Shown: positions 1-64,000 of the stretch, one piece after another | How positions within the stretch are numbered: the stretch's first letter is position 1 | How the letters are laid out: every line of letters starts with the position of its first letter | NCBI GenBank assembly: GCA_035623855.1 | Contig: DASPSQ010000005.1 | Span: forward strand, 2,093 to 66,092 | Direction: 5' to 3' | Source of the DNA: Thermoplasmata archaeon | GTDB lineage: Archaea; Thermoplasmatota; Thermoplasmata; Lutacidiplasmatales; UBA184 | Length of the DNA stretch: 64,000 nucleotides | Position numbers and translations under genes: made by a program | Notes under the pieces: model-generated | Told to the model about the DNA's origin: nothing | The model's database searches: none | What the model saw: only the letters and a program-made list of their open reading frames with translations

Positions 1-1008
1 AAGACGTACGACCCGTACCCCATCAACATCCAGTCGGACACGTTCAGCTACCTGGGGCTACGCGGCTTCCTCGACGCGGCGTACCCGGACGCCACGATCC
101 AGTCGGAGTTCAATCAAATCCAGGGAATCGAGTACGGGTTCACGTACGGAGGGTTCATCCCCGAGTACATGGGAGACTACTATCCCACGAACATCACGTG
201 GCCAAACTACAACGTGACCTCGGGTCAGTTCGGTAACCCTTCGACGAACCCGTCGCAGGTCGGGTCGGCCGCGTGGTGGTGGGCACAGGTGACGTCCTCC
301 GGGTCGCAATTCTATGACCCGCAATTCGGATCGGGAGGCTACAGTTCGGCGAACCCGCTCCACGTCCCGGCACTGTACTTCCTGGGGGATCCGACCCACC
401 AATCGGTGCTGCAGCAGTGGAGCACCGAGGTCCAGAGCCTCACCGGCGGAGCGATCGTCTTCGACATCTTCCCCGTGGCCTCGGCTCTGGTCTTCTCGGA
501 GCTCCTGCCGGACGGCGGGACTCCGTGGGCGCTCTACTTCGATGCGTGGGAAGCGGACTACGCACAGCCGTACGACTACTGGGCGGCGTTCGGCGCGGCC
601 TCGGGGACGTATTCGGCCCCGAACACGTTCTACCTGACGTTCACCGAGGCGCAGTTCGACAACGCGGCGGTCTGTGGACACAGCGGCGTCTCGAGTTGGT
701 CGAACCTCACGTACTGGGCGAGCCAGCCGTACATCCCACAGGACTGCCAAGGGGTGGCGTATCTCGTCCTCCAGTACTGGGCGACCGTGGCGAACTCGAA
801 CCTGAACCTGGCGCAGGGGGCGCTCCAGTGGAACCGGATCTCGGCGGTCTACAACCTACTGAACCTCGCGGTGGACACGGACCAGATGAACACGTTCCAG
901 TTCGTCGGCCCGTGGATCAACCTCTCCACGCTGGACGCGAGCTCCCTCAACGGGTACCCGGGCGGCGAGGAGGTCTGGTACACCGTTCAGGGGAACGGAG
1001 TCAGCTAG
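1..1008 (+). CDS. Hypothetical Trp/Tyr/Asn-rich secreted or surface protein. The 5' end is truncated by the window edge: the frame is open from nt 1.
   Basis: Frame 1 is open from position 1 through the stop at 1006-1008. Composition is aromatic/Asn/Ser/Gly-rich with N-x-S/T sequons, typical of archaeal surface proteins. It is convergent with two downstream membrane/pilin-like genes. Confidence 0.45.
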   Translation, partial: KTYDPYPINIQSDTFSYLGLRGFLDAAYPDATIQSEFNQIQGIEYGFTYGGFIPEYMGDYYPTNITWPNYNVTSGQFGNPSTNPSQVGSAAWWWAQVTSSGSQFYDPQFGSGGYSSANPLHVPALYFLGDPTHQSVLQQWSTEVQSLTGGAIVFDIFPVASALVFSELLPDGGTPWALYFDAWEADYAQPYDYWAAFGAASGTYSAPNTFYLTFTEAQFDNAAVCGHSGVSSWSNLTYWASQPYIPQDCQGVAYLVLQYWATVANSNLNLAQGALQWNRISAVYNLLNLAVDTDQMNTFQFVGPWINLSTLDASSLNGYPGGEEVWYTVQGNGVS

Positions 1009-1032
1009 GTCGGGAAGCTGGTCATCGACTCC

Positions 1033-1049
1033 CGCCCTCGACGAGGGCG
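1033..1049 (+). terminator. Perfect 8-bp inverted repeat (cgccctcg-a-cgagggcg) 25 nt downstream of the stop of the first gene; it would most likely fold as a ~6-bp stem with a larger loop. It is followed by a pyrimidine-rich tract. Terminator-like hairpin.
   Basis: Direct reading of the sequence shows an exact reverse-complement stem. Confidence 0.25.
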
Positions 1050-1308
1050 AAACCCCTTCCTTCCACCCCGTGAGCCGGGGTCCGATTCCCTCCGGACGAG
1101 GCGACGTGCCGGAGTGCCACCGAACCATCTCACGGCCCAACTCGCGACGTGAACCCCTTCCTTGCCGGGCCGTGACGCGGAAGAGCTTCGTCACCGACGG
1201 CCGGGACCGCGCGCTGAGAGACCACCGTGAACTCGACTCGCTCTCGGCCCCGGCGACTAACGAGTCGTGCGAGGGCGACCTCGCGCGGTCTCCAAGCAGA
1301 GCGAGGGA

Positions 1309-1325
1309 CCGCCCGCCTCGGGCGG
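1309..1325 (-). terminator. Inverted repeat ccgcccg-cct-cgggcgg, 26 nt downstream of the stop of the minus-strand gene 1351..1905. Terminator-like hairpin.
   Basis: Exact 7-bp stem with a 3-nt loop, seen directly in the sequence. Confidence 0.25.
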
Positions 1326-1350
1326 CCGGACCTGGGGTCGGGAACCCCGA

Positions 1351-1905
1351 CTACGGAGGAGGCGCGTTCAGGGCGTCGAGGGTGATCAGGAGGACATAGG
1401 AAGCGTCGTTCGAAACGCTGGGGGCGTCCACGGCGACGTGAAACACGAAGTCGTCGACGCCGACCGGAGTGGTGGGAAGTGTCGGGACGGTGTACGCGAT
1501 CGAGAATGGAGAGTCGGCAGTCGCAGTGAAGATCGTCTTGTTCGAGGTCGCAAGGAGCGTGACCTGAACGGTGAAGACGCCCCCGGAAGGGACCTGGGCC
1601 GGTAGCCCGTCCTCGTCGGTCTCATTGATCGTGCTGTTCCCGAACCAGCCGTGGCCGTTGGAATCCGTTCCTTGCTCGATCGTCCACCGGACCTCGGTGA
1701 TGGTGACGGTCGGCTTCCCGGGTGTTGGCAGGACCAGCGTACCGAGGCCGATCAGGACCAGCAGCAGGATGACGAACGCCGCCATGATGACGATCCCGAT
1801 GCGCAGGAGGCCGACTCGACTTCGCCACCCTCGCCGACGGGGGGGTTGGCCGGCTCCGGACCCGGGACCGGAATCGCCCACCGTACTTGGGCCTCCCTCG
1901 TTCAC
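1351..1905 (-). CDS. Hypothetical membrane-anchored protein. It has an N-terminal Arg-rich segment followed by one hydrophobic helix and may carry a class-III/signal-anchor type signal.
   Basis: The N-terminus reads RRRGWRSRVGLLRIGIVIMAAFVILLLVLIGLGTLVL, followed by a Thr/Ser/Asn-rich beta-type ectodomain. It is adjacent to and co-directional with the pilin-like gene. Confidence 0.4.
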   Translation of the reverse strand: MNEGGPSTVGDSGPGSGAGQPPRRRGWRSRVGLLRIGIVIMAAFVILLLVLIGLGTLVLPTPGKPTVTITEVRWTIEQGTDSNGHGWFGNSTINETDEDGLPAQVPSGGVFTVQVTLLATSNKTIFTATADSPFSIAYTVPTLPTTPVGVDDFVFHVAVDAPSVSNDASYVLLITLDALNAPPP

Positions 1906-1916
1906 CCGCGACTCGA

Positions 1917-2831
1917 CTACAGGGGAGCGAGCGTAGCGACCGGGATCTCCGCCAGCACCGCGGACGGACTACCGGTGTAGGAGACGATAATCTTGCAGAT
2001 GGCGTCGTTGGAGAAGCACCAGGGCGGCGCGCCATGATAATCGTCGTAATCGAGCTGAGGGTGGCCGAGCGAGAACGGCGCGGGACAGTAGGAGGTAGGG
2101 TACCAGCTGTAACCCCCGAGGTCCGCCGCGACGCACAGGAACGTGACGGGGTACCCACCGTAGTGGAGGTAGAGGTAGAACGTGTCGCCAACGGTGAGGG
2201 ACGACTCGCCCGATCTCAGCGGATCGAAGAACCCCAGCCGGTTGTAGAGCGTTCCGTTCGCGGGAGTGAGACCTCTCACGAACGACCAACCCCCGGCATC
2301 AAAGTTCCCGCAGTACCCGAGGCTGGGCGCGTCCGGAGCGGGTTGGGTCGAGAGACCCGGGAACCACGTCATCGACGCGAGGGTCCCGCTGACGAGGGCT
2401 GTGGTGCCCCCGGCCGACGTGGAATTGTAGCAGATAAACGAGAACTGGACCTGATCGAGGGAAAGGGGAGCGGCAGAGGAGATCGATGAGACCACGATCT
2501 CGGTCGCATTCATCACCGAGAAGTTCCCCGTCGCGGTCTCGTAGCATTCCGCGTACCAATCATCGCTCCACGTTTGGTACTCGTCGGACGAGAGAGGATA
2601 GTCTGCAAGGGTGTATCCCGTCGGCTGACAGTCGGTAGGATCCCCCCACGCCGGGCTACTGCTCCCCGAACGGACCAAGAAATTCACAATGGGTGTCGAG
2701 GGCGGGGTGTAGATGCGGAAGCTCCAGAGGATCGCCCCGGCCACGATCGTGAGGCCGATCAACAGGATTGCGCCGATGATCTCCGCGACTCCTTTGTGGT
2801 GTCGGCGACGGCGCCAGTGACGAGAAGCCAT
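1917..2831 (-). CDS. Archaeal type-IV-pilin-like protein with a class III signal peptide. Alternative start at 2858.
   Basis: The N-terminus MASRHWRRRRHHKG|VAEIIGAILLIGLTIVAGAILW is a basic stretch followed by a Gly and a hydrophobic helix, which is typical of a prepilin peptidase (PibD/FlaK) substrate. The remainder is a Ser/Thr/Gly/Tyr-rich extracellular domain. A TAGATAT-like element lies ~25 nt upstream of the ATG at 2831. Confidence 0.45.
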   Translation of the reverse strand: MASRHWRRRRHHKGVAEIIGAILLIGLTIVAGAILWSFRIYTPPSTPIVNFLVRSGSSSPAWGDPTDCQPTGYTLADYPLSSDEYQTWSDDWYAECYETATGNFSVMNATEIVVSSISSAAPLSLDQVQFSFICYNSTSAGGTTALVSGTLASMTWFPGLSTQPAPDAPSLGYCGNFDAGGWSFVRGLTPANGTLYNRLGFFDPLRSGESSLTVGDTFYLYLHYGGYPVTFLCVAADLGGYSWYPTSYCPAPFSLGHPQLDYDDYHGAPPWCFSNDAICKIIVSYTGSPSAVLAEIPVATLAPL

Positions 2832-2968
2832 CCACTGTTGACTTCGTGGAAGGAGCATATCTAACTTACGTTTTCAGCCCGATCGCCTTCCAGGGAGCAG
2901 AACGGAAGCCGGGATCGTGGGACGGAGGGCGATGGGAGCCCCCCGTCCGGGAGGATCCGGGCCCTCCG

Positions 2969-4597
2969 CTAGCCCATGAACGGGCGACGCCAATCGTCGG
3001 GGAGAATCGCGCTCTCCTTGATGTTTCGCGGAGAGAGCCACCGGAGGAGGTTCAGCATCGAGCCGGCTTTGTCGTTCGTCCCGGATCTCCGGGCCCCCCC
3101 GAACGGCTGTCGGGAGACGATCGCGCCCGTCGGCTTGTCGTTGATGTAGAAGTTGCCGGCACTCCATCGAAGGACCCTCTCGGCTTCCGCAACAGCGGCC
3201 GTGTCCCGCCCGAAGACCGCTCCGGTCAGAGCGTACGGCGAGGTCGAACTGCAGAGCTCAAGGGTCTCCCCGTACTTCGCGTCGGGATAGACATATACGG
3301 TCAGGACGGGTCCAAAGATCTCTTCGGACATCAGCCTCCCTCCCGGGTCGAGGGAACGGATCACCGTCGGTCGGACGAACCATCCTTTGGAGGAGTCGTG
3401 CTCACCCCCGACCACAAACTGATACTCCTTCGGGTGCGCCGTCGCGAAGTCGAGGTAGTTCACGATGTTGCGGTACGCGGGTTCGTCGATGGCCGCGCCC
3501 AGGAGGTTCGAGAGTTCCTCGGTCGGTCCCATCGTCACCTTGGGGACTTCGACCTGCAGGATGCGCTCCATCTCCGGCCAGCGACTTTCGGGGATGTAGG
3601 CGCGAGAGCACGCCGAGCACTTCTGTCCCTGGTACTCGAACGCACCACGGATGAGGTTCATCGCCGTGCCTCGCGTCTCCGCCGAGGGATGCATGAAGAT
3701 GAAGTCCTTCCCTCCCGTCTCGCCGACGATCCGAGGAAAATTGCGGTACTTTTCGAGATTTTGTCCGACACGCTTCCAGATGCTCACGAGCGTATCGTAA
3801 CTCCCGGTGAAATGGACCCCGGCGAGGGCCGGGTGATCGAGCACCACGTTCGCGTCTCGGCTCTGGAACGGAACGAAGTTGATCACCCCGGGCGGGAGAC
3901 CCGCATCGACCAGAGTACGGAAAATCTCGAAATTCGAGAAGATCACCGATCGGGCCGGCTTCCACAGAGCGACGTTCCCGACCATCGCCGGGGCGGTGGG
4001 GAGATTGCCGGCGATGGAGTAGAAGTTGAACGGCGGGACGGCGAGGACGAATCCTTCGAGGGGTCGCCAATCGAAGCGGTTCGTCTCTCCCGGGTACTGG
4101 TACGGCTGCATCTCGTAGATCTGCCGGGTGAAGTACGCGTTGAAATTCCAGAAGTCCACCAGCTCCGCGAGGTCGATCTCCGCTTCGTACGGATTCTTCG
4201 AATGATTGAGCATGATCGCCGCGATATTCCGGGTCCGGCGGGGTCCCGCGAGCAGGGTCGCAGCCTTCTGGAAGACCGAGACCCGGTAGTACCAGTCCAT
4301 CTCGGCCCACTTCGCTTGAGCGGCCAGAGCGCTGTTGATCGCCGCACGGATCTCCTTCTCACCGGCGATGTGGGCCCGTGCGAGGATCGTGTGCGTATCG
4401 TGCGGGCAGTGAACGTCGACCAGGTTCCCCGACCGGACCGGGTTCCCGCCGATGACGAGCGGAATCTCGACGGTCTCCGTGCGCATCCGATCCAGCTCGC
4501 TCAGCAATCGCTCCCGATCCGGAGAGTTCGGCGCGTAGGATCGAATGGTATTGACGTCGTTCAGGGGCCGTTCCACGTTCCACGCCATGCAGCCCAT
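2969..4597 (-). CDS. 1-pyrroline-5-carboxylate dehydrogenase (L-glutamate gamma-semialdehyde dehydrogenase, ALDH superfamily). Alternative starts: ATG at 4588 and GTG at 4648.
   Basis: The ALDH fold is present, and the C-terminal FGGARRSGTNDKAG motif and overall P5CDH-like sequence (NFNAYF, GETGGKDF, EYQGQKCSA) match. It is adjacent to the proline dehydrogenase genes. Confidence 0.8.
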   Translation of the reverse strand: MGCMAWNVERPLNDVNTIRSYAPNSPDRERLLSELDRMRTETVEIPLVIGGNPVRSGNLVDVHCPHDTHTILARAHIAGEKEIRAAINSALAAQAKWAEMDWYYRVSVFQKAATLLAGPRRTRNIAAIMLNHSKNPYEAEIDLAELVDFWNFNAYFTRQIYEMQPYQYPGETNRFDWRPLEGFVLAVPPFNFYSIAGNLPTAPAMVGNVALWKPARSVIFSNFEIFRTLVDAGLPPGVINFVPFQSRDANVVLDHPALAGVHFTGSYDTLVSIWKRVGQNLEKYRNFPRIVGETGGKDFIFMHPSAETRGTAMNLIRGAFEYQGQKCSACSRAYIPESRWPEMERILQVEVPKVTMGPTEELSNLLGAAIDEPAYRNIVNYLDFATAHPKEYQFVVGGEHDSSKGWFVRPTVIRSLDPGGRLMSEEIFGPVLTVYVYPDAKYGETLELCSSTSPYALTGAVFGRDTAAVAEAERVLRWSAGNFYINDKPTGAIVSRQPFGGARRSGTNDKAGSMLNLLRWLSPRNIKESAILPDDWRRPFMG

Positions 4598-4782
4598 GAG
4601 TCGTCGAAATGTGCTAAATGTTACGGACTCCCTGCGAGCCGATATCACTTCGCAGTGAAAGGAAACGGGAGCGGCATCGGCGAACGCATTGCTCCCGGAC
4701 CTCTAAGGCAGTTCCGAGGGCGGTCCCGTCGAATCTTCTTGATGGCGGGTTAATCCCCGAGCCCCGTCTCGTATGGTTGACG

Positions 4783-6894
4783 ATGGAAGCCGAGTCGGCG
4801 GGCGGGCAGCATCGGATCACCTCGCATCCGGTTCTCGATATACCGGACCATCCCGCGATGGTCGAGTTCACGTTCGAGGGCCGACGACTCCGTGGCCGGG
4901 ACGCGGAGATGATCTCCTCGGCGCTCTTCGCCAACGGGATCCAGTGTTTCGGGCAGCACCCTCGGGACGGCTCCCCTCAGGGAATCTTCTGCGCGAACGG
5001 TCAATGCTCTCAATGTCTCGTCTTGGCCGACGGGATTCCCGTCAAAGCGTGCGTGACGGCCCTCCGGCCGGATATGGACGTCCTTCCTCTCAGCGCGTTG
5101 CCCACGTTGAAGGCGGACGACCAGCCCGTCCGCGGGCGAGGAGACACGCCGAAGGTCGAGACCGACGTGCTGATCATCGGCGGTGGGCCAGCGGGACTGA
5201 CCGCGGCGATCGAGCTCGGCCAGCATCGGGTGCCGACGATCCTCTGCGATGACAAGGCGACGCTCGGGGGAAAGCTCGGGCTCCAAACCCACAACTTCTT
5301 CGGCTCCGTTCGGGACTGTTACGCCGGTCAGCGCGGTCTCGAAATCGGCCGTCGGCTCGAGCACGATGCGCGGGCGGCGGAGTCGCTCGACGTCTGGCTC
5401 GATTCCCCGGTGGTCGGCGTGTTTTGCGACGGGTACGTGGGCGTGGTGCGGCAGGGCCGGTTCACGCTCGTGAGACCGAAGCGAATGCTGATCGCCGCGG
5501 GGGCGCGAGAGAAGATGCTCGCCTTTCCGGGGGCGGACCTCCCCGGAGTGTACGGTGCCGGGGCGTTCCAGACGCTCGTGAATCGGGATCTGATCCGCCC
5601 CTCCCAGCGGCTCTTCATCGTGGGGGGCGGGAACGTCGGCCTGATCGTTGCATACCAAGCCCTCCAGGCCGGTATTGACGTCGTCGGGCTGGTGGAAGTC
5701 CTCCCCCAGTGTGGGGGCTACAAGGTGCATCTCGACAAGATTCGCCGTCTCGGTGTCCCGGTATTCCCCTCCCACACGGTCGTCCGTGCTGAAGGTACGG
5801 CCCGCGTTGAACGGGTGATCGTCGCCCCCGTCGACGCGGAACTGCGTCCCCGGCCGGGCACGGAACGGGTCTTCGACGTCGACACGGTCCTCATCGCAGT
5901 GGGGCTCGCTCCGGTCAACGAGCTGTTCGAGGAGGGTCGACGTGCCGGGATCGGCGTCTACGCCGCAGGGGACGCGCACGAGATTGCGGAGGCGTCCGCG
6001 GCGATGTTCTCCGGAAAAATCATCGCTCGGACGATCCTCAAGGAGATGGGGTTTCCCGTCGAGGTTCCTGAAGAGTGGCGATCCACCCAGGCCATGCTCA
6101 GTTCCCATCCGGGCCCGATCATCGGCTCGTACCCGCCACCGGAAGGCAAACCCGTCTACCCGATCATCCGTTGTCCCCAGGAGATCCCGTGCAACCCCTG
6201 TACCGAGGCCTGCATCACCGGCGGGATCGTGATTCCCGAGGGAAACCTCCTCGGCCGGCCGCGACTCGTCGGAGACTGCGTCGGATGCCTCAAGTGCCTT
6301 GCCGTGTGCCCCGGACTCGCCATCTCCCTGGTCGACCGGCGCCACGACCCATCCGAACGCTTCGCGAGGGTGACGTTGGCTTGGGAGATGCCCGAGGGTC
6401 TCGTGAAACCTGGAATGGACGTACCGACGACCGGGGCCGACGGCGAACCCATTGGATCGGCTCGAGTGGTTCGGGTCCTCTCAGGTAAGGCGCTGAATCG
6501 TCGGCGGATGCTGGTGGTCGACGTCCCGACGGCCGAGGCGGACCGTGTGGCAGGAATCCGGATTCGCACGCCCGGGGAAGGAGCCCCGGTGGGGCTCCTC
6601 ACGCAGCCCTCGGACTCGGACGTGATTGTTTGCCGGTGTGAGCGGATCACCAAGGACGCAGTCCGGGAGTACATCCAAGCCACCGGCGCCCGCGACATCA
6701 ACGCGATCAAGGCGGGGCTGCGGTGCGGCATGGGCCCGTGCGGCGGGAAGACGTGCGGGGATCTGATCGGCCAGGTGTTCCGCGAGTTGGGGATTCCGAG
6801 GGCCGAGATCCAGCCCCCGGTCCGGCGGCCGTTCACCCAGGAGGTACCGCTCCGATCGTTCCTCGAGGAGGGAACCGATGAAGCCGGAGCATGA
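4783..6894 (+). CDS. L-proline dehydrogenase alpha-like subunit (opine/sarcosine oxidase alpha family), a multi-domain fusion: N-terminal [2Fe-2S] domain, FAD/NAD(P) pyridine-nucleotide-disulfide oxidoreductase domain, 2x[4Fe-4S] ferredoxin-like motif and a BFD-like [2Fe-2S] domain.
   Basis: Motifs include VEFTFEGRRL…CANGQCSQC; GxGxxG-type VLIIGGGPAGLTAA and IVGGGNVGL; CPQEIPCNPCTEAC…CVGCLKCLAVCP; and CRCERITKDAVREY…CGMGPCGGKTC. The ORF in the track starts at 4618, but I prefer the in-frame ATG at 4783. Confidence 0.7.
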   Translation: MEAESAGGQHRITSHPVLDIPDHPAMVEFTFEGRRLRGRDAEMISSALFANGIQCFGQHPRDGSPQGIFCANGQCSQCLVLADGIPVKACVTALRPDMDVLPLSALPTLKADDQPVRGRGDTPKVETDVLIIGGGPAGLTAAIELGQHRVPTILCDDKATLGGKLGLQTHNFFGSVRDCYAGQRGLEIGRRLEHDARAAESLDVWLDSPVVGVFCDGYVGVVRQGRFTLVRPKRMLIAAGAREKMLAFPGADLPGVYGAGAFQTLVNRDLIRPSQRLFIVGGGNVGLIVAYQALQAGIDVVGLVEVLPQCGGYKVHLDKIRRLGVPVFPSHTVVRAEGTARVERVIVAPVDAELRPRPGTERVFDVDTVLIAVGLAPVNELFEEGRRAGIGVYAAGDAHEIAEASAAMFSGKIIARTILKEMGFPVEVPEEWRSTQAMLSSHPGPIIGSYPPPEGKPVYPIIRCPQEIPCNPCTEACITGGIVIPEGNLLGRPRLVGDCVGCLKCLAVCPGLAISLVDRRHDPSERFARVTLAWEMPEGLVKPGMDVPTTGADGEPIGSARVVRVLSGKALNRRRMLVVDVPTAEADRVAGIRIRTPGEGAPVGLLTQPSDSDVIVCRCERITKDAVREYIQATGARDINAIKAGLRCGMGPCGGKTCGDLIGQVFRELGIPRAEIQPPVRRPFTQEVPLRSFLEEGTDEAGA

Positions 6895-8044
6895 TGCGAT
6901 CGTCATCGGAGCGGGCTCGGTGGGCAACCCGGCCGCGTATTTCCTCGCCCGAGAGGGCCTTCGTCCGCTCGTCCTCGACGAACTGTCCTCCTCTGGACAG
7001 GGTCAGAACAAGGCCGCGATCGGAGGGGTCCGTGCGACCCATTCGGATCCGGCCAAGATTCGACTGTGCCAAGAGAGCATCGAGATCTTCTCGACCTGGC
7101 AGGAGACGACCGGGACCAGCATCGGGTGGAAACGGGGAGGGTACTGTTTTCCAGCGTTCGACGAGAAGGTTGAATCGACGATCCAAGGCCTCCTTCCGAT
7201 TCAGAAGCGGTTCCGGCTCAACATCGATTGGGTCGACTCGAGCTCGATCCAACGGGTCGTTCCGGGGATCAACCCTCGGGGCTTGCGGGGCGGGACCTAC
7301 TCGCCAGATGATGGGCAGGCGAACCCACTCCTTGTCTCGGAGTCGTTCACGCACGAGGCAGTTCGTCTTGGGGCGACGTACCATTACCGGGAGCCTGTGA
7401 CGTCGTTGATCCGCGAGAATCATACGGTCGTTGGGGTCCGTACCCCGAAAGAGGAGTACCGAGCGAAGGTGGTCGTCATTGCCGCGGGCGCCCACGCGAG
7501 TCCGATCTGTGCCACCGTCGGCCTCGACCTTCCGGTGACCCCCGACAGCCACGAGGCAGGAATTTCGGCCCCGGTGGCCCCGTTCCTGGATCCGTTGGTC
7601 GTCGATCTCCGGCCCGGAGCCGAAGGTAAATCGAGCAACTTCTACTTCGGTCAGAATTCGGAGGGCCAGATCATCTTCTGCTACACTCCCCGGACTCCCA
7701 TCCTGGGCGAGAACCGGATCTCGACCTCCGAATTCATGCCGACGATCGCGGCCCGTCTCGTGGAGGTCATCCCGCGATTCAAGAATCTCACGATCCGCCG
7801 AATCTGGCGCGGGCTCTACCCGATGACCCCGGACGGAATCCCGATCGTCGGTAGGGCCCCCGGACTCGAGGGGTTGTATCTCGCGATCGGCATGTGCGGT
7901 CAGGGGTTCATGCTCGGACCCGGGGTCGGAAGGAGCCTCGCGTCGCTCATCGTGCACGGAAGGCCGTGCATCGACCCCGAGATCTTCGACTTGCTGAGTC
8001 CTTCCCGGGACCTAGGCAGGGGTAAGCGCGAGACCCTCAAGTGA
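6878..8044 (+). CDS. L-proline dehydrogenase beta subunit (FAD-dependent oxidoreductase, DAO/sarcosine oxidase beta family).
   Basis: The N-terminal dinucleotide-binding motif DAIVIGAGSVGNPAAYFLAREG is present and the fold is DAO-like. Its start overlaps the alpha-subunit stop by 17 nt, indicating translational coupling. Confidence 0.8.
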   Translation: MKPEHDAIVIGAGSVGNPAAYFLAREGLRPLVLDELSSSGQGQNKAAIGGVRATHSDPAKIRLCQESIEIFSTWQETTGTSIGWKRGGYCFPAFDEKVESTIQGLLPIQKRFRLNIDWVDSSSIQRVVPGINPRGLRGGTYSPDDGQANPLLVSESFTHEAVRLGATYHYREPVTSLIRENHTVVGVRTPKEEYRAKVVVIAAGAHASPICATVGLDLPVTPDSHEAGISAPVAPFLDPLVVDLRPGAEGKSSNFYFGQNSEGQIIFCYTPRTPILGENRISTSEFMPTIAARLVEVIPRFKNLTIRRIWRGLYPMTPDGIPIVGRAPGLEGLYLAIGMCGQGFMLGPGVGRSLASLIVHGRPCIDPEIFDLLSPSRDLGRGKRETLK

Positions 8045-8213
8045 TTCCCACGGTTGCGTCACCGTAGAACCAACCCGTCGGGCCGATACCGACGCCCCTT
8101 CCGAGGATCCCATCCATGCGCGGCGACCCGGATTCGTGCGGTGCACGGGGCGGATCCGAAGCGCACAGCCTACATCCTTCGCGAACTGTCCTCCTCGGGT
8201 AGATCGAGCGCCC

Positions 8214-8651
8214 ATGGACGCGGGTTCGAGGGGTCCGGAAGAGACAGCGAGGCACGGGATCGCGGAGGGAAGGTCCCGGGCGGGACCTTCGGCCATCCTT
8301 CGGAAGGCGTTCGGACCCCTTCTGGCGTATCACGTTCTGATTCTGGGTGGTGCGTTCCTCGTTGGCTGGGGAATCTCCGTCGGCTCCCGAGCGGGTCTCG
8401 TGATCGGGCTCGCGCTGATCGTCCTGGGAATCGGGGTCGAAGTCGCCGTGCTCGTGTGGTCGGCAGGTCTTACGATACGGAGCGCACGGACTCCGAGCTG
8501 GTCCCGACGGGAGGGGACCACACCGGGTCCGACGGGAATCGGTCCCAGCCTCTGCACCGGATGTGGCTGGTCCGGTTCAGTGGGTCGGTCGATCTGTCCT
8601 CGATGCGGAAAGGTCCTCATCCGGGGGGCGAAAGTCGCGGGCGGAGTCTAG
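8214..8651 (+). CDS. Hypothetical small membrane protein with a C-terminal zinc ribbon. Uncertain gene: the start is arbitrary and it overlaps the 3' end of the convergent GNAT gene.
   Basis: Two hydrophobic helices (LILGGAFLVGWGISVG, LVIGLALIVLGIGVEVAVLVW) are followed by CTGCGWSGSVGRSICPRCG. Many Arg-rich shadow ORFs occupy the same region. Confidence 0.3.
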   Translation: MDAGSRGPEETARHGIAEGRSRAGPSAILRKAFGPLLAYHVLILGGAFLVGWGISVGSRAGLVIGLALIVLGIGVEVAVLVWSAGLTIRSARTPSWSRREGTTPGPTGIGPSLCTGCGWSGSVGRSICPRCGKVLIRGAKVAGGV

Positions 8652-9404
8652 CACCCAACCCTCGACGCCCGCAAGGGGAACGAACCCCACCTTCTCGAGG
8701 ATCGGCCGGCTTGTCGTGTCGACTGCCTCGACCGTGAGGTATCGAGCCCCGGCCCTCCGGGCGAACTCGGCACGGACGCGCACGAGTTCGTGGTAGATCC
8801 CCCGGCGTTGGAACTTTGGCGCGGTGCCGCCACCGAACAGCCCGGCGAACGATCGGCCGGCGTCGCATTCCACCCGGCCTCCGGCCGCCGGTGACCCGTC
8901 CACGTACGCGACGAACACGCCGAAGTGCGGATCCAGGATTCGACTCCGGATCGACGCGAACGCCGCGGGATGTTCACGACCGAAGGCCGATCGGTCGACG
9001 GCCTCGAGGTCCTCGAGCCCAGCCTCATCCCGGACCTGGCGCACCTCGAGCCCCGGGATCCCGGGTCCCGATGGGATCGTGAAGCTCAGGTCGAAGACCA
9101 TGAGCGTCTCGTGCGGGTTGGGTCGAAATCCGCTCGCGGCAAGGCGTCGGGACAGCTCGTCGAGCCCATCGTGGGAATAGATCTTCCACTCCAACGGTGG
9201 TCCGCCTTCGGTCATCTCGTGGACCTCCGCAATGATCACGTGCACGATTTCGGAAGGACCGGGACGCGAGTAGAGGATCGTACGTTCGGCGGGGCCAACG
9301 AATCGGACCAGCGAACCCACGTTCTCCACCCGATACCCCTCCACGGGGGGAGGATTTCGTCGCATCTCCAGGTCAAAGCTGGCGAGCACAGTATCCCGAT
9401 CCAT
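8577..9404 (-). CDS. GNAT family N-acetyltransferase with an N-terminal extension.
   Basis: The C-terminal segment RRGIYHELVRVRAEFARRAGARYLTVEAVDTTSRPILEKVGF is a typical GNAT acetyl-CoA-binding region. The ATG at 9404 was chosen because the upstream 210 codons of the ORF track overlap the convergent GNAT gene and are Arg-rich. Confidence 0.55.
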   Translation of the reverse strand: MDRDTVLASFDLEMRRNPPPVEGYRVENVGSLVRFVGPAERTILYSRPGPSEIVHVIIAEVHEMTEGGPPLEWKIYSHDGLDELSRRLAASGFRPNPHETLMVFDLSFTIPSGPGIPGLEVRQVRDEAGLEDLEAVDRSAFGREHPAAFASIRSRILDPHFGVFVAYVDGSPAAGGRVECDAGRSFAGLFGGGTAPKFQRRGIYHELVRVRAEFARRAGARYLTVEAVDTTSRPILEKVGFVPLAGVEGWVLDSARDFRPPDEDLSASRTDRPTH

Positions 9405-9482
9405 CGGGGGTCCGACATAACGGGGGGGATATGAGGCGTGGGAGCTCGTCAAGGGTATGGCATCGGTGAGTGTGACGCTCGT

Positions 9483-10019
9483 ATGGGATTCGCCAAGCAC
9501 TCCGATTCCGATCCGTATTTTCTCCTCACGGAGCGACTTGGCTTCCGCTGTTGGTCGCTCGCCGATCTCCCCCTCGCGCGGTCTCTCTGGGGAGACGCTC
9601 GAGTGACGCGACTCATTGGCGGCCCGTTCTCCCCAGAAGCGATTCAGGACCGACTCGGGCGCGAGATCGAGACGATGCGTCTGCACGGGGTCCAGTACTG
9701 GCCGCTCTTCTTCCTCCCGACCGGAGAATTTGTTGGCGCAGCCGGACTGCGGCCCGACGATGGCGAACCACGAATCTACGAGCTTGGAGTCCACCTCCGG
9801 CCCGCCTTTTGGGGCCAGGGATTGGCCGCGGAGGCCGGCGGGGCCGTGATTCGATACGCGTTTGAACGGCTCCAGGCGAGAGGACTCGTCGCGGGCCACC
9901 ACCCAGAGAACGCTGCCTCCGGCCGAGTGCTGGAGAAGCTCGGGTTTCGCCGCGTCGGCCTCAAGTTCTATCCTCCGACCGGCTTGGACCACCCCTCCTA
10001 CCGACTGGATCCACCTTGA
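9483..10019 (+). CDS. GNAT family N-acetyltransferase, RimJ/RimL-like.
   Basis: Contains LLTERLGFRCW…YELGVHLRPAFWGQGLAAEA…HPENAASGRVLEKLGFRRVG. The track starts at 9438, but the internal ATG at 9483 gives a typical N-terminus. Confidence 0.6.
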   Translation: MGFAKHSDSDPYFLLTERLGFRCWSLADLPLARSLWGDARVTRLIGGPFSPEAIQDRLGREIETMRLHGVQYWPLFFLPTGEFVGAAGLRPDDGEPRIYELGVHLRPAFWGQGLAAEAGGAVIRYAFERLQARGLVAGHHPENAASGRVLEKLGFRRVGLKFYPPTGLDHPSYRLDPP

Positions 10020-10125
10020 GCCCAACCCATTGAGCCACCCCAAGGCTGGGGGGCCGGCTCCTCCCTTTCTCCCGCCGCATTAAGAGCCCGAGCGGCTGTC
10101 CGACGGGTGACGGGGGACCGATCCG

Positions 10126-10665
10126 GTGGCGGTCGAATCGAAACTCGGGGTGCGAATCGAACGCGACGCTCCCACCCGACTTCTTCCCTTTGAGAGATTC
10201 TTCCGAGGATTCCGCGACGTGCCCGCGATCCGGAAATTGTTCGGTCGGGAGGTGGACCATGTTCTGCGAAACCTCAAGGTGGAGTTTTTTTCGGCTCGAT
10301 TCGGATACATGGGGACGAGTGACGTCGATGGTCACCTGCTCGTGAGCACCCACCATCTGCACGACAGCGACTTTCGGACCCTCTACCTGGACGTGGTCCA
10401 CGAACTCTGTCACGTGGCCCAGTTCCGCAAGGGGAAACCGCTATTCTACCCGCGCTTGAACTACGTGGACGCTCCGTCCGAGATCGAGGCGTACCGGTTC
10501 ACGGTCCGGGAAGGTCGGCGAATCGCTATGACGGACCGACAGCTGATCGACTACCTCAAGGTAGAGTGGATCGACGACAAGGACCACCGCCGACTCGCGC
10601 GCCGCATGGGTCTCCTAGGAAAGGCTCGTCGCTCGCGCGCCCATCGGAGTCGCCTGCGCCGGTGA
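10126..10665 (+). CDS. Hypothetical protein with a HExxH motif; possibly a zinc metallopeptidase.
   Basis: The only recognisable signature is VVHELCHVAQF, and there is no other recognisable domain. The C-terminus is basic. Confidence 0.4.
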   Translation: MAVESKLGVRIERDAPTRLLPFERFFRGFRDVPAIRKLFGREVDHVLRNLKVEFFSARFGYMGTSDVDGHLLVSTHHLHDSDFRTLYLDVVHELCHVAQFRKGKPLFYPRLNYVDAPSEIEAYRFTVREGRRIAMTDRQLIDYLKVEWIDDKDHRRLARRMGLLGKARRSRAHRSRLRR

Positions 10666-10716
10666 GTTTCCTCCGGTACAACCGCCCACACTCCGTCCGG
10701 TCGCGTGGGCTCTCCT

Positions 10717-11172
10717 CTATCCGGAACGGGATGCCGGAGAGGGGGGAGGGGGGATTTCCCCCGGGTTGGTTTCCTTCTCGAACTCGTGCTCCTCCCACAT
10801 GTCGTAGGCGATCGCCACCGCGGCCATCTGGGTGATGATGGCCAGGGCGAACACCACGTGGAAGAACAGGATCACTTGGAAAATCGAGAGTCCAAGGATC
10901 GTAAAGGTCGAACCGACGTTGAACTCCAGCAGCAGTCCGAGGAACACCATCAGGATCGAAAACGCGAGGGTGACTCCTGCGATCCGTTTGACACGTCCAG
11001 GAACTCGGGTCACGACGAGATGTGTTCGGTTGGAATACGCAATCCCGACGATCAAGAGTCCCAGGACGAGGTGCACGTAGGGCACGATGAACGGCGGGTT
11101 CGGCCAGAGCCCCAGGAGGATTTCGAGAACAACGACCCAGATTGCGCCGTACAACGCGCTCCAGAGTCTCAT
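10717..11172 (-). CDS. Hypothetical integral membrane protein with 4 predicted TM helices.
   Basis: Four ~20-residue hydrophobic segments with short loops and an acidic, Pro-rich C-terminus. Confidence 0.5.
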   Translation of the reverse strand: MRLWSALYGAIWVVVLEILLGLWPNPPFIVPYVHLVLGLLIVGIAYSNRTHLVVTRVPGRVKRIAGVTLAFSILMVFLGLLLEFNVGSTFTILGLSIFQVILFFHVVFALAIITQMAAVAIAYDMWEEHEFEKETNPGEIPPPPSPASRSG

Positions 11173-11365
11173 TCGGATCGCTTCTCCCAGACCTCAGCCA
11201 GCCGGTGGTGCGGATTCTCAACAAACCACGTCCTCTCGAGCTATCTGGGATACGTCAATCGGAATCTACCGACCTGCGGAAGCGAGTCGCTCTTTGGACG
11301 TCGGGCGAGCCGGGCGGGCCTCGGACGACACCCGTATGGGGGCGGGCGGCTCTCGACCGCCGGCC

Positions 11366-12169
11366 ATGGAGCCGGTGGACGACGCCACTGCGCGGGAACT
11401 TGGGGAAACCCTGCCGGATGGGCCTCTGACCTTCGACTCTCGCTGCCTTCTCCTTCGCGGACTCGGAGACGCGTGGGTCGCGGGTCCGGTTCCCTCCTTC
11501 CGGGCAGCGATCATCCGGGATCGTTCCCAGCCCCGAGAACCTCGCGCATTTGGAGTGGATCCTCTCGAGATCTGGTCCATTCTCCGCGGGATCCAGGGCT
11601 GGGATTGTGTGAATTGCCCGACCGAGCTCGCAGGTCCATTGGCCGACGTACTCGGTCGCGAGATCTCACTCCCGACCAAACGGGTCGCGGACGTCTATCT
11701 CGTGCTCGAAGGACCGCCGGTGCGGTACGAACATCCTTGGGTGCGACGGCTCTCGGAGGACGACGTGGAACTGTTTGACGGCGCCCCCGAACCTCTCCGG
11801 CCCCTGGGGTACTCCTCCACTCTCGCTGCTCTCTCCGGAGGCATCGTGGCCGGGGCGGTGGCGGACAAGAAACTCCGGGGGATCGTCTCGATGACCGCTT
11901 CGTCGGAGACATACGCGAACCTCGCTGCCCATACCCTCGAGCCCTGGAGGCGCCAGGGCATCGGTACCGCCGCGACCTACCTCGTGGCCCGCGAGGCGCA
12001 GCTCCGGGGCCTCGACCCGGTGTGGAGTGCCGGGGAGGATAATCCCGCATCCTTGGGAGTCGCGCGGAAGCTCGGATTCCAGGAGGTCGGTCGAAGGGCG
12101 TACGTGGTAGTTCCCGGTCTTCAGAGAATCGGCGGGTTTCACCCTCCGTCGGACGCCAGGGATGCGTAG
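11366..12169 (+). CDS. GNAT family N-acetyltransferase (C-terminal GNAT domain).
   Basis: Contains WRRQGIGTAATYLVAREAQLRGLDPVWSAGEDNPASLGVARKLGF. The ORF track starts at 11087 and overlaps the convergent membrane gene, so the internal ATG at 11366 is preferred. Confidence 0.5.
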   Translation: MEPVDDATARELGETLPDGPLTFDSRCLLLRGLGDAWVAGPVPSFRAAIIRDRSQPREPRAFGVDPLEIWSILRGIQGWDCVNCPTELAGPLADVLGREISLPTKRVADVYLVLEGPPVRYEHPWVRRLSEDDVELFDGAPEPLRPLGYSSTLAALSGGIVAGAVADKKLRGIVSMTASSETYANLAAHTLEPWRRQGIGTAATYLVAREAQLRGLDPVWSAGEDNPASLGVARKLGFQEVGRRAYVVVPGLQRIGGFHPPSDARDA

Positions 12170-12213
12170 TCTTCTGGACTCGCCCCGTTCCCAAGCAACG
12201 GGCGAGTCCGTCG

Positions 12214-12828
12214 TCACGCTCGGAACCCGTACAGTCCGAGTTCCGCACGGCGGACCGGAGCGGTGCCCCTTCGGCGGGCCCGCCATCGAAGGGCCGCGCA
12301 CAGTCCCCCACCGGGACCGTGATCGGCGATCGCGACTCCCCCCGGCGGAAGGCGGGGATCGAGCCGACGGAACTCCCCGCGCGTCTCATCGTCGTCGTGG
12401 GGAACATCGTACACGAGGAGATCGATCCGTTCAAGTTCCTCGGTGAGAAGCGGAAGTACGTTTCGCTTGTTCCCGATCCGCAGGTCCCATCGCCGTCGCA
12501 ACGGGGCGGGGACCGCCCACCCCGACGCCCGACCTGGAGGGAGGGACCAGGACGCTTGCGGTCGGCGATGCTTCGACCGGCTCGGCCGTTCGAGCTTGGG
12601 AAGGTCGATGGAATGGAGCGTCCTGCGATTGTTGCGTTCAAGGGCCTGCAGGAGGTACGCCGACGATACTCCGGAGGAAACGCCCACCTCGATCAGGTGG
12701 GCGGGTCGCAGAAGTCGAACGAGTGCGTAGAGTTCGAAGGGAGCGTCGATCTCCACGTACGATTCGCGGCCTTCGGATTCGTGCTCGCGGCGCAGGTGCG
12801 AAAAGAGCCGCCGCTCGTGCCGATTCAC
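12214..12828 (-). CDS. Class I SAM-dependent methyltransferase (CmcI/TylF-like fold).
   Basis: A glycine-rich SAM motif LIEVGVSSGVSSAYL is followed by an acidic IDLLVYDVPHDDD motif. Confidence 0.5.
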   Translation of the reverse strand: MNRHERRLFSHLRREHESEGRESYVEIDAPFELYALVRLLRPAHLIEVGVSSGVSSAYLLQALERNNRRTLHSIDLPKLERPSRSKHRRPQASWSLPPGRASGWAVPAPLRRRWDLRIGNKRNVLPLLTEELERIDLLVYDVPHDDDETRGEFRRLDPRLPPGGVAIADHGPGGGLCAALRWRARRRGTAPVRRAELGLYGFRA

Positions 12829-12848
12829 GGGAACGTTCGGGGGCAGTC

Positions 12849-12856
12849 GTTATATC
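12849..12856. promoter_or_regulatory. AT-rich island (gttatatcgaattctattcatg) holding overlapping TATA-like elements for divergent transcription of the methyltransferase gene (minus) and the padR–ABC operon (plus).
   Basis: TTATAT sits 26-31 nt upstream of the padR ATG (12881), so the mRNA is probably leaderless. The reverse complement, GATATAA, sits ~25 nt upstream of the methyltransferase start (12828). This is the only strongly AT-rich stretch in several kb. Confidence 0.4.
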
Positions 12857-12880
12857 GAATTCTATTCATGTACCGTTACA

Positions 12881-13438
12881 ATGGTCGAACGCGGGCGACC
12901 CGGGCCGATGCCCGGGCGGATTCTCGGATTCTACGCGCTCTCCGTGATGGACGCAGAGGGACCACTCTACGGCTACATGCTCGCCGAGCGAGTCGCGGAT
13001 CGGACCGACGGGGCATGGCGCCCCGGAGCTGGAGCCATTTACCCGGCCCTCGAAGCGCTGACACGACGAAAACTGGCTCGGTCGACCTCGGAAGGTCGTC
13101 GACGTGTCTATCGCATTACCCCGGAGGGTCGGTCGGTCCTCCGAGAAGTCCGCAGGAACATGGCGTGGAGATTCCGCGGGGGACTGGACTTGAGTCGATT
13201 GTGGTCCGAGATTGCCGGCCTCGGGGACCCGGGGCGGTTCCTCATCGACAACGTGCGACACCGTCTCGACTCGGTGGTGAGCTACTTCGCCCGGAACGAC
13301 CGCATGAACCGGGAGACCCGAGCGTTGCGCGAGCAGTTCCGCGAAGAGCTCCGACTCGCCGAGATTCGGCTTCGGGCCGGGGAGACAGCTCGCCCCCGTC
13401 CTCGCGGCGGGCGGAACCGCAGGGGGGTGGGAGCGTGA
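12881..13438 (+). CDS. PadR family transcriptional regulator.
   Basis: Winged-helix PadR signature GYMLAERVADRTDGAWRPGAGAIYPALEALTRRKLA…RRRVYRITPEGR. The TGA stop overlaps the GTG start of the downstream ABC ATPase (GTGA). Confidence 0.7.
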   Translation: MVERGRPGPMPGRILGFYALSVMDAEGPLYGYMLAERVADRTDGAWRPGAGAIYPALEALTRRKLARSTSEGRRRVYRITPEGRSVLREVRRNMAWRFRGGLDLSRLWSEIAGLGDPGRFLIDNVRHRLDSVVSYFARNDRMNRETRALREQFREELRLAEIRLRAGETARPRPRGGRNRRGVGA

Positions 13439-14433
13439 ACGATGGGGTGGCGATCGAGACTCAGGACCTCTCGAAACGGTACGGTTCGACGACGAATGGT
13501 GTTCTCGCCCTCGACCGGGTGAATCTCTCCATCACGAAGGGCAGCGTCTTCGGCCTACTCGGACCAAACGGAGCCGGGAAGACCACGCTGATCAAAGTCC
13601 TGACCGGGATCAGCGACATCACCTCCGGGAATGCTAAGGTGGCGGGGTTTGACGTGCGCCGCGAGTCGCTCAAGGTACGCGCACGAATCGGATGGGTCGC
13701 GGCGGAGGTCATCCTCGACGACGACTTCAGCGCTTGGGAGAACCTCTGGCTCCAGGCCAAACTCCAGAACCTCACCGAATGGGAGGACCGAGCGCGGCAG
13801 CTCCTTCAGTACTTCTCGCTGCTCGACCGGAAGGACGAGCGCGTCAACCAGTACTCGACCGGCATGCGGAAGAAGCTCGAGATCGCGCTCGCCCTGCTTC
13901 ACCAGCCCGAGGTGATCTTCATGGACGAACCGACGATCGGGCTCGACGTCGGGACGCGCCGCATGCTCTGGGACATCGTCACCGGCGTCCACAAGGAGTT
14001 CGGGGTCACGGTGCTCCTCACGACGCACTACATCGAAGAGGCCGACGCACTCTGCGACCGGGTGGCCATCATCGACCAGGGTCGGATCATTGCCGAGGGA
14101 ACCCCCTCCGAGCTCAAAGCTCGTGTCAAAGCCGACCTCGTGCAGCTCGAAACCTCCGACGCATTCGATGTCAAGACCCTCCAGGCGATTGCCGGGGTCC
14201 AGGAGGTCCGCGCCCAAGGGAACGACTGGGTGATCCGCGTGGGATCCTCGGAAGAGTTCCTCCCCCGACTCCTTCGCACGATTCCGACGGAGCACATCCG
14301 GCGGATCAGCGTTGAAAAGCCAAGCCTCGAGATGGTCTTCCTGGACCTGACCGGGCGACGGATCGGCCAGGAGGAGGAGCCGATGCGGGACATCCGGAAG
14401 TTCTACATGCAGATGCGGAGGGCACGGCAATGA
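13435..14433 (+). CDS. ABC transporter ATP-binding protein.
   Basis: Walker A GPNGAGKTT, ABC signature YSTGMRKKLEIA, Walker B VIFMDEPTIGLD and H-loop TTHYIEE are all present. The GTG start at 13435 is in frame; the upstream 1.1 kb of the track ORF is shadow. Confidence 0.85.
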   Translation: MNDGVAIETQDLSKRYGSTTNGVLALDRVNLSITKGSVFGLLGPNGAGKTTLIKVLTGISDITSGNAKVAGFDVRRESLKVRARIGWVAAEVILDDDFSAWENLWLQAKLQNLTEWEDRARQLLQYFSLLDRKDERVNQYSTGMRKKLEIALALLHQPEVIFMDEPTIGLDVGTRRMLWDIVTGVHKEFGVTVLLTTHYIEEADALCDRVAIIDQGRIIAEGTPSELKARVKADLVQLETSDAFDVKTLQAIAGVQEVRAQGNDWVIRVGSSEEFLPRLLRTIPTEHIRRISVEKPSLEMVFLDLTGRRIGQEEEPMRDIRKFYMQMRRARQ

Positions 14434-15197
14434 GGAGTCAGTTTTGGGGCCTCTACGTGCGGGAAGTTCTCCGGACGTTCCGCAACCCGCTCGTCCTCTT
14501 GATCACGGTCGTGCAACCGTTCATGTGGCTCGCATTCTTCGGATCGAGCTTTGGCGCCGTGCCGAAGCAGGAGCTGGAGGCTCTGTTCGGCACGAGCAAC
14601 TACGTCCAGTTCCTGCTCCCGGGCGTGCTCTCGACGTCGATGCTCACCGTCGGGATGTTCGGGGCGATGAGCACGATTCAGGACAAGCGATTCGGATTCA
14701 TGAAGCGCATCTTGATCACCCCGACCTCGAAGGAGGTGATCTTCCTGTCGAAGGCGCTCGGCTCGGCCACGCGGGGACTCGTCCAGATCCCGGTCATGGT
14801 TGCGGCCGCGCTCGTGTTTGGCGTGCGGTTCGGGCTCAGTCCGCTCGAGTGGGCCGCATGGCTCCTCGCACTCCTCTGCCTCGCCATCGGGTTCTCAAGC
14901 GTCTTTCTCGCGGTGACCGCCTCGTCGACGGACTGGCAGACTCCGGGGGTCATCTCGAACTTCATCACGATGCCCTTGATGTTCGCGAGCAGCGCCCTCT
15001 TCTCGTCCTCCCAGTTCCCGTCGTGGATGCAGGCGATCGCGAAAGTCAATCCGGTCTCCTTCACGGCCCTCCTCGGCCGCAGTTTCGTGCTCGGGCGCGT
15101 GGTCGACTGGTCGTACCTCGGATACCTCGTGATCTTCGCGGTCGTGATGATCACGATCGGGTACTTCGTCTCCGCCCGGTGGCTCAAGGTGGAGTGA
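14430..15197 (+). CDS. ABC-2 type transporter permease.
   Basis: Six hydrophobic helices with an ABC-2 family layout. The ATG overlaps the ATPase stop (ATGA). Confidence 0.8.
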   Translation: MRSQFWGLYVREVLRTFRNPLVLLITVVQPFMWLAFFGSSFGAVPKQELEALFGTSNYVQFLLPGVLSTSMLTVGMFGAMSTIQDKRFGFMKRILITPTSKEVIFLSKALGSATRGLVQIPVMVAAALVFGVRFGLSPLEWAAWLLALLCLAIGFSSVFLAVTASSTDWQTPGVISNFITMPLMFASSALFSSSQFPSWMQAIAKVNPVSFTALLGRSFVLGRVVDWSYLGYLVIFAVVMITIGYFVSARWLKVE

Positions 15198-17598
15198 CGG
15201 GGGAGGCGGCGTCCACTCGGTAATCCCGTCCTTCCCACCGGCCCGCGAACGGCCAGTAGAAGGTGAACGTCCAGCTGCGGTCGACCGAGCCGAGGGGGGC
15301 CAGGTCCGCGTAGTGGAGCCCGATCCCGGTCTCGATCGAATCGAGATCGGACGTCGTCCCCCACGCGTCGTCGCTCGCGTGGAGTCGGAACGGCTGGCTC
15401 GCAATCACGCGCAGGGCCGCCTCCGGATCGACCACGCTGGGTTGTCGGGCGAACGTCCAGACCTCCCGAGCCGGCCGGTGGATCCGGCTTTCCCGGTAGC
15501 GCTCAGCGACCTCTGGGATCAGGTCGAAGACCTTTCGGTCCGCAGCCGATCTCAGGAGAGAAACGTACTCGGCGTGGGCCCAGAGGAGGGGCATGGCGGC
15601 CTCGGTCGGCCGACCGATCTCGAGGTGGATGGACGGCCGGTCGAGGGAGTCCCAGACCTGCTCGGACAGGAGTCCCGTCGAGGTCGCGAACCGCTCCATC
15701 GCCCGCAGATACGGGCCCGGGTCGTTCCCGAGCGCGAGCTCGTAGTGGCCCCGCTCGCCGGTGAGGAGCGGCCAGAGCCGGCCGATCCCCCAGTCCGCAT
15801 ACGGCCCGCCGTCCTCGCGCTCGCCGTAGCCATCGTGATTGTAGCGGTACCAGGCGGGGCCGAACGGCGTGTCGACGCGCAGGACCCGATCGACCACGTC
15901 GACGGAGTCGACGATGACCGTGTCGTTCGGACGACGGATCCCGAATCGAACGAGGTCGAGAAACCCGCTATCCACGATTTCGGAAGCAGGGAAGGTCGCC
16001 GAGGCGCCGGGAGGGACGTTCGGTAGCCGGACCCAGCCGAGGTCCGGCCCCTCGTCCGGGGTCGGATCGTCCACCGCCGCCGGTCGGACCCGGACGTAAT
16101 GGCGGGTGGTTCCCGGAACGAGGGTTCCCCGCTCGGTCACGGTCCAACGCTCGACGTGCGACTCGAGGAAGTCCGCGTACTCCTGGATGAAGTTCGCAGT
16201 ACGCGAATCGGAATGAAGTCGCGTAATGTGGGCCGCCGCCGTGAGCGCCGCGATGCTGGCCGCGAGCGTGGAGGGCGAGAACCCTCCGACCTCCTCCCAG
16301 CGGTCCTCCTGGGTCACGGGTCCGCGCTCGATGAGGAATCGCGCGGCACGCCGCACCATGGGAAACGGGTCGAACCCATCGAGCGCGCCGGCATGCCACA
16401 GGTGCCAGGAGAGCAGGATCGGCAATGCCACCTCGTCCAGTTGGACCCCCTGCCAGTACGGCGTACCGTCGACCCAGAAGTTCTGAGGAAATCCCCCGTC
16501 CGCGCGCTGACGGGTCGCGAGATAGACCAGAGCGCGTCGCGCCGGGTCCGGGTGCCCCGAGGCCAAGAGGGCGAGAGCCGAATGGACCATGTCCCGGGTC
16601 CAGACGAGATGGTATCCTCCGCGTTCCTCGTCCGACTTCGCCGCCCCCCACGGGATCGAGAGCGAGGCGATGAATGCGCCCGGAAAGATCTTGTCCTCGT
16701 GGGCGAGGAGGATCGACCGGCTGCCGCGGTAGAGCCGACCGCCGTCGTGCGAGTTCGCGCCGAGCGGGAGCTCGCTCGTCACAGGGCGGTTCCACTGGTC
16801 GACGAAGCGCCGGCGGTGGTTCTCGAACGGGGTGCTCAACGATTGGAACAACGAGGTCACCGCCGCGGCGACCGATTCGCCGAACGCGAGTCCGAGGGTA
16901 AACTGGGTCCGGCGGTGGACGGGTAACTCCCCGACGAGGGCGACGTTCCCATTCGGAGCCTGGTCAAACTCCCAGGTGAGCGCCCGATGCTGCGAGAGAT
17001 CCGTCCACGCGTCACTCGCCCCGACGTACCCCACCGACGCGCGGAGGAACGGCACGCTGGCCCCCAGCGCCACCGCGACCCCGTTCCGTTCCGCGGCCAG
17101 GATCGGCTGGCCCAGTACTTCGTACACCGCAGCGTTGTTCCCCCAGCCGCCACCATCGAGGTGGGGTGCGGCGAGCGCGAACAGCCGCAACTCCCGCTCG
17201 GGCCTGGTCCGCCGGAGCTCGAACCGGGTGTTCAATAGAAGGCAGGGAAGGTGCGGGTCCGAGAGGACGGTCTTGTGGATGCGGTACCGTCCCTCGGGAT
17301 CATCGCTCGTCACCTGATAGACGAGCGCGTGGTCCGTCGGCCGTTCCGTCACCGGAAGGAGGTGGCGCTTCTCCTCGTGGAAGAACGTCGCCCCATCCGT
17401 GACAAGGTACTCGAGGTCCCGGAGCTGAGGTCGGTCGATCCGAGGGTAATACGCCTCGGTGACGATCCCTCGCCACAGGGTATACCAGAGGCGCGAATCC
17501 GCCGAGTACGCGGTCCCCACCCCGTCCTTGTTACTGTGGGACCAGCGAGGCTCGATTCCCGGGCCGCCGAACGCGACACGGTCGCCGCGAGTATCCAT
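15184..17598 (-). CDS. Glucoamylase / glucodextranase (glycoside hydrolase family 15).
   Basis: GH15 catalytic-domain motifs are present (GGYHLVWTRDMVHSALALLASG, (alpha/alpha)6 barrel region) together with the N-terminal beta-sandwich of bacterial/archaeal glucoamylases. The ATG at 17598 (MDTRGDRVAFGGPGIEPRW) is preferred over the track start at 17826. Confidence 0.8.
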   Translation of the reverse strand: MDTRGDRVAFGGPGIEPRWSHSNKDGVGTAYSADSRLWYTLWRGIVTEAYYPRIDRPQLRDLEYLVTDGATFFHEEKRHLLPVTERPTDHALVYQVTSDDPEGRYRIHKTVLSDPHLPCLLLNTRFELRRTRPERELRLFALAAPHLDGGGWGNNAAVYEVLGQPILAAERNGVAVALGASVPFLRASVGYVGASDAWTDLSQHRALTWEFDQAPNGNVALVGELPVHRRTQFTLGLAFGESVAAAVTSLFQSLSTPFENHRRRFVDQWNRPVTSELPLGANSHDGGRLYRGSRSILLAHEDKIFPGAFIASLSIPWGAAKSDEERGGYHLVWTRDMVHSALALLASGHPDPARRALVYLATRQRADGGFPQNFWVDGTPYWQGVQLDEVALPILLSWHLWHAGALDGFDPFPMVRRAARFLIERGPVTQEDRWEEVGGFSPSTLAASIAALTAAAHITRLHSDSRTANFIQEYADFLESHVERWTVTERGTLVPGTTRHYVRVRPAAVDDPTPDEGPDLGWVRLPNVPPGASATFPASEIVDSGFLDLVRFGIRRPNDTVIVDSVDVVDRVLRVDTPFGPAWYRYNHDGYGEREDGGPYADWGIGRLWPLLTGERGHYELALGNDPGPYLRAMERFATSTGLLSEQVWDSLDRPSIHLEIGRPTEAAMPLLWAHAEYVSLLRSAADRKVFDLIPEVAERYRESRIHRPAREVWTFARQPSVVDPEAALRVIASQPFRLHASDDAWGTTSDLDSIETGIGLHYADLAPLGSVDRSWTFTFYWPFAGRWEGRDYRVDAASPVTPP

Positions 17599-17713
17599 CG
17601 TTCTTGGGCCTCCGCGCGATCCAGTGGATGGGAATCCAAGCTTGAGGTTTCTCGGTGGGAGTTCCACCCCAAACGTCCGCCGTGCTTTTCTCGCTCTCCG
17701 ATTGTCGGTTCGC

Positions 17714-18568
17714 GTGGACCTAGTCCTCTTCGCGGTGCTCGTGGTCCTGACCGGCATCGCCGCGGGCCTCGTCGGCTCGCTGACCGGTCTCGGGGGAGCG
17801 GTGGTCGTGATCCCGGTCCTGGTCATCGCGTTCGCCGTTCCGTTTCCCTACGCCGTGGGGACCGGCTTCCTCACGATCCTCGCGACGTCATCAACCACGG
17901 GCGCCGCGTACATCCGGGACCACCTAAGCGACCTGAGAATCGGAATGTTCCTTGAGATCGCGACCGTTCCGGGCGCGCTCCTCGGAGCCACCTTCACCGT
18001 ATTTCTCGTCCACGCGAATCTGTCGAACGCCCTCCTGATCGCCCTCGGGGCGATCCTGCTGGCGATCGTCCCCGGCACGTACGCCCGGCGGCACGTCGAG
18101 CTTCCGACCGGCGTCGTTCCCGACGCCCGATCGAAGCGCCTGGCCCTCGCCGGGGAGTACCACGATCTTGCGCTCGAGCGGGACGTCCGCTACGAGGCCG
18201 GCCGAACCCGTCCCGCGCTCGGGGTCATGTTCGGTGCGGGGGTGACCTCGGGGATGTTCGGGATCGGCGCGGGGGTGTTCAAGGTCCTGGCGCTCGAGCG
18301 GTATCTCGGCCTCCCGATGAAGGTCTCCACCGCGACGAGCAATTTCATGATGGGCGTCACGGCGGCAGCGGGAGCCGGTATCCTGCTCTCCGCCGGCTAC
18401 GTTAACCCGATCATCGGTGCTCCGGCCGCTCTCGGAACGGCCGCGGGCGCGTACATCGGGAGTAAGGTCCTGCCGGGCCTTCGCAACCAGACGGTGCGGT
18501 GGCTGTTCCTCCCGGTGATGATCGCCCTGGCGCTCGAAATCATCCTGCGCGGGTTGGGGCTTGCATGA
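17714..18568 (+). CDS. TauE/SafE family sulfite/anion exporter (DUF81). The start is uncertain; TTG at 17702 or GTG at 17714.
   Basis: Two-repeat membrane topology with the GLxGxGGG-like motifs LTGLGGAVVVIPVLV and MFGIGAGVFKV. The upstream part of the track ORF overlaps the glucoamylase gene. Confidence 0.65.
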   Translation: MDLVLFAVLVVLTGIAAGLVGSLTGLGGAVVVIPVLVIAFAVPFPYAVGTGFLTILATSSTTGAAYIRDHLSDLRIGMFLEIATVPGALLGATFTVFLVHANLSNALLIALGAILLAIVPGTYARRHVELPTGVVPDARSKRLALAGEYHDLALERDVRYEAGRTRPALGVMFGAGVTSGMFGIGAGVFKVLALERYLGLPMKVSTATSNFMMGVTAAAGAGILLSAGYVNPIIGAPAALGTAAGAYIGSKVLPGLRNQTVRWLFLPVMIALALEIILRGLGLA

Positions 18569-18990
18569 CCGCATCTTCGGCCCAGGGAACGACGGGCTCG
18601 GTTCCGCTCCGCCCCCTCCCGGTCGAGGCGTATCGGCGGATGTCGGTGGTCCTCCGGACGGGTCTCCTCGTTTCCCTCGTAATCCTCCTCGCGGGACTCA
18701 TCGCCTACCTCGTCGAACACGGCCTCGAGCCGTTCGGGACCGCGGTCTCGACCAATCCCATCCTGAACTACCTCTCCCTGGACGGTCTCGCCTCGGGGCT
18801 CGCCCACGGCGCGGTCGAGGCGTATCTGACCCTCGGCCTCCTCGTGCTCGTCGCGACGCCGATCTTGCGCGTCGCATCGGGATGGTACTATTTCCAGCGG
18901 GGCCGGGAGCGCTCGATGGCCGGGATCACGCTTACGGTGCTGGTTCTGCTCCTGGTCGGGATCCTTGTCCTGGGACCGCTTGTCCGGTGA
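18565..18990 (+). CDS. DUF1634-like membrane protein, the typical partner of TauE/SafE.
   Basis: Small protein with 3-4 TM helices. Its ATG overlaps the TauE stop (ATGA), and the gene order TauE–DUF1634 is conserved in many genomes. Confidence 0.5.
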   Translation: MTASSAQGTTGSVPLRPLPVEAYRRMSVVLRTGLLVSLVILLAGLIAYLVEHGLEPFGTAVSTNPILNYLSLDGLASGLAHGAVEAYLTLGLLVLVATPILRVASGWYYFQRGRERSMAGITLTVLVLLLVGILVLGPLVR

Positions 18991-19003
18991 CCCCGACCGG
19001 CGA

Positions 19004-20380
19004 TCACGTCGTCGAGCCAAGGGCCCGCAGCGCATCCTTCACCGCGGAGAGGCCGGTCTCCGCGAGCGCCCGCGCGCGGGCCGGGTCCTTGGACTCGGCG
19101 AAGACACGGAAGATCGGCTCGGTCCCGGAAGGACGCAACAAGACCCAGCCGCCATCGCGGTAGGCCTTCACGCCGTCGATCGTGACGATGCGGTCCGACT
19201 CCTTCGCGAACGCTTGGGTCACATGCGCCAAGACCTTCTCCCGCAGTTCCACCGGGCAGGCGACCTTCTCCTTGACCAGCGTGTACCGCGGGAGCTGGGC
19301 CAGAAGGTCGCCGAGCGCGGCCCCGTGGCGTGCGAGGAGGTCGAGGACTGCGGCGGCCGACATCGCCCCGTCGCGCGCGAGCTGATGCGCCGGGTAGATC
19401 AGTCCTCCGTTCTCCTCTCCTCCGAAGACCGCGCGACGCACCTGCATCTCGCGGGTCACGCTCGGCGAGCCGATCCGCGTGTAGACGACCTCTCCGCCGA
19501 GCGGGCGGACCGCGTCCTCGACAGACTGGGAAGTGGAGACGGGAGTGACCACCACGCCCCCGTGCGCGCGTTCGACCGCGTCTCGGGCCATCAGCGTCAG
19601 GATTTCCTCCCCGGGCACGTACCGGCCCGATCGATCGACGAAGACCGCGCGATCGGCATCGCCGTCGTGGGCGATCCCCAGATCGGCCCCGAGAGCCGGG
19701 ACCGCATGCGCGAGATCGCCGAGGTTCGCGGGGGTCGGTTCCGACAGGTGACCCGGAAAGGTCCCGTCCGCCTGGGCGTTCAACGTGATGACGCGACAAC
19801 CAAGCCGACGGAGAAGCATCGGACTCGTACCGCACGACGCGCCGTTGCCGCAGTCCAGGACCACGGTCGGGTGCCGCGCCGAGATCGCGGCGGCATCGAC
19901 CTGTCCGAGGATCGCCGTGACGTACTGGTGGGCTCCGGTGAGGTCGCAAGTGATCTCGCCGATCCTCGAGTACGGAAATCCCGAGGTGACCTCCCGATCG
20001 ACTCCGCGCTCGATCCCCTCCTCGAACGATCGGTCGACCTCGAGCCCGTCGGGGGCGATGCACTTGATGCCGTTGAACTCCGGTGGGTTGTGGGACGCCG
20101 TGATCACGACGCCCAGCTGCGCATGGAGACGGGGTACGAGGAACTGGATCGCCGGGGTTGGGAGTAAGCCGACCTCGACGACCCTGTGACCGCCCATCGC
20201 GAGGGTCCCGCTCGCGATGCGGGCGAACCCCGGGCTCGATGTCCGACTGTCCCAGCCGACGACAATCGGGGGTCCCGGCGCAACCATCGCTCCGATCGCG
20301 CCGACGACTCGGGTCACGAACGGCGCAGTCATCGTCTCGCCGACGACTTCCCGGATCCCGTTCGTTCCGAACAGTCGCAC
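19004..20380 (-). CDS. Phosphoglucosamine mutase / phosphomannomutase (alpha-D-phosphohexomutase family).
   Basis: Starts RLFGTNGIRE and contains the active-site motif TASHNPPEFNGIK, the metal-binding loop DGDADR and the sugar-binding motif GGEENGG. The in-frame GTG at 20380 is taken as start; upstream track ORF residues are an Arg/Pro-rich shadow. Confidence 0.8.
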   Translation of the reverse strand: MRLFGTNGIREVVGETMTAPFVTRVVGAIGAMVAPGPPIVVGWDSRTSSPGFARIASGTLAMGGHRVVEVGLLPTPAIQFLVPRLHAQLGVVITASHNPPEFNGIKCIAPDGLEVDRSFEEGIERGVDREVTSGFPYSRIGEITCDLTGAHQYVTAILGQVDAAAISARHPTVVLDCGNGASCGTSPMLLRRLGCRVITLNAQADGTFPGHLSEPTPANLGDLAHAVPALGADLGIAHDGDADRAVFVDRSGRYVPGEEILTLMARDAVERAHGGVVVTPVSTSQSVEDAVRPLGGEVVYTRIGSPSVTREMQVRRAVFGGEENGGLIYPAHQLARDGAMSAAAVLDLLARHGAALGDLLAQLPRYTLVKEKVACPVELREKVLAHVTQAFAKESDRIVTIDGVKAYRDGGWVLLRPSGTEPIFRVFAESKDPARARALAETGLSAVKDALRALGSTT

Positions 20381-20445
20381 GGTGCTCCCTCCGCGGGCCG
20401 AAGGGGGGCACCGGTATAAGAGGGACGGGCCACGGTCGAGCGTAA

Positions 20446-20946
20446 ATGCCCCGCCCCACCTCCGGGATCGTGGGCCCGCCCCGGTTCCTCGCCGACGAGA
20501 TGGTCGGCCGGCTCGCCCGGTACTTGCGATTCGTCGGCTGTGATACCGTGTATGCCCGGGGATGGACGGACGACGCGATTGTCGAGGTCTCCCGGCGTGA
20601 GAATCGCGTTCTCCTGACCCGGGACCGGGCCCTCGCCCGACGAACCTCCCGGGTCCTCCTCCTGACTGGCGTCCATCTCGTCGACCAGTGGAGGGCAGTG
20701 CGCGAGGCGTTCCCCGAAGTCCCTCAAGAGGTCGGGTTCGAGCGATGCACGGAGTGCAACGGTCGGCTTGCCTTGCACCGCGCACCCGAGGGGGGGCACC
20801 GTCCCTCCGGAGTCCCGTGGGAACGAGTCGCCCAAGGCCTCCCCCTCTACCGATGCGAGGAGTGCGGCCACATCTACTGGGAGGGGTCTCATGCGACACG
20901 CCTTCGAGCCCAGCTCCGGAAGTGGGCTGAGGAGGCGGAGGATTGA
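20446..20946 (+). CDS. Mut7-C RNase-domain protein (DUF82) with a C-terminal zinc ribbon.
   Basis: RFLADEMVGRLARYLRFVGCDTVY matches the Mut7-C N-terminal consensus. Paired cysteines CTECNG…CEECGH form the ribbon. Confidence 0.55.
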   Translation: MPRPTSGIVGPPRFLADEMVGRLARYLRFVGCDTVYARGWTDDAIVEVSRRENRVLLTRDRALARRTSRVLLLTGVHLVDQWRAVREAFPEVPQEVGFERCTECNGRLALHRAPEGGHRPSGVPWERVAQGLPLYRCEECGHIYWEGSHATRLRAQLRKWAEEAED

Positions 20947-21947
20947 TCCCTGGGTACGTCGAGCCCGTGGGAGAGGGCCAGGAACTGGCCCGACGTGAGA
21001 CGATCTCGGCCGCGGAAGCGCTCGGAGGTTCCGAAGGCGGTACCGCGCCGGAGTTCCCGTACCTCGTGAGTGTCGAGATCCCCGGCCTTCCCGAACTTGA
21101 ACGTCTCGCGGGCCGGCTCTCGTTGGCCCGTCGGTGCCTGGTACGCCTCGCTTCCGAGCCCGACATCGGTTCCCGCCTTGCGACGGAAGGCCGGACGGGC
21201 GGTTCGGCGGCGGTACGTCGTCTCGGCAGCCCCTCAGGATCCTCGGACCCCACGATCCTCGCCGCGGGCCGCCAATTCGTCGACGCGGGGGGTCGAATCG
21301 ATCTTCGCCATCCGCAGAGACGATTCTGGCTGGGACGGGATTCTACCGGGCGAGATTGGCTCTTCGAAGAGCGCGGGACGATCGATCGGGCCGCGATGAA
21401 CGAGCGCCGCATGCCCCGGCTCCCTTTCCGACGTCCCGTCAGCCTCCCTCCGCGCCTCGGACGGGCCGCGGCGAACCTCGCGCGCGTCCGAGAGGGGTCT
21501 CGGGTGCTCGATCCGTTCCTCGGCACCGGTGCCCTCCTCGCGGAGGCAGGGCTCCTGGGGGCCCATCTCTATGGGATCGACCGGGACCCGGAGATGGTCC
21601 GGGGCGCGTTACGGAACCTCGCCCACCTCGGGGTCGGGGCCGAAGAACTCATCGTGGGAGACGCGGCGGAGGTCGAGTTTGAGGATCCTCAAGTGCGGTT
21701 CGACGCGGTTCTCACGGATGCTCCGTACGGCCGTTCGTCGAGCACCGGAGGGGAGCCGGTCCGTCGGCTGGTCCAGCAAGTCGTTCCCCGCTGGGCGCAC
21801 CGACTTGCACCGGGGGGCCGAGTGGTCCTCATCGTCCCGAAAGGTTCTCCCGAGATGAGCGGGATCGGTCGACTCGTCGGGTGCCCCGCGCTACGGGTCC
21901 ACCGGAGCCTCACGCGGGAGTTTCGGGTCTACGAGCCGATCACGTGA
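20943..21947 (+). CDS. tRNA (guanine-N2)-methyltransferase, Trm11/TrmG10 family (THUMP domain plus class I methyltransferase).
   Basis: SAM motif VLDPFLGTGALLAEAG and catalytic motif VLTDAPYGRSS are present. The TTG start overlaps the Mut7-C stop. Confidence 0.65.
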   Translation: MIPGYVEPVGEGQELARRETISAAEALGGSEGGTAPEFPYLVSVEIPGLPELERLAGRLSLARRCLVRLASEPDIGSRLATEGRTGGSAAVRRLGSPSGSSDPTILAAGRQFVDAGGRIDLRHPQRRFWLGRDSTGRDWLFEERGTIDRAAMNERRMPRLPFRRPVSLPPRLGRAAANLARVREGSRVLDPFLGTGALLAEAGLLGAHLYGIDRDPEMVRGALRNLAHLGVGAEELIVGDAAEVEFEDPQVRFDAVLTDAPYGRSSSTGGEPVRRLVQQVVPRWAHRLAPGGRVVLIVPKGSPEMSGIGRLVGCPALRVHRSLTREFRVYEPIT

Positions 21948-23532
21948 ATTGGGCGGTGATCGTCGTCGATGCGGAGCCCGTGCCGGCCTCGGCGCAGTAC
22001 TGGTTGACGGAAAACGAGAGGACCGCCGCGCGCGCGGCCCCCGTGTTCGTATAGAGGAGGTGAACGGTCGCGGAATGATTGCCCGTCGCGTTCACGGTGA
22101 CGAAATCGGCACTCGGAAGGGTGACCGAACCTCCGGTCAGAGTGACCACTTTACCGTCCGGTAACGTGAGGCTCCACGTGGAATTCGCCGCCCAATCTTG
22201 AAAGCCCGCGCCGGTGAGATACACGGTCGTATTGTTCGGTCCGGTGACAGAAACGTTCGCGACCGACGCGCTCAGGAGGTAGCCGTGGGCCACGGGGTCT
22301 CCATTGTCGATCGTGACGGCGCTCGTGGCCCCCACCATCGCCCCGGGCGGAAGCGTTGAGGGATACCCGACGTTCGCCGAGAGCCCGACGGACCCTGGGG
22401 GGACCGCGAGAGGAACGACCACGAACCCCGAGACGAGGATCGCGAGCACCAGCCCGCCAATCGCGGCTCGTCGGCCTCCGAGGGGCGTGATGTCGTTGAG
22501 GGGCGGAGGGTGGCGCAATCCGAGGACGAAGACCAGGACGCCGAAGAGTAACCAGCCCGTATAGCCGGTGAAGAGGCCGAGGCCGAACAGAGTGATCACG
22601 ACCGCGTAGCTCACGAACCGTGTGCGGTCCCCGAAGAGGGCGCGGAAGACGTGCCCTCCGTCGAGCTGACCCGCGGGGAGGAGATTGATCGCCGTGACGA
22701 AGATCCCGACCCATCCCGCGAGCGCGAGGGGGCTCAGGCTCACGAGCGTCACCGGGACGAACAGCGACAAAAAGTCCCAGAAGAACGATCCGCCGATGAG
22801 CAGGTTCCCGTAGCTCGTCCCGAGAATCGACGGGCCGCAGTAGTTCGCCGGGAGAACCGGGGCATGGATCGAAAGGTAGAGTCCGACGAGCGCGATCGGG
22901 ATCGACGCGACGAATCCCGCGAGCGGCCCTGACGCCCCGATATCGAAGAGGGCCTTCTTGTCGGGGAACGGCTCGCGGATGCTCACGAACGCTCCGAGCG
23001 TTCCGAAGAGGAACGGGGGCGGGATCGGCATGAAGTACGGGAGCGACGCGTCCAGGTGGCGCCGACGGGCCATCACATAGTGCGCGGTCTCGTGGAGTCC
23101 GAGGATCGTCATGACGGGGAGCGAGAAGTACAGCGCCCCGTTCGCAACGTCCGTGGCCGTGATTGAGATCCCGCCGACATAGGTGAGGTAGATCAGCGAT
23201 CCTGCGAAGATCGTGGTCCCGAACGTGCCCGCGAGGAGAAGGATGTTGATCCAGATTCGCGACCGACCGACCCGGGGTTTTCGGACGACCTCGATGAAGT
23301 CCTCACCGGATTCGCGGCGCAGGAGCGGAATGTACCCGAGCGTCCAGAGCTCCTGCCGCAGCAGGTCGAACTTCTCGGCGAGGGTCGCACGGTCGGCGTG
23401 GATCGCGAGGAGGAGCGACTGGGGTCCGACGCGGGTCTCGTAGACGGGGAAGTGCGCGGCGACCGCCGCTCGGATCCGATCGAGCTCGGATCCGCCGGAG
23501 GACGGAAGGGGGCCGGCCGCCCCGCTGGCCAT
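21940..23532 (-). CDS. Site-2 protease family (peptidase M50) membrane metalloprotease with a C-terminal extracytoplasmic beta-rich domain.
   Basis: HExxH in a TM helix (LGLHETAHYVMARRRH), LDGG motif (NLLPAGQLDGGHV) and multiple TM segments. Confidence 0.75.
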   Translation of the reverse strand: MASGAAGPLPSSGGSELDRIRAAVAAHFPVYETRVGPQSLLLAIHADRATLAEKFDLLRQELWTLGYIPLLRRESGEDFIEVVRKPRVGRSRIWINILLLAGTFGTTIFAGSLIYLTYVGGISITATDVANGALYFSLPVMTILGLHETAHYVMARRRHLDASLPYFMPIPPPFLFGTLGAFVSIREPFPDKKALFDIGASGPLAGFVASIPIALVGLYLSIHAPVLPANYCGPSILGTSYGNLLIGGSFFWDFLSLFVPVTLVSLSPLALAGWVGIFVTAINLLPAGQLDGGHVFRALFGDRTRFVSYAVVITLFGLGLFTGYTGWLLFGVLVFVLGLRHPPPLNDITPLGGRRAAIGGLVLAILVSGFVVVPLAVPPGSVGLSANVGYPSTLPPGAMVGATSAVTIDNGDPVAHGYLLSASVANVSVTGPNNTTVYLTGAGFQDWAANSTWSLTLPDGKVVTLTGGSVTLPSADFVTVNATGNHSATVHLLYTNTGAARAAVLSFSVNQYCAEAGTGSASTTITAQFT

Positions 23533-23535
23533 CCG

Positions 23536-23925
23536 TCACGCTCCCGAGGGGGATTCGCCGGCCGTCTTGCGGAGACGCTTCGCGCGCTCCTTGGCGGAGT
23601 AGCCGGTTGCCTCCTCGAGGAACCGGTTGTATCGGGCGATCGTCTCTCGGGCGACGTCCTCCGGCACCTTGGGGTTCATGGAGACATTCACGCGGAGGTC
23701 CCGGCCGTTGGCCCGGACCGACAGTTGAGAGATCGCACCGTAGGTGGCACGCACCTCCTCGCCCGCCAACTCCACCGTGTCGAAGTGGGTTCGAAGGAGT
23801 CGCGCCAGCGCCTCCGCGCTCAGATTCGAACGGTGGCTCGGGCGCACGGGATAATCCTGCACGGCACCGCGTAAGACCGACGCACCGATTAAATCAGTAT
23901 CGGTCCGGTCGAAACCGCGAGTCAC
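23536..23925 (-). CDS. Hypothetical protein (129 aa), in an operon with the S2P protease.
   Basis: Balanced composition (not Arg-shadow-like), a basic C-terminal tail, and a start overlapping the upstream gene's stop. Confidence 0.4.
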   Translation of the reverse strand: MTRGFDRTDTDLIGASVLRGAVQDYPVRPSHRSNLSAEALARLLRTHFDTVELAGEEVRATYGAISQLSVRANGRDLRVNVSMNPKVPEDVARETIARYNRFLEEATGYSAKERAKRLRKTAGESPSGA

Positions 23926-24170
23926 ACGGTCTCGATTTCGATGAGGACGCGCAACCCTCGGAGCTGGTTCGTGACCTCATCGGAGAGGTCGAGGATCTGA
24001 TCTCGGGTCGGGGGACCCTGCCAATCGTACACGAAGTCGTAGTTGCCCTGCGTCGGGACGAACCCGCACGATCGCAGTCGGTCGGCCACCGACGAGGGTT
24101 TGGCCCCCTCGCTGTCGAACGTCACCCGGAGATACGTTTCCATTGTTCCGACACCACCGCTGGGGGCCAA
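23922..24170 (-). CDS. Hypothetical small protein (73-82 aa); the start is probably the ATG at 24143.
   Basis: Compact sequence METYLRVTFDSEGAKP…YDFVYDWQGPP with non-biased composition. It sits between the PPAT and downstream genes on the same strand. Confidence 0.35.
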   Translation of the reverse strand: MAPSGGVGTMETYLRVTFDSEGAKPSSVADRLRSCGFVPTQGNYDFVYDWQGPPTRDQILDLSDEVTNQLRGLRVLIEIETV

Positions 24171-24233
24171 AGGCCTTGCGCTGGTCGAGTCGAGAAGCGC
24201 GAGCGGCGCACCGTTCGTCGGCGCTCGGGAGCC

Positions 24234-25055
24234 CTACTCCGTGCTGGCGTTCCGTAGGCCCGGTCGCAGGAGTCGCACCATCGCGCTTCGGAGGGTCGCG
24301 GCGGATCCCGCTCGGACCCACCGGGGCCCCAATCCGATCTCGGGGGAAGACTCGGCAATCTCCCAATCCCCTCTTCGGTGCCGGGCGACCCCGATGCCGA
24401 GGTCCGACGCTTCCACGGCCTCTCGCGCGAGCGCTCGTGCGCGGGCGATCGCTCGGGGACCGCCGGTCCTGTCTGGCTCGACCGGGCGGATGCGTAGGAC
24501 GGCGGAGGGGAACACGCGGCGGATCGCCGCGCAGGCGGGGAGAGCGTCCCTCCGATCCGAGACCGCGAGCCCGATCTTCAGGGGAGCGACCCGACGGCCC
24601 TCGCGGTCGATCTCGAGCGAACGGATCCGACGCGAGCTGACCGGTCGGAGGTCGTCGGCGAGGACCACGGGGACCACCTCGAGAGGGATCGAACGGCGAC
24701 CGAGCCGCCGTCGCTCGGCATTCACCGCGCGTCCCCCCGAGCGGGTGTCCGCGGATACTACGAGGACGTCGACCCCCTCCTCGATCGACCGTCCGAACCG
24801 GTTCTCGAGCGGAACCACCCGGACCGTGCGCCTCGGGTAGTGCGCCTTCGCCCAACGAACGACCGCGCGTCGCCGCGTGGCGTACGGTTGCAGTCGGTCC
24901 GCGGCTGGCTTCGGGTGCTCGGCCAGGAACCGGTCGGTCGTGACCCCGATCGAGACTCGCAGTCCGGCATGGAAGGCGCGGTGGAGGAGCGCGGCGTGAC
25001 CGACGTGGAAGTGGTCGAACGTCCCGCCGAGGACCGCGTGGCGGTAGCGGGGCAC
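24234..25055 (-). CDS. Phosphopantetheine adenylyltransferase (archaeal-type cytidylyltransferase fold) with a ~120-aa C-terminal extension.
   Basis: N-terminal AVLGGTFDHFHVGHAALL (HxGH nucleotidyltransferase motif). The C-terminal extension is faintly reminiscent of the DUF84/Ham1-like NTPase fold (tentative). Confidence 0.65.
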   Translation of the reverse strand: MPRYRHAVLGGTFDHFHVGHAALLHRAFHAGLRVSIGVTTDRFLAEHPKPAADRLQPYATRRRAVVRWAKAHYPRRTVRVVPLENRFGRSIEEGVDVLVVSADTRSGGRAVNAERRRLGRRSIPLEVVPVVLADDLRPVSSRRIRSLEIDREGRRVAPLKIGLAVSDRRDALPACAAIRRVFPSAVLRIRPVEPDRTGGPRAIARARALAREAVEASDLGIGVARHRRGDWEIAESSPEIGLGPRWVRAGSAATLRSAMVRLLRPGLRNASTE

Positions 25056-25068
25056 CGAATCGGCCCCC

Positions 25069-25257
25069 CTAGACGAAGAGGCGGCTGACGAAGACGATCA
25101 ACAGAAGCGCGATCGCACCGTAGAGGAGGTAGGTGTACGTCCTCCGGCTCTGGAGCTGCTGCGCCCGCTTCTCTCGGCAGGCTTTGCTGCACGTTTCGGA
25201 GTCGATCGCACAGACCCGGCCGCAGACCTTGCAGTGCCGGTGGTCGTCCTCCACCAC
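25069..25257 (-). CDS. Small zinc-ribbon protein with a C-terminal TM helix (DUF2116-like).
   Basis: CKVCGRVCAIDSETCSKAC is followed by the hydrophobic LLYGAIALLLIVFVSRLFV. It is the last gene of the vWA–GTPase–coiled-coil operon. Confidence 0.4.
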   Translation of the reverse strand: MVEDDHRHCKVCGRVCAIDSETCSKACREKRAQQLQSRRTYTYLLYGAIALLLIVFVSRLFV

Positions 25258-25308
25258 GAGTACACCCGGAACGCCGGTCCCAGAATAGATTTGTGCCGGT
25301 TGGGCGGC

Positions 25309-28266
25309 TCAGCTGCGTCGAGGTCGACGCCGGGCGTCGCGGCTCGCCTCATCCGCCGACCCGTCGGGGGGCGCGATCGGATTCGGAGGATCCTCGCCGA
25401 GCGGGGCATACGCGACCGGGGTCCCGAGGTCGCTCGCGAGGAAGTCGTCCTGGGAGCGGTAGGAGTTCAAGCGCGACGGCCGCTGCGCGGGTCGCGGCCC
25501 CGTCAGGAGGTCGCCGGAGAGCTCTTCGGTTTCCTGGGAGAGCTGCTTCAACAGGTTGAGCCAGATCCGCCCCTGGTGGGCGATCGTCCCCTCGAGGCGG
25601 TCGCGCAGTTCGTTCGTCTGTTCGACGAGGTCGCCCTCGATCCGGCGCATCTCGCGGACCATCTCGCGGCGGATCTCCTTGAATCGAACCTCGGTCTCCT
25701 CAGAGATCGGTGCCCCCTTCTCGAGGTCGCCGACCTTGAGCCAGGTCTTCCGCAGGAGGGGGATCATCCGGTCGCTGAGGACCTGGATCCGTCGGTCGAG
25801 ATCCTCGAGGTCAGAGCGCAACCCGTTCTCGACCCGCTGGAGGTCAGCTTCCCGCTGGGCGAGTCGGGACTCGACGGTCTCGACACGGAGGAGGCCATCG
25901 TCCTGCGCCGCGCGCAGGCGGTTCTCCGCCTCCGCGATCTCCTTCGTCAGCGCGAGCTGCTGATCGGCACGAGCCGAGGCCACCGCCGGCGCGATTCGCT
26001 CCTTGATCGCCGCGTCGAACCGGCTCGGATCGACGGTCTTCGCGAGGGTCTGCTCGACCTCGGTCCGGAGCCGAGCCAGGAGCTCGACGTACTTGTCCCG
26101 CTCCTTCTCCTGGTTTTCGTTGAGCTTCTGCTCCACGAAGGCCTGGAGCCGGACCTGGAGGCCCGCGAGTGCTTCGGTCTGGGCGACCGAGAGCTCCGCG
26201 ACGCGCGCCTCCCGCTCGACCCCCAGGCGCTTTTCGACGCCGTTGACCCGCTCGTCGAGCGCCGCGGACGACCTCGACTGCAGGTCCGTGACCGCGGCCT
26301 TCAGCCGGGTCTCGACGTCCTTCGTCCGGCCGTCCACGAGGATCCCGAGCCTCTGCTCCAGATCCCGAACGTCCTTCGTCCGGCGCTGCTCGATCTCGGC
26401 CGCGTGGGCCTTCAGGAGGTCCCTCACGCGGGCCTCGATCTCCTCCCGGAGAGCGGTCCCTTGCTCCTTCGTCTCCGCCAGCTCGACCTCGAGTTGGGCA
26501 GCGAGCGCGGTCCGGAGCTCGTCCTCCCCGTGAGCGAATCCCGCCTTCGCCTCGTCGATCGACTGGCGGAGCTCTTCGCGGAGTCGCGCCGACCAGGCCT
26601 CCGTGGCGGATTGGACGGCCTGTCGGCTCTTCTCCGTCACCTCGGCGAGGGTCGGGTCGAGCTGGGCGTGGAGGTTCTTCTCGACCTGAGCGGAGACCGT
26701 CCCGGGGTCCAGGACCGGCCGGGACTCGACGGCGGCGATCCGCGCCCCGACGTCCGCCTGGACGCCCAGCATCCCGCGAGCGGACTGCTCGGTAGCTTCC
26801 CGGATCTTCGTGTCGACCGTCGCGAGGAGGCGGGCATCCCGCTGGGCCGCCTCGGTGGGGTCGGCGACCGGTTTCGGGAGCTCGGCGAGTCGCTGATCGA
26901 GGATCCGTCGGATTCGCGCGTCGAGGTCCGCGTCCCCCACCGGCACCGGGGCAACTGCGGCGGCGACCGACGCAGATCCCTCCGGCGGAGGCGACCCCGT
27001 TCGCAGGGAATTGTCATCGCTCACCGAGAGCGGGACCCCTGGAGTGCTGGAGGCCGGCAGGGCGATGTCCACCGGGCGCTGGAGCCACGGTGGATGCTGC
27101 GTCGTTCCGGGCGACGGGGCCGGCCCGGAGATCGGCTCCGGAGGAAGGGGGGCCTCGATGGCTCGGGGGATGGGGATCGACGGCTGAGCCTGAAGGTACT
27201 CGTTCGCCCGCTTGACCGCCTCTCCCGACATCGGGACGGAGCGGCCCTTCGGCTTCACGAGCAAGAGAGCGGCGGTTTCCATCGCGGTCCCGATCCGCCA
27301 CATCTCCTTGCGCCGATCGCGCCCGCCCTGGCCCTCGGCGTCCTGGATCTCCGCCTGCATCCGGGTGCCTTCCACCGCGTCGACGCGACGGGAGACCTCG
27401 GAGATCTTGGGGTCCTGATGATCCCGAACGTACTGGAGGACGAGCGGGAGGCTCTCGCGGGACCGAGTGGGGGTCGGTTTCGTGAGATCCCGCAACATGA
27501 CGGGGGCGGACCCCCAACTGTCGAGTCGCTTCGAGTGCCGCTCGCCCTGCGCTTCGCCTTTCGGCACGCGCATAACGGCGAGCGCGAGCGGAATCTGCTC
27601 GGTGAACTCGTGCGGGTTCACCTTCGCCTCGGGCAGGAAATACGGGAAGACGAGGAACGCACTGAGCGCGATCAGCGAGGTCGGGAGGAGCCGCACCATG
27701 TCGAGGACCACCTGGCTCGCCGACTCCCACTGCTCGGCGGCGACGACGACGACGGGTTCGGTGGTCCCGCGGTGGAACAGGAACCCCTCTCCGATGGCCT
27801 GGTACACCGACGCGTCCGGTTCGGCGGTGACCCGCGGGGGGCCCGATTTCCCTCCCATGCTCGCATGGGCCCGAAGGACCGCGGGACCGAACTCCCCGCT
27901 CTCGACCAGGTCCGCGGTCGAGAAGACGAGCGTTTTCATTCCGAGCCGAGGTCGATCCTCGGTGGAGAGGAACATCCGTCCGATGCATGTGTACCGGCCA
28001 TTGGCCGCCGGGTAAAGGAACAGATTCGGGTAGTACGAGAGCGGCTGCGACGGATCCGGATCCCAATAGTCGTGGGTGTCGGCGACGTTAACCGTCAGGT
28101 TGCCGATCATCCGGATCGCCTCCAGAGTCTCACGGCGCCCCGGGAATTCCTCGGGGATCGTCGTGTACCCCGGGCTTTCGGCCTCGTTGTCGACCTGGCG
28201 GCACCAGACGACGGAGATCGGGGCGAGGCCCGCGAGTGGCGCGCTCGCGGGTACCGCCGTCGACAT
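25309..28266 (-). CDS. Giant coiled-coil protein (985 aa). It has an N-terminal ~330-aa globular domain, a Pro-rich linker and a ~550-aa Ala/Glu/Arg/Leu-rich coiled-coil region.
   Basis: There are long heptad-like stretches (e.g. EELRQSIDEAKAGF…LEVELAETKEQGTALREEIEARVRDLLKAHAAEIEQRR…) and the linker PSIPIPRAIEAPLPPEPISGPAPSPGTT. The ATG is 4 nt after the upstream GTPase stop. Confidence 0.6.
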   Translation of the reverse strand: MSTAVPASAPLAGLAPISVVWCRQVDNEAESPGYTTIPEEFPGRRETLEAIRMIGNLTVNVADTHDYWDPDPSQPLSYYPNLFLYPAANGRYTCIGRMFLSTEDRPRLGMKTLVFSTADLVESGEFGPAVLRAHASMGGKSGPPRVTAEPDASVYQAIGEGFLFHRGTTEPVVVVAAEQWESASQVVLDMVRLLPTSLIALSAFLVFPYFLPEAKVNPHEFTEQIPLALAVMRVPKGEAQGERHSKRLDSWGSAPVMLRDLTKPTPTRSRESLPLVLQYVRDHQDPKISEVSRRVDAVEGTRMQAEIQDAEGQGGRDRRKEMWRIGTAMETAALLLVKPKGRSVPMSGEAVKRANEYLQAQPSIPIPRAIEAPLPPEPISGPAPSPGTTQHPPWLQRPVDIALPASSTPGVPLSVSDDNSLRTGSPPPEGSASVAAAVAPVPVGDADLDARIRRILDQRLAELPKPVADPTEAAQRDARLLATVDTKIREATEQSARGMLGVQADVGARIAAVESRPVLDPGTVSAQVEKNLHAQLDPTLAEVTEKSRQAVQSATEAWSARLREELRQSIDEAKAGFAHGEDELRTALAAQLEVELAETKEQGTALREEIEARVRDLLKAHAAEIEQRRTKDVRDLEQRLGILVDGRTKDVETRLKAAVTDLQSRSSAALDERVNGVEKRLGVEREARVAELSVAQTEALAGLQVRLQAFVEQKLNENQEKERDKYVELLARLRTEVEQTLAKTVDPSRFDAAIKERIAPAVASARADQQLALTKEIAEAENRLRAAQDDGLLRVETVESRLAQREADLQRVENGLRSDLEDLDRRIQVLSDRMIPLLRKTWLKVGDLEKGAPISEETEVRFKEIRREMVREMRRIEGDLVEQTNELRDRLEGTIAHQGRIWLNLLKQLSQETEELSGDLLTGPRPAQRPSRLNSYRSQDDFLASDLGTPVAYAPLGEDPPNPIAPPDGSADEASRDARRRPRRS

Positions 28267-28269
28267 CGC

Positions 28270-29436
28270 TTACTCCCCCTTGGTCGCGCGTCGTTCGAGA
28301 ACCCGCTCGCACGCGCGTGCGAGCGGAAGGGTGGTGTTGACCATGACCGGGACTCCCAGCGTCTGCGTCCCCACGTTCGGCGCTTCCTCTCCGGTCTCTC
28401 CGATGAACAGGGGGTGCCCTTCCCCGGTCGAAACGGCGCTCGACACGAGGAAGACGTCCTCCTTCATCGAGATTCCCCGGCCTTCCTGCGCGACCAGGAT
28501 CGTCCCCATCCCCGCTCCGTCCCGGCGCAGGAGAAAATCGACGGGGTCGAACGCGCTCCGGTAGGCGCGCTCGCGGATCGATTGCTCGATCTCGGAGTAG
28601 AACTCCTTCAGTTTGTCGGCCTTCGATACCGCGATCACGAGCGGGAGGTTCCGGGACTTCGCGTATCGGAAGACGCCGCGGGCGAGGTTCACCTGCTGGG
28701 CCTGATCCCGCAGGGATGGAAGCCCGGGGGAAAGGAGGAGGATCAGCGCGTCCGCGCCCGTGACGAACCGGCCGAGGAGGGTCAGTCCGCGCCGCCAGAG
28801 ATCCCGTCGGTCGGGGCGCCAGGAATCGAAGTGTGGAATCACCCGGCACGTCTTCTCGAGGACCTCCTCGTCCGGGGTCGACAGCCAGAGCCGATCGTAT
28901 GTGAAGTAGTCGGCGATGATCCCACCGGCCTCGTCGATCGTTTGCAGTTCCATGGGGCGGGAGCCGATCTCCCCGTTCGCCGCCCCATAGCGGAACCGCA
29001 TCTTCATCTCGACGAACTGATTGAATTTCGTCGGGAGAGGGTACTTCGTCAGGATCCCCTGGTCCTCGCGCCCAGCGCTCAGCTCGACCCAGAGCTTGCG
29101 GCGGTCCTCCATCGGGCGGTTGACGTAGTACCGGGTCGTTGTCTCGAGGCTTCCCTCGGGATCGGTCGGATCGGTGGTTTCGTACGTCGTCTCCTCGAGC
29201 GCGACGTCGTTCTCGAGGTCCCCGTAGAGCGGAAGGGTTCCGTTGTCCGCGCGCGACGGGATGTACAGGATCGGGAGATTCAATCCGAAATGTCCGGAAA
29301 GGAACCGAAAGTAAGTGGTCTTTCCCGACGCAGGGATGCCCACGACGGCCACGCGCGCGGAATCGCCGGACGGCTTCGCCTCACGCTTCGTCCCGGCTGC
29401 CCGACGTGTGCGGGTCGTGACCTTGACCTCGGGCAT
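28270..29436 (-). CDS. P-loop NTPase, putative GTPase.
   Basis: Walker A VAVVGIPASGKTTYF is present, and the candidate G4-like motif VSKADKL suggests guanine specificity. I recognise no close family. It is coupled to the vWA gene upstream and the coiled-coil gene downstream. Confidence 0.55.
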   Translation of the reverse strand: MPEVKVTTRTRRAAGTKREAKPSGDSARVAVVGIPASGKTTYFRFLSGHFGLNLPILYIPSRADNGTLPLYGDLENDVALEETTYETTDPTDPEGSLETTTRYYVNRPMEDRRKLWVELSAGREDQGILTKYPLPTKFNQFVEMKMRFRYGAANGEIGSRPMELQTIDEAGGIIADYFTYDRLWLSTPDEEVLEKTCRVIPHFDSWRPDRRDLWRRGLTLLGRFVTGADALILLLSPGLPSLRDQAQQVNLARGVFRYAKSRNLPLVIAVSKADKLKEFYSEIEQSIRERAYRSAFDPVDFLLRRDGAGMGTILVAQEGRGISMKEDVFLVSSAVSTGEGHPLFIGETGEEAPNVGTQTLGVPVMVNTTLPLARACERVLERRATKGE

Positions 29437-29448
29437 TTGGATCGACTC

Positions 29449-30957
29449 CTACCGCATCTCCGCTAGGCAGATCTCGATGAAATCCAGCGCGCCCTCGACC
29501 ACGGGGCCACCGGAGGCGAGCTCGAGGCGCGCATCCTGCAGGAGCCCGAAGATCTCCTCGACCGCGGCCTCGTGCTTGAGGGCCGCATCCTGAAGGTCGC
29601 CCTCCCCCGCGAGCCGCGTGAGCTGGTACGTCCCGCGAAGTTCCATGAGCTTGTCGAACAGGTCCATCAGGCGTTCCCGCGTCGTGGCATCACTTTGGCC
29701 CAACCCATGCTCGGTATTATCGATGAACTTAACGAGTGTCTCGGTCTCCTTGTCGTTCTGCATCCGGGCCTGAAGCATGGCAAGGCGCCTCACGATCGGC
29801 CCCTGGGACGGCTCGGGTAGCTTTTCTGCCTCCGCCCAGGCCTGAAGGAGAGCTCGCGCGGCCTCCACGACCGCGCGGCGCGCGAATTGTACGCGCGCTT
29901 CCCAGTAGAGACGGGTGACGGGTGGGAGCACGGCCTGCGACCTCGAGAGGAGTTCCAACGCGTGGTCGTACTCCCCCCGGACGTAGGCCTCGACGACCTC
30001 GCCGAGGGGGCCATAACGCTCTCGCAGGTAGGCCGGGGCACTCGCCGGCGTCCCTGACACCACGTCGACCTCGATTTCGGGAGCCTCCCGGTAGGCCGCC
30101 TCCGCCGCGGGACGCGGGGCGATGACCGCCGCACCCCGAATCCGCGAGACCGTCGCGTGTTGCTGCGGCTCTTTCAGCGCTCGGGCCGCGCTCGCGGCAC
30201 GGCGCGCGAGCTCCTCCGGGTGGAGCTCCTCGATCGGCTGATCCCCCTCGTACCCGACGTCCACGAACGCGTGGACCATCTGGGCGAAGAGCGCGGAACC
30301 AGTCGTGACCTCTTGGAAGCTGAACGGGGCCGGGACTCCGAGCAGCTGGGCGCGATCGGTGAGCTGCGCGAGGAATTGGTTCATGTGCCCGGCGTCGACG
30401 CCCTTGTCCCGTTCGTCGCCGTTTCCAATCCCGATCAGGCGGAAGGTCAGACGAGAGTTCGCGGGCAGTATGTACGGGATGAGGTCGATCTTACCGTTGG
30501 GCAGCGGAGCGTGGGAGGAGTTGCGGACGTCGAAGCGCTGGGATGCGTTGTCCCACCCGTCCGTGACGAGGACGAGGTTTCCCCGAACTCCTTCCACCCC
30601 CATCCGGAGAAGGTCGGCGCCCACGGCGATCGCGTCCCAGATCGCGGACCGGCCGCTCGGCGTGAGGAGGCTGATGAGGTTCTCGATGTACGGGAGGTTC
30701 TCCTTGTGGATTTCTCCCAGCGGGACCGGGACGCGGACCGTCTCGGTGAATGTGACGAGGCCGAACGGGTTGCCGGAGGTCGAGGCATCCTGAAGGATTC
30801 GGAACACCGCAGTTCGGGCGACTTCGATCTTCTGACGCTCCGGGGAGCCCGGTTGCGGCTCCGGCAGCGGAGCGAGCATGCTCTTCGAGAGATCGAGGAT
30901 CAGGACGTTCCGCTCCCGTTCGGGACCTGTCGTGGGTGAAGTAGAATCTTGAAGCAT
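29449..30957 (-). CDS. von Willebrand factor type A (vWA) domain protein with a C-terminal all-helical domain.
   Basis: MIDAS motif DLSKS (VLILDLSKSM), conserved LVTDGWDN and a Thr/Ser MIDAS partner. About 250 aa of helical region (TPR-like) follow. Confidence 0.65.
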   Translation of the reverse strand: MLQDSTSPTTGPERERNVLILDLSKSMLAPLPEPQPGSPERQKIEVARTAVFRILQDASTSGNPFGLVTFTETVRVPVPLGEIHKENLPYIENLISLLTPSGRSAIWDAIAVGADLLRMGVEGVRGNLVLVTDGWDNASQRFDVRNSSHAPLPNGKIDLIPYILPANSRLTFRLIGIGNGDERDKGVDAGHMNQFLAQLTDRAQLLGVPAPFSFQEVTTGSALFAQMVHAFVDVGYEGDQPIEELHPEELARRAASAARALKEPQQHATVSRIRGAAVIAPRPAAEAAYREAPEIEVDVVSGTPASAPAYLRERYGPLGEVVEAYVRGEYDHALELLSRSQAVLPPVTRLYWEARVQFARRAVVEAARALLQAWAEAEKLPEPSQGPIVRRLAMLQARMQNDKETETLVKFIDNTEHGLGQSDATTRERLMDLFDKLMELRGTYQLTRLAGEGDLQDAALKHEAAVEEIFGLLQDARLELASGGPVVEGALDFIEICLAEMR

Positions 30958-31248
30958 GCAGCGCGCCCCGCGGTCCGTCTAGACGTTTCCCGGGAACACG
31001 ACCCGGGAGCCTCCCCGAGCGGCTCCGCCCTGTCGCACATGAATATTCACCTCGGATAGGGTATTTGTGGCTTCCGCCGGATTCCTTGGCGCGCCGGCAG
31101 TCTGATGGGGCGTCGCGGCTCGTACCCGGACCCGTCCGGCGCGATCGCCGGGTCCTTCCCGAGCCCCCCGTCGCGAGGAAGAGGCTGCACTGGGGAACGC
31201 GGTCGCTCCCGAACCGAGGTCAAGCCGTCCTCGCCGAGCGCGAAGCCA

Positions 31249-31258
31249 AGGTTATAAC
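31249..31258 (+). promoter_or_regulatory. Palindromic TATA-like element ggttataacc 25-34 nt upstream of the S17e ATG.
   Basis: Perfect 10-bp palindrome containing TTATAA, in an otherwise GC-rich intergenic region. The spacing fits a leaderless archaeal promoter. Confidence 0.4.
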
Positions 31259-31282
31259 CGCGGCCCGGGTCCGCGCGCCCGC

Positions 31283-31507
31283 ATGGGCAGCATCCGCCAA
31301 ACGTACATCAAGCGGGTCGCGATCGAACTGATCCGCCACTACCCGAACGACTTTGGAGCGGATTTCGCCCACAACAAGCAGAAGGTGCTCGAGCTGACCG
31401 ACCTCGGCGTGGTCGTGGACGGGAAGATTCAGGTCGTCCACAAGAAGCTCGCCAACCGGATCGCCGGCTACGCGACCCGGTACATGAAGCGAAAGCGAGG
31501 GACCTAG
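31283..31507 (+). CDS. rps17e: 30S ribosomal protein S17e.
   Basis: MGSIRQTYIKRVAIELIRHYPNDFGADFAHNKQKVLELTD matches the S17e N-terminal consensus (MG.IR..IKR.A.EL…F..DF..NK). Confidence 0.85.
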   Translation: MGSIRQTYIKRVAIELIRHYPNDFGADFAHNKQKVLELTDLGVVVDGKIQVVHKKLANRIAGYATRYMKRKRGT

Positions 31508-31541
31508 ACTCTCCCTCGACAGGTCGCGCGACGTCCGGGAA

Positions 31542-32207
31542 TCACTCGAACACCCCGAAGCCATCCTGCAGGTGCACGATCTCGACGGGCGTGGTGGGCC
31601 GGCCCACGACGAACCCGCGTGAGTTCGCAACGAGGCACGCCCCGACGATCGGGACCCCGAAGTTGGCGGTCGAGCGGTGGACCGGGACGCCGAGACGCCG
31701 CTCGACAACCCCGACCTCGCGATCCGTTGCCTTCGGGTGGACGACGACCCCACGGTTGGTTGCGACCCCGGCCATCCCGACCGTCCCGAGCCCCGCGACC
31801 GTCCCTCGCTCCGCGGGGACGCCGAGCGCCCGGGAGATCTGCGCGACCGCCTCGGAGGAGAACTCCGGGTGCACGATCGCCCCGGCGTCATTCGCAAGGA
31901 TGTTGTTCCCCATCGCATTCTGGCGGTGTCGGACGACCGTCACCGGCCCGACGGACTCGAGCGTCCGGCGTTCGTCGGCGTCGACCTCCTCCCCAACCAC
32001 GACGCCCTTCGAGTTGGCGGCGACCATCGCACCGACGACCTCGCAGTCGAAGACGTTCGTCCGGACCACTCGGATCCGCAGGAGCCGCTCCACGTCCCGT
32101 TCGAGGGCCTGCGGCAGGGTCCACGGAGCGAGGCCGACCGTCTCGCCGACCCGCAGATAGACTCCAAGGTAGGGGCTACCGCCGAAAAGCCCCCGACCGA
32201 CCGGCAC
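31542..32207 (-). CDS. eif6: Translation initiation factor 6 (aIF6/eIF6).
   Basis: Five-fold pseudo-repeat with recurring G(S/T)..VGxxANSxGxVV motifs (ANSKGVVVG, ANDAGAIVHP, ATNRGVVVHP, ANSRGFVVG). The conserved position is right after L31e. Confidence 0.8.
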   Translation of the reverse strand: MPVGRGLFGGSPYLGVYLRVGETVGLAPWTLPQALERDVERLLRIRVVRTNVFDCEVVGAMVAANSKGVVVGEEVDADERRTLESVGPVTVVRHRQNAMGNNILANDAGAIVHPEFSSEAVAQISRALGVPAERGTVAGLGTVGMAGVATNRGVVVHPKATDREVGVVERRLGVPVHRSTANFGVPIVGACLVANSRGFVVGRPTTPVEIVHLQDGFGVFE

Positions 32208-32230
32208 GCCTGGCGTCTCCCGGGGGCCCG

Positions 32231-32527
32231 CTACTCGCTCTCGAGGATATCGACCTCGATCAGGCCGTCCTCGAAGCGGATCGCCTTGACCCGGACCTGC
32301 CGGGGGATGTGTTGGATTCCCCGTTCCCAGATGAGCTCGTTGAGCCGCGGGTCGATCCAGATGTCTTCCGGCTTCCCTTTCATGTGTCGCCCAACGAACC
32401 GGCGCACGGTCTCAAGGGCATGGCCGGCCCGCCGGCGGCGGGACGGCTGGTGCTGGCTCGGCCGCAGCGGGATCACGTACTCCCGTTCGAGTTCTTCAGC
32501 GCGGCGTGACGGGGTCTTCGCGGGCAT
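32231..32527 (-). CDS. rpl31e: 50S ribosomal protein L31e.
   Basis: EREYVIPLR…RRRAGHALETVRRFVGRHMK…IWIDPRLNELIWERGIQHIPRQVRVKA matches L31e. Confidence 0.85.
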   Translation of the reverse strand: MPAKTPSRRAEELEREYVIPLRPSQHQPSRRRRAGHALETVRRFVGRHMKGKPEDIWIDPRLNELIWERGIQHIPRQVRVKAIRFEDGLIEVDILESE

Positions 32528-32542
32528 CGATCTTCCCGTCCC

Positions 32543-32701
32543 TCACTTGTGGAGGTGACCTCGCTTCCACGTATGGCGCTTCGGATGGCGGGTGACCCGA
32601 CGACTGGTGCGTTGCATGACCCAGGCCGGGACCCGGCGATTCCCCTTCACGACCCGGAGCAGGCGAGTCTTCCGCGCGAGGCTCTTCCTTCGATTCGCCA
32701 T
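32543..32701 (-). CDS. rpl39e: 50S ribosomal protein L39e (52 aa). It is absent from the ORF track because it is shorter than 60 aa.
   Basis: Manual translation of the minus strand gives MANRRKSLARKTRLLRVVKGNRRVPAWVMQRTSRRVTRHPKRHTWKRGHLHK*, which matches the L39e consensus (KxLAKKxRLxxxxKQNRxVPxWV…RRxWRR). It sits between the PDCD5-like gene and L31e, as in other archaea. Confidence 0.8.
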   Translation of the reverse strand: MANRRKSLARKTRLLRVVKGNRRVPAWVMQRTSRRVTRHPKRHTWKRGHLHK

Positions 32702-32713
32702 GGGATCCTCGGT

Positions 32714-33073
32714 TCAACGGCGGGTGATCGTGATCTCCCGACGATCGGGCGCGATCCTTTCAAGGAGCGAGCGGAGCGTCGCGTCGTCGATCTGCCGCTG
32801 AATCCGTCCGCTCGCGGCGAGCGCGATCAGCTGCTGCTCCACGGAGGCTGCGACATCCGGCTTTGCGAGACGGATCCGGCCGAGCCGTTCGCGCGCCTCC
32901 GGAGTGAGGATCCGGCGGAGGATCTCGGAGCGTTCCGCGTCCCGCCGTGCCATCTCCGACTCTTGGGCGGCGTACGCTTGCGCCTGCGCTGCCTCCGACT
33001 GTTGCATCTCCTGGAGCTGCCGAACGCGTCGACGACGGAGCTCCGTGAGTTCGGGATCCTCTCCGTACGCCAT
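32714..33073 (-). CDS. Double-stranded-DNA-binding protein of the PDCD5/TFAR19 family (the archaeal protein conserved next to S19e).
   Basis: MAYGEDPELTELRRRRVRQLQEMQ…ILRRILTPEARERLGRIRLAKPDVAASVEQQLIALAASGRI. The ATG at 33073 was chosen because the upstream part of the track ORF overlaps S19e. Confidence 0.65.
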   Translation of the reverse strand: MAYGEDPELTELRRRRVRQLQEMQQSEAAQAQAYAAQESEMARRDAERSEILRRILTPEARERLGRIRLAKPDVAASVEQQLIALAASGRIQRQIDDATLRSLLERIAPDRREITITRR

Positions 33074-33111
33074 TCGACCGTTCCTCGCTCTTGGCTTAAC
33101 CCGTAGACACT

Positions 33112-33567
33112 CTAGAGATACTTGGCGAGTTCGGGCCGGTTCTCCGCGAGTCGCTTGAGAGCGTCCCGGGAGACCGTCATGAGGAGCTTCTCTCCGGCGG
33201 GGCTCAGTCGTCGTCCTTGCGTCTTGTACGGTTGGACCAGTCCGGCCTTCTCCAACTGGTGGATGATCTCGCGAAGGACCGCACGGGAACCGGTCCGGGC
33301 ATGATACGGCGCGCTCCCGCGGTCCCGTTTGCCACCGTAGTCCGCGCTGAGCCGAGAGACCCCGACGTGACCGCGGAGGTAGATCTTCCGCAGCACCGAA
33401 GCGCTCCGCAGGTACCACCAGTCCGTCTGCACCGGGGCGCGTTGCTTGTGGACCCCCGTTTTGACGAACGTTGCCCACGGAGGGGGTGCAACCGCTTGCC
33501 GACTCCTCAGTTCTGTAGCAAGCTGGGGGAGCAGAATCCCCGGTGGAACGTCGTTTGGGTGGCTCAT
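33112..33567 (-). CDS. rps19e: 30S ribosomal protein S19e.
   Basis: PPWATFVKTGVHKQRAPVQTDWWYLRSASVLRKIYLRGHVGVSRL…YGGKRDRGSAPYHARTGSRAVLREIIHQLEKAGLV is an S19e hallmark. The ATG at 33567 gives 151 aa. Confidence 0.85.
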   Translation of the reverse strand: MSHPNDVPPGILLPQLATELRSRQAVAPPPWATFVKTGVHKQRAPVQTDWWYLRSASVLRKIYLRGHVGVSRLSADYGGKRDRGSAPYHARTGSRAVLREIIHQLEKAGLVQPYKTQGRRLSPAGEKLLMTVSRDALKRLAENRPELAKYL

Positions 33568-33593
33568 GGAGCGGCGCGGCCACCCGGTGAGCC

Positions 33594-33602
33594 TATTTAA
33601 AA
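33594..33602 (-). promoter_or_regulatory. TATA box (TTTTAAATA on the minus strand) 27-35 nt upstream of the S19e ATG; promoter of the S19e–PDCD5–L39e–L31e–aIF6 operon.
   Basis: gcctatttaaaaccgg is the only AT-rich element in the 268-bp divergent intergenic region. The spacing fits a leaderless mRNA. Confidence 0.45.
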
Positions 33603-33835
33603 CCGGACCCTGGCGTTCGGCGAGCCGGGCGAGGAAGGACTGGCCGGGTCCCGGATCCTCGGAATCCCGGAGTGCGGCTCGAGGCCCGACGTCGGGAATC
33701 CAGGTACACCGTGCGTCGGGGTCGGCAGGGGCGGCCGAGCCCTTGCGTCTCTCCTCCAGGTGGCGACCCGGGGCCATCGCCTTAACTACCGGCCGTTCGT
33801 ATCGATTTGGCAACCCGCGTCCGGGCCGGTCCACG

Positions 33836-34444
33836 ATGACGGTTGCCGCTCTCATACTCGCTGCCGGCGAATCCAGCCGGTTCGAGGGCTATCCCAAAGC
33901 CCTCTTGACCGCCGGGCGTCGGTCCGCCGTCCGCCGACTCGCCGAGATCGCGATCGCTCAGCAATTCGACCCGATCGCGGTCGTTGTCGGGGCCCACAAG
34001 GGTCCGATTACCCACGAGCTTCGCGATCTCCCCGTGGAGATCGTGGATGCGGAGCAGTGGTACGAGGGCCGGACCGCGTCGATTCAGGCCGGGATCTCTG
34101 CCCTTCCTGACGACCGGGACATTCTCCTCTGGCCGATCGACCACCCGTTCGTCTCTCCCCGGACGGTTGAGACGCTCACGGCGCTCCTTTCCACCGATAT
34201 GATCGCCGTCTGGTACATCCCGACGTACGAGGGTAATGGCGGTCACCCGGTCCTCTGGCGGTCGGTGATCCGCCCGGACGTCCTCGACCTTCGGCCCGAC
34301 GCACCGGTTCGCTCGCTCCTTCCGGAATTTGGCCCCCAGGTCCGACGCGTACCCGTCGAGGATCCGGGAGTCGTCGCGAACGTCGACACCCCCGACGCCT
34401 ACCGTGACGCGTACGAGACCTGGCTCGCCCGAGGGGAGGAGTGA
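33836..34444 (+). CDS. MobA-like nucleotidyltransferase (MocA-type molybdenum cofactor cytidylyltransferase).
   Basis: AALILAAGESSRFEGYPKALL matches the MobA/MocA N-terminal NTP-transferase motif. It is the first gene of the molybdo-hydroxylase operon. Confidence 0.65.
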   Translation: MTVAALILAAGESSRFEGYPKALLTAGRRSAVRRLAEIAIAQQFDPIAVVVGAHKGPITHELRDLPVEIVDAEQWYEGRTASIQAGISALPDDRDILLWPIDHPFVSPRTVETLTALLSTDMIAVWYIPTYEGNGGHPVLWRSVIRPDVLDLRPDAPVRSLLPEFGPQVRRVPVEDPGVVANVDTPDAYRDAYETWLARGEE

Positions 34445-35289
34445 TGGACCGCCGTCTGACACGCGAAGCATTACGACTGATGGAATCCCACCAGCCGTTC
34501 GTGCGAGCGGCGGTGGTGAAGGCGGTCGGCTCGGTTCCCGGAAAGGTCGGCGCGACAATGATCGTGCGGTCGGACGGCTCGTATCTCGGGACGGTCGGAG
34601 GCGCCGCTCTCGAGGAGCAGGTCAAGTCACTCGCGATGGAGGCGTTCGAGACCCATCGGGGCGACCTCCACCATTTCGACCTCCAGGCATGGGCCCCGGG
34701 GGGCCTCCCCAGTCTCTGCGGCGGCTCGGTGGAGATCGCCGTCGAGTACGTTCCCGCCCGTCCGAACCTCCTTCTCTGGGGAGGCGGTCATGTTGCCCAG
34801 GCGCTCGCCGCGATCCTCCCGACCCTGGAGTTCGACTACAGCGTCGCGGACGATCGCCCGGAGTGGATCGGTGCGGATCGGTTCCCCCACGCCGACCGCC
34901 GGGAGGCGGTCTCCCCGGCTCGCATCTGGGAGATCTTCGATCCTCCGACGTTCACGCACCTCTACCTCCTCGGGTACGACGCAGCGAAGGACCTCGAGGT
35001 CCTTGCGAGCGCGATCGAGCGATTCCCCAACGCGATCGGACTGATCGCGAGCGCATCGAAACGCGAGCACATGTTCCAAGAGCTTCGCTCGCGAGGGGTA
35101 TCGCGGGAATCGCTCACCCGGGTCCGATCTCCCGTGGGGCTCGAGATCGGGGCCGAGACACCGGCCGAGATCGCTGTGAGCATCGTGGCCGAGATCGTAG
35201 CCGGGATGCACCCGGCCAAGGTACGTAGTCGTGCGCGTGGGGAATCCTCCACCCCCCGGGAGACCGATGCCGTCCCGCGATCTCCTTAA
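34441..35289 (+). CDS. XdhC/CoxI family molybdoenzyme maturation factor.
   Basis: XdhC N-terminal domain plus Rossmann-like C-terminal domain (LLLWGGGHVAQALAAI). The start overlaps the MocA stop. Confidence 0.7.
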   Translation: MMDRRLTREALRLMESHQPFVRAAVVKAVGSVPGKVGATMIVRSDGSYLGTVGGAALEEQVKSLAMEAFETHRGDLHHFDLQAWAPGGLPSLCGGSVEIAVEYVPARPNLLLWGGGHVAQALAAILPTLEFDYSVADDRPEWIGADRFPHADRREAVSPARIWEIFDPPTFTHLYLLGYDAAKDLEVLASAIERFPNAIGLIASASKREHMFQELRSRGVSRESLTRVRSPVGLEIGAETPAEIAVSIVAEIVAGMHPAKVRSRARGESSTPRETDAVPRSP

Positions 35290-35740
35290 CCTCCGGCTGA
35301 ACGGCCATCCCGTCTCGGTGGCGTGCGAGCCCGCACGGATCCTTCTGGACCTACTGAGAGAGGATCTCGGCCTCACCGGCACGAAGCGGGGTTGCGACCT
35401 CGGGACATGCGGGTGCTGCACCGTCCTCCTCGATGGGCGTCCGACCCTGAGCTGTCTCACGCTCGCGCGTCTCACGGACGGCCGCGCGATCGAGACGATC
35501 GAGGGCCTGACCCCTCCCCGGGGACTTTCGCCGGTGCAACGCGCGTTCGTCGAGCGTGGAGCGACCCAGTGCGGGTTTTGCACCCCGGGCTTCGTGGTGA
35601 CCGCGACGGCCCTCCTTTCCCGAGAGCCGCATCCGAGTCGCTCCGAGATCGAGCGCGCGATCGCGGGGAACCTCTGCCGGTGCACGGGGTACACCAAGAT
35701 CATTGAGGCGATCGAGGCCGCTTCGCGGGAGACCCCCTGA
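35267..35740 (+). CDS. Xanthine dehydrogenase family small subunit, [2Fe-2S]-binding (CoxS/CutS-like).
   Basis: Plant-type ferredoxin motif CDLGTCGCC and a second-cluster motif CGFCTPG…CRCTGY. ATG at 35267 (MPSRDLLNLRLNGHPV). Confidence 0.85.
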   Translation: MPSRDLLNLRLNGHPVSVACEPARILLDLLREDLGLTGTKRGCDLGTCGCCTVLLDGRPTLSCLTLARLTDGRAIETIEGLTPPRGLSPVQRAFVERGATQCGFCTPGFVVTATALLSREPHPSRSEIERAIAGNLCRCTGYTKIIEAIEAASRETP

Positions 35741-38061
35741 TGGCTTCCACGGCCGGCCCGTATCGCCTCCTCGGCGGATCGATCCCGTACGTGGAGGGAC
35801 CCCTCAAGGTCACTGGCCGGGCCGAGTACACGGACGACATCCGCCGGCCGGGGATGCTCGTCGGCCGTCTCCTTCGCAGCCCGTGGCCCCATGCACGCCT
35901 CACGTCCCTCGACGTGAGCGCGGCCCGAGCGTGTCCGGGGGTGTTTGCCGTGCTGACGGGTGAACGGTACCCGATCCCGTTCGGGGTCCTCCCGATCACG
36001 CACGACGAGACCGCGATCGCGGTCGGGAAGGCGCGATACATCGGCGACATCATCGCCGCCGTCGCCGCGCAGGACGAGCGGACCGCCGAGAAGGCCCTTG
36101 CGCTCATCCGGGCGGAGGTCGAGCCGCTCCCGGAGTACTCCGATCCGCGGGTCGGGACGTCGAAGGTCGCCGAGCCAATCCACTCTCGCGGCCTTCAGGG
36201 GTCGAACATTCAGAAGGAGGTCGTCCAGCACTTCGGCGACGTCGACGCGGCGTTCGCGCGCGCTAGGTTCACCGCCCGGGTCCGTGCGACGTTCGCGGGA
36301 GTGACCCACGCGTTCACGGAGCCGATGGCGACCGTTGCCGAGGCGACGCCGGATGGTCGGCTCACCGTCTGGAGCGCCACCCAGGTCCCCCACTACCTCC
36401 ATCGGGCGCTTTCGGAGGTCCTGGGGCTCCCCCTCCACCGGATCCGGGTCATCAAGCCCGAGGTCGGCGGGGGGTTCGGCGGGAAATCCGATCCTCTTCC
36501 GCACGAGATCGTCTGCGCCGCGCTCGCGATCGAGACCGGCCGGCCGGTCAAGATCCTGTTCGACCGCGAGGACGTCTTCTACACGAACCACGGCCGCCAT
36601 CCGACCCAGAACGACGTGCGCATCGCCGCGGACGCGGAGGGGAACCTCCTCGGGTACGACATCGAGGCGCTGATCGATGGCGGCGCGTGGAGCTCGTTCG
36701 GAACCGTTACCACGTACTACAACGGCGTCCTCGCGATCGGGCCATATCGCGTGCCCAACTTCCGCTACAAGGGCCGTCGGGTCTACACGACGAAGCCCCC
36801 CTCTGGGGCGATGCGCGCCCACGGGGGCACGAACATCCGCTACTCGATCGAGGTCGCGATCGACGAGCTCGCCGAGGCGATCGGCGTCGATCCGTTCGAC
36901 CTTCGCGCGAAGAACGCCCTCCCCCCGAACTCGAAGACGGTCAACGAGTTCCGGATCACCTCGACGTCGTTCCTCAAGTGCCTCTCCGCCGCCCGGTCGG
37001 CGAGCGGCTGGGCGGAGAAGTTCCGACGGCTGCCGTTCGGTCGAGGCGTCGGACTCGGCTGCGGCTTCTACATCTCGGGATCGAACAGCCCGATCCACTT
37101 CACGCCGAAGATGCCCCAGTCGACCGTCCACCTCAAGGTCGACATGGACGGCGGCATCGCCGTCCACTCGATGCAGGCGGATATCGGGCAGGGGTCGAAC
37201 ACGCTACTCGCGGCGATCATCGCGGAGGTGCTCGGGGTCGACCTCGAGCGCGTGCACGTCCAGCGCGTCGATTCCGATGTGAGCCCGATCGACGTCGGGT
37301 CGTATTCGAGCCGAGTGACGTTCATGATGGGGAACGCGGCCCGTGCGGCGGCGGAGGAGCTCAAGGGCCGGCTGATCGCCGCGGCAGCGGAGATCCTCGA
37401 GCGCCCCCCCGGCGAGATCGAGGTGGGCCAGGAGCGTTTCCACCTCGTGGGTGCGCCGGACCGCTCGGTCTCGTTCCTCGACACGCTCCATCGGGCGATG
37501 GAGCGGTCCGGTGCCCTCACCGCGTCCGGCTCGTTCCAGACCCAGCCGATCGGAGGGACGTTCAAGGGGGCCCGGGCCGGCACGGCGCCGGCGTACTCGT
37601 TCGCAGCGTACGTCGCCGAGGTCGAGGTCGATGTCGAGACCGGCGAATTCCACGTCCCCAAGATTTGGGCGGCGTTCGATTGCGGTCGGCCCTTGAACCG
37701 GCTGGCGGTCGAGGGGCAGATCCAGGGGTCGATCCACATGGGCCTCGGCCAGGTGATGGGCGAGTCGATGAACTACCGGGGTTCGCGCCTGTTCAACCCG
37801 TCGCTTCTGGAGTACAAGATCCCGATGCCCCAGCAGATGCCGGAGGTCGAAATCCTGCTCGTGGGGGACGACGACCCCGAGGGACCGTTTGGGGCGAAGG
37901 AGGCCGGCGAGGGGCCGCTGATCGCCACGCTCCCGGCGGTGGGGAATGCCCTCTACGATGCGATCGGAGTGCGGTTCACCGAGCTCCCGATCACCCCGGA
38001 TCGCGTGGTGCGAGCCCTCGAAGTGCGGCTGAAGGAGGGGCGTCCCTGGAAGGGCGCCTAG
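35740..38061 (+). CDS. Xanthine dehydrogenase family molybdopterin-binding large subunit (CoxL/aldehyde oxidoreductase-like).
   Basis: Typical MoCo-subunit motifs (GGGFGGK, MPQSTVHLKVD…ADIGQGSNT, FGAKEAGEGPL). Its ATG shares a nucleotide with the small-subunit stop (TGATG). Confidence 0.85.
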   Translation: MASTAGPYRLLGGSIPYVEGPLKVTGRAEYTDDIRRPGMLVGRLLRSPWPHARLTSLDVSAARACPGVFAVLTGERYPIPFGVLPITHDETAIAVGKARYIGDIIAAVAAQDERTAEKALALIRAEVEPLPEYSDPRVGTSKVAEPIHSRGLQGSNIQKEVVQHFGDVDAAFARARFTARVRATFAGVTHAFTEPMATVAEATPDGRLTVWSATQVPHYLHRALSEVLGLPLHRIRVIKPEVGGGFGGKSDPLPHEIVCAALAIETGRPVKILFDREDVFYTNHGRHPTQNDVRIAADAEGNLLGYDIEALIDGGAWSSFGTVTTYYNGVLAIGPYRVPNFRYKGRRVYTTKPPSGAMRAHGGTNIRYSIEVAIDELAEAIGVDPFDLRAKNALPPNSKTVNEFRITSTSFLKCLSAARSASGWAEKFRRLPFGRGVGLGCGFYISGSNSPIHFTPKMPQSTVHLKVDMDGGIAVHSMQADIGQGSNTLLAAIIAEVLGVDLERVHVQRVDSDVSPIDVGSYSSRVTFMMGNAARAAAEELKGRLIAAAAEILERPPGEIEVGQERFHLVGAPDRSVSFLDTLHRAMERSGALTASGSFQTQPIGGTFKGARAGTAPAYSFAAYVAEVEVDVETGEFHVPKIWAAFDCGRPLNRLAVEGQIQGSIHMGLGQVMGESMNYRGSRLFNPSLLEYKIPMPQQMPEVEILLVGDDDPEGPFGAKEAGEGPLIATLPAVGNALYDAIGVRFTELPITPDRVVRALEVRLKEGRPWKGA

Positions 38062-38067
38062 CGGACG

Positions 38068-39051
38068 ATGCACCTGGATCCGTTCGAGCTCCACCAGCCG
38101 ACGACCGTCGACGAGACGGTCCGGATCGCCGGCGAGCTCGCCGGTCGGTTCGACTTCCTCGCCGGGGGGACCGACCTCTTACCGAATTACAAAATGCACA
38201 TTAATCTCAAACCCCACCTCGTCGCCCTCGACCGGGTCCCCGAGCTCTCCGGTCACTCGCTCACCCGCCTCGGGGCGATGGAACGGCTCGGGCGGCTCGA
38301 AGACGACCCCGCGTTCCTCGCGGCATATCCGGGCATCGCCGACGCGCTCGCGGACCTTGCGACCCCTCTCGTTCGCGCCAGCGGAACGGTCGGGGGGAAC
38401 CTCCTGGTCGAGACGCGGTGCTTCTTCTTCAACCAGAGCTACTTCTGGCGCGCGAGCCTCGGGTTCTGTCTCAAGGCGGACGGGGACCGCTGCCACGTCG
38501 TGCCGCAGAAAGAACGGTGCTACGCGACGTTCTCCGGGGATCTCGCGCCGCCGCTCCTTGCGCTCGACGCGACGGTCGAGCTGGCCGGCCGCGATGGACG
38601 GCGCACCATCCCGCTCGCCGATCTCTATGATGTCGGGGGCGACGGGATCCACCGTCTCCACCTTCGCCCGGGCGAGCTCCTCGTCTCCGTCGGGTTCCCT
38701 CGAAGTGCTGCAGGGCAGCGGGCCCGGTACAAGAAGCTCCGTGTCCGGCCGTCGTTCGACTTCCCCGAACTCGGGGTTGCCGTCGCGGGTCATTGGACCG
38801 CGGACCGTGTCGACCACCTCCGCCTCGCGATCGGCGGAATCGAGACGTACCCCCATCGGTTTGATGAGCTCACGGATGCTCTAGTAGGTGGCCCGCTCTC
38901 GGAGGCGAAGGTCTCTCTGCTCGCGGAGGAAGTCACGAGGCGGCTCCGCCCCGTCCACAACACGTTCCTCCCTCCGGACTATCGGCGCCGGATGATTGGG
39001 GTCCTCGTGCGTCGTGCGCTCATGGAGTCTCGGGAGGGCCGGACCTCATGA
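38068..39051 (+). CDS. Xanthine dehydrogenase family FAD-binding medium subunit (CoxM-like) with a 4-Cys [4Fe-4S]-type insertion.
   Basis: FAD-binding fold (FLAGGTDLLP, GTVGGNL) plus the insertion ETRC-x15-C-x7-C-x8-C (residues ~118-151). Confidence 0.8.
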   Translation: MHLDPFELHQPTTVDETVRIAGELAGRFDFLAGGTDLLPNYKMHINLKPHLVALDRVPELSGHSLTRLGAMERLGRLEDDPAFLAAYPGIADALADLATPLVRASGTVGGNLLVETRCFFFNQSYFWRASLGFCLKADGDRCHVVPQKERCYATFSGDLAPPLLALDATVELAGRDGRRTIPLADLYDVGGDGIHRLHLRPGELLVSVGFPRSAAGQRARYKKLRVRPSFDFPELGVAVAGHWTADRVDHLRLAIGGIETYPHRFDELTDALVGGPLSEAKVSLLAEEVTRRLRPVHNTFLPPDYRRRMIGVLVRRALMESREGRTS

Positions 39052-39524
39052 CCCGACCACCCGAGTTCGCTCTCGTGCCGATCCGGGACCTCCATGCGCA
39101 CGAGCAATTCCAGGACGACTGCGTCGTCGCGCTCATGGAGGAGCTCCGCCGCGCCGGCGTCATGAACGAGCCGATCTGGGTCTCGCGCGACTCGCTCGTG
39201 ATCCTGAACGGTCACCACCGGGTCGAGGCGATGCGGCGGATGGGGGCCAGCCGAATGCCCGCGTGGCTCTTCGAGTACGAGTCCGAAGTTGTGAGTCTGG
39301 AGCCGTGGCGCCCGGGGCCTCCCATCCCGAAGGCCGAGGTCATCCGTCGTGGGGTCAGTGGCCATCTCTTCCCGCCGAAGACGACGCGCCACAAGATCCA
39401 GGTCGAGCTTCCGCCGCACCCCACCTCGCTTGCCGACCTTCTCGCGCCGGAGCGCGGACTGGTCTACCCAATGGGTCCTCGGTCGTCCCGGCGGCGGAGC
39501 CCCAGGGCGTCGCGCTCGGAATAG
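39048..39524 (+). CDS. ParB/sulfiredoxin-like N-terminal-domain protein, translationally coupled to the FAD subunit gene.
   Basis: ILNGHHRVEAMRRMG resembles the ParB-N/Srx fold core. The ATGA overlap with the upstream stop supports expression. The C-terminal ~60 nt overlap the convergent purN. Confidence 0.45.
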   Translation: MTRPPEFALVPIRDLHAHEQFQDDCVVALMEELRRAGVMNEPIWVSRDSLVILNGHHRVEAMRRMGASRMPAWLFEYESEVVSLEPWRPGPPIPKAEVIRRGVSGHLFPPKTTRHKIQVELPPHPTSLADLLAPERGLVYPMGPRSSRRRSPRASRSE

Positions 39525-40150
39525 GGAAGGGAGAGAGATCCGTCCGCGAACTGTCGGATCGTGTCGGCGAGGAGTTCGACCTCGACCGGATGGAGTCGTG
39601 CGCGCAACGACTCCGCAGTGTCGCCGGGGAGGACCGGAATACGCCGTTGCGCGAGGATCAGCCCCCCATCGACCGCCGTGGTGACAAGGTGAACCGTCGC
39701 GCCGGTTTCAGAATCTCCCGACGCGAGGACGGCCTCGTGGACGTGGGCCCCGTACATCCCGTGGCCTCCGTACCGCGGGAGGAGCGCGGGGTGGATGTTG
39801 ATCACACGACCCTTCCACCGTTCGATCCACGACGGGGGCAGGATCTTGAGGAAGCCGGCAAGGACCACGAGCTCGACGCCCCGCGATTCGAGCTCCGCGG
39901 TCACCCGTTCGGACCAGGCGTCCACCGGCGCGTCCCGCGACGCGACGACCACGCTCGAAAGACCCCGGCGGGCGGCCTTCTCGAGCGCCCCGATCCCCGG
40001 TCGGTTCGCAAGCACGAGGGCGATCCGAGCCGGAAGCGTTCCGTTCGCCGCCAGTTCCGCGAGCGCATCGAGGGTCGTCCCCTCCCCCGAGACCAGGATC
40101 GCGATCGGGAGGGGTCCGATTCGTTTCCCAGGGACCGGGTTCCCGGACAT
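39464..40150 (-). CDS. purN: Phosphoribosylglycinamide formyltransferase.
   Basis: IAILVSGEGTTLDAL, VVLAGFLKIL, INIHPALLPRYGGHGMYG and HLVTTAVDGG are all PurN signatures. Confidence 0.8.
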   Translation of the reverse strand: MSGNPVPGKRIGPLPIAILVSGEGTTLDALAELAANGTLPARIALVLANRPGIGALEKAARRGLSSVVVASRDAPVDAWSERVTAELESRGVELVVLAGFLKILPPSWIERWKGRVINIHPALLPRYGGHGMYGAHVHEAVLASGDSETGATVHLVTTAVDGGLILAQRRIPVLPGDTAESLRARLHPVEVELLADTIRQFADGSLSLPYSERDALGLRRRDDRGPIG

Positions 40151-41532
40151 CAGAAGAGGGTCGACGAGGTGAACCGGAACGACCGGACGGCCGCGGCGGG
40201 TGTCGTCGCCGCGGCGGTCGCGCGCTCGGCGGGATACGTCCGTCGCTCGCGACCGAGCTGGGTGATGCCCCGGAGCATCGTGAGGACGCTTTCAGTGAAG
40301 CGAAGGTTGCGGACGGGGCCGACGACCTCGCCCCGATCGATCTTGTACGTGCCGTCCCGCGTCATGCCGGTGATGATTCCCTTCCCCGGGTCGACGATCC
40401 GCACGTAATGGAATCGCGTCACGAGGAGACCGCGGCGCGTCGACCGGATGAGTTCCTCCTCGCTCGCGTCCCCCGGAGCCAGGAGGATCCGTGTCGGCTC
40501 GGGGCCGTACGCGCCGAACGGAGCCTCCGGTGGAAGGGCATGGCCGGTGAGCCGACGGCCCATCCGGCCCGCGGTCACGAGATCGGTGACCGCCTCGCCG
40601 GCGACCCCGTGGTCGACCAGGGGGAATCGGTGGGTCCAGGTTCCCTCGTTGTCGATCGCGAACGGGATGGTCGCGGGCGATCGCGGATCGTCCACAAGCT
40701 GGACGAACTCGGGGGCGATGCGCTTGCCGCGGGAATGGGCGAGGCAGCTCCAACCCTCGAGCTCGCCGAAGCCGGCAAACCCGAGGGTTCCGAGGAACTC
40801 GAGAGCCTCCGCCATCGCGGGCCCGCGCAGGACTACGCGGTACGCTCCCGGCTCGACCGGTTGGGGCTCGGTCCGAGCGACGCGCTCGGCCGCCTCTTGG
40901 CCGAGTCGTTCCGCCCCGAGCCGCCGGTAGTCCCAGTGGCCTCCCTCGGACCATCCCGACACCGGGGGATCCTGATCGGGTCGATCGACCAGCACGCTCG
41001 CCTGAGCCGAGGAAAGGGCGTCGGACCGATCGAGACCGGAGGAGTTGACGACCCTCAAGCGTTCGGACCCTACGATCACCACACCGGCCACCCGGGCCCC
41101 CGGAGCACCGTCCCGGGCGGCGGCGAGGATCCGCGCGGCGATCTCGGTCGCACGCTCCGGCGAGAGATCGGCGGTCGGCTCGGAAAACGGCACGCCGGTC
41201 CGTCCCCGTCCGCCGTCCGGTGGGAAGCCGGGGAACTTCGGTTCCACCGGTGCCACCCGGGCGAGCGAGCGCGCCGCGTCCCGGACCGCCGCGAGGCCGT
41301 CCGCCGAGACATCGACGGTTGTCGCGGTGCCGAGGCGACCGTCTTCGGCAACGCGGAACGACACGTGCGTCGAGCGCTCGAGGTGGGGTTGGTGGATCCG
41401 GCCGTTCGCGAACCGGATCGTGGTCCACGATCGTCGCGCGATCCGGACGTCCGCGGTCACCCCGGACGGGAGTGTTCCGAGGGCATCCGTGACCGGGTCC
41501 CTCCGACGGGAACGGGAGCCGGGCACGATCAT
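40150..41532 (-). CDS. TldD/PmbA family metalloprotease, PmbA(TldE)-like partner.
   Basis: TldD/PmbA fold signatures. It is coupled by a 4-nt overlap to the upstream TldD gene. Confidence 0.65.
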   Translation of the reverse strand: MIVPGSRSRRRDPVTDALGTLPSGVTADVRIARRSWTTIRFANGRIHQPHLERSTHVSFRVAEDGRLGTATTVDVSADGLAAVRDAARSLARVAPVEPKFPGFPPDGGRGRTGVPFSEPTADLSPERATEIAARILAAARDGAPGARVAGVVIVGSERLRVVNSSGLDRSDALSSAQASVLVDRPDQDPPVSGWSEGGHWDYRRLGAERLGQEAAERVARTEPQPVEPGAYRVVLRGPAMAEALEFLGTLGFAGFGELEGWSCLAHSRGKRIAPEFVQLVDDPRSPATIPFAIDNEGTWTHRFPLVDHGVAGEAVTDLVTAGRMGRRLTGHALPPEAPFGAYGPEPTRILLAPGDASEEELIRSTRRGLLVTRFHYVRIVDPGKGIITGMTRDGTYKIDRGEVVGPVRNLRFTESVLTMLRGITQLGRERRTYPAERATAAATTPAAAVRSFRFTSSTLF

Positions 41533-42980
41533 CCTCCTCGGACCGAGACGTTCCGGAACCGCGCGACCGGCGCCCCGTGGCTCACGCGCGCGATCTGGCC
41601 CGGCTGACCCTTGCCGCAGTTCGGTACTCCCCAGAGGTGCCAGGTGGTCGCATTCCCGACGGCGTCCATCGAGCTCCAGAACGTCGGGCCCATCCCCGCG
41701 TAGATCGGGTTGCGGACGATCTCGCCGAGCTCGCCGCGGACGATCCGTCGGCCGATCTCGGTCCCGAATTGGAAATTCAATCGCTTGTCGTCGATCGACC
41801 AGGAGCGATTCGTCTCGAGGTACACTCCGTCCGTGACGTCGCGCAGGACCTCCTCCAGACTGAGGTCCCCCGGCAGGAGGTCCACGTTGGTCATCCGGAC
41901 GAGCGGCGCCCGGTCGGCCCCATCCGCCCTCGCCGTGCCACCGGATCGTGGGAGGCCGAGCTCCGCCGCCGATTCTCGGGACGAAAGAACCCCCACGAGC
42001 GTCCCCCGGTCGATGATCGGCAGGCGCTGGCCGGGAACCCCTTCGTCGTCCCAGCCAAACGTGCCGAGACCGCCCGGTTCGGTCGCGTCCGCCACCACGT
42101 TCATCGCGTTGCTCCCGTACCGGAGCGATCCGATCCGCGCCGCCGGGACCCAGCTCGTTCCCGCGTACGCGGCCTCGCTGCCAAAGATTCGATCGAGCTC
42201 CACCGCGTGACCCACACTTTCATGGACCTGCAGGCCGAGCTGGTCCGATCCCAGAACGAGCGTCATGGTCCCCGTCGGACAGACGGGCGCGTCGAGAAGC
42301 GTGGCCGCTTCTTCTCCGACCCGCTCGGCCCGCTCGACCAGCGCAAGCGATTCGACGAACTCGAACCCCGCCTGTCGGAAGTCCCCGCCAAACGACGTGG
42401 GGGCGCTCCTCCGCTGCACGTTCGAGCCCCGGACTGCGGTCGCGCTGATCCCTGCGCCCACGTGAACGATCCGAGAGCTGAACGACCCGCCCTCCGTCGA
42501 CCCGAACGTCTTCGTCTCGTCCCAGGCCTGAAACGTCGCGACGCCCGTCTTGATCTCCCGGCGGACATGGAGCCGGGACTCCGCCTCCGACAAGAGCCCC
42601 ACGATCGTTTCGCGCGGGACCTCGAAGGGGTCCGTTTTGAGGGGAGTGGAGTACCGCCCCTCTCGCGGAGGCGGATCGTCCGTGACTTTGAGACGGCCCG
42701 GGGCCGATCGGCCCGCGGCCCGGGCGAGGCGAACCGCCGTCCGGGCCGCCTCTCGTGCGGCGGCCGGGCTCAATTCCGACGTACCCGCGAACCCCCACGC
42801 CTGATCGGTCCGAACGCGCACACCGATGGACTCGCTCCGAGCATCCGTCAGCGCGTGCGCTTGGCCGTCCCGGATCGCGAGGTGGAGCGTTCGCTGAGGA
42901 GCGACGATCCGGACGTCCGCGTACCGGACGCCCGCCGCTTCCGCCACAGACAGTGCGATGCGGGCAAGGTCCTCCGCCAC
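41529..42980 (-). CDS. tldD: TldD family metalloprotease.
   Basis: HExxxH-type motif VHESVGHAVELD and GxC…C region, typical of TldD. Confidence 0.75.
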   Translation of the reverse strand: MAEDLARIALSVAEAAGVRYADVRIVAPQRTLHLAIRDGQAHALTDARSESIGVRVRTDQAWGFAGTSELSPAAAREAARTAVRLARAAGRSAPGRLKVTDDPPPREGRYSTPLKTDPFEVPRETIVGLLSEAESRLHVRREIKTGVATFQAWDETKTFGSTEGGSFSSRIVHVGAGISATAVRGSNVQRRSAPTSFGGDFRQAGFEFVESLALVERAERVGEEAATLLDAPVCPTGTMTLVLGSDQLGLQVHESVGHAVELDRIFGSEAAYAGTSWVPAARIGSLRYGSNAMNVVADATEPGGLGTFGWDDEGVPGQRLPIIDRGTLVGVLSSRESAAELGLPRSGGTARADGADRAPLVRMTNVDLLPGDLSLEEVLRDVTDGVYLETNRSWSIDDKRLNFQFGTEIGRRIVRGELGEIVRNPIYAGMGPTFWSSMDAVGNATTWHLWGVPNCGKGQPGQIARVSHGAPVARFRNVSVRGG

Positions 42981-43270
42981 GGTGCCCTCCCCGGCCCAGG
43001 GAGTCGACCGGCCGCTTAACCTTCACCCGGAGACGCTCGCGATGCCTCGTCGACCGTGTCCGGCGGCAGCACTGCGCTTTCCGCCTTCCGCGAGCAAGCG
43101 CTGCGGCCCCCGGTTCTGGCACGTCGGTCTCGTGGACCTCGCGGCCGGGACGGCACCCCCCGAATCTTCCGGCCCTCCCTCCCGTAGAGCCCGTTCGAGG
43201 GAATCCGCCTCCGAACACTCCGGACGAACGGCAGATAAGCACCCCCGCGGTCCGCTCCTACGATCCCAAG

Positions 43271-43990
43271 ATGTCGGACGCACGCTGGGAAACGGTAGAC
43301 CACTATATCGAACATCTTCTGGTTCGGCGCGACGCCGGAATGGAGGCTGCGCTGCGCGAAAGTGCTGCTGCCGGGCTCCCGACGATTCAGGTGAGTCCTC
43401 TGCAGGGTAAGTCCCTCCAGCTCCTGGTGGCGAGCCTCGGAGTTCGGCGGGTACTCGAGATCGGCACCCTGGGAGAGTACAGCGCGATCTGGATGGCACG
43501 GGCGTTACCCAGCCACGGTCGGATCGTGACGCTGGAGGCCGATCCTCGCCACGCTGAAGTGGCACGCTCGAACTTCGCCCGGGCACGCGTCTCCGAAAAG
43601 ATCGAGGTGCGGGTGGGCCCTGCGCTAAAGACCCTGCCCGACCTCGCTCGGGAGGGAGGGGAACCGTTCGACCTCGTGTTCATCGACGCCGACAAACCGA
43701 ACACCGCGGCGTACTTCGACTGGGCGATGCGCCTGGCCCGCCCCGGCGCGGTCATTGTGGTCGACAACGTCGTCCGGCAGGGAGCGCTTGCGGACCCCTC
43801 GAACCCCGATTCGAGTGTTCGGGGGATGCGCCGGTTCCTGGAGCGGGTCGCTGCCGAGCCACGGGCGGAAGGAACGGTCGTTCAGACGGTAGGGGCCAAG
43901 GGGTACGATGGGTTCGCGCTCGTGCGCGTAGCGCCGCCGACTCCATCGCCGGCCGAGTCCGACGAATCGAAAAGACCCCGCGTCCGGTGA
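43271..43990 (+). CDS. Class I SAM-dependent O-methyltransferase (family 3, caffeoyl-CoA OMT-like).
   Basis: VLEIGTLGEYSAIWMA (SAM motif I) and FDLVFIDADK. ATG at 43271; the upstream track ORF residues are an Arg/Pro-rich shadow. Confidence 0.7.
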   Translation: MSDARWETVDHYIEHLLVRRDAGMEAALRESAAAGLPTIQVSPLQGKSLQLLVASLGVRRVLEIGTLGEYSAIWMARALPSHGRIVTLEADPRHAEVARSNFARARVSEKIEVRVGPALKTLPDLAREGGEPFDLVFIDADKPNTAAYFDWAMRLARPGAVIVVDNVVRQGALADPSNPDSSVRGMRRFLERVAAEPRAEGTVVQTVGAKGYDGFALVRVAPPTPSPAESDESKRPRVR

Positions 43991-44033
43991 ACGGATCGGG
44001 AAGTGGGGACCCGCTCCGTTTCCGGCCGGCCCG

Positions 44034-44507
44034 GTGATTCCGTCGATCGAGCAATGGACTTTACCGCTCGGTGAGTACCGCCGGTTCGGAGGAACCGTGG
44101 ATCCTCAAGAGCGGGCGCGCAAGGAACACGAGCGGGTCATGAAGGCCCGCGAGCGGCTCAAGTTCCGTGTTTACGCTGCCGCCCGGTCGGCGGTGCTTGC
44201 GACCGAGTTCTTCCGCTCCCACTCCGAGCTCTACGAGCCCGAGATTGTCGTCAACGTGTACGCCCCGTACGTCGACGTGAATGCGTCGTTGACGGAAGGG
44301 CAGGTCCGCCTACTGCCCGTGAACGGACGTTCCCGCGAACTGACCCGGTTCGCCGAGGAGCTGCGGGTGGGTCTTCAGCGGGCAGCGACGTCGCTCGGTC
44401 TTGAATTCACCGAGGACCTGAGCCGCTATGGGGGCTCCCAACCGGTCATGCTGGTGGACGTGCCGTGCGGGATCCACGCGATCCTTCTCCGACATGGGCC
44501 GGAGTAG
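44034..44507 (+). CDS. Hypothetical protein (157 aa).
   Basis: ORF with balanced composition and no domain I can recognise. It is convergent with tfb. Confidence 0.35.
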   Translation: MIPSIEQWTLPLGEYRRFGGTVDPQERARKEHERVMKARERLKFRVYAAARSAVLATEFFRSHSELYEPEIVVNVYAPYVDVNASLTEGQVRLLPVNGRSRELTRFAEELRVGLQRAATSLGLEFTEDLSRYGGSQPVMLVDVPCGIHAILLRHGPE

Positions 44508-44559
44508 GGAATCCGTACCCCGTCGGTCCGGACCTTCCGATCGAACGAGCCGACACCGC

Positions 44560-45531
44560 TCAGAGCATCACACGCAAGTTCAGCTTCTCGGTGAGCTCCT
44601 TGTACCGGTTCCGGATGGTCACCTCGGTGACCCCCGCGACCTCGGCGACCTCGCGCTGGGTGCGCCGCTCGCCGCACTGGACGCTCGCGATGTAGATCGC
44701 GGCGGCCGCGACCCCCGTGGGCCCGCGACCGCTCGTCAGCTCGCGCTCCGTCGCGTCCTTGAGGATCTCGTTCGCCCGGGTCTGGATCTCGCCCTTGAGC
44801 TTGAGCTCGGAGCAGAACCGCTGGATGTAATCCTGCGGCCGCGTGGGCATGAGCTTCAGCTGAAGCTCGCGCGTCATGAACCGGTAGGTCCGGCCGATCT
44901 CCTTGCGGCCGATGTGCGACTTGGAGGCGATCTCGTCGAGCGTGCGTGGCACGTTGCACTGGCGGCAGCTACCGTAGAGGGACGCCGCGACGACCCCCTC
45001 GATAGAGCGGCCGCGGATCAGGTTGCGGTTGACGGCTTTCCGGTAGATCATCGCAGCGGTCTCGCGGACGTTCCGGGGGAGCGCCATCCCGGAGGCGATC
45101 CGGTCGAGCTCGGCAAGGGCGAACGCGAGGTTCCGTTCGGTGGCGTTGGAGACCCGGATCCGTCGCTGCCATTTCCTCAGCCGATAGAGCTGCGCACGGT
45201 TGCGAGTCGGGATCGACTTGCCGTACGGATCGCGGTTCTTCCAGCCGATCTCCGTGGAAAGGCCCTTGTCGTGGATCGTGAGGGTCGTCGGGGCGCCGGT
45301 GCGCGCGCGCTTCTCCCCCTGTTCCGCGTCGAACGCCCGCCAGTCGGGGCCCTGGTCGATCATCGACTCTTCGAGAACGAGCCCACACTCGTCGCAGACG
45401 AGTTCGCCCCGCTCGTAGTCCCGCGTGAGGTGGGTCGATCCACAGCTCGTGCAGCGCGTGGGGACCACGAGGTCCTCAGCCCGGGAGGGGCCTTTCTCGG
45501 GCTCGGTGGGAGGAGCTTCCTCGTTGTGCAT
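44560..45531 (-). CDS. tfb: Transcription initiation factor IIB (TFB).
   Basis: N-terminal Zn ribbon CTSCGS…CDECG, B-reader/linker and two cyclin-like repeats ([18 protein letters not shown]…, [17 protein letters not shown]…). ATG at 45531. Confidence 0.9.
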
Positions 45532-45544
45532 CGCCGCCTCGACG

Positions 45545-45814
45545 TCAGGACTCCCGAACGAGTGAACTCCCGAGGAGGGCGAGGCCCTCGGCAGGGGAAG
45601 GCATGCGACGGGGTCGCACGGAGAGGTAGGGCCGGGCGACCGGACCGAAGACCCGAACGACGCGCCCGCGAAGAATTCCGCGCGAGTCTCGGACCGGCGT
45701 TCCCTCGGGAACGGCCTCCGGGCCACTCGAGCGGACCGTAAGAAGTCCGTTCGGCGTCACGGAGAGTATCATACCGAGGTCGCGCGCTGTCGTGGGACCA
45801 CCGGCTCTCGGCAA
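45545..45814 (-). CDS. gar1: H/ACA ribonucleoprotein complex subunit Gar1.
   Basis: LGMILSV…LTVRS…[31 protein letters not shown] matches the Gar1 beta-barrel consensus (…VxDVFGPVxxPYxxVxP). It lies 13 nt upstream of tfb on the same strand. Confidence 0.65.
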
Positions 45815-45838
45815 GGGGTATAAACGACTTGCGATATG

Positions 45839-45845
45839 TATTTAA
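45839..45845 (-). promoter_or_regulatory. TATA box (TTAAATA on the minus strand) ~25-31 nt upstream of the gar1 ATG; promoter of the gar1–tfb operon.
   Basis: gatatgtatttaagcg is an AT-rich element in a GC-rich context. The spacing is consistent with a leaderless transcript. Confidence 0.4.
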
Positions 45846-45848
45846 GCG

Positions 45849-46955
45849 TTACGCACGAGGTCGAGGGCGGGTCCGAGCGCGATTCGGTACGGGCAGGCCG
45901 TCCGGGTCCACCTCGGAATCGGCCCCGTTCGATAGCTCGGGGGGAACGTACGGCACGTAGTACGACGGGCTCATCTCGGTGGGCACGGGCCGCTCCTCCC
46001 CTTTCTCCTGCTCGACCGGGACGGCTCCCTCCTCGGTGCTCGGCGCGGTGGTCGGCGCCTCCGCCCCTTCCGAAGCGGGAGCTCGACGGGTCGCGAGCGG
46101 CGGACCTTCCGTCGCCCGTTTGCGCTCCCCGGCCAGTTGCGTGACTTCGGCCCAGAGGGCCTCGATCTCCTCTTCCGGGGTACCGTAGCGTCGCTCCTCG
46201 CTGATCGCGGCCCGGACCTGCGCCATGAGGCGCGCGGCGCTCTGCGCGTTCTGAGCCTTCGTCTTGATCCGCTGGATCCGACGCGCGAGGTTGCGCGCCT
46301 CGAGCAGGATCTCGGCCTCCTCCTCCTGCGGAGTGACCGCCGGGAGCGCGGGGGCGCGGGGGATGCGCACGACCGCACGCCGGCACTCGACGAGACGCTG
46401 GGCGGCCGTGGGGATGTTCTGGTCCTGGACCGCCTGCAGGAGCCGCGCGAAGACGCGGGTCACGTCGCTGACGTCTTCGCCGCGGTCCCGGGCCTGGCGC
46501 ATCGACACACCGAGCTGTTGCGCCTCCTGCACGACAAATTTCGGGATCGCGTCGTTGAGAACCGCGAGGGCGAGCGACGCGCTCGCCGCGGCCTTCTGGA
46601 GCGAGCCCATGCTGAGCGGCTCGTCCTTGAGCCGCTGCCGGGGGTTCCCGACGCGGCGATCGAGGTGCACGACGTCCACTCCGATCGATTCCGCGACCGA
46701 CCGGAGCTCGTCCGCGCGGCGGAGAAGCTCGCGGACCCAGGTCCAATCCGGCCGGACCCGGGCGAGCAGCGCCTCCCCTCGCTTCACGACGAGGTTCGCC
46801 TCGCTCTGCTGCCCTCCACGGATCGCCTCCTCGTACGCCGCCGAGATTTGGTCCGTCGGGAACGGGAGGCCCTCCGACTCGAGGACGTGACCCTGCTCGA
46901 CGAGCGCGTCGAGCCGTGCCTTCCATGGGTCCGCCGGCCGGTTCTCGGGCTTCAC
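45849..46955 (-). CDS. Hypothetical coiled-coil protein (368 aa) with an acidic/Pro-rich C-terminus.
   Basis: Long helical, Ala/Arg/Glu/Gln-rich segments with no domain I can recognise. It starts 4 nt after the upstream gene's stop. Confidence 0.45.
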   Translation of the reverse strand: MKPENRPADPWKARLDALVEQGHVLESEGLPFPTDQISAAYEEAIRGGQQSEANLVVKRGEALLARVRPDWTWVRELLRRADELRSVAESIGVDVVHLDRRVGNPRQRLKDEPLSMGSLQKAAASASLALAVLNDAIPKFVVQEAQQLGVSMRQARDRGEDVSDVTRVFARLLQAVQDQNIPTAAQRLVECRRAVVRIPRAPALPAVTPQEEEAEILLEARNLARRIQRIKTKAQNAQSAARLMAQVRAAISEERRYGTPEEEIEALWAEVTQLAGERKRATEGPPLATRRAPASEGAEAPTTAPSTEEGAVPVEQEKGEERPVPTEMSPSYYVPYVPPELSNGADSEVDPDGLPVPNRARTRPRPRA

Positions 46956-46958
46956 GGC

Positions 46959-48200
46959 CTAGGACCCCTGCACATCGGCGGACAGCATTCGCATCAGCCG
47001 GCTCAACGTCAAGTCCGCCTCTTTCAGCTGCCGCGCCCGGAGCAGTTCGGTCGCCTCGCGGATCTGGATCGCGGCGTCGTGCGCCGTCTCGCTGTCCGGA
47101 GGGAGCGTTCGTACCCGACCCGCGAGCGTCCGAGCCTTCTTGAGGAGACGGTCGAGCATCGCCTCCTCCGACTCCGCTGGTTCGGGTGGCGCGGGAGGAG
47201 CCGGCGGGGGTGGCGCGGTCTTCTTCTCGAGCTCGAGAAGCTCCGCCCGAAGGTCCCGGACGCTCTGGACGGCCTCCGAGAGGCGGCCCTTCTTGAGGTG
47301 ACGGGTCGCCTCCAAGTGGAGGCGCCGGGCGGCGGCGCTCACCGAGGAGTCGTCCGGGTATTTGCTCAACGCCGCTTCGTGGCGCGCGAGCTCCGTCTCG
47401 AGCGAGGACGGGATCGCCTCGTGGAGCAGCATCAACGTCTGGGCCGCTTCCTCGGCGATCCGGTCGAGCGCGTCCTCCGAGAGGGACGGTCCCGCGATGT
47501 GGTCGCGAATCGCCTCGATCTCGCTCGAGATTTCTCCCAGAGGGAATCCGAGCTCTTCGGCCTCGGCGCGGAGCCCCTGGATCTGCGAGAGGAGCCCCTG
47601 GAGGCCCTTCCAATCGGCTTCGAACTGGCCGATCCGCTGCTCGGCGGCGACGAGGAGGTTCGCCGCCTCCTCCCGCTCACCGGAATCGATCGCGCCGTTG
47701 AGCTCGGCCAGGTCTCCGCCGAGGGCGAAGTGGACCCCGGTCTTCTCGAGGGCGGACCGCCGATCGGCGAGCAGCTGCGCGCGGGTCCGAAGGACTTCAT
47801 CCGTCTGCGTCTCGAGCCGCTGCTGGGCCGATCGGAGGATGTCGAGCGCTTCCGCGACGCGTCCCTCGGCTTCGCTCAGAGCCGCCTCGCAAAGCTCCGC
47901 GGTGACATCCGGCCCCGGACCGAGCCCGCGGACGAGGTCCATCTTGGAGCGAAGGTCGCGGCTGATCGCCGCGTTCAGTTCCTCCTCCGCGGACAGAGGA
48001 ACTGCCGCGGGTGTTGGACGGGGCTCAACGGCTGCGACCGGTCCGTCCGCGACCAAACTGTCGGTCTCCTCGTCCGAGATCGATCGAAGCCCCTCGATCG
48101 CGAGCGCCGTCGGAAAGCCACAGACCGAGCAATGCACGGCGGTCGACGCGATGGGCTGCTCGCAGATCGGACAACTCGACGGCACGGGCGACCTGTTCAC
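46959..48200 (-). CDS. Hypothetical protein with an N-terminal zinc ribbon followed by a long coiled-coil region and a PPPPAPPAPP linker.
   Basis: CPICEQPIASTAVHCSVCGF at the N-terminus, followed by ~350 aa of Leu/Ala/Glu-rich helix. Confidence 0.5.
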   Translation of the reverse strand: MNRSPVPSSCPICEQPIASTAVHCSVCGFPTALAIEGLRSISDEETDSLVADGPVAAVEPRPTPAAVPLSAEEELNAAISRDLRSKMDLVRGLGPGPDVTAELCEAALSEAEGRVAEALDILRSAQQRLETQTDEVLRTRAQLLADRRSALEKTGVHFALGGDLAELNGAIDSGEREEAANLLVAAEQRIGQFEADWKGLQGLLSQIQGLRAEAEELGFPLGEISSEIEAIRDHIAGPSLSEDALDRIAEEAAQTLMLLHEAIPSSLETELARHEAALSKYPDDSSVSAAARRLHLEATRHLKKGRLSEAVQSVRDLRAELLELEKKTAPPPPAPPAPPEPAESEEAMLDRLLKKARTLAGRVRTLPPDSETAHDAAIQIREATELLRARQLKEADLTLSRLMRMLSADVQGS

Positions 48201-48276
48201 TCTGGAAAGCGATGGGCCTGCCCTTAAGGACTTCTCCCGAGGGTCCTCCCGGTTCCCCCGAGACGCCGGCCGACGA

Positions 48277-48582
48277 TCACCCGCCGCTGAACGTGGAGAT
48301 CACGATCAGCCGCATCGGTCGGTCGATCGGGGTGTCGAGGGGGATCGGCGATTCCTCGAGGAGAACCGCGCTTCCTTCGGGCGGAAGGCCGGCCGAATGG
48401 AGCGCGGCCCGGACTTGCGTCCCGGCCGGGACACGGATCCGCCGGCGTCGCACGGACGCCCCGCGGGTCACTTCGAGCACGACGGAGATCACCGGAGGAG
48501 AGGAGGCGCTGAGGGGGAGAGTCTCCGGCGGCCGGGGATCGCCCGACGCGTCCTTTGAACTCCCGCGATGCATACGCATCAC
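48277..48582 (-). CDS. MoaD/ThiS-family ubiquitin-like small protein (SAMP-like) with a C-terminal Gly-Gly. The N-terminal start is uncertain.
   Basis: The C-terminal half, VRVPAGTQVRAALHSAGLPPEGSAVLLEESPIPLDTPIDRPMRLIVISTFSGG*, follows the MoaD/ThiS beta-grasp pattern (…AVNxExV…LxDGDxVxIxPPxSGG). The N-terminal ~30 aa are low-complexity. Confidence 0.45.
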   Translation of the reverse strand: MMRMHRGSSKDASGDPRPPETLPLSASSPPVISVVLEVTRGASVRRRRIRVPAGTQVRAALHSAGLPPEGSAVLLEESPIPLDTPIDRPMRLIVISTFSGG

Positions 48583-48611
48583 CAGATCTCGAATCTGGCG
48601 CCTTGGCCGAG

Positions 48612-49682
48612 CTAGGCTACCTCAGCACCCGACGGGGCGAGTTGCGGCGGCCTTTTTCGTTTTGTGGTCGGGTCCTGGGGACGGTTCGGGTCGGCCGCCG
48701 CCAGCGAGGCCTTCAGCCGGCCGATGGCATCCGCCGGGTACGGGTCGACACCGCTCCGGTGGGCGAGGACGAGGCTCACCTGGTCGCCCAGGGCGACCCC
48801 GGCGATCAGCGCCTCGAGTCGATCTTCGGCGTCGAGCAGGACCGGGATCGCCCGGGCGCCCCGGGCGGCGAGGAGCTTCTGGAGGTAGTGAAGCCGGGTC
48901 CGAAGTCCCGCCGGGGCCTCCGACCACTCGAGAAGCAGCGCGGCGGTCCGCGTCCCGTCGGTCCGGCGGATCGCGTCCCACGCGACGATCGAGTTATGGA
49001 AGACCTCGGGGACCTCGTCGAACGCCGCGAGGCGCTTTGCGTTCTCCTCAATCTGCGTCTTCCAGCGACGCGCGAGGGCGAGGAACGAACTCTCCGCATA
49101 GACGAACGGGAACCGGTCGCCCACCTTTGCCGCGATCGACGCAGCCGGACCCCGCGCGTGGGCGATCGAGCCCATTCGGGACCGTACGTGCTCGGAGATC
49201 CGTGCGACGCGCACCTCGTTGGATTCGGGAAACCATGGGTCGAGGAGCCCGAGGATCCCGCCGAGAAGATGACCGACCGCCGCGCGCGGGGGGTGGCCCG
49301 ATGGGACCAGCAGGACCGGGACGTCCTCTTTCGCGGCACGCTCGGCGAGCTCCCCTCCCGACGCGATGACCGTCCGGTGGGCTCCGATCTTCCGGGCCGT
49401 TTGGAATGCTTGGAGGGTCTCCCAGGTGTCGCCGGAGTAGCTGATGAGGATGACGTGGGCTCGGCTATCGAGACCGTGCGGCAGCTCCGGCGACCGGACG
49501 ACCGTCAGCATCGCCGGGGTCTCCGCCTCGACCACGCCCCGCACGAGGTCCGCGGCGATCGCCGAACCCCCCATCCCGACCGCGACGATGGGCGATGCAC
49601 CTCGTGCCGGCCGCGCGAGCTCGAGGCCGGCGGCGAAGCCCTCGCGCAGCGCGGTCGGGAGGTTCGCAACGAGCGAGCGCAT
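48612..49682 (-). CDS. Bifunctional phosphoglucose/phosphomannose isomerase (SIS domain, archaeal PGI/PMI family).
   Basis: SIS motifs VAVGMGGSAIAADL and ILISYSGDTWETL, and a second SIS-like half. The ATG at 49682 is preferred over the track start. Confidence 0.7.
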   Translation of the reverse strand: MRSLVANLPTALREGFAAGLELARPARGASPIVAVGMGGSAIAADLVRGVVEAETPAMLTVVRSPELPHGLDSRAHVILISYSGDTWETLQAFQTARKIGAHRTVIASGGELAERAAKEDVPVLLVPSGHPPRAAVGHLLGGILGLLDPWFPESNEVRVARISEHVRSRMGSIAHARGPAASIAAKVGDRFPFVYAESSFLALARRWKTQIEENAKRLAAFDEVPEVFHNSIVAWDAIRRTDGTRTAALLLEWSEAPAGLRTRLHYLQKLLAARGARAIPVLLDAEDRLEALIAGVALGDQVSLVLAHRSGVDPYPADAIGRLKASLAAADPNRPQDPTTKRKRPPQLAPSGAEVA

Positions 49683-49852
49683 CCGGGTCAGCCCGTCCGG
49701 CTCCCTTCTCTCCACGGCGCTCGGGGGCCAGCGCGGGGTCATATGGGTTACGGGGAGAGTACGGCCGAATTCGCAGAAACTTCAAGAGGCCCCCCCTCCC
49801 ATCTTCGACCTAGCGAGCAACGTTCACTTCGAACGCGCTGAGAGGAGTCTCC

Positions 49853-52066
49853 GTGGCGACCCCGACCGCACATGCGCCGCCGACGGAGGCACGCGTGTCG
49901 ACCGGCAATCGGGATCTCGACAGCATGCTCGAAGGCGGCCTGGTGGCCCGTCGCCCGTACCTCGTCGTCGGCCCGTCGGGGACCGGCAAGACCACGCTCG
50001 CCCTTCAGTTCCTGTGCGAAGGGATTCGGAACCACGAGCGGGCCCTTCTCGTCACCATCGAAGAGCCGCCGAACGAAGCCCGCCTCAACCACCCCGGGCT
50101 CTCCCCCGAGCTCGAACGGGTTGACGTCTTTGACGCGATCCCGGACATCATGCGGTACGAGCGGGTCCCGTTCAAGGACATCGCGTCGGTCCGCTACGCG
50201 CAGCCGTTCGCGGCCGTACCTCTGTCGATCCGTCAGTCGCCCGAGCTCTCGTCGGTGGAGGTGACCCTCGCCGCGCTCGAGCAGATGCTCCGGACCGAAG
50301 TCCTGCGCAAGGGGTACTCGAGGGTCGCGATCGATTCGCTCACGGCGCTTCAGTACTTTTGCATGAAAGGCTTCGAACCGGTCGCAGGCGCCCAGACGTT
50401 CCTGCGGTTCCTGTCCGACCTGCGGGTCACCACGATCATCACCGTCGAATCCCCCCTCGAGGACGTCGAGACCCCCGAGCGAGCCCTCGCGCGCGGGGAG
50501 ATCCGGCTCTTCCGCTGGGAGCACGAGAACCGAACCGTGCGCGCGATCGGAGTCGAGAAATTCCGGGGAAGTCCGCACGACGTCCGGCTGCATCCGTACC
50601 GGATCGGTCCCCATGGGCTCGACATCAATCTCGAGCTGACGATCTCGCGGGACACCCGCCAGATCATCGAGCCGGCTCCTCCTGCGTTCGCGATCGCGAC
50701 CCCGACGCCGATTCCGCTCGAGGAGGTCATCTCTCCGGTCGACCCCCTCGCCGAGGAGGTGCGGGACCTCGTCCTGGTCGGGGCGGACCTCGGTCCAGTG
50801 CGGACCGAGATCGAGGCCGCTCTGGGCGCGCTTGCCGCCGGCGACATCGAGCGCTCCCGAGGCCACATGTCGCGAGCCACCTCGCAAGTGATCGCGCTCT
50901 CCGCCGCGATTCCCCCCTCGCCCGAGACGGAGGTCCAGCGTCCGGTGGAGGTCGAGGAGGCGTTCCAGCGTCTCGTCCAGCGGGGAGAGTCCGCGAGGGC
51001 GGGGTTCCCGCCCACCCGGCTCCCTCCCCCGCGAGTCCTGGAGGTCGAGCTCGAGTGGGTGCTCTCCCTGATTCCCCCTGCGGCGGTTCCCTCCGAAGCC
51101 GAACCGGCCGAAGCAGTCATCCCGATCGCGGAGGGACCCGCCCTCGAACTCATCCCGGAGGCGGAGGTCGTCGCCGAGGCGGCTCCGGCCGCCGGGGCCG
51201 AGCCACCTCTCCCGAGTGTCGAGGAGCCCCCCATCGCGGTGACCGTGGAAGCTCAGATTCCGAAAGAGTCCGCCTCGGAAGAGCCCAGGGAGCCGACCCC
51301 TCCGCCGATTCCGACCCCTGCGGCAGAGCCGGCTCCAACTCCCACAGAGCCTCAGCCTCCGACAGTTCCAGAACCGCCGACGGTCCCTGTGACCTCACCA
51401 CGCTACCCCGCCCCTCCCGAACCACCCTCTCGCCCCCCCGTTGCGGCACCCCCTGAGCCCACGCGAGTCCTCCACGCTACGGGGGCTGCCCGCCCAGCGG
51501 AGCCCCCGGCCCCGCCAAGAGCCGAGGAGCCACGGCCTCCGTTGCCGTCCTTCGAAGTCGCCGCAGAGAAACCCACGAAAGCCCCCGGACACGGCGGCGG
51601 CTCCCGGGGCACCGGGACCCTCGTGTCGACCGGGCGGGCGCACGCACCCCGTCTCTCGTCCACCCCGGGCGGCCCTCGGCTACCCGCCACAGGGACCGTG
51701 CCGACCGGCGGAGCCGCGGAGGTTCAGAGTCCGACAACTCCAGGGGCTCCATCGAAGCGGAGGAAGAAGCCGACACCGGCCGTGCGAAAGAAGCCGGTCT
51801 CGACTGCCGTCCGCTCCGAACCCGTCCACGTTCCGCATGCAGCGCCGACCCCGCCTCCTCTCCCCGGTAGCCACACGCTCCACCCGCCCGAGGTTCCCTT
51901 GCCCCCGACCTCGCCGCCGCGGGCCAAGAAACGGACGGCCCGGAAACGCAAGGCGCCGACCGCGACGGGGGAGAGTGCGGGACCGCTTCGAGGGGCGGAA
52001 TCCTCCTCTGACGCCCACTCCACGGATTCCCCGGCTCTAGATCCCGAGCCGAAGGAGGGTGCGTGA
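49853..52066 (+). CDS. KaiC-like RecA-superfamily ATPase (single KaiC/RadA-paralog domain, ~250 aa) fused to a ~480-aa Pro/Ala/Glu-rich disordered tail with basic clusters.
   Basis: NRDLDSMLEGGLVARRPYLVVGPSGTGKTTLALQFL is the KaiC/RadA-like Walker A region; a Walker B-like VAIDSL follows. The tail carries PTPT/PEPP repeats and KRRKKPTPAVRKKP / RAKKRTARKRKAP basic patches. GTG start with an AGGAG 6-10 nt upstream. Confidence 0.65.
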   Translation: MATPTAHAPPTEARVSTGNRDLDSMLEGGLVARRPYLVVGPSGTGKTTLALQFLCEGIRNHERALLVTIEEPPNEARLNHPGLSPELERVDVFDAIPDIMRYERVPFKDIASVRYAQPFAAVPLSIRQSPELSSVEVTLAALEQMLRTEVLRKGYSRVAIDSLTALQYFCMKGFEPVAGAQTFLRFLSDLRVTTIITVESPLEDVETPERALARGEIRLFRWEHENRTVRAIGVEKFRGSPHDVRLHPYRIGPHGLDINLELTISRDTRQIIEPAPPAFAIATPTPIPLEEVISPVDPLAEEVRDLVLVGADLGPVRTEIEAALGALAAGDIERSRGHMSRATSQVIALSAAIPPSPETEVQRPVEVEEAFQRLVQRGESARAGFPPTRLPPPRVLEVELEWVLSLIPPAAVPSEAEPAEAVIPIAEGPALELIPEAEVVAEAAPAAGAEPPLPSVEEPPIAVTVEAQIPKESASEEPREPTPPPIPTPAAEPAPTPTEPQPPTVPEPPTVPVTSPRYPAPPEPPSRPPVAAPPEPTRVLHATGAARPAEPPAPPRAEEPRPPLPSFEVAAEKPTKAPGHGGGSRGTGTLVSTGRAHAPRLSSTPGGPRLPATGTVPTGGAAEVQSPTTPGAPSKRRKKPTPAVRKKPVSTAVRSEPVHVPHAAPTPPPLPGSHTLHPPEVPLPPTSPPRAKKRTARKRKAPTATGESAGPLRGAESSSDAHSTDSPALDPEPKEGA

Positions 52067-52842
52067 GCGCCTCCGACCTCCTTTCGGAGCACCGCGTGCC
52101 GACCGGGATCCCCGGCCTCGACCGGATGCTCGGGGGTGGGTTGGTCGCGGGCCGGCCGTACCTCGTGACGGGAGGCACCGGCAGCGGCAAGACCCTCCTC
52201 GGGCTCACGTTCCTTCTGGAGGGTCTGAAGCGAGGGGAGGAGGTCCTCCTTGTCGCGGTCGACGAGCCCCCGAGCGAGATCATCGAGAACGTCCAGTCGT
52301 TCGGCTGGGACCTCTCTTCGGTGAAAACCCTCGAGGCGAATCCCGGCACGCATGCGATCAAGCGGAACGTCGCGGTGCAGGAGATCCGCACGATGACCGA
52401 CCTGAAGTCGATGCGCGACCTCTCCCAGGAAGTAAAGCGGCCGGCCGACCTCGAGGACATCTCGATCCAGTCGATCCAGCTCAAGCTGCGTCAGCAGATG
52501 ACGACCCTGCCGTTCCGCCGGGTCCTGGTCGATTCGATCACGTCGGTCCGCCGGTTCGCGATCAAATCGTCGGTCGACCCTCAGGCCGAACGGACCGAGA
52601 TCCAGTCACTGCTCCGATTCCTCTCGGAGGCGGGGGTGACGACCCTCATCACCGCGACCCCGAGCGACCCGGCGTTGCTGACGCCCGAGGAGATCCTCAC
52701 GCGGGGCGAGATCCTCCTCACCCGCAAGTGGGTCGGAGACCGCTCGGTACGCCAGCTCAAGATCGTACGGATGCGCGGCTGCGCCCACGATCCGGAGCGT
52801 CGCCCGTTCGTCATCACCCCGCAGGGCATCGTCGTCGCCTAA
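52063..52842 (+). CDS. KaiC-like RecA-superfamily ATPase (single domain, 259 aa).
   Basis: GIPGLDRMLGGGLVAGRPYLVTGGTGSGKTLLGLTFL, Walker B VLVDSITS. The GTG start overlaps the upstream stop (GTGA). Confidence 0.7.
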   Translation: MSASDLLSEHRVPTGIPGLDRMLGGGLVAGRPYLVTGGTGSGKTLLGLTFLLEGLKRGEEVLLVAVDEPPSEIIENVQSFGWDLSSVKTLEANPGTHAIKRNVAVQEIRTMTDLKSMRDLSQEVKRPADLEDISIQSIQLKLRQQMTTLPFRRVLVDSITSVRRFAIKSSVDPQAERTEIQSLLRFLSEAGVTTLITATPSDPALLTPEEILTRGEILLTRKWVGDRSVRQLKIVRMRGCAHDPERRPFVITPQGIVVA

Positions 52843-52865
52843 CCGCGACCCGCGCGGAGTACGTA

Positions 52866-53393
52866 ATGGGCGGAGGCCGGTTCGGCCTCGCCGTGGCGTT
52901 CTGGCTCGTGAAGGAGGAACCCCGGCACTACTCGTGGACTGACCTCGAGCGGGAGGGAGGTACCGAGTGGGATGGAGTCCACAACGCTCTGGCGCTGCGG
53001 AACCTGAAATCGATGGGGGCGGGGGACCGGGCGATCTTCTACCATTCCGGCGATGAGCGCTCGTGCATCGGGATTCTGGAGGTCGTCGGTTCCCCGCATC
53101 CCGACCCCCGCGACGCGCGGGGCTCGTGGTCGGTCGAGGTGCGGCCGGTTCGACCCCTGCGCCGACCGATCCCTCTCGCGGAGGTGAAGGCCGACCCGGC
53201 GCTCCTTGGGTTCGATCTGATTCGTCTCGGGCGTCTCTCGGTCGTCGCGGTGTCGGACGACCAGTGGGCCCGTCTGCTCGCCCACGAGGACGCCACTCCG
53301 GTTCCGGCCCGGCCGGCTACGGAAGCGCGCGCGGGTCGCGCGCGACGTAGCGCGCGACGTCGGAGACCGCGCGCGGCGCGGCGTAGACGCTGA
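52866..53393 (+). CDS. EVE (PUA-like) domain protein with an Arg-rich C-terminal tail.
   Basis: FWLVKEEPRHYSWTDLEREGGTEWDGVHNALALRNLKSMGAGDRAIFYHSGDERSCIGILEVVGSPHPD matches the EVE/PF01878 consensus (WLxKxEPxxYSxxDL…WDGVRN…MKxGDxxxFYHS). It lies 24 nt after the second KaiC-like gene. Confidence 0.6.
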   Translation: MGGGRFGLAVAFWLVKEEPRHYSWTDLEREGGTEWDGVHNALALRNLKSMGAGDRAIFYHSGDERSCIGILEVVGSPHPDPRDARGSWSVEVRPVRPLRRPIPLAEVKADPALLGFDLIRLGRLSVVAVSDDQWARLLAHEDATPVPARPATEARAGRARRSARRRRPRAARRRR

Positions 53394-54579
53394 CGGCCCA
53401 CTCGGATGGAGGTCGGGCGGCGAGCGTTCGCCACGGACTCGGCCGTCGGAAGGGAAAGAGCGTTCCCTCCCCTGTGAGGAGCCCGATCTCCCCCCAATCA
53501 TCCTCCGGAGCGTCCCGGGTGTCGAGCATCGCGAGGTCGATCAGCACCGAGCCCGCGGGCCGACGGACGCCGGACGCGATTTCGTCCTCGAGCGCGCGCC
53601 GCTCGGCCGGTCGACCGAGGAGCCGCTCCCACCGGGCCCGGGTTGGCCCTGGAAGAGTCGTCCAACCGAAGGCACGCTTGTAGAGGCGCCGCTCCAAGAG
53701 CCCCCGGGCAAGCGCCTCGCTCAGTCCCCCGGCTCCCTGGAGGCGGTCCAGGAACTCGCCGTCCGTTCGGCCGAACAGCGGCCGGGCGGATTCGGGATAT
53801 CCCGGCATCCGTTCCACGGCCGCCTGCGCCATCATCTCGGCCGCGCGGACGGTCTTGTGAAAGTACACGGATGTGTACATGAGCGCTCGACCCACAAGGA
53901 ACCCCTCGACGGCGCTCCGACCCTTCTCGGCGAACGCGAGCCGCCCCCCGGCCGCCCGGACTGTGTCGAGGAGCCGAACGGCGTCGATCGCCCCGTGCGC
54001 GACCCCGGTGTAGTACGCGTCCCGCTGGAGGTAGTCGATCCGGTCCGCATCGATCGGGCCGTGGAGGATCTGGCGAAGGAGAGGGGGACCGCGCGTAGAC
54101 CGACGGGGATCGATCAGGTCCGCCACGTCGCGGGGGTCGAGGCGGAATCGGGAGAGGACGGCCGGGACCTCCGGATGCTCCCACGGACCCTCCGATTCGG
54201 TTCCCTCGATGCGGGCCCGGGAGAGCGTCTCGTGCCCGAATCCGAGCACCTCGCGCATCGGTGAATCGAGGGTGTGGGAGAAGGGACCGTGGCCGACGTC
54301 ATGGAGGAGCGAACCCGCCGCGACCCGGGACGCGTCGCTCGCGGGGAGATCTAGGCGGGCCGCCATCTCGCTCGCGACCCAGTAGGTTCCGAGCGAATGT
54401 TCGAGCCGCGTGTGATTCGCTCCGGGGAAGACGAGATGGGCGAATCCCGTCTGGCGAATGCCCCAGAGACGTTGGAATTCCGGCGTACTGACCAGCGCGA
54501 GGGCGACACCGTCGAGTCGGATCGGGCCGTGGACCGGGTCGAAGATCGACTTGTGGTGGGAACGGGCCCGAGACCGCAT
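53317..54579 (-). CDS. HD-domain phosphohydrolase (dGTPase-like, COG1078-type).
   Basis: HTRLEHSLGT, LLHDVGHGPFSH, DADRIDYLQRDAYYTG. The 3' end overlaps the EVE gene tail by 77 nt (convergent). Confidence 0.7.
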   Translation of the reverse strand: MRSRARSHHKSIFDPVHGPIRLDGVALALVSTPEFQRLWGIRQTGFAHLVFPGANHTRLEHSLGTYWVASEMAARLDLPASDASRVAAGSLLHDVGHGPFSHTLDSPMREVLGFGHETLSRARIEGTESEGPWEHPEVPAVLSRFRLDPRDVADLIDPRRSTRGPPLLRQILHGPIDADRIDYLQRDAYYTGVAHGAIDAVRLLDTVRAAGGRLAFAEKGRSAVEGFLVGRALMYTSVYFHKTVRAAEMMAQAAVERMPGYPESARPLFGRTDGEFLDRLQGAGGLSEALARGLLERRLYKRAFGWTTLPGPTRARWERLLGRPAERRALEDEIASGVRRPAGSVLIDLAMLDTRDAPEDDWGEIGLLTGEGTLFPFRRPSPWRTLAARPPSEWAVSVYAAPRAVSDVARYVARDPRALP

Positions 54580-54686
54580 CGCGACCTCGGCCCGACCGCG
54601 CCCAGGAAATAAACGGGTTTCCGGGGGCCGGACGATTTCCTCTGGTTCCGAACGTATTTACGCGAGGGGACCGTCCGGTCGCGGGC

Positions 54687-57600
54687 ATGGCCGAGGACGA
54701 CTCCGCACCGGTGGCGAAGGCACCGACCGGCACCGACCCCATCGAGGAGATCCGCCGCCAGTTCCAAGAGGTGCATGCGGCGGAGGCTCGCCCGGACCGG
54801 GCCCGGTACCTGAGCAGTCTCAAGGGGTTCTTCGCCACGGTCGAAGCCCACTCGAAGGAACTCGGCCCCGCCGCAAGCGAAATCGCGCCGATGCTTGCCG
54901 ACGTGGCACTTGCGTTCTCGCGCGCCTCCCACCCGGATCTCGCCCGGCGTGCTGTCGATCTCGGCCTGGAGTTCTCCCCGGGCTCGTCCGCCCTCTTGCA
55001 TCACAAGGCGCTTCTCCTGCTCGGCCAGAACCAGGACCTTCCTCAGGTTCTGACGCTGGTCGATAGGGCGCTCGAAGGGAACCCGAACGACAAAGGTATC
55101 TGGGCGACCCGAGGGGACGTGCTCCGCCTCCAGGGTCGTGCGCCGGAGGCGGTGGAATCGTACCTTCACGCGCAACAGCTCGATGCGTCCTCCACCCAGT
55201 ACGTCGACAAGGCCCTCAAGCTGGCCCCCCACGACCCTCACACGTTGCGCGCGAAGCTCGACCTCGCGCGAGCGTTGGGTGGAGACGTCCGTGCGCTCGC
55301 GGCCTGTGATGAACTGCTTGCGATGAATCCGGACGACCTGGAGCTGGTCCGTGCGAGGGCCGAACTCCTGGCAGCGCTGGGTCGCGGCGCCGACGCACTC
55401 GAGCCGATCCAACGGGTACGGGCGGCCCACCCGGACGACGCCCGCGCTGCACTCTTCCACGCTCGGCTACTGTACCAGCTCGGCCAGGACGAGGAGGCCC
55501 AAGCGATTTCAAAGTCCATCATCGAGGCGCCGACCCCGCCGGAGCCCGCGGCGCTCGAAGAGCTCGCGCACCTCACGGAGCCGAAGACCCCCGAGCTCGC
55601 GCTGGCGGCCCGGGAGCGCCTGCAAGCGGTCGACTCGCGGAACGTCCAGAACCTTTTGGATCTGCGGGCCCTCGCGATGCGGCTCGAACGGCCCGAGCCG
55701 GCCCTCAAAGCGTGCCAGGCGATCCTCGCCGCGCACCCACAGAACCTGGAGGCGATGCGAGGGATCGCTGAGATCGAGCTCGCCGAGGGACATCACGACG
55801 CGGCGCTCGAGGCGTATCGGGACCTTCTGAAAGCCCACCCCCACGCGCTGAGCGAGTCGAGGAAGGGCCTCGAGGCGGCGCGGGAGGCGAACCGGCCGGA
55901 TCTCGTCCGGGAGTTCGCCCAGGCGATCCTGGTCGAGGAGCCGAACGATCTCGCCGCCCAGCTCGGGCTCGCCCGGGCATTCTCGAGCGCGGGCGACGCG
56001 GAGGGGGCGATCAAGGCGTACGACGCGCTACTCGAGGCGCATCCGGGAGAGCTCCCGTACCTTCTGGAGAAGAAGGAGATGGTCGCCCGGACGAACGACC
56101 CCGGCAAGCTCGCCCCCGTTCTGGACGAGCTGTTCCGACTCGACCCGACGCGCACGGATGTCGCGATCGAGCGGGGGAACCTCTTCCTCTCGCTCGCGTA
56201 CGACCGCGCGGAGGGTTCTGCGGAGCGGGACCAGGCGGCGCGGACCGCGCTCGTTTCCTACGAACGGGCATCGAGCGATCCCGACGCCGTGGACGTCGCG
56301 GAGCTCGGGGTCGCCCGAGCCTCGCGTCTCGTGAACGATCACGATCGTGCGATCCGCGCCTACGAGGCGTTCCTCGCCCGGGAACCGAACCACATGCGGA
56401 ACGACATCCTCAAGGAGCTCGGCCACGCGCTTAGAGAGACCGGTCGGTACTCGGAGGCCGCCGAGGCGTACGGGCGGGCGATCGGGGGTGGCCTCGAGGA
56501 CTCCGATCTCTTCTGGGGCGCGGTCGATGTCCTCGCGCTCCTGAACCAGGACGCTCGGGCCCTTCAGCTGCTCGAGCTCCTCTTGCGACGCGAGCCCGCG
56601 AATCCGCTGTACCTCCGCAAGCGGGGTCAGCTCCTCCTCAAGGCGGGCCGCCGTTCCGAGGCGCTCAGCACGCTCCAAGAAGCCGTGCAGGCCGCACACG
56701 GCGATCCCCACTCGTACTTCGAGGTCGCGGAAGCACTGCGCGCCCAGGGCGCCTACGCCGATGCGCTGACGTACTACCGGCAGGGCCTCGGGATCGATCC
56801 GAAGAACCGGCACGGCCGGCTCGCGCTCGCCGAGACCCTCCAGCTCGCCGGCCAGTACTCGGAGGTCCCGGGAATCGTCGACCCGCTCCTCAACGAAGAG
56901 CCGAACGACCTTGCGGCCTGGAAGGTCCGGGGCGATGCCCTTCGGGCCCTCGGTCGACCCGCCGAGGTGCTGTACTCGCTCCGCGCCATCCTCCTCCTGG
57001 AACCCGACAACGGCCCAGCACTGCTCGAGAAGTACCGTCTCCACACCGAGATGAACGAGACGAAGGAGGCGTTCGAGACTCTGAGCCACCTGTTGTCCAC
57101 CACTGCCCCCGAGGCCCAGGACGCGACCCTCCACCTCGAACGGGGAGACCTCGCGGCAAGCCTCGGATTGACCGAGGAAGCGAACGTGTCGTACGAGCAC
57201 GCCGCTCAGATCGATCCGGCGTACCGTACCGAGATCGCGATCCGACGGGCGCGCCTTCGCCTGACCGCCGGGAGGCCCGACCTCGCGCTCGAAGTCCTGG
57301 ACGAGGGACTGAAGGCCGCCCCCGCAGGCGCGCCGCCGAACATCGGGGCGCTCCTCCTGCGCGCGGAGATCTTGGGGGCGCTCGAGCGACCGGCCGAGGC
57401 GCGGGCCGCCTATGAGGAGGTCCGCCAGCGGGAGCCGAAGTCACCTCTAGCGCTCGCGGGAATCGCTCGGTCGATGCTCGAGGAGGGCCAACACGCCGAG
57501 GCGGCCGAGTTCCTCCGGACCGCGATCCCGCAGGCCCCTCCCCAGGAGTCCCTCTACCTCCTCCTCGGCGAAGCGGAGAGCGGTCTCGGCCACCTCGACA

Positions 57601-59351
57601 AGGCCAGCGAAGCCGTGCGCAAGGGCGTCGAGGTCCTACCGAAGAGCGTCGCGCTCTGGGCCCGGGAAGGCGAGCTCGGCGTCGCCCGCCAGGCCTGGGC
57701 CGACGCGGCGGGTGCGTACGCCCACGCGCTCGCCCTCACGCCGAGCGCGGTCGACGTCCTTCTGCGGGCGGGCTACGTCGCGGAGAAGCTCGAGCACCCG
57801 AACGAGGCGCTCGCGCTCTACGATCGCGCGACCGAGGCGGATCCGAAGAGCGTGGCCGCATGGACGAGCCGGGGCCTCGCGCTCATTGCGACCGGGCGGC
57901 CGGCCGACGCCGTCGCGAGCTTCGATCGTGCGCTCGCGCTCGACTCGGACTACGCTCCCGCAAAGGACGGGAAGAAGGTCGCGATCCAGAAAACGAAGGA
58001 CGCCGAAGTCCAGCGCTACGGCCGGGAAGCCCTCCTGCTCGAGGCGCGCCTCAACCGGACCGTCGCGAAGAACGATCTCTTCGTCACCCTCCACGTCCCG
58101 TACGAGTTCCTGGATGCGGTGCTCGCGGCGATCAGCCGGACGGTCAAGATCAACCTCGACCGTCTCGATTCCGCCGAGATCCGTGACCTCGAGAGCGCCT
58201 CGTACCACCTCATCACCTCTGCCCTCGAGCACCGCCCTCCCGGGATCGAGCGTCGGGGGTTCACCCTTGCCGACGTGGCGGTCCTCTCACCCCCCACGTA
58301 TACGCTTGACCAGGTGGAACGGCTCTTCAGCTACCTGCGGGCGGTTCTCGAGGCCGATCTGCGACCGGAGAATCTCGCCCTCACTCCGGACGTCGAGGAG
58401 CTCGCGCGCCAGGCGCTCGTCCTCCCGCCGGAGCAGCGAACGCTCTTCCAGATCGTGAAGAACCTCCGAGTCGGGCTGTACAAGGCGCGCCTCATCAAGG
58501 CCGTCGAGGAGGCCGGTGCGGCCGTCCATGCCCCGCTCCCGTCGCTCGACCTCGGCGCCTTCTCGCCGGAGTTCCGCACCGCCGGCGCACCCGAAGCAGC
58601 TCCGGAGAGTACGGTCCTCATCGAGGCCGCGGCGGTCGTTCCACCCGTCGCTGAGGCCGAGGTTGTCGTCGCTCCAGCCCCGACCGCGGGGGATTGGAGT
58701 GCGGCCCCCGAGCCGGCGGTCCCCGGACCCGCCCCCGCTGTCTCCCGGGGCGAACCGGCCCAGATGCGCTGCGTGGGATGCGGAGGGATCGCGGCGGTCC
58801 GCCATTCCTGCGGGGCCCCGCTCTGCCAGCACTGCATCGGTCAATTCCCGAACTGTCCAAAATGCGGGGAACCGGTCTCCGCGCTCACGACCCGACCCAT
58901 GGCGGGCGTCGTCGTCCAGTCGCCCCGCGCAAAGCCGGCCACCCGGCCCGCCTCCGCTCTCGGGAGCCTGAAGGGAGTGTTCCAGCGCTCCAAGCCCCCC
59001 GCGCCGAAGCCCGAGGGACCCTCGAAGCCCTCCGTCGCACGTCCGGCCGCTCCGACAAAGCCGGCGCCCCGTCCTTCGGCACCCCCTCCGCGTCCGCGGG
59101 AAGGGAGCGCCCCGAGCGCTCCCGGACCCAAGGGAGCGGCCCCGTCCTCTTCCGCCAAGCCCCCCGCGCTACCGGGCAAGACCGCGACCGCTGGAGCTCA
59201 GCCCCCTGGAACTCCACCGGGTAAGGCCGCCGCTACCGCTCCCGGTCCTGAAACTCCCCCAGCGAAGCCTGGAGCGACCGGCCCACCGTCGGGTCCGCCG
59301 GCAGGGGCCCATCCAAAGCGGGAGAAGAAGGACGACGAACCGAGGCTGTAG
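54687..59351 (+). CDS. Giant TPR-repeat protein (1554 aa) with a C-terminal zinc-ribbon/treble-clef module and a Pro/Ala-rich tail.
   Basis: About 30 or more Ala/Leu-rich TPR-like repeats (e.g. AEAYGRAIG…, ALALYDRATEADPKSVAAWTSRGLAL). Near the C-terminus: CVGCGGIAAVRHSCGAPLCQHCIGQFPNCPKCGEP. Confidence 0.7.
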   Translation: MAEDDSAPVAKAPTGTDPIEEIRRQFQEVHAAEARPDRARYLSSLKGFFATVEAHSKELGPAASEIAPMLADVALAFSRASHPDLARRAVDLGLEFSPGSSALLHHKALLLLGQNQDLPQVLTLVDRALEGNPNDKGIWATRGDVLRLQGRAPEAVESYLHAQQLDASSTQYVDKALKLAPHDPHTLRAKLDLARALGGDVRALAACDELLAMNPDDLELVRARAELLAALGRGADALEPIQRVRAAHPDDARAALFHARLLYQLGQDEEAQAISKSIIEAPTPPEPAALEELAHLTEPKTPELALAARERLQAVDSRNVQNLLDLRALAMRLERPEPALKACQAILAAHPQNLEAMRGIAEIELAEGHHDAALEAYRDLLKAHPHALSESRKGLEAAREANRPDLVREFAQAILVEEPNDLAAQLGLARAFSSAGDAEGAIKAYDALLEAHPGELPYLLEKKEMVARTNDPGKLAPVLDELFRLDPTRTDVAIERGNLFLSLAYDRAEGSAERDQAARTALVSYERASSDPDAVDVAELGVARASRLVNDHDRAIRAYEAFLAREPNHMRNDILKELGHALRETGRYSEAAEAYGRAIGGGLEDSDLFWGAVDVLALLNQDARALQLLELLLRREPANPLYLRKRGQLLLKAGRRSEALSTLQEAVQAAHGDPHSYFEVAEALRAQGAYADALTYYRQGLGIDPKNRHGRLALAETLQLAGQYSEVPGIVDPLLNEEPNDLAAWKVRGDALRALGRPAEVLYSLRAILLLEPDNGPALLEKYRLHTEMNETKEAFETLSHLLSTTAPEAQDATLHLERGDLAASLGLTEEANVSYEHAAQIDPAYRTEIAIRRARLRLTAGRPDLALEVLDEGLKAAPAGAPPNIGALLLRAEILGALERPAEARAAYEEVRQREPKSPLALAGIARSMLEEGQHAEAAEFLRTAIPQAPPQESLYLLLGEAESGLGHLDKASEAVRKGVEVLPKSVALWAREGELGVARQAWADAAGAYAHALALTPSAVDVLLRAGYVAEKLEHPNEALALYDRATEADPKSVAAWTSRGLALIATGRPADAVASFDRALALDSDYAPAKDGKKVAIQKTKDAEVQRYGREALLLEARLNRTVAKNDLFVTLHVPYEFLDAVLAAISRTVKINLDRLDSAEIRDLESASYHLITSALEHRPPGIERRGFTLADVAVLSPPTYTLDQVERLFSYLRAVLEADLRPENLALTPDVEELARQALVLPPEQRTLFQIVKNLRVGLYKARLIKAVEEAGAAVHAPLPSLDLGAFSPEFRTAGAPEAAPESTVLIEAAAVVPPVAEAEVVVAPAPTAGDWSAAPEPAVPGPAPAVSRGEPAQMRCVGCGGIAAVRHSCGAPLCQHCIGQFPNCPKCGEPVSALTTRPMAGVVVQSPRAKPATRPASALGSLKGVFQRSKPPAPKPEGPSKPSVARPAAPTKPAPRPSAPPPRPREGSAPSAPGPKGAAPSSSAKPPALPGKTATAGAQPPGTPPGKAAATAPGPETPPAKPGATGPPSGPPAGAHPKREKKDDEPRL

Positions 59352-59458
59352 GCATCTCCGTCCTCTATCGCCTGGGCCGCGAGGGCTCTAAGACGAAACG
59401 CCTGGCAGGTCCAAGACCCGGGATGGTCCGAACGGGCCAAACCCTGGGCCTCACTCTC

Positions 59459-59463
59459 TTATA
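59459..59463 (+). promoter_or_regulatory. TATA-like element (cTTATAg) ~33 nt upstream of the 59496 ATG, followed by the T-rich tgcatttttcg.
   Basis: AT-rich patch in a 144-bp intergenic region. Confidence 0.3.
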
Positions 59464-59495
59464 GTCGCCCTGCATTTTTCGTTGGGTCGATCTCC

Positions 59496-60047
59496 ATGGC
59501 AACCAGCTCACCGACGCTCCAACCGGTGCGAACGAAGTGGAGCGCGCCTCTGATCACCGCCCTCTTTCTGGTCGTCGCGGTGCTCGTCTTTGCCGGGATC
59601 TACCTCTCCGTCACTTCGGACCACGGATTCTGGGCGCTGATCGCGATCGGCGTCCTGTCACTGATCTTCTCGGGCGGCGCGTACCTGATGGAATCGGTCT
59701 CGCGTCAGCCGACCGCCCAGCGATCGCTCGCCTGGGGGTTCTTCGGGATGGGGTTCGCGGTCCTCCTTCTCACGATCGGACTCGGTCCGACATATGGGGT
59801 CCTCTCGACCATGGGGATGATCTGGGGCCTGGTCATCGTCCTCGTGGCCCTGATCATCGCGGTCGCACTCATCGCCTGGCGCGTCCGGGCGGTCCGGGCG
59901 ACGCAGAACCTCGAGGTCTCCCGATCCGCCTGGCGGAGCGAGCCGCCTACCTCGGCGTTCTCGTACGCCGCGGCGAACTCCCCGAGCGTTCCCGCCACGG
60001 CCCCGCCGCCTCCTTCGAACCCGCCCCAACCCCCGCGGAGCCCGTAA
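59496..60047 (+). CDS. Hypothetical integral membrane protein (4 TM helices) with a Pro-rich C-terminus.
   Basis: Four clear hydrophobic helices. It is the first gene of a tight four-gene cluster. Confidence 0.5.
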   Translation: MATSSPTLQPVRTKWSAPLITALFLVVAVLVFAGIYLSVTSDHGFWALIAIGVLSLIFSGGAYLMESVSRQPTAQRSLAWGFFGMGFAVLLLTIGLGPTYGVLSTMGMIWGLVIVLVALIIAVALIAWRVRAVRATQNLEVSRSAWRSEPPTSAFSYAAANSPSVPATAPPPPSNPPQPPRSP

Positions 60048-60048
60048 G

Positions 60049-60765
60049 ATGGCCGCCAATCCAGCTCCTCCGTCCCCCCCGGCTGTGCCCCCCGCCACCG
60101 GAGCGGCGTTGACGTGCCCGAAGTGCGGAGCGGTCGCGCCTCCGAACTCCCGGTACTGCAACGCGTGCGGCTCGTCGCTCTTCACCCAGGGCGGCAGTTC
60201 GACCGGGACCCAGGCTCCGGCGAATGCGCCACCGGTCGACCTTCGCGAGAAGGTCGAAAGCGACCGGGGGACCCTGAAGCGGCTGCAGCTGCTCATCCCC
60301 GGCTACCGCGGCTACCGCCAGGGGGAGGACATCCGAGAGGCGGACAGCTTCCTTCGCATTCAGGTGGCGGACAAGGTCAGGAACGCGCGAACGACCGTCG
60401 AGAACGCCCGGACGGCCCTCACGAACTCGAACCAGTTCCAGGCGCTCTACGACCTTGCGCCGTTGATCTCGGACCTCTGGCGGTTCGAAGGCGAGGTGCG
60501 CAACGCCGAACAGGGGTACACCGGAATCTCGGCCGCGGTCCGGATCAACCCGCAGCAGCTCGATCGGCTGTACGAATACGACTACGGGTTCGTCCTGGCG
60601 GCGGATACCCTGAGCCAGACGATCGCCCCTCTTCCGTCGGTCGCGGGCGGTTCGGACGGGGCGAAGACCAGCGCCCTGCTCGCCACGGCCCGGGGCCAGC
60701 TGAACCAGCTCGAGCAGGCATTCAAGGCGCGCATCCAGGTCATCGAAGGAATTCGGATCTCGTAG
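60049..60765 (+). CDS. Zinc-ribbon protein with a C-terminal ~180-aa helical domain.
   Basis: CPKCGAVAPPNSRYCNACG at the N-terminus. It starts 2 nt after the upstream stop. Confidence 0.5.
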   Translation: MAANPAPPSPPAVPPATGAALTCPKCGAVAPPNSRYCNACGSSLFTQGGSSTGTQAPANAPPVDLREKVESDRGTLKRLQLLIPGYRGYRQGEDIREADSFLRIQVADKVRNARTTVENARTALTNSNQFQALYDLAPLISDLWRFEGEVRNAEQGYTGISAAVRINPQQLDRLYEYDYGFVLAADTLSQTIAPLPSVAGGSDGAKTSALLATARGQLNQLEQAFKARIQVIEGIRIS

Positions 60766-60782
60766 GAAGATGGAGTAGAACG

Positions 60783-61943
60783 ATGGTCACCAACAACCCG
60801 ATACCGGCGACCGGCGGCAGCCTCATCGGCGCGACGACGATCAACTGGGAGGACGCCTACAAGGGGAACAACGTGATGTGGCGCGTCCCGCGCAACATCC
60901 GTCTGAACGACAACGTGGTCGTCCGCCAGGACGAGACCGCGGTCTTCTACCGGGATGGAAAGGTCCTCGCCTACCTCGATAAACCGGACCGCTACGCGCT
61001 CACGAGCTTGAACGCGCCGATCGTGGGCGGGCTCGTTCGCGCCCTGAGCGGGGTACGACAGGAGGCGGAGGTCTACTACCTCCAGCGCCGGATCTTCGAC
61101 GGGAAGTTCGGGAGCACCGAGCCGTACGTCTTCCGGGATCCGGACTTCGGCCTGGTCCAGCTCCGCGTCTTCGGCAGCTACCGCTGGCGGGTCGGAGCCC
61201 CGGACAATTTCATCAACCAGTTCGTCGGAACGTTCGGCGCGGTCTCGACGCCGGACGTCGAGAACCGCCTGCGCGACCAGATGGTCCTCCTGGTCTACAA
61301 CACCCTCGGCAAGATGAAGGACCAGGGGATGAAGGTCACCGACCTCGCGACCTCGCTCACGACGATCGAGCAGGCGATCCTCGGATTCGCCCCGCAGCAC
61401 TTCAGCCCGCTCGGGGTCGAGGTCAACCAGGTCCAAGGGCTCTCGATCAACCTCCCGGACGATGTCCAGGCGGCCGTGAACGAACGGTCGAAGATGGGTG
61501 TCCTCGGCGTGAACTACATGCAGTACCAGGCGGGCCAGGCGATGGTGGACGCGGCCAAGAACCCGTCCGGCGGCGCCGGCGCGATGGCCGGCGCAGGTGT
61601 CGGGCTCGGTGCGGGTCTGGGAATGGGGTACGGAATGACCGGCCAGATGTCCGGGATGTACGGCCCCGGCCCGGCGACCCCGTGCCCGAAGTGCGGCACG
61701 CTGGTTCCGGCGGGCAACCGATTCTGTCCGGGCTGCGGGAGCCCGATGGGCGGTGGACCTCCAGCCGCGACCGGGGCGCCGTGCCCGAAATGCGGGCAGC
61801 CGGCGCCCGCGGGCGTGAAGTTCTGCCCGAACTGCGGTGCCTCTCTTGCCCCGGCGCCTCCCCGCAAGTGCCCGAAGTGCAACCAGGACGTCCCGGCGAC
61901 GAGCAAGTTCTGCCCGAGCTGTGGCACCGCGATGACCGGCTGA
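60783..61943 (+). CDS. SPFH/Band-7-like domain protein with three C-terminal zinc ribbons (COG4260/YdjI-like architecture).
   Basis: N-terminal ~230-aa beta/alpha domain (WRVPRNIRLNDNVVVRQDETAVFYRDGKVLAYLDKPDRYALTS…), then CPKCGTLVPAGNRFCPGCG, CPKCGQPAPAGVKFCPNCG and CPKCNQDVPATSKFCPSCG. The SPFH assignment is from pattern recognition and is not verified. Confidence 0.5.
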   Translation: MVTNNPIPATGGSLIGATTINWEDAYKGNNVMWRVPRNIRLNDNVVVRQDETAVFYRDGKVLAYLDKPDRYALTSLNAPIVGGLVRALSGVRQEAEVYYLQRRIFDGKFGSTEPYVFRDPDFGLVQLRVFGSYRWRVGAPDNFINQFVGTFGAVSTPDVENRLRDQMVLLVYNTLGKMKDQGMKVTDLATSLTTIEQAILGFAPQHFSPLGVEVNQVQGLSINLPDDVQAAVNERSKMGVLGVNYMQYQAGQAMVDAAKNPSGGAGAMAGAGVGLGAGLGMGYGMTGQMSGMYGPGPATPCPKCGTLVPAGNRFCPGCGSPMGGGPPAATGAPCPKCGQPAPAGVKFCPNCGASLAPAPPRKCPKCNQDVPATSKFCPSCGTAMTG

Positions 61944-61987
61944 GTTGCTCGAGATTCCAGTAGAACGGTAGGGGGATCGAAACGGAC

Positions 61988-62968
61988 ATGTTCTGCACCA
62001 AGTGTGGCGCGACCCTTCCGGACGACGCCGTCTTCTGCTCGAAGTGCGGCACCCGGACCGGTGCGGGCGCTGGAGCGGGCGGTCCCGCCCCGTCCGCCGC
62101 CCCCGCCGCGGGAGGTGCCCCGACGCTCGGGGCCGCCGGTGTGCAGGAGCTGAAATGTCCGTCCTGCGGCGCTCCGATCCACCCGACCTTCGGCGAGACC
62201 GTCATCTCGTGCGACTATTGCGGCGGATCCGTCACGCTCGGCGGGCAGGGATGGAAGGAGATCAACAAGCACACGATGCTCTCCCTCAAGGTCAGCGACC
62301 CCCAGGCGGCCCTCAAGGTCGTCCACGGCTGGATCGACGAGGGGTTCTTCCATCGCCACGATTTCGAGGAGTCGAAGATCCTCGAGACGAAGCTCACGTA
62401 CGTTCCGTTCTGGATCATGCCGGTCTCCGCGTCGACGACGTTCACCTACCAGGCCGTCGCGACGAGCGTCGGCGCGACTGCCGGGACGATCGCCGCCGGC
62501 GCGCTCCTCGGCAACGCGCTCGGCGGTCGTCGCGGAGGGTTCACCGTCGTCCCGATCATGGCCGGCCCGGTCGTGAACCCGAACCGCTCGGACACGATCA
62601 CGGGCCAATACGAGTACCCCGTGATCGCCGTCAAGGCGATGACGACGTACCAGCCGAGGGACTACGCGTTCGGGCTCGGCGAGCGGACGTTCTTCGACAA
62701 GAAGACGATCCCAGGGGGGACGACGATCCTGAACGGCGATCTGAGCGAGGATGCCGCCAAGGGGTCGGCGCGCGCCTACGTCCAACAGCTCCAGGCCGAC
62801 GCGGCGCACAAGAAGCACAGCACCTGCTCGAACCTCAAGAGCGAGATCAACGTCGGCGACGCGGAGCTCCTCCACGCCCCGATCTGGGAGTTCAAGCTCG
62901 AGCACAAGGGCCAGCGCCAGACGATCATCGTGGACGGGAACGGCGGACGGGTGATCCGGACCGTCTAG
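61988..62968 (+). CDS. Double zinc-ribbon protein with a C-terminal ~250-aa domain (YdjG-like architecture).
   Basis: CTKCGATLPDDAVFCSKCG and CPSCGAPIHPTFGETVISCDYCGG, followed by a mixed alpha/beta domain. Confidence 0.5.
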   Translation: MFCTKCGATLPDDAVFCSKCGTRTGAGAGAGGPAPSAAPAAGGAPTLGAAGVQELKCPSCGAPIHPTFGETVISCDYCGGSVTLGGQGWKEINKHTMLSLKVSDPQAALKVVHGWIDEGFFHRHDFEESKILETKLTYVPFWIMPVSASTTFTYQAVATSVGATAGTIAAGALLGNALGGRRGGFTVVPIMAGPVVNPNRSDTITGQYEYPVIAVKAMTTYQPRDYAFGLGERTFFDKKTIPGGTTILNGDLSEDAAKGSARAYVQQLQADAAHKKHSTCSNLKSEINVGDAELLHAPIWEFKLEHKGQRQTIIVDGNGGRVIRTV

Positions 62969-63026
62969 ACCCACGTTTCACGTGGCGGCCCTCCTTTAAG
63001 AACCCCCTGCTTCCTCAAATCACCGG

Positions 63027-64000
63027 ATGGCGCGCCGGGCGCCGAAAAGTCTCCGCCCGACCGTCGCGTCCGCCGCGGGCCTCCTGGCGGTCGCGCTGGT
63101 CGCGGTCCTCTTGCTCCCTCTCGGGACGACGGTCAGCTCGACGGTCCACGCACAGTTCCACGTCCCTCAGGGGCCCGCATCCGCCACCGAGCCGCGTACT
63201 GGAAGCGTGGCCCCACCTGCGACCGCTCATCGAGGATCCACCCGCGAGCTACCGGACAGCGCTCCAGTGAACCCGTCCGCCGGGTCGTTGTTCCGAACGG
63301 TCTTCCCGAACTACAACACGACGACCTCGTTCAACTTCCCCGGAACGGTCTGGGATTGGCAGGTCGGCACTCCCGCATTCATCCCGTCGACAAACTCGCT
63401 CTGGCTCCCGACGCGCGCCGTTCCGGCCGTCGGGGGACCGCTGCCCTTGATCGCGCCCGTTGTGGTCTACAGCGAGACGCTCGAGACGTTCACCGGCGTG
63501 GTCCCATCCGTTCAGAATTCCTCTGCGCTTCTCTACGACCCGTCGAATGGCCTCGTCTATTCCGCGGAGTCGTTCAACAACACGGTGGTAGCCGTAAGTG
63601 CGAGTTCCGGCGGCTGGGTCCAAACGTTCCCCGTCGGAACCGATCCTACTGCTCTCGCTCTCGACCCGCATTCGAGCCTTCTCTATGTGGCCAACACCGG
63701 GTCGACCAACCTCACCGCGATCAACTGCTCGACGTCCATGATCTGGAATTCAAGCATCATGACCGGCCCATCGCCTCGAGCCCTCGCCTTCGATCCGTTC
63801 AATCAACAACTTTTCGTGGCGGATGGCGGGGACCCGTGGATATACGACGTGAACACGACGACGAATGCGTCAGCGAAGTACGCAGCAGTCGCCCCCAATC
63901 CCCTTGACCTCGCCTTCTCTGCTTCGGGCCAATGGCTGGCAGTAACGAGTTCATCGGGAAGTAGAGTCACCTTCCTAAACACGACCCTGCCAATACCTGC
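63027..64000 (+). CDS. Secreted YVTN-family beta-propeller repeat protein. The 3' end is truncated by the window edge, and the gene is not in the ORF track.
   Basis: Manual translation from the ATG at 63027 is open to the window end. An N-terminal signal/TM segment (LLAVALVAVLLLPLG) is followed by repeats such as LYDPSNGLVYSAESFNNTVVAV, ALDPHSSLLYVANTGSTNLTAI and AFDPFNQQLFVADGG. Confidence 0.5.
   Translation, partial: MARRAPKSLRPTVASAAGLLAVALVAVLLLPLGTTVSSTVHAQFHVPQGPASATEPRTGSVAPPATAHRGSTRELPDSAPVNPSAGSLFRTVFPNYNTTTSFNFPGTVWDWQVGTPAFIPSTNSLWLPTRAVPAVGGPLPLIAPVVVYSETLETFTGVVPSVQNSSALLYDPSNGLVYSAESFNNTVVAVSASSGGWVQTFPVGTDPTALALDPHSSLLYVANTGSTNLTAINCSTSMIWNSSIMTGPSPRALAFDPFNQQLFVADGGDPWIYDVNTTTNASAKYAAVAPNPLDLAFSASGQWLAVTSSSGSRVTFLNTTLPIP

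What the first reader, a model, noticed from the sequence alone, without database searches (positions are those of the whole stretch)
2969..8044. Proline-to-glutamate catabolic module with a four-domain fused PDH alpha subunit
P5C dehydrogenase (minus strand) is divergent from pdhA-like and pdhB-like genes (17-nt overlap). The alpha-like subunit fuses, in one 704-aa chain, the [2Fe-2S] N-domain, the FAD/NAD(P) oxidoreductase, a 2x[4Fe-4S] ferredoxin module and a BFD-like [2Fe-2S] domain. In Thermococcales PDH complexes the ferredoxin-like functions are separate small subunits, so this looks like an alpha-gamma-delta fusion. The same architecture also fits opine oxidase or HCN-synthase-type enzymes, so the substrate assignment rests mainly on the adjacent P5CDH.
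Basis: partly seen in the sequence, partly recalled or inferred. Interest (0 to 1): 0.55.

Follow-up and report, generated by a model that had tools for sequence, protein, structure and literature searches.

The report
Proline-to-glutamate genes with fused dehydrogenase subunit
An uncultured Thermoplasmata archaeon carries three genes that most likely turn proline into glutamate, and the large subunit of the proline dehydrogenase joins three normally separate electron-carrying subunits into one chain; this version is widespread but has never been studied.

Summary
A P5C dehydrogenase (2969-4588, minus strand) lies head-to-head with an alpha gene (4783-6894; 703 aa, not 704) and a beta gene (6878-8044), which overlap by 17 nt.

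Alpha contains a [2Fe-2S] Fer2_4 domain, an FAD/NAD(H) two-Rossmann core, an eight-cysteine 2x[4Fe-4S] module followed by a small beta-barrel, and a BFD-like [2Fe-2S] domain. All 16 cluster cysteines are invariant in 64 homologues.

Alpha is colinear (about 41% identity) with split operons that encode alpha (475 aa), gamma (161 aa), delta (104 aa) and beta (380 aa). That is the published gene order of the Thermococcus four-subunit proline dehydrogenase. The alpha-gamma-delta fusion reading is therefore supported, although no Thermococcales sequence could be compared directly.

The fused form is not rare. It occurs in at least 80 species-level genomes of Thermoplasmatota, Asgard archaea, Cloacimonadota, Syntrophomonadaceae and others.

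Beta is closest to Pyrococcus PDH1 beta among solved structures, but at only about 30% identity and in a clade of its own. P5CDH is adjacent in only 5 of 81 loci. Other lineages link the pair to ornithine aminotransferase, ProC, hydroxyproline dehydratase and, in split operons, proline racemase. All of these point to proline/P5C.

Many relatives sit beside NuoEF-like or GltD/MvhD/CCG modules, which hints at electron bifurcation.

Verdict: a new variant of a known kind, of moderate interest.

The parts
2969..4588 (-). P5C (L-glutamate gamma-semialdehyde) dehydrogenase, 539 aa counted from the conserved start
   Evidence: TIGR01236 728.9 bits, above the 613.6 cut-off; Pfam Aldedh 280 bits. Catalytic motifs ETGGK and GQKCSA are present. 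The start Met aligns with the start in L001.
4589..4782 (.). 194-bp divergent intergenic region; presumed promoters for both transcription units
   Evidence: Read directly from the sequence. L001 has the same head-to-head layout, but the DNA is poorly conserved. No promoter element was demonstrated.
4783..6894 (+). Fused alpha-gamma-delta subunit, 703 aa, 75 kDa
   Evidence: Identical to P0001 from a Thermoplasmata MAG. Best PDB sequence hits are 1Y56_A and the SoxA chains 2gag_A/1vrq_A. AF2 model: pLDDT 84, pTM 0.85. Foldseek top hits are SoxA and PDH1 alpha.
4855..5082 (+). N-terminal Fer2_4 [2Fe-2S] domain (residues 25-100)
   Evidence: Pfam Fer2_4 68 bits. C70, C75 and C90 are invariant in 64/64 homologues and C78 in 63/64. 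It aligns with the separate 107-aa 2Fe-2S protein of opine oxidase and with the cysteine-less N-domain of 1Y56_A (PMC1949818).
5164..6051 (+). Two-Rossmann FAD / NAD(H) oxidoreductase core (residues 128-423)
   Evidence: Pyr_redox_2 86 bits. G133-x-G135-P136-x-G138, D156-D157-K158, G281/G283-N284-V285-G286 (G282 in 63/64), E305 and C310-G-G-Y-K are invariant. Colinear with split-type alpha from L083 (41% identity).
6145..6582 (+). Gamma-like module: 2x[4Fe-4S] ferredoxin fold plus a small beta-barrel (residues 455-600)
   Evidence: Eight invariant cysteines. Aligns with the free 161-168-aa subunits P0132 and P0133. Absent from 1Y56_A and OoxA. The barrel is predicted confidently but has no significant solved relative.
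6616..6882 (+). Delta-like BFD / SO_alpha_A3 [2Fe-2S] domain (residues 612-700)
   Evidence: Fer2_BFD 35 bits. C617, C619, C653 and C658 are invariant. Aligns with the free 91-104-aa delta subunits and with residues 410-481 of 1Y56_A. The fold matches P. aeruginosa Bfd at 1.5 A over 55 aa.
6878..8044 (+). Beta subunit, DAO-family FAD dehydrogenase (388 aa); the presumed proline-oxidising subunit
   Evidence: Pfam DAO 197 bits. Best PDB hit is 1Y56_B, 4.5e-45. It lies directly downstream of alpha in 64 of 73 loci that have room. Alpha-beta single-chain fusions exist.

Best explanation
This is a two-step L-proline to L-glutamate catabolic module.

- Step 1. Beta, a DAO-family flavoprotein, oxidises L-proline to delta-1-pyrroline-5-carboxylate (P5C).
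- Electron handling. The two electrons pass to alpha. Alpha is a single 75-kDa chain that carries, in the same order, the modules found as separate alpha, gamma and delta subunits in four-gene proline dehydrogenase operons: a [2Fe-2S] Fer2_4 domain, an FAD domain with a second NAD(H)-type dinucleotide site, a 2x[4Fe-4S] ferredoxin module with a small barrel, and a BFD-like [2Fe-2S] domain. These form an internal wire from the beta flavin to alpha's own flavin/NAD(H) site or to an external carrier such as ferredoxin.
- Step 2. P5C opens spontaneously to glutamate semialdehyde. The divergently transcribed P5C dehydrogenase oxidises it to glutamate with NAD(P)+.

Shown here: gene content, domain order, cysteine conservation, colinearity with split operons, and obligatory alpha-beta pairing.

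Inferred: the substrate, the direction of electron flow, the order of the clusters in the wire, and the final acceptor.
For: - P5CDH is assigned above the equivalog cut-off.
- Beta's best solved relative is the L-proline dehydrogenase subunit 1Y56_B (157 bits). The next best are DMGDH at 99 bits, glycine oxidase at 78 and SoxB at 74. OoxB scores 81 bits at 25% identity.
- Alpha aligns with 1Y56_A over residues 27-427 and 613-685, leaving a 185-aa insert. The insert aligns with free gamma subunits.
- Split operons L083, L085, L088 and L089 encode alpha, gamma, delta and beta in the published Thermococcus order. L090 shows yet another partition of the same ordered modules.
- All 16 cluster cysteines and both dinucleotide motifs are conserved in 64 homologues; only C78 departs, in one sequence.
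- P5CDH is adjacent in five loci in two different arrangements: divergent in the window and L001, co-directional in L007, L014 and L056.
- Other lineages place alpha-beta next to ornithine aminotransferase, ProC, HypD, ornithine carbamoyltransferase and carbamate kinase. A split-type operon follows a prolidase-like gene and a proline racemase.
- The AF2 model is compact and confident.
Against: - Beta is only about 30% identical to PDH1 beta. In a neighbour-joining tree it forms its own clade, about as far from an uncharacterised Azospirillum three-subunit enzyme (28%). Substrate cannot be transferred by orthology.
- P5CDH is adjacent in only 5 of 81 loci.
- ProC, a P5C reductase, sits next to alpha-beta in Syntrophomonadaceae, which is awkward for a purely catabolic proline oxidase.
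- No Thermococcales alpha-beta-gamma-delta sequence was compared directly.
- HcnC, LhpB and bacterial opine dehydrogenase beta subunits were not available for the tree.
- The electron acceptor is unknown, and proline oxidation (about -120 mV, from general knowledge) cannot reduce NAD+ unaided.
Confidence: 0.62

Rival explanations
1. The alpha-beta pair belongs to a flavin-based electron-bifurcating or -confurcating system. It would couple the proline/P5C couple to NAD(P)H and ferredoxin, for example Pro + Fd(red) + 2 NAD+ -> P5C + Fd(ox) + 2 NADH, or the reverse as an energy-conserving P5C reductase. In this genome the NAD(P)H/ferredoxin partner would be encoded outside the window. This changes the mechanism, not the substrate.
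For: - In 18 of 81 loci (15 of them archaeal, Thermoplasmatota-type, plus three bacterial) a ~1010-aa protein lies directly upstream of alpha. It combines GltD/NfnB-like Fer4_20 + Pyr_redox_2, 2x[4Fe-4S], MvhD/FlpD and a weak, sub-threshold CCG match (19.3 bits, cut-off 20.6).
- In 10 bacterial loci a NuoE-NuoF fusion lies upstream (within 6 kb of alpha in seven). In three loci both occur, together with an HdrD-like CCG protein.
- Single-chain fusions exist: MvhD/Fe-S + alpha (P0135), a GltD-like module inserted into the gamma barrel (P0140), and flavodoxin + alpha (P0141).
- After SoxA and PDH1 alpha, the best structural matches of alpha are the NfnA subunits of bifurcating NfnABC.
- The hosts are largely anaerobic amino-acid degraders: Cloacimonadota, Syntrophomonadaceae and Asgard archaea.
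Against: - None of these partner genes is in the 64-kb window, which is nearly the whole 66-kb contig.
- Here, and in the closest relative L001, the neighbour is P5CDH instead.
- 30 loci with at least 3 kb upstream have no such partner.
- No biochemical evidence for bifurcation exists for any member, and a literature search found no report.
Confidence: 0.2
2. The pair oxidises a different secondary amine or amino acid (sarcosine, an opine, D-proline, hydroxyproline, pipecolate, or glycine as in HCN synthase), and the P5CDH neighbour is coincidental or serves another route.
For: - Beta belongs to the broad DAO family and scores below every NCBIfam cut-off: ThiO 119 bits against 251, SoxB 102 against 529.
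- It forms its own clade at about 30% identity or less to any characterised enzyme.
- JGI annotates many homologues as 'sarcosine oxidase subunit alpha'.
Against: - Alpha lacks the folate-binding C-terminal half of SoxA (703 aa against 965 aa; TIGR01372 133 bits against a 1164 cut-off).
- Opine oxidase has no 4Fe-4S module, and OoxB is only 25% identical.
- Five independent kinds of neighbour (P5CDH, OAT, ProC, HypD and, beside split operons, proline racemase) all concern proline/P5C.
- No opine or sarcosine transport or metabolism genes are nearby.
Confidence: 0.13

Closest known systems
Heterotetrameric (alpha-beta-gamma-delta) dye-linked L-proline/NADH dehydrogenase of Thermococcales (T. 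profundus PdhA/PdhF/PdhX/PdhB; P. horikoshii PH1748-PH1751)
   Same: The set and order of modules match: alpha (oxidoreductase), gamma (ferredoxin-like), delta (small), beta (DAO-type). Split operons with this order and with subunit sizes of 475-523, 161-168, 91-104 and 380 aa are colinear with window alpha + beta. The second dinucleotide motif fits the NADH dehydrogenase activity reported for that alpha subunit (from my own recollection of Kawakami et al. 2004/2005).
   Different: Here alpha, gamma and delta are one polypeptide. Beta is only about 32% identical to split-type beta and lies in a separate clade. Cys310 is invariant in the fused clade but absent from split-type alpha. No Thermococcales sequence was compared directly.
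Heterooctameric alpha4beta4 L-proline dehydrogenase PDH1 of Pyrococcus horikoshii (PDB 1Y56)
   Same: It is the best solved relative of both subunits and among the top three Foldseek matches for alpha (TMt 0.79). Its alpha already has the delta-like Cys-cluster domain fused at the C-terminus.
   Different: PDH1 alpha lacks the whole gamma module (window residues 428-612 have no counterpart). Its N-domain has lost the [2Fe-2S] cysteines (PMC1949818). Its nucleotide site binds ATP (title of Tsuge et al. 2005, as cited).
Three-subunit opine oxidase/dehydrogenase, HCN synthase and D-hydroxyproline dehydrogenase (OoxB / 2Fe-2S protein / OoxA; HcnABC; LhpBEF)
   Same: It shares the DAO-type beta, a Fer2_4 [2Fe-2S] unit and a Pyr_redox_2 + BFD alpha subunit.
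   Different: The Fer2_4 unit is a separate 107-aa protein and there is no 2x[4Fe-4S]/barrel module. OoxB is 25% and OoxA 24% identical.
Heterotetrameric sarcosine oxidase SoxABDG (PDB 2GAG, 1X31)
   Same: The N-terminal half of SoxA is the top structural match of alpha, and SoxB is a distant homologue of beta.
   Different: SoxA is 965 aa with a folate-dependent C-terminal half and no Fe-S clusters. Scores are far below the NCBIfam cut-offs. There are no soxD or soxG genes here.

Membership tests
Archaeal alpha-beta-gamma-delta L-proline dehydrogenase (PdhABFX type) | A DAO-family beta subunit related to PDH beta | tested here: inconclusive
   The best PDB hit is 1Y56_B (157 bits). However, identity is about 30% and beta forms a separate clade in the NJ tree. 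PH1751 and PdhB were not available.
Archaeal alpha-beta-gamma-delta L-proline dehydrogenase (PdhABFX type) | Modules in the order oxidoreductase (alpha), ferredoxin-like (gamma), small subunit (delta), then beta | tested here: met
   Colinear alignment with the split operons L083 and L085, and the same layout in L088/L089. The published order is pdhA-pdhF-pdhX-pdhB.
Archaeal alpha-beta-gamma-delta L-proline dehydrogenase (PdhABFX type) | Four separate polypeptides | tested here: not met
   Alpha, gamma and delta are one 703-aa ORF with no internal stop. The same holds in at least 80 species-level genomes.
Archaeal alpha-beta-gamma-delta L-proline dehydrogenase (PdhABFX type) | Sequence homology to the Thermococcales subunits themselves | not tested
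   No Thermococcales sequence was retrieved. The profile search listed none among its best 120 hits.
Archaeal alpha-beta-gamma-delta L-proline dehydrogenase (PdhABFX type) | L-proline to P5C activity and NADH:dye activity | not testable with these tools
   This requires enzyme assays.
PDH1-type alpha4beta4 proline dehydrogenase (1Y56) | An alpha subunit of ~490 aa with a cysteine-less N-domain, an ATP site and no ferredoxin module | tested here: not met
   Window alpha has the four N-domain cysteines and a 185-aa insert with eight cysteines.
Opine oxidase / HCN synthase / D-Hyp dehydrogenase three-subunit flavoenzymes | A separate small [2Fe-2S] subunit and an alpha subunit without 4Fe-4S clusters | tested here: not met
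   Comparison with Ti-plasmid Oox. HcnABC and LhpBEF were not tested.
Heterotetrameric sarcosine oxidase | SoxA with a folate-binding C-terminal half; SoxB above the TIGR01373 cut-off; soxD and soxG genes | tested here: not met
   TIGR01372 133 bits against 1164; TIGR01373 102 bits against 529. No soxD or soxG in the neighbourhood.
P5C dehydrogenase (TIGR01236, ALDH4-type) | A score above the equivalog cut-off and the catalytic Glu/Cys motifs | tested here: met
   728.9 bits against 613.6. ETGGK and GQKCSA are present.
Flavin-based electron-bifurcating complexes (Nfn / Bfu / Hdr-like) | A bifurcating flavoprotein partner (NfnB/GltD-like, NuoF-like or HdrA-like) encoded with the enzyme | tested here: not met
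   Absent from the 64-kb window. Present next to alpha-beta in 25 related loci within 6 kb (28 counting the three loci whose NuoE-NuoF gene lies further upstream) and as fusions.

The most novel reading that the evidence does not exclude
The fused alpha-beta enzyme family is the substrate arm of an undescribed flavin-based electron-confurcating or -bifurcating proline/P5C oxidoreductase. In anaerobes it would dock onto GltD/MvhD/CCG or NuoEF modules, so that proline oxidation (about -120 mV) together with reduced ferredoxin drives NAD(P)+ reduction, or the reverse. The window would encode a stand-alone descendant that is tied to P5CDH instead.
Probability: 0.2. Interest if true: 0.75.

Novelty: new variant of a known kind. 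Interest (0 to 1): 0.4.

Why it matters
Archaeal multi-subunit proline dehydrogenases have been studied only in Thermococcales, mainly as thermostable biosensor enzymes. Their physiological electron acceptor and the role of the gamma and delta subunits remain unclear.

The five modules (Fer2_4, oxidoreductase, 2x[4Fe-4S]/barrel, BFD, DAO) always occur in one fixed order but are cut into one to five genes. The fully fused alpha is the common form in many uncultured archaea and anaerobic bacteria. This gives a simpler two-protein system for expression and structural work.

The fixed order also argues that gamma and delta are integral parts of one electron wire rather than accessory proteins.

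The recurrent pairing of relatives with NuoEF-like and GltD/MvhD/CCG modules suggests how strict anaerobes might oxidise proline without a respiratory chain. That is a testable idea about amino-acid fermentation and syntrophy.

For genome annotation, these proteins are currently labelled 'FAD-dependent oxidoreductase', '2Fe-2S-binding protein' or 'sarcosine oxidase alpha'. They could be given a specific name.

Tried and rejected
- **Thermococcales PdhF/PdhX sequences.** I tried to obtain them with a profile of the gamma module. No Thermococcales protein was among the 120 listed hits, and all three homology searches were then spent.
- **Literature.** Searches for the domain content of the gamma and delta subunits gave only the gene order and gene numbers. 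The A. pernix paper is not held.
- **Insert-only search**. It returned only 13 short proteins, because the long fused proteins were not collected. It did reveal the free gamma subunits.
- **Divergent intergenic region.** Alignment with L001 showed no convincing shared motif.
- **Partner genes.** A search of the window for the GltD/MvhD-like, NuoEF-like, ProC and OAT neighbours seen elsewhere found none.
- **RNA genes.** Rfam and tRNA scans of the window were empty.
- **HCN synthase.** I considered it and set it aside. It belongs to the three-subunit group without the 4Fe-4S module, and nothing in any neighbourhood concerns glycine or cyanide. HcnABC sequences were not tested directly.
Full report
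**What is in the window.**
The window comes from a high-GC (about 65-70%) archaeal contig. It carries a TFB gene and pilin-like proteins with class-III signal peptides. Its alpha protein is 100% identical to an NCBI protein from a Thermoplasmata MAG on a 66-kb contig.

Three genes make up the finding.
- The minus-strand ORF 2969..4648 scores 728.9 bits against TIGR01236, L-glutamate gamma-semialdehyde (P5C) dehydrogenase, above the 613.6 cut-off. Comparison with the closest relative puts its start at Met21, giving 2969..4588 and 539 aa.
- After a 194-bp divergent spacer, alpha runs from the ATG at 4783 to 6894. It is 703 aa, not 704.
- Beta starts at 6878, exactly 17 nt before alpha's stop, and ends at 8044.

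**Anatomy of alpha.**
Pfam finds Fer2_4 (residues 25-100), Pyr_redox_2 (128-388) and Fer2_BFD (615-667) above threshold. The 4Fe-4S families score only below threshold. The sequence itself shows C70-x4-C75-x2-C78-x11-C90, then C464-x5-C470-x2-C473-x3-C477 and C499-x2-C502-x2-C505-x3-C509-P, then C617-x-C619...C653-x4-C658.

In 64 full-length homologues from many phyla, these 16 cysteines are invariant, apart from C78, which is replaced in one sequence. So are both dinucleotide motifs (GxGPxG...DDK and GGGNVG...E305) and Cys310.

AlphaFold gives a compact model (pLDDT 84, pTM 0.85). After the ferredoxin-like part there is a confidently predicted beta-barrel of about 90 residues. It has no significant solved relative. 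The C-terminal part superposes on P. aeruginosa Bfd at 1.5 A over 55 residues.

**Is it an alpha-gamma-delta fusion?**
Against solved structures, alpha's best sequence match is P. horikoshii PDH1 alpha (1Y56_A). The alignment covers residues 27-427 and again 613-685, so residues 428-612 are an insert relative to PDH1.

That insert exists elsewhere as a free protein of 161-168 aa (P0132, P0133) with the same eight cysteines. The contigs that encode these free proteins carry four consecutive genes:
- alpha: 475-523 aa, Fer2_4 + Pyr_redox_2;
- gamma: 161-168 aa;
- delta: 91-104 aa, SO_alpha_A3/BFD;
- beta: 380 aa, DAO.

The three L083 products align with window alpha residues 11-423, 461-593 and 612-700, each at about 41% identity.

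The order alpha-gamma-delta-beta is the one reported for T. profundus pdhA-pdhF-pdhX-pdhB and the T. litoralis cluster (PMC4364671). The P. horikoshii proline/NADH dehydrogenase is likewise expressed from four genes, PH1748-PH1751 (PMC8703374).

Other partitions of the same modules also occur:
- Fer2_4 | Pyr_redox_2 | gamma+delta | beta (L090);
- gamma+delta proteins of 250-280 aa;
- alpha-beta single chains, and alpha-gamma-delta-beta single chains.

In every case the module order is the same and only the gene boundaries move. The fusion reading is therefore well supported. The one gap is that I could not retrieve a Thermococcales sequence to align directly.

**How common is it?**
The fused alpha is not a peculiarity of this genome.
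- The homology search found more than 120 clusters of 678-718 aa at 62% identity or more, most of them ~695-700 aa, and those that carry an organism name are all from Thermoplasmata.
- The scan of species-representative genomes found 257 relatives. The best 80 span Thermoplasmatota, Methanomassiliicoccales, Asgard archaea, Cloacimonadota (including Ca. Syntrophosphaera thermopropionivorans), Syntrophomonadaceae, Anaerolineae, Victivallales, Fibrobacteraceae, Elusimicrobia and Myxococcota; nearly all (about 74 of the 80) carry the full-length gene at 48-69% identity, the rest being cut by contig ends.
- Beta follows alpha directly in 64 of 73 loci with room for it.

**Substrate.**
Among solved structures, beta is clearly closest to the proline-oxidising subunit 1Y56_B (157 bits). 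DMGDH scores 99, glycine oxidase 78 and SoxB 74. Ti-plasmid OoxB reaches 81 bits at 25% identity.

In a neighbour-joining tree the fused-type betas form their own clade. Window beta is about 30% identical to PDH1 beta, 32% to split-type beta and 28% to an uncharacterised Azospirillum three-subunit enzyme. Homology therefore suggests proline but does not prove it.

Gene context adds independent support.
- P5CDH is adjacent in five loci, in two arrangements: divergent in the window and L001, co-directional upstream in L007, L014 and L056.
- Syntrophomonadaceae loci read: hydroxyproline dehydratase (a truncated ORF scoring 956 bits on the HypD model) - ornithine aminotransferase - NuoEF-like - alpha - beta - ProC.
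- Asgard loci read: AOR-like - alpha - beta - ornithine carbamoyltransferase - carbamate kinase - ornithine aminotransferase.
- A split-type operon follows a prolidase-like gene and a proline racemase, as in T. litoralis.

All of these enzymes make or use proline or P5C. The sarcosine-oxidase and opine-oxidase alternatives fail on architecture. SoxA has a folate-binding half and no Fe-S clusters, and its scores are far below cut-off. Oox has a separate 2Fe-2S protein and no 4Fe-4S module.

**How it probably works.**
Beta oxidises L-proline to P5C on its FAD. Electrons then enter alpha and travel through the BFD-type [2Fe-2S], the two [4Fe-4S] clusters and the N-terminal [2Fe-2S], to alpha's flavin/NAD(H) site or to an external carrier. 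By analogy with PDH1, entry may be through a flavin at the subunit interface. P5C hydrolyses and is oxidised to glutamate by the neighbouring P5CDH.

The order of the clusters and the final acceptor are inferred. The tools return no coordinates, so distances could not be measured.

**A wider lead.**
In 18 related loci a ~1010-aa protein lies directly upstream of alpha. It combines GltD/NfnB-like, 2x[4Fe-4S] and MvhD modules, plus a CCG match that is below Pfam's cut-off in the member scanned (19.3 bits against 20.6). In 10 bacterial loci a NuoE-NuoF fusion is upstream (within 6 kb of alpha in seven of them), and three loci have both plus an HdrD-like protein.

Single-chain fusions also join alpha to an MvhD/Fe-S module (P0135), to a GltD-like module inserted in the gamma barrel (P0140) and to a flavodoxin (P0141). 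After SoxA and PDH1 alpha, the next structural matches of alpha are the NfnA subunits of bifurcating NfnABC.

This suggests that in anaerobes the family is wired to NAD(P)H/ferredoxin modules, possibly for electron confurcation. None of these partners is in the window, and I found no report of such an enzyme. This remains a hypothesis about relatives rather than about this locus.

**Verdict.**
The locus is a fused-subunit variant of a known enzyme type. It is widespread but uncharacterised and generically annotated. Interest is moderate (0.4). The most interesting aspect, possible coupling to bifurcating modules, lies in related genomes.

Noticed in passing
L003-L024 (e.g. L023:1919-4957), L027, L036, L044: A ~1010-aa protein lies directly upstream of the fused alpha in 18 related loci. 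It combines GltD/NfnB-like Fer4_20 + Pyr_redox_2, 2x[4Fe-4S] and MvhD/FlpD, plus a CCG match that is below Pfam's cut-off (19.3 bits against 20.6). It is absent from the window.
   Followed up: partly
L029-L032, L052, L057, L067 (e.g. L031:3851-6220); also L027, L036, L044: A NuoE-NuoF fusion (~790 aa) lies upstream of alpha-beta in 10 bacterial loci. In L027, L036 and L044 it occurs together with NuoE-like, Fer2_4/4Fe-4S, GltD/MvhD and HdrD-like CCG genes. This looks like a Bfu/Nfn-type bifurcating module.
   Followed up: partly
P0135, P0140, P0141: Single-chain fusions of the fused alpha with an MvhD/Fe-S module (P0135), with a GltD-like flavoprotein inserted inside the gamma barrel (P0140), and with an N-terminal flavodoxin (P0141). 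P0146, P0152, P0160 and P0148 are alpha-beta fusions.
   Followed up: partly
window alpha residue 310 (nt 5710-5712): Cys310, in the motif P-Q-C-G-G-Y-K just after the NAD(H)-type Rossmann strand, is invariant in all 64 fused-type alphas. It is replaced (F or I) in the split-type alphas of L083 and L085. Its role is unknown.
   Followed up: no
L052, L057, L067, L030, L033: The Syntrophomonadaceae loci contain ProC, a P5C reductase, on the same strand just after alpha-beta. This would oppose a proline dehydrogenase unless the system runs in the reductive direction or is differentially regulated.
   Followed up: no
window 35231-39051 (+): A CoxS/L/M-type molybdenum hydroxylase operon: a small [2Fe-2S] subunit, a MoCo-binding large subunit and an FAD medium subunit. 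The substrate is unknown.
   Followed up: no
window 25309-30957 (-): Three co-directional genes: 985-aa and 388-aa proteins with no Pfam match, next to a VWA-domain protein (502 aa).
   Followed up: no
window 1351-2858 (-) and 169-1008 (+): Two adjacent proteins (184 and 313 aa) have archaeal pilin-like hydrophobic N-termini (class-III signal peptide type) and no Pfam hit. A Ser/Thr/Asn-rich 279-aa ORF lies upstream.
   Followed up: no
window 49853-52066 (+), 54687-59351 (+): A 737-aa KaiC-like ATPase and a 1554-aa protein made almost entirely of TPR repeats.
   Followed up: no
L088:1-4760: In a Bipolaricaulota-type contig, the split alpha/gamma/delta/beta operon is preceded by a prolidase-like M24 peptidase, an S-Me-THD (DUF917) protein and a proline racemase. 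This resembles the T. litoralis proline cluster.
   Followed up: partly

What the first reader, a model, noticed from the sequence alone, without database searches (positions are those of the whole stretch)
25069..30957. vWA – P-loop GTPase – giant coiled-coil – Zn-ribbon membrane protein operon: candidate NTP-dependent ternary system
Four co-directional, tightly coupled genes (gaps of 12, 4 and ~50 nt). The first is a vWA protein with an intact MIDAS (DLSKS…TDGWDN) and a helical C-terminal domain. The second is a P-loop NTPase with Walker A GIPASGKTT and a G4-like SKAD, unlike any family I recognise. The third is a 985-aa protein with a ~330-aa globular head, a Pro-rich linker and ~550 aa of coiled coil. 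The fourth is a small zinc-ribbon single-TM protein. The combination of a vWA domain, an NTPase and a long coiled-coil partner is the grammar of the NTP-dependent ternary vWA conflict/signalling systems described by comparative genomics (Kaur, Burroughs, Iyer, Aravind 2020). I am not aware that this specific GTPase + coiled-coil giant version has been characterised in archaea. It could equally be a cytoskeleton- or membrane-remodelling module.
Basis: partly seen in the sequence, partly recalled or inferred. Interest (0 to 1): 0.8.

Follow-up and report, generated by a model that had tools for sequence, protein, structure and literature searches.

The report
Archaeal GTPase, longin-headed rod, vWA operon
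One group of uncultured soil archaea carries a three-gene module that it conserves as strictly as its ribosomal proteins: a new kind of GTPase switch, a long rod protein whose head folds like eukaryotic GTPase regulators, and a metal-dependent adaptor protein. It looks like core cell machinery, not an anti-virus defence system.

Summary
The four genes are real and lie at the stated coordinates, on the minus strand: vWA 29449-30957, GTPase 28270-29436, 985-aa rod protein 25309-28266, DUF2116 Zn-ribbon tail-anchored protein 25069-25257.

The conflict-system reading is not supported.
- There is no MoxR ATPase, no effector domain and no architectural variation.
- The vWA-GTPase-rod trio is single-copy and syntenic in all 80 fetched species genomes of Lutacidiplasmatales-like Thermoplasmata. 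A sister clade keeps the trio with different upstream neighbours.
- The GTPase evolves as slowly as ribosomal proteins (median 84.5% identity; dN 0.04-0.08).

New findings:
- The GTPase has invariant G1-G5 motifs and a Ras/MglA-like fold, from a low-confidence model. An exhaustive search of 1.84 billion representatives found no relatives outside these clades.
- The rod protein's head (pLDDT 84) is a longin domain, then an alpha/beta domain, then a helical domain. It resembles C9orf72, DENN, TagF and Rag/roadblock GTPase platforms.
- The vWA protein carries a TPR-like C-terminal domain.
- The DUF2116 gene is coupled more tightly to the downstream PPAT gene than to the trio.

Best reading: a lineage-core GTPase switch with a longin/DENN-like regulator fused to a rod, plus a vWA-TPR adaptor. 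It probably organises a membrane or cytoskeletal structure, but that function is inferred.

The parts
31041..31075 (-). Conserved archaeal promoter-like element (BRE/TATA-like GGAAGCCACAAATACCC at 31059-31075, second AT box at 31041-31051), about 105 nt upstream of the vWA start codon.
   Evidence: Sequence read. The AAATA core is invariant in 19 aligned upstream regions, whereas the rest of the leader is variable. The box lies 98-132 nt upstream of vWA in 63 of the 73 loci with enough upstream sequence (none in the four sister-clade loci), including loci where S17e is more than 700 nt away. Promoter function is inferred.
29449..30957 (-). vWA-TPR protein (502 aa): N-terminal vWA domain with intact MIDAS (D22, S24, S26, S104, D133), C-terminal TPR-like helical domain (from about residue 300), no TM segment.
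   Evidence: Pfam VWA_2 2e-8 and VWA 1.3e-5. All 16 orthologues hit VWA_2, and 4 of 16 hit TPR_16 (best 1.4e-5). MIDAS residues are invariant. The nearest solved vWA domains are of the BatA/BatB type (E 3e-4). Maximum hydropathy is 1.24.
28270..29436 (-). Orphan TRAFAC-type GTPase (388 aa): variable Lys/Arg/Pro/Ala-rich N-terminal tail (1 to about 28), G1 GIPASGKTT 33-41, an insertion of about 90 aa in the switch-I position (about 50-138), G3 DEAGG 168-172, G4 SKAD 271-274, G5 SA 333-334.
27247..28266 (-). Head of the rod protein (aa 1-340): longin-type domain (about 18-136), alpha/beta domain (about 150-280), helical hairpin (about 285-337). Invariant motifs: WCRQVDNEAESP, DTxDYWDPDP, GRMFLSTEDRPRLG.
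26857..27246 (-). Pro/Ala/Ser-rich flexible linker (aa 341-470).
   Evidence: Composition 19% Pro, 13% Ala, 10% Ser. It is variable and gap-rich in the alignment.
25822..26856 (-). Long alpha-helical rod (aa 471-815), E/A/R/L-rich. It is a clade-specific expansion, absent from the 555-580-aa sister-clade orthologues.
   Evidence: Composition. Hydrophobic periodicity 3.6 with z=5.2. The pairwise alignment with P0145 skips residues 334-815. There are no DNA tandem repeats. A weak ZorA coiled-coil-tail match in PADLOC (E 8e-4) is read as a compositional match.
25312..25821 (-). Conserved C-terminal module of the rod protein (aa 816-915, motifs IPLLRKTWLKV and HQGRIWLNLL) plus an acidic/Pro-rich tail ending in a basic patch (916-985).
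   Evidence: 34% identity, E 1e-18, to the C-terminus of the short sister-clade protein. The motifs are visible. The proposed function (partner or membrane binding) is inferred.
25069..25257 (-). DUF2116 Zn-ribbon, tail-anchored membrane protein (62 aa). It is adjacent to the trio but is probably the first gene of the next unit (DUF2116-PPAT...).
   Evidence: Pfam DUF2116 2.8e-12. TM segment at the C-terminus. The Znr-to-PPAT gap is 6-22 nt in all 53 loci that hold both genes. In contrast, the rod-to-Znr junction carries insertions in 7 loci and is broken in 8. In the sister clade the gap to the rod gene is only 3-4 nt.
25282..25295 (-). AT-rich promoter-like box (CACAAATCTATTCT), 25-38 nt upstream of the DUF2116 start codon, in the 51-nt spacer between the rod gene's stop codon and DUF2116.
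   Evidence: Sequence read. A conserved box (C/T)AACG(C/A)TAA(G/A)C occupies the same position (median 37 nt upstream) in the other loci. Promoter function is inferred.

Best explanation
The unit is a three-gene operon, vWA-TPR, GTPase and rod protein, with its own conserved promoter. It is a vertically inherited, single-copy core module of one Thermoplasmata lineage (Lutacidiplasmatales-like soil archaea and a sister clade).

Proposed mechanism:
1. The 388-aa protein is a guanine-nucleotide switch of the Ras/TRAFAC fold. It lacks a catalytic Gln after G3 (DEAGG-I), so hydrolysis probably needs a partner.
2. The head of the rod protein is a longin domain followed by alpha/beta and helical domains. 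This is the platform architecture that eukaryotic DENN, C9orf72-SMCR8, FLCN and Mon1-Ccz1 use as GEFs or GAPs, and it is related to the prokaryotic MglB roadblock. The head would bind the GTPase and control its cycle. The invariant loop STEDRPRLG is a candidate arginine finger.
3. Through its Pro-rich linker, long amphipathic helical rod and conserved C-terminal module, the same protein couples the switch to an extended scaffold or tether.
4. The vWA-TPR protein uses its intact MIDAS site to clamp an acidic peptide of a partner. Candidates are the invariant acidic insert LEETTYETTDPTDPEGSLETTT of the GTPase and the acidic tail of the rod protein. Its TPR part would recruit further proteins.
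5. The polybasic N-tail of the GTPase would place the assembly on the membrane, or on nucleic acid.

Shown here: gene anatomy, motifs, folds, synteny, selection and phyletic restriction. Inferred: the GTPase-head interaction, the direction of regulation (GEF or GAP), the MIDAS ligand, and the cellular process (membrane or cytoskeletal organisation).
For: Core status:
- 132 species genomes encode the GTPase, and the order vWA-GTPase-rod holds in all 80 fetched loci that extend far enough.
- The sister clade keeps the trio with different upstream genes.
- Median identity is 84.5% for the GTPase, against 84% for S17e, 85% for L31e and 69% for eIF6.
- dN is 0.036-0.079 for the GTPase, against 0.051-0.085 for L31e. 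The vWA gene is similar to eIF6. The rod gene has dN/dS of 0.19-0.37.
- The neighbours are housekeeping genes.

GTPase:
- G1-G5 motifs are invariant.
- The model has Ras-like topology.

Regulator head:
- The model is confident.
- Longin and roadblock domains are established GTPase platforms (PMC3521125, read).

Other support:
- The vWA protein has an invariant MIDAS and TPR hits.
- The promoter box is conserved.
- The head and the C-terminal module are conserved while the rod length varies.
Against: - The GTPase model is poor (pLDDT 52.9), and no GTPase family matches by sequence beyond the P-loop and a weak G4 region.
- No interaction was tested. No complex prediction was available.
- None of the three proteins has a membrane segment. 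The only membrane protein nearby, DUF2116, is tied more tightly to PPAT.
- The rod periodicity of 3.6 is not a classic coiled coil.
- The cellular process is pure inference. The organisms are uncultured.
Confidence: 0.5

Rival explanations
1. An NTP-dependent conflict or defence system of the kind described by Kaur et al. 2020. It would be either a vWA ternary system in which a GTPase replaces MoxR, or a divergent DO-GTPase-GAP1 system. In that reading the rod protein is the sensor or effector scaffold.
For: - The grammar fits: a vWA protein, a TRAFAC GTPase with Glu in Walker B (D168-E169), and a downstream gene with a three-part globular region. This is the layout described for DO-GTPase/GAP1.
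- Some GAP1-N2 systems include vWA and coiled-coil proteins.
- Pfam DO-GTPase2 appears at E=0.15.
- The paper reports a few such systems in archaea, including a Thermoplasmatales species.
Against: - The DO-GTPase2 match covers only 14 P-loop residues. No GAP1, GASH, FNIII, EAD or effector domain is present.
- PADLOC gives nothing but a coiled-coil composition match.
- The architecture is uniform. The trio is single-copy and strictly syntenic in 80 species genomes, among ribosomal and other housekeeping genes.
- Conservation is at ribosomal-protein level. This is the opposite of the variability, mobility and patchiness that define conflict systems.
Confidence: 0.07
2. A lineage-specific ribosome-biogenesis or translation-associated GTPase system. 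The basic N-tail would bind rRNA, and the vWA MIDAS would act like that of Rea1/midasin on assembly factors.
For: - In the main clade the trio sits directly next to S17e, eIF6, L31e and S19e.
- It is conserved like ribosomal proteins.
- The G4 region resembles EngA weakly.
Against: - The ribosomal neighbours are not kept in the sister clade, which has CDC48 or other genes upstream. In several main-clade loci S17e is more than 700 nt away.
- The operon has its own promoter and is divergent from S17e.
- The family is confined to one narrow clade, whereas ribosome-assembly GTPases are broadly conserved.
- A longin/DENN-like head on a 450-aa rod has no precedent in ribosome assembly.
Confidence: 0.12
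3. A nucleoid or chromosome-organising machine. A long rod protein with a globular head would work with an NTPase whose histone-H1-like Lys/Pro/Ala tail binds DNA.
For: - The GTPase N-tail is K/P/A-rich and reaches about 60 aa in some orthologues.
- The helical rod is long.
- The module has single-copy core status.
Against: - The head is not an SMC/Rad50-type ABC ATPase. It is a longin-type platform.
- No DNA-binding domain is detected.
- The rod shrinks to about 100 aa in the sister clade, which is hard to reconcile with an SMC-like mechanism.
Confidence: 0.1
4. A chaperone-like assembly system analogous to MoxR-vWA (BatA/BatB, CoxD/CoxE), in which a GTPase replaces the AAA+ partner. The vWA-TPR protein would deliver a client for maturation or cofactor insertion.
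For: - The vWA domain is closest to BatA/BatB-type vWA domains (E 3e-4).
- The vWA+TPR architecture resembles BatB (the BatB architecture is from my own knowledge).
- vWA and NTPase pairs are typically co-chaperones.
Against: - No client enzyme gene is linked consistently.
- The GTPase is of the TRAFAC/Ras type, not a G3E metallochaperone.
- The conserved longin-type head and the rod are unexplained by this model.
Confidence: 0.08

Closest known systems
MglA-MglB and other small-GTPase plus roadblock/longin platform pairs (Rag-Ragulator, SRbeta-SRX)
   Different: There is no sequence membership in MglA or MglB. The GTPase is 388 aa with an insertion of about 90 aa in switch I and a polybasic N-tail. 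The platform is fused to two further domains and a rod of about 450 aa. A vWA-TPR partner is added. MglAB operons are described as mobile and widespread (PMC3521125), whereas this module is confined to one clade and fixed in place.
Eukaryotic tripartite DENN-type modules (DENND1/10, C9orf72-SMCR8, FLCN-FNIP, NPRL2/3) and bacterial TagF
FtsZl1-vWA-GTPase operons (Makarova & Koonin 2010, PMC2875224)
   Same: The operon grammar is the same: a vWA protein with intact MIDAS, a diverged P-loop GTPase annotated as hypothetical, and a protein built as globular nucleotide-related head, extended coiled coil and helical C-terminal domain. Those operons were predicted to act in membrane remodelling.
   Different: The head here is a longin-type platform, not an FtsZ/tubulin GTPase domain, and it has no GGGTG(S/T)G loop (sequence). 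There are no OmpA-like or kinase partners. FtsZl1 neighbourhoods are patchy and variable, and were later reinterpreted as conflict systems.
DO-GTPase-GAP1 GTPase-centric conflict systems (Kaur et al. 2020, PMC7159879)
   Same: A TRAFAC GTPase with Glu in Walker B is followed by a gene with three globular domains. Some versions have vWA and coiled-coil partners and a membrane-proximal Zn-ribbon or TM element.
   Different: HMMs do not recognise either protein beyond the P-loop. There is no GASH or FNIII component, no effectors, no paralogous second GTPase and no mobility. Conservation is extreme.
MoxR-vWA pairs of the BatA/BatB type
   Same: The vWA domain is nearest to BatA/BatB vWA domains by profile search. 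It combines a vWA domain with TPR-like repeats.
   Different: No MoxR AAA+ ATPase is present. The linked NTPase is a GTPase. The vWA protein has no TM segment or signal sequence.

Membership tests
MoxR-vWA-centric ternary conflict systems (Kaur et al. 2020) | Core MoxR-type AAA+ ATPase paired with the vWA protein | tested here: not met
MoxR-vWA-centric ternary conflict systems (Kaur et al. 2020) | vWA protein with a metal-binding MIDAS site | tested here: met
   VWA_2 2e-8. D22, S24, S26, S104 and D133 are invariant in 16 orthologues.
MoxR-vWA-centric ternary conflict systems (Kaur et al. 2020) | Third component is VMAP, iSTAND, FtsH or beta-propeller | tested here: not met
   The rod protein hits no Pfam or NCBIfam family. 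Its head folds as a longin plus alpha/beta plus helical module.
MoxR-vWA-centric ternary conflict systems (Kaur et al. 2020) | Variable effector domains, high architectural variability, and patchy or mobile distribution (criteria quoted) | tested here: not met
   The vWA+TPR architecture is uniform. Synteny is strict in 80 species genomes. dN is at ribosomal-protein level. PADLOC finds nothing.
DO-GTPase-GAP1 GTPase-centric systems (Kaur et al. 2020) | GTPase belongs to the DO-GTPase family (Pfam DO-GTPase1/2) | tested here: not met
   DO-GTPase2 scores E=0.15 over 14 P-loop residues only, against a cut-off of 27 bits. Only 1 of 21 orthologues reaches E=0.094. Remote homology was not excluded, because no profile-profile search was possible.
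DO-GTPase-GAP1 GTPase-centric systems (Kaur et al. 2020) | Conserved glutamate in the Walker B motif | tested here: met
   D168-E169-A-G171 is invariant. This is a motif-level feature and is not specific by itself.
DO-GTPase-GAP1 GTPase-centric systems (Kaur et al. 2020) | Downstream GAP1 protein with GAP1-N, GAP1-M and GAP1-C domains | tested here: inconclusive
   The gene order fits, and the head has three sub-domains. However, no Pfam family at all is hit by 7 diverse heads at E up to 10.
DO-GTPase-GAP1 GTPase-centric systems (Kaur et al. 2020) | GASH or FNIII-repeat component, variable effectors, and mobile neighbourhoods | tested here: not met
   None of these is present among the neighbours. 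The genomic position is fixed.
Small GTPase plus longin/roadblock platform modules (MglA/MglB-like, functional class) | Ras-superfamily/TRAFAC G-domain with G1-G5 motifs | tested here: met
Small GTPase plus longin/roadblock platform modules (MglA/MglB-like, functional class) | Partner protein contains a longin or roadblock fold | tested here: met
Small GTPase plus longin/roadblock platform modules (MglA/MglB-like, functional class) | Physical interaction and GAP or GEF activity of the platform on the GTPase | not testable with these tools
   No complex prediction or biochemistry was available. The only support is adjacency (3-nt gap) and co-inheritance.
Small GTPase plus longin/roadblock platform modules (MglA/MglB-like, functional class) | Sequence membership in the MglA or MglB/Roadblock families | tested here: not met
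   There are no Pfam or NCBIfam hits. The exhaustive phmmer search finds only clade-internal relatives.
DENN module (longin + DENN + d-DENN) | Tripartite longin, alpha/beta and helical architecture that superposes on solved DENN modules | tested here: inconclusive
FtsZl1-vWA-GTPase operons (Makarova & Koonin 2010) | FtsZ/tubulin-like GTPase domain at the N-terminus of the coiled-coil protein | tested here: not met
Housekeeping GTPases (HflX, EngB/YihA, EngA, Era, Obg, GPN) | Match to the family model above its cut-off | tested here: not met
   The best NCBIfam hit is EngA at 15.1 bits against a cut-off of 306.7. The Pfam ATP_bind_1 (GPN) hit covers the P-loop only. There are no relatives outside the clade.

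The most novel reading that the evidence does not exclude
A non-Asgard archaeal lineage has an endogenous, essential-like membrane-organising or tethering machine. It is built from a dedicated Ras-superfamily GTPase, a true longin-DENN-type GEF/GAP module fused to a golgin-like rod, and a vWA-TPR adaptor. This would be a prokaryotic counterpart, or a remote homologue, of the DENN/C9orf72-type regulator plus small GTPase plus long tether logic that is thought to be a eukaryotic (or Asgard-derived) invention.
Probability: 0.2. Interest if true: 0.8.

Novelty: new variant of a known kind. Interest (0 to 1): 0.55.

Why it matters
- It defines two orphan protein families, a GTPase and a longin-headed rod protein, that are as conserved as ribosomal proteins in a widespread but uncultured order of soil archaea. 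They have never been described (no literature was found).
- If the head is a real GTPase regulator of the longin/DENN type, it shows that this platform architecture was elaborated outside eukaryotes and Asgard archaea. It would then have been coupled there to a rod or tether and to a vWA adaptor.
- It gives a concrete, small, three-protein system for testing how prokaryotic GTPase switches organise cell structures in Thermoplasmatota.
- It is a cautionary example. The 'vWA + NTPase + coiled coil' grammar does not by itself indicate a defence system.

Tried and rejected
Defence annotation: PADLOC gave only a ZorA coiled-coil-tail match for the rod (E 8e-4, compositional) and a P-loop match. Rejected.

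Known GTPase family: Pfam, NCBIfam, and PDB sequence searches with single sequences, a profile and a G3-G5 fragment gave nothing beyond the P-loop and G4.

Wider relatives:
- An exhaustive phmmer search of 1.84e9 representatives with the GTPase found only clade-internal hits.
- Single-sequence and profile searches with the head returned the same 32 proteins.

Sequence link of the head to longin, DENN or GAP1: none.

afdb50 fold search: the library was unavailable.

TagF-DENN literature check: the matches were only author names. DUF2116 literature: nothing relevant.

Structured RNA or repeats:
- No Rfam hit in 20000-36000, and no meaningful tandem repeats.
- The conserved element upstream of vWA proved to be a short promoter-like box followed by a variable leader. 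The 5'UTR-riboswitch idea was dropped.

Ribosome-linked function: weakened because the ribosomal neighbours are not kept in the sister clade.

DUF2116 as the fourth subunit: downgraded, because it is always 6-22 nt from PPAT while its junction with the rod gene is variable.

dN/dS: dS is near saturation (0.8-1.2), so only dN comparisons are used.
Full report
**1. What is there**

The region holds four minus-strand ORFs: a vWA protein (29449-30957, 502 aa), a P-loop NTPase (28270-29436, 388 aa), a 985-aa protein (25309-28266) and a 62-aa protein (25069-25257). The gaps between them are 12, 3 and 51 nt. Their codon-position GC pattern (GC3 0.83-0.87) is that of real genes in this 65-70% GC genome.

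The tightly packed co-directional array continues downstream. A PPAT-like cytidylyltransferase, an 82-aa ORF, DUF5611 and an M50 site-2 protease follow. Upstream, divergently, lie S17e and then eIF6, L31e, a PDCD5-like gene and S19e. The host is an uncultured Thermoplasmata archaeon of the Lutacidiplasmatales type. The identical protein is annotated 'Thermoplasmata archaeon', the related loci include Candidatus Lutacidiplasma, and the order has about 69% GC and genomes of about 2.1 Mb (PMC9287336).

**2. The four proteins**

*vWA protein.*
- Pfam VWA_2 scores 2e-8.
- The MIDAS residues D22, S24, S26, S104 and D133 are invariant in 16 orthologues.
- The C-terminal 200 aa are helical, and four orthologues hit TPR families (best 1.4e-5).
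- The nearest solved vWA domains are of the BatA/BatB type.
- There is no TM segment.

*NTPase.*
- G1 GIPASGKTT, G3 DEAGG, G4 SKAD and G5 SA are invariant.
- The AF2 model is poor (pLDDT 52.9, pTM 0.60). It nevertheless shows the Ras-like strand and helix order, with G4 after beta5 and G5 after beta6. It also shows an insertion of about 90 aa between alpha1 and beta2.
- No curated family is matched.
- The residue after G3 is Gly-Ile rather than Gln, so catalysis in trans is likely. This step is inference.
- The N-terminus is a variable Lys/Arg/Pro/Ala-rich tail of 25-60 aa.

*Rod protein.*
- The head (aa 1-340) models confidently (pLDDT 84.1, pTM 0.87). It consists of a beta-alpha-beta-beta-beta-alpha-alpha domain, then a beta/alpha domain, then a helical hairpin.
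- Alignments reach 167-183 residues for the whole-module proteins DENND10, DENND1A and TagF.
- Foldseek independently ranks C9orf72 first (E 7e-4, 411 columns, but TM 0.23) and TagF second.
- No sequence method sees any of this.
- After the head come a 19%-Pro linker (341-470), an E/A/R/L-rich helical rod (from about 471) and an acidic/Pro tail.
- The rod's hydrophobic periodicity is 3.6 (z=5.2), not 3.5. It is therefore an amphipathic, hendecad-like helix rather than a textbook heptad coiled coil.

*Small protein.* Pfam DUF2116 ('probable treble clef') scores 2.8e-12, and the protein has a C-terminal TM helix, so it is tail-anchored.

**3. Distribution and selection**

A scan of one genome per GTDB species found 132 genomes encoding the GTPase, and the best 80 loci were fetched.
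- Wherever the contig extends, the order is S19e-PDCD5-L31e-eIF6-S17e(-)-vWA-GTPase-rod.
- In most loci, DUF2116-PPAT-orf82-DUF5611-S2P-MTase-Mut7C follows.
- Median identities to the window are: GTPase 84.5%, S17e 84%, L31e 85%, S19e 75.5%, vWA 73%, eIF6 69%, DUF2116 65%, rod 56%.
- Pairwise dN against five genomes is 0.036-0.079 for the GTPase, 0.051-0.085 for L31e, 0.10-0.19 for vWA and 0.15-0.32 for the rod. dS is about 0.8-1.2 and near saturation, so only dN is compared.

A sister clade of 'Candidatus Thermoplasmatota archaeon' MAGs also has the module.
- It keeps vWA (466-477 aa), the GTPase (396-425 aa, 60% identical) and a short rod protein (555-580 aa). DUF2116, PPAT, a 73-aa ORF and M50 follow.
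- The upstream genes differ there: CDC48 in one case, unrelated genes in another.
- The short and long rod proteins share the head (40% identity, E 8e-73) and a C-terminal module (aa 816-915, 34%, E 1e-18). Residues 334-815 are a clade-specific expansion.

Outside these clades nothing was found.
- An exhaustive phmmer search of 1.84 billion 50%-identity representatives returned 13 hits, all at least 56% identical.
- Single-sequence and profile searches with the head returned the same 32 proteins.

**4. Boundaries of the unit**

A BRE/TATA-like box, GGAAGCCACAAATACCC (31059-31075), lies about 105 nt upstream of the vWA start. Its AAATA core is invariant in 19 aligned upstream regions. A matching box lies 98-132 nt upstream of vWA in most main-clade loci, and it travels with vWA even where S17e is distant. 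The leader after it is variable, so this is a promoter rather than a structured RNA. Rfam finds nothing.

At the other end, the rod-to-DUF2116 junction is the weak link.
- It carries a conserved promoter-like box about 37 nt upstream of the DUF2116 start.
- It has acquired a TrmB-like regulator gene in five loci and a methyltransferase gene in one.
- It is broken in eight loci, where the whole DUF2116-PPAT-...-S2P block is absent.
- By contrast, DUF2116 and PPAT are 6-22 nt apart in all 53 loci that hold both.

I therefore treat vWA-GTPase-rod as the unit and DUF2116 as a frequent neighbour. Only the 3-4-nt spacing in the sister clade suggests that DUF2116 is a membrane anchor for the rod.

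**5. Interpretation**

As read, the conflict systems of Kaur et al. 2020 come in two types. One is MoxR plus vWA plus VMAP/iSTAND/FtsH/propeller. The other is DO-GTPase plus GAP1 plus GASH or FNIII. Both have variable effectors, mobility and patchy distribution.

Here MoxR and every third-component or effector family are absent. The DO-GTPase2 hit is a 14-residue P-loop match. The locus is fixed, single-copy and under ribosomal-protein-level constraint. Only two generic features fit: the Glu in Walker B and the GTPase-then-three-domain-protein order. Remote descent from such a system cannot be excluded, but the module does not behave as one.

The evidence best supports a housekeeping GTPase switch whose regulator is built into the head of a rod or tether protein, with a vWA-TPR adaptor. 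This follows the logic of MglA-MglB and of eukaryotic longin/DENN GEFs and GAPs (PMC3521125). Its operon grammar also echoes the FtsZl1-vWA-GTPase operons that were predicted to remodel membranes (PMC2875224).

The cellular process (membrane, cytoskeleton, nucleoid or ribosome) is not determined. I favour membrane or cytoskeletal organisation at about 0.4-0.5.

**6. Limits**

- The GTPase model is of low confidence.
- The head similarities are modest and purely structural.
- No interaction could be predicted or tested.
- Presence in every genome of the order could not be checked.
- No literature on this module was found.

Noticed in passing
window 31041-31075 (minus strand): There is a strongly conserved BRE/TATA-like box, GGAAGCCACAAATACCC, plus a second AT box, about 105 nt upstream of the vWA start. 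It is present in nearly all main-clade loci and travels with vWA rather than with S17e. It implies a GC-rich 5' leader of about 70-90 nt with variable sequence.
   Followed up: yes
window 25069-25257 and 24234-25055; loci L001-L080: The DUF2116 Zn-ribbon tail-anchored gene is always 6-22 nt upstream of the PPAT-like gene (53 of 53 loci), in a block that ends with an M50 site-2 protease. A cytosolic Zn-binding domain plus one TM helix resembles bacterial anti-sigma substrates of S2P proteases. DUF2116 may therefore be a membrane-tethered regulator cleaved by the linked M50 protease. This is speculation.
   Followed up: partly
L071:12481-13695, L072:5311-6510, L075:12504-13649, L079:12296-13516, L080:7837-8961; L043:12204-12974: In one subclade, a gene of about 380-400 aa is inserted between the rod gene and DUF2116. 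By eye it looks like a TrmB-like winged-helix regulator (no domain search was run). In L043 a SAM-methyltransferase-like gene sits at the same junction.
   Followed up: partly
window 25822-26856 (rod, aa 471-815): The helical rod has a hydrophobic periodicity of 3.6 residues (z=5.2) rather than 3.5. Its length is highly variable between genomes (ORF-call lengths 501-1707 aa, several inflated by over-extended starts or cut by frameshifts) and collapses to about 100 aa in the sister clade (555-580-aa proteins).
   Followed up: partly
window 29350-29436 (GTPase aa 1-28); L071, L081, L084: The N-terminal tail of the GTPase is a variable, histone-H1-like Lys/Pro/Ala/Thr-rich segment. It is 25 aa long here and up to about 60 aa in L084. 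It could bind an acidic membrane or nucleic acid.
   Followed up: no
L070:10620-12188 and upstream; L060, L064: In a few MAGs the rod gene is split or truncated. In L070 it is a 501-aa head ORF plus a 522-aa rod ORF. These are probably frameshifts or assembly errors in the repetitive, GC-rich rod region rather than real gene fission.
   Followed up: no
window 54687-59351 (+): There is a 1554-aa protein made almost entirely of TPR repeats (TPR_19 2.6e-55, TPR_16 2.4e-50).
   Followed up: no
window 45849-46955 (-) and 46959-48200 (-): Two adjacent ORFs of 368 and 413 aa, with good coding GC3 but no Pfam family at E up to 1e-5, lie next to a TFIIB (TFB) gene at 44560-45726.
   Followed up: no
window 49853-52066 (+): There is a 737-aa protein with an N-terminal KaiC/RecA-like ATPase domain (PF06745, 3.2e-30) and a long C-terminal part with no family assignment.
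   Followed up: no
window 23922-24170 (-): The 82-aa ORF between PPAT and DUF5611 has no Pfam family. It is nonetheless highly conserved (median 79% identity; dN 0.05-0.13) and is kept in the sister clade as a 73-aa gene.
   Followed up: no

What the first reader, a model, noticed from the sequence alone, without database searches (positions are those of the whole stretch)
38419..38520. FAD subunit of the molybdo-hydroxylase carries a C-x15-C-x7-C-x8-C insertion matching the [4Fe-4S] loop of 4-hydroxybenzoyl-CoA reductase HcrB
Ordinary CoxM/XdhB/CutB FAD subunits lack cysteines here. To my recollection, the spacing ETRC-(15)-C-(7)-C-(8)-C reproduces the spacing of the four ligands of the extra [4Fe-4S] cluster in Thauera HcrB (Cys122/138/146/155). 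That extra cluster is what lets 4-HBCR run in the reductive direction using low-potential ferredoxin. It implies this archaeal enzyme belongs to the 4-HBCR-like subclass (possibly a reductase or an enzyme wired to ferredoxin) rather than a classic xanthine or CO dehydrogenase.
Basis: partly seen in the sequence, partly recalled or inferred. Interest (0 to 1): 0.7.

Follow-up and report, generated by a model that had tools for sequence, protein, structure and literature searches.

The report
HcrB-type iron-sulfur loop in archaeal molybdoenzyme
The four-cysteine loop is real and matches the extra iron-sulfur cluster site of 4-hydroxybenzoyl-CoA reductase, but this archaeal enzyme sits in a large, widespread, uncharacterised sister group of that reductase, so its substrate and direction of reaction remain open.

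Summary
Observation confirmed. The FAD subunit (38068..39051, +, 327 aa) has only four cysteines: C118-x15-C134-x7-C142-x8-C151, at exactly 38419..38520. They align without gaps to Cys122/138/146/155 of Thauera HcrB (PDB 1rm6_B, E 5.7e-59). They lie in a ~40-residue insertion that CO-dehydrogenase flavoproteins lack, and they are invariant in 38 diverse homologues and all 120 close ones. An AlphaFold model (pLDDT 93) superposes on 1rm6_B (TM 0.91).

Interpretation partly supported. The enzyme belongs to the 4-HBCR-like lineage. The Mo pocket is HcrA-like (Tyr at the XO Arg880 site, His at the Phe914 site, no Glu802, no CODH VAYRCSFR).

It is not a demonstrable 4-HBCR. All three subunits score below NCBIfam equivalog cut-offs. 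The Mo subunit is 44% identical to HcrA and falls outside the bona fide clade, next to Poseidoniales and Planctomycetota homologues. No CoA ligase, benzoyl-CoA reductase or ferredoxin gene lies in the 64 kb.

The cluster does not fix the reaction direction. PaoB, which has a differently spaced four-Cys motif, carries a [4Fe-4S] at the same site yet oxidises aldehydes; the 5y6q_B aldehyde-oxidase subunit has a similarly spaced loop. The reductive Ucdh lacks the loop.

The loop is common (at least 599 species genomes), and JGI already annotates these proteins as HcrB. This is a new member of a known kind, of moderate interest.

The parts
33836..34444 (+). MocA-like molybdenum cofactor cytidylyltransferase. 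The likely start is the ATG at 33836 inside the longer ORF 33446..34444. It makes the MCD form of Moco.
   Evidence: PF12804 E 4.6e-31. TIGR03310 MocA E 3e-26, below cut-off. The orthologous gene is called as 202 aa in L002 and L004.
34441..35289 (+). XdhC-family Moco insertion chaperone
   Evidence: PF02625 + PF13478. Conserved at this position in all Thermoplasmata-clade loci.
35231..35740 (+). [quoted passage not shown] The start is uncertain: GTG 35231 or ATG 35267.
   Evidence: PF01799 E 6.8e-32 and PF00111. Best NCBIfam hit is TIGR03193, 4-HBCR gamma, at 183 bits against a cut-off of 257.8.
35740..38061 (+). Molybdopterin (MCD) catalytic subunit, HcrA-like, 773 aa
   Evidence: PF01315 / PF02738 / PF20256. 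1rm6_A E 8e-191. TIGR03194 805 bits against a cut-off of 994.55. 43.8% identity to HcrA. Pocket residues Q215, F320, V323, Y327, R359, H361, Y522, S523, E724.
38068..39051 (+). FAD subunit, HcrB-like, 327 aa
   Evidence: PF00941 + PF03450. 1rm6_B E 5.7e-59. TIGR03195 270.8 bits against a cut-off of 404.55. AF2 model pLDDT 93.4. Foldseek top hit 1rm6_B, TM 0.91, rmsd 1.8.
38404..38553 (+). Insertion of about 40 residues (residues ~113-162) relative to CO-dehydrogenase flavoproteins. It carries the cluster loop.
   Evidence: The CutM alignment is interrupted between query 112 and 163, against CutM 116 to 129. pLDDT is 85-94 over this stretch.
38419..38520 (+). Four-cysteine motif C118-x15-C134-x7-C142-x8-C151, the predicted [4Fe-4S] ligands
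   Evidence: Sequence. Aligned to HcrB C122/138/146/155. Invariant in alignment A1. These are the only Cys in the protein.
39048..39524 (+). 158-aa SerK-like / ParB-Srx-fold protein. Its start overlaps the FAD-subunit stop (ATGA). It is the sixth gene of the operon in this archaeal clade only; role unknown.
   Evidence: NF053625 SerK E 6e-14, far below cut-off. PDB 5x0b free serine kinase E 3.5e-9. PF02195 ParB_N on the orthologues. Present in L002-L014 and absent elsewhere.

Best explanation
The window encodes a six-gene operon: mocA, xdhC, small [2Fe-2S] subunit, Mo subunit, FAD subunit and a SerK-like gene. [quoted passage not shown]

Shown: the FAD subunit carries the HcrB-type 40-residue insertion, and its four invariant cysteines are positioned as the [4Fe-4S] ligands of Thauera HcrB. 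The Mo pocket has the HcrA signature.

Inferred: the loop binds a [4Fe-4S] cluster that acts as the docking and electron port for a small one-electron carrier, most plausibly ferredoxin. This extends the usual wire to carrier <-> [4Fe-4S] <-> FAD <-> [2Fe-2S] <-> [2Fe-2S] <-> Mo-MCD <-> substrate.

My best guess rests on two points. The two nearest characterised relatives, 4-HBCR and Ucdh, are both reductive phenol dehydroxylases. The loop is of the HcrB type and not the PaoB type. I therefore favour electron flow inward, with the enzyme reductively removing a hydroxyl group from an activated aromatic substrate.

That substrate is probably not 4-hydroxybenzoyl-CoA itself. The enzyme belongs to a distinct, uncharacterised clade shared with Poseidoniales, Planctomycetota and others.
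For: The loop is confirmed and aligns to the HcrB Cys. The Cys are invariant across 38 diverse sequences, as are the FAD motifs G33-G34-T35-D36 and T107-G109-G110-N111. All 120 close homologues and 134 of 150 distant representatives keep a four-Cys loop. The AF2 model is confident through the loop and superposes on 1rm6_B at TM 0.91 and 1.8 A. The three subunits best-match the 4-HBCR models and 1rm6. Gene order S-L-M with xdhC and mocA matches the bona fide Sedimenticola hcr locus. Pocket residues are shared with 25 bona fide HcrA sequences: Q, Y at the XO R880 site, R, H at the XO F914 site, Y-S, E. The loop spacing differs from PaoB. Literature: the HcrB loop binds the 4Fe-4S cluster (PMC11760930), 4-HBCR takes reduced ferredoxin, and 4-HBCR and Ucdh are the only known reductive XO-family dehydroxylases (PMC12771579).
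Against: The direction of electron flow and the substrate are untested. A [4Fe-4S] at this site also occurs in the aldehyde-oxidising PaoABC (PMC13404670), and a similarly spaced four-Cys loop is present in the Methylobacillus aldehyde oxidase subunit 5y6q_B. Ucdh is reductive without the loop (PMC11760930). No ferredoxin gene lies in the operon or the window. Relatives are common in organisms from oxic habitats such as surface-ocean Poseidoniales and soil Acidobacteriaceae (PMC6461757), whereas Thauera 4-HBCR is oxygen-sensitive (PMC12771579). Cluster binding is inferred from sequence and a model; no coordinates were available to measure Cys geometry.
Confidence: 0.45

Rival explanations
1. 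It is a genuine, merely divergent, archaeal 4-hydroxybenzoyl-CoA reductase. It would feed benzoyl-CoA into an anaerobic aromatic degradation pathway, using reduced ferredoxin exactly as in Thauera.
For: The best hit of every subunit is 4-HBCR. The Cys spacing is identical. The core pocket residues are identical to 25 bona fide HcrA sequences. JGI/KEGG annotate the family as 4-HBCR beta. bcrABCD genes have been reported in one Thermoplasmatota order, Ca. Yaplasmales (PMC9239135). A bona fide hcr locus in Sedimenticola also lacks a nearby CoA ligase, so missing neighbours are weak evidence against.
Against: All three subunits fall below the NCBIfam equivalog cut-offs: 183 against 257.8, 805 against 994.55, and 270.8 against 404.55. 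The controls HcrB, P0361 and L073 pass. Identity to HcrA is only 43.8%, against 52-58% to Poseidoniales and Planctomycetota homologues. The bona fide clade is monophyletic and excludes the window enzyme. There are 62 clade-specific switches at positions conserved in true HcrA, several next to the pocket: Y319F, L325Y, H443F, T448S, K452I, Q404F, N518L. No AMP-dependent ligase, BCR or ferredoxin gene occurs in 64 kb, and the flanks are housekeeping genes syntenic across the clade. NCBI names the homologues only 'FAD binding domain-containing protein'.
Confidence: 0.12
2. It is an oxidative hydroxylase or aldehyde oxidoreductase acting on an unknown heterocycle, aromatic compound or aldehyde. 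The [4Fe-4S] would be the electron exit to ferredoxin or another acceptor, working like PaoABC rather than like 4-HBCR.
For: PaoB carries a [4Fe-4S] at the same site of the FAD subunit in an oxidising enzyme, and 5y6q_B has a similarly spaced four-Cys loop (PMC13404670). Most XO-family enzymes are oxidative (PMC12771579). The clade is abundant in oxic habitats (PMC6461757). The catalytic Glu and Gln of hydroxylases are conserved as E724 and Q215. Archaea commonly use ferredoxin as an acceptor (own knowledge).
Against: The loop is HcrB-type (C-x15-C-x7-C-x8-C), not PaoB-type (C-x9-C-x8-C-x18-C). The FAD subunit is much closer to HcrB (E 5.7e-59) than to 5y6q_B (1.3e-27) or PaoB (6.9e-22). The Mo subunit is much closer to HcrA (8e-191) than to PaoC (8e-62). 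The pocket residues are those of HcrA.
Confidence: 0.3
3. The cysteine loop is a structural relic, a disulfide or Zn site or a cluster with no redox role, and electrons enter or leave at FAD as in ordinary family members.
For: No direct spectroscopic evidence exists here. Some relatives have altered loops: 16 of 150 representatives show no recognisable motif, and the Poseidoniales variant has extra Cys.
Against: The four Cys are strictly invariant across sequences only 32-68% identical to the query, while the surrounding residues vary. The loop is retained in at least 599 species genomes. The same loop binds a 4Fe-4S cluster in HcrB (PMC11760930).
Confidence: 0.05

Closest known systems
4-hydroxybenzoyl-CoA reductase HcrCAB of Thauera aromatica (PDB 1rm6/1sb3; HbaBCD of Rhodopseudomonas palustris)
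   Same: Three subunits in the same gene order, with xdhC and mocA alongside. The FAD subunit has the same ~40-residue insertion and identical C-x15-C-x7-C-x8-C spacing. The model superposes at TM 0.91. The Mo pocket shares Gln, Tyr (XO R880 site), Arg, His (XO F914 site), Tyr-Ser and Glu.
   Different: Identity is 43.8% (alpha) and about 37-45% (beta). All three subunits score below the equivalog cut-offs. The enzyme falls in a separate clade. There are 62 switched conserved positions, including loss of Lys452 and His443 near the pocket. The host is an archaeon, the flanking genes are housekeeping, and no aromatic-pathway genes are in view.
Uncharacterised HcrCAB-like enzymes of Poseidoniales (Marine Group II), Planctomycetota, KSB1 and other Thermoplasmatota
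   Same: These are the closest relatives outside the window's own clade, at 52-58% identity in the Mo subunit. They have the same S-L-M order, the same pocket signature, and a four-Cys loop at the same place.
   Different: Poseidoniales have a variant loop with a 3-residue insertion and one or two extra Cys. They lack the SerK-like sixth gene, and their xdhC and mocA lie several kb away. None has been characterised.
E. coli periplasmic aldehyde oxidoreductase PaoABC (PDB 5g5g) and Methylobacillus aldehyde oxidase (PDB 5y6q)
   Same: XO-family heterotrimers in which PaoB carries an extra four-Cys [4Fe-4S] motif at the equivalent insertion, and 5y6q_B has a similarly spaced four-Cys loop there (PMC13404670).
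   Different: The Cys spacing is C-x9-C-x8-C-x18-C in PaoB. Similarity is much weaker (E 1e-22 to 1e-27). These enzymes oxidise aldehydes, and PaoABC is periplasmic.
Urolithin C dehydroxylase Ucdh/UcdCFO of Enterocloster bolteae
   Same: An XO-family MCD enzyme, the second known reductive phenol dehydroxylase. 4-HBCR is its closest characterised relative (PMC12771579).
   Different: Its FAD subunit lacks the [4Fe-4S] loop and NADH is the donor (PMC11760930, PMC12771579). This shows that the loop is not required for reductive chemistry.

Membership tests
4-hydroxybenzoyl-CoA reductase (HcrCAB/HbaBCD) | Three subunits of the XO family (2x[2Fe-2S], Mo-pterin, FAD) encoded in gamma-alpha-beta order | tested here: met
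   Pfam domains and gene order 35231..39051. The same order occurs in the bona fide Sedimenticola locus.
4-hydroxybenzoyl-CoA reductase (HcrCAB/HbaBCD) | About 40-residue insertion in the beta subunit with four Cys ligands of an extra [4Fe-4S] (HcrB Cys122/138/146/155) | tested here: met
   C118/134/142/151 align ungapped to HcrB C122/138/146/155 and are invariant in homologues. The model matches 1rm6_B. Actual cluster binding was not measured.
4-hydroxybenzoyl-CoA reductase (HcrCAB/HbaBCD) | Scores above the curated equivalog cut-offs of TIGR03193/03194/03195 | tested here: not met
   183 against 257.8, 805 against 994.55, and 270.8 against 404.55. Positive controls: HcrB 549.5, P0361 1291.8, L073 1145/435.9.
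4-hydroxybenzoyl-CoA reductase (HcrCAB/HbaBCD) | Mo subunit groups with characterised and named HcrA sequences | tested here: not met
   The bona fide clade (75-94% identity to Thauera HcrA) is monophyletic and excludes the window enzyme, which is sister to the Poseidoniales/Planctomycetota group. NJ tree; the deep split has only 58/100 bootstrap support.
4-hydroxybenzoyl-CoA reductase (HcrCAB/HbaBCD) | HcrA-type substrate pocket and channel | tested here: inconclusive
   The core residues are identical (Q, Y, R, H, Y-S, E). However, 62 conserved positions are switched, several adjacent to pocket motifs. The list of channel residues in the 2004 structure paper could not be read.
4-hydroxybenzoyl-CoA reductase (HcrCAB/HbaBCD) | MCD form of the cofactor | tested here: met
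   Indirect evidence only: a MocA-like cytidylyltransferase and XdhC are encoded in the operon.
4-hydroxybenzoyl-CoA reductase (HcrCAB/HbaBCD) | Genomic company of 4-hydroxybenzoate-CoA ligase and benzoyl-CoA reductase | tested here: inconclusive
   None found among the window ORFs scanned with Pfam or in the conserved flanks. The rest of the genome is unseen, and a bona fide locus also lacks them within 10 kb.
4-hydroxybenzoyl-CoA reductase (HcrCAB/HbaBCD) | [quoted passage not shown] | not testable with these tools
   Requires enzymology.
PaoABC-type aldehyde oxidoreductases | PaoB-type four-Cys loop (C-x9-C-x8-C-x18-C) and close similarity to PaoA/B/C | tested here: not met
   Different spacing. 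PaoB E 6.9e-22 and PaoC E 8e-62, against HcrB 5.7e-59 and HcrA 8e-191.
Xanthine dehydrogenase/oxidase | Glu802 and Arg880 (bovine numbering) in the purine pocket | tested here: not met
   Ser250 follows GGGFGGK where XO has Glu802. Tyr327 occupies the Arg880 column. Numbering was verified against PDB 2ckj/1fo4.
Mo-Cu carbon monoxide dehydrogenase (form I CoxL) | VAYRCSFR active-site loop (motif from own knowledge) | tested here: not met
   The corresponding stretch reads PPSGAMRAHGG with no Cys. CODH models score far below cut-off.

The most novel reading that the evidence does not exclude
The Thermoplasmata/Poseidoniales/Planctomycetota clade is a new functional class of XO-family enzyme. It would be a ferredoxin-linked molybdenum enzyme with the 4-HBCR wiring that acts on a non-CoA aromatic or other substrate in largely oxic-habitat heterotrophs. 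This would give abundant marine and soil archaea an unrecognised reductive (or ferredoxin-reducing) reaction. In the Thermoplasmata branch it would also have a dedicated SerK-like accessory protein.
Probability: 0.25. Interest if true: 0.6.

Novelty: new member of a known kind. Interest (0 to 1): 0.35.

Why it matters
The extra [4Fe-4S] loop of 4-HBCR is usually presented as a peculiarity of one anaerobic aromatic-degradation enzyme. Here it marks a large family of at least 599 species genomes and 469 clusters at 50% identity. That family reaches into globally abundant Marine Group II archaea and into soil Thermoplasmata and Acidobacteria, and none of these enzymes has been characterised.

Two practical consequences follow. 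First, KEGG-style annotation as '4-hydroxybenzoyl-CoA reductase' (K04107-9) is probably an over-call for this clade, and it is already being read as a marker of anaerobic aromatic degradation in soil metagenomes (bioRxiv 10.1101/2024.05.09.592449). Second, the clade is a defined target for finding further reductive, or ferredoxin-coupled, reactions in the xanthine oxidase family, which PMC12771579 explicitly expects to exist.

Tried and rejected
1. The 2004 4-HBCR structure paper is not held. I could not take the published list of channel and ligand residues. Instead I mapped pocket columns from XO residues, with numbering verified against PDB.
2. Gene neighbourhood gave no clue to the substrate. 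The window, close relatives and 80 genome loci clustered by neighbour families show only housekeeping or lineage-specific synteny. No ligase, BCR, ferredoxin or transporter is consistently linked.
3. A bona fide hcr locus used as a context control also lacks ligase and BCR nearby, so context cannot decide membership.
4. Literature searches for this enzyme in Thermoplasmata or Marine Group II found no treatment of it.
5. Cys-Cys distances could not be measured, because model coordinates are not exposed. I relied on pLDDT and the Foldseek superposition.
6. CODH and XDH assignments were considered and rejected on active-site motifs and model scores.
7. The NJ tree gives only 58/100 support for the deepest split. 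I claim only that the bona fide clade excludes the window enzyme, not a precise topology.
8. The 'Verrucomicrobiales' (L053) and 'Salinimicrobium' (L079) loci share Marine Group II synteny. I treated them as probable mis-binned contigs, not as evidence of a wider host range.
Full report
**1. The observation**

The ORF 38068..39051 (+) encodes a 327-residue protein with the two domains of a molybdo-hydroxylase flavoprotein, PF00941 and PF03450. These are the only four cysteines in the protein.

A phmmer search of all PDB chains puts the beta subunit of Thauera aromatica 4-hydroxybenzoyl-CoA reductase first (1rm6_B, E 5.7e-59). The alignment is ungapped through the loop. Counting along the printed alignment, the four cysteines fall on HcrB residues 122, 138, 146 and 155.

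Alignments to CO-dehydrogenase flavoproteins (1ffu_C) break into two pieces, query 5-112 and 163-319 against CutM 5-116 and 129-280. The loop thus sits in an insertion of about 40 residues that ordinary family members lack.

**2. Is it more than chance?**

I aligned 38 homologues that are 32-68% identical to the query, with a mean column identity of 44%. C118, C134, C142 and C151 are among only 16 invariant columns. The FAD-binding glycine motifs are also invariant.

- All 120 close homologues (72-100% identity) have the exact spacing.
- Of the 150 best representatives of 50%-identity clusters, 115 have the exact spacing and 19 a variant. The other 16 show no recognisable motif; at least some of these are short sequences.
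- An AlphaFold2 model built on that alignment has mean pLDDT 93.4, and 85-94 over residues 111-160.
- Its best structural match in the PDB is 1rm6_B, with TM 0.91 and rmsd 1.8 A over the full length. The loop-less CO-dehydrogenase subunits come next at TMq about 0.80.

I could not measure sulfur-sulfur distances because coordinates are not exposed.

**3. What surrounds it**

The FAD gene is the fifth gene of a compact operon:

- a MocA-like cytidylyltransferase (33836..34444)
- XdhC (34441..35289)
- a 773-residue molybdopterin subunit (35740..38061)
- the FAD subunit (38068..39051)
- a 158-residue ORF (39048..39524), whose start overlaps the FAD stop codon

The last product resembles the ParB/Srx-fold free serine kinase SerK.

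The operon lies between ribosomal and translation genes (S19e, L31e, eIF6) on one side. On the other side are purN, TldD/PmbA, a methyltransferase and TFIIB. This arrangement is conserved in relatives on contigs of up to 686 kb.

I scanned the main ORFs of the 64-kb window against Pfam. I found no AMP-dependent CoA ligase, no benzoyl-CoA reductase component and no ferredoxin gene.

The homologues that carry an organism name are from 'Thermoplasmata archaeon' MAGs. The closest genome loci have soil or peat type sample names (SMAG, SPRUCE). The window is 67.4% G+C.

**4. Which enzyme is it?**

Each of the three subunits has a 4-HBCR model as its best NCBIfam hit, but each is below the curated equivalog cut-off:

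| Subunit | Score (bits) | Cut-off (bits) |
|---|---|---|
| gamma | 183 | 257.8 |
| alpha | 805 | 994.55 |
| beta | 270.8 | 404.55 |

As controls, HcrB itself scores 549.5. A named Sedimenticola HcrA scores 1291.8. A Rhodospirillaceae pair passes both models. A Marine Group II pair fails in the same way as the window (825 and 247.7).

The Mo subunit is 43.8% identical to Thauera HcrA. It is 52-58% identical to homologues from Poseidoniales, Planctomycetota, KSB1 and Polarisedimenticolia.

In a neighbour-joining tree rooted on human XOR, the sequences 75-94% identical to Thauera HcrA form a clade. Many of these are named 4-HBCR alpha by NCBI. The Rhodospirillaceae locus and an Acidobacteriaceae group join that clade. 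The window enzyme sits in a different clade of 61 tips, as sister to the Poseidoniales-dominated group. The bootstrap for the deep split is a modest 58/100.

**5. The active site**

I checked my recollection of the mammalian XOR sequence against PDB entries. This anchored bovine numbering for Gln767, Glu802, Leu873, Ser876, Arg880, Arg912, Phe914, Phe1009-Leu1014, Ala1078/1079 and Glu1261. I then read those columns in an alignment of 96 Mo subunits.

The window enzyme has Gln215, Phe320, Val323, Tyr327, Arg359, His361, Tyr522-Ser523 and Glu724. Thauera HcrA and all 24 other bona fide sequences have Gln, Tyr319, Ile322, Tyr326, Arg, His360, Tyr521-Ser522 and Glu726.

- The purine-binding pair of xanthine dehydrogenases is absent. 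Ser250 follows GGGFGGK where XO has Glu802, and Tyr327 stands in the Arg880 column.
- The stretch that would hold the CODH VAYRCSFR loop reads PPSGAMRAHGG.

There are also clade-specific differences. Of 462 columns conserved at 90% or more in bona fide HcrA, 179 are the same in the Thermoplasmata plus Poseidoniales group. Another 62 are switched to a different conserved residue. Several switches lie next to pocket motifs: Y319F, L325Y, Q404F, H443F, T448S, K452I and N518L. Replacing Lys, His and Gln by hydrophobic residues near the substrate channel is what one would expect if the CoA-thioester substrate were replaced by something else. This is an inference, not a test.

**6. Does the cluster tell us the direction of the reaction?**

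No. The literature held here confirms that the HcrB loop binds a 4Fe-4S cluster (PMC11760930). It also confirms that 4-HBCR accepts reduced ferredoxin (PMC12771579). Three points weaken the link to direction:

- E. coli PaoB has a four-Cys [4Fe-4S] motif at the same insertion site and belongs to an aldehyde-oxidising enzyme. RefSeq calls it the 'FAD-binding Fe-S subunit' (PMC13404670). Its spacing is C119-x9-C129-x8-C138-x18-C157.
- The Methylobacillus aldehyde oxidase subunit 5y6q_B has a similarly spaced loop. I did not confirm cluster occupancy in 5y6q from any source held here.
- The second known reductive XO-family dehydroxylase, Ucdh, lacks the loop and uses NADH (PMC11760930, PMC12771579).

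The exact HcrB spacing does place the window protein with HcrB and apart from PaoB.

**7. How common is it?**

Of 600 stretches, 599 encode relatives of the query. Among the 80 best loci are:

- Thermoplasmata (62-72% identity)
- about 45 Poseidoniales / Marine Group II genomes
- Planctomycetota, KSB1 and Acidobacteriaceae
- Gemmatimonadota and Pyrinomonadaceae

Of these 80 loci, 33 have the exact spacing. Another 45, all from Marine Group II type loci, have a variant with a three-residue insertion and one or two extra cysteines.

Two 'bacterial' loci (L053, L079) share Marine Group II synteny and are probably mis-binned.

The exhaustive profile search found 469 clusters at 50% identity with E<=1e-30. 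JGI already annotates the close homologues as '4-hydroxybenzoyl-CoA reductase subunit beta', while NCBI says only 'FAD binding domain-containing protein'. I found no paper that discusses the enzyme in Thermoplasmata or Marine Group II.

Marine Group II archaea dominate oxic surface waters (PMC6461757). This sits awkwardly with a role in the oxygen-sensitive anaerobic benzoyl-CoA pathway.

**8. Most likely mechanism**

Shown: an MCD-type XO-family heterotrimer of the 4-HBCR lineage, with the HcrB-type four-Cys insertion under strong constraint.

Inferred: the loop holds a [4Fe-4S] cluster at the protein surface beside FAD. The cluster serves as the port for a one-electron carrier, most plausibly ferredoxin, which archaea use widely (own knowledge). 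The wire would then run carrier - [4Fe-4S] - FAD - [2Fe-2S] - [2Fe-2S] - Mo.

The two nearest characterised enzymes are both reductive phenol dehydroxylases, and the loop is of the HcrB type. I therefore favour inward electron flow and reductive dehydroxylation of an activated aromatic substrate other than 4-hydroxybenzoyl-CoA, with confidence about 0.45 for the whole statement. My confidence that a cluster is bound at all is higher, about 0.85.

The rivals are:

- an oxidative enzyme that uses the cluster as an exit (0.30)
- a true but divergent 4-HBCR (0.12)
- a vestigial loop (0.05)

**9. Verdict**

The subclass assignment is right. The functional inference about reductive direction is plausible but does not follow from the cluster alone. 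The feature is neither rare nor unannotated. It is a new member of a known kind.

The residual interest is that a very widespread archaeal and bacterial clade with 4-HBCR wiring has no known substrate, and that automatic '4-HBCR' labels on it are probably over-calls.

Noticed in passing
window 39048..39524 (+): A 158-aa SerK-like / ParB-Srx-fold ORF with a GHHR motif. Its ATG overlaps the FAD-subunit stop codon. It is conserved as the sixth operon gene in all Thermoplasmata-clade loci (46-64% identity) and is absent from the Poseidoniales and bacterial homologous operons. It could be an accessory or maturation factor; its role is unknown.
   Followed up: partly
L023-L079 (Poseidoniales loci), FAD gene around 10001..10980: Marine Group II FAD subunits carry a variant loop, RC-x15-C-HK[C/A]DC-GTxxDC-x9-C. 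It has a 3-residue insertion and one or two additional cysteines, so which four Cys ligate the cluster there is unclear.
   Followed up: partly
L053 (labelled Verrucomicrobiales) and L079 (labelled Salinimicrobium sp.): Both loci share the Marine Group II neighbour-gene clusters and have MGII-type loop sequences. They are probably mis-binned archaeal contigs in bacterial MAGs.
   Followed up: partly
window 25309..30957 (-): Three consecutive genes: a 985-aa and a 388-aa protein with no Pfam match, followed by a VWA-domain protein. The trio is syntenic in related Thermoplasmata contigs (L002, L004).
   Followed up: no
window 2969..8044: An aldehyde dehydrogenase (-) lies next to a divergently oriented pair: a Fer2_4 + Pyr_redox_2 + BFD fusion protein and a DAO-family FAD oxidoreductase. 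By my reading this layout resembles sarcosine/opine-oxidase or proline-dehydrogenase type systems.
   Followed up: no
window 49853..52842 (+): Two adjacent KaiC-family ATPase genes (737 aa and 259 aa), with stop and start overlapping.
   Followed up: no
Poseidoniales loci, 7-10 kb downstream of the FAD gene (e.g. L032 17092..18192, L031 20261..20896, L052 9752..10615): Judged by eye from the sequences, and not tested against Pfam, the conserved neighbours look like shikimate-pathway enzymes: chorismate synthase, archaeal dehydroquinate synthase II and shikimate kinase. This is probably coincidental synteny, but they are aromatic-biosynthesis genes near a 4-HBCR-like operon.
   Followed up: no
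annotation of homologues and bioRxiv 10.1101/2024.05.09.592449: The sources disagree: JGI names the family 4-HBCR subunit beta, while NCBI gives only a generic FAD-binding name. Soil metagenome work already reads the corresponding KO (K04108) as evidence of anaerobic aromatic degradation, which this clade may inflate.
   Followed up: partly
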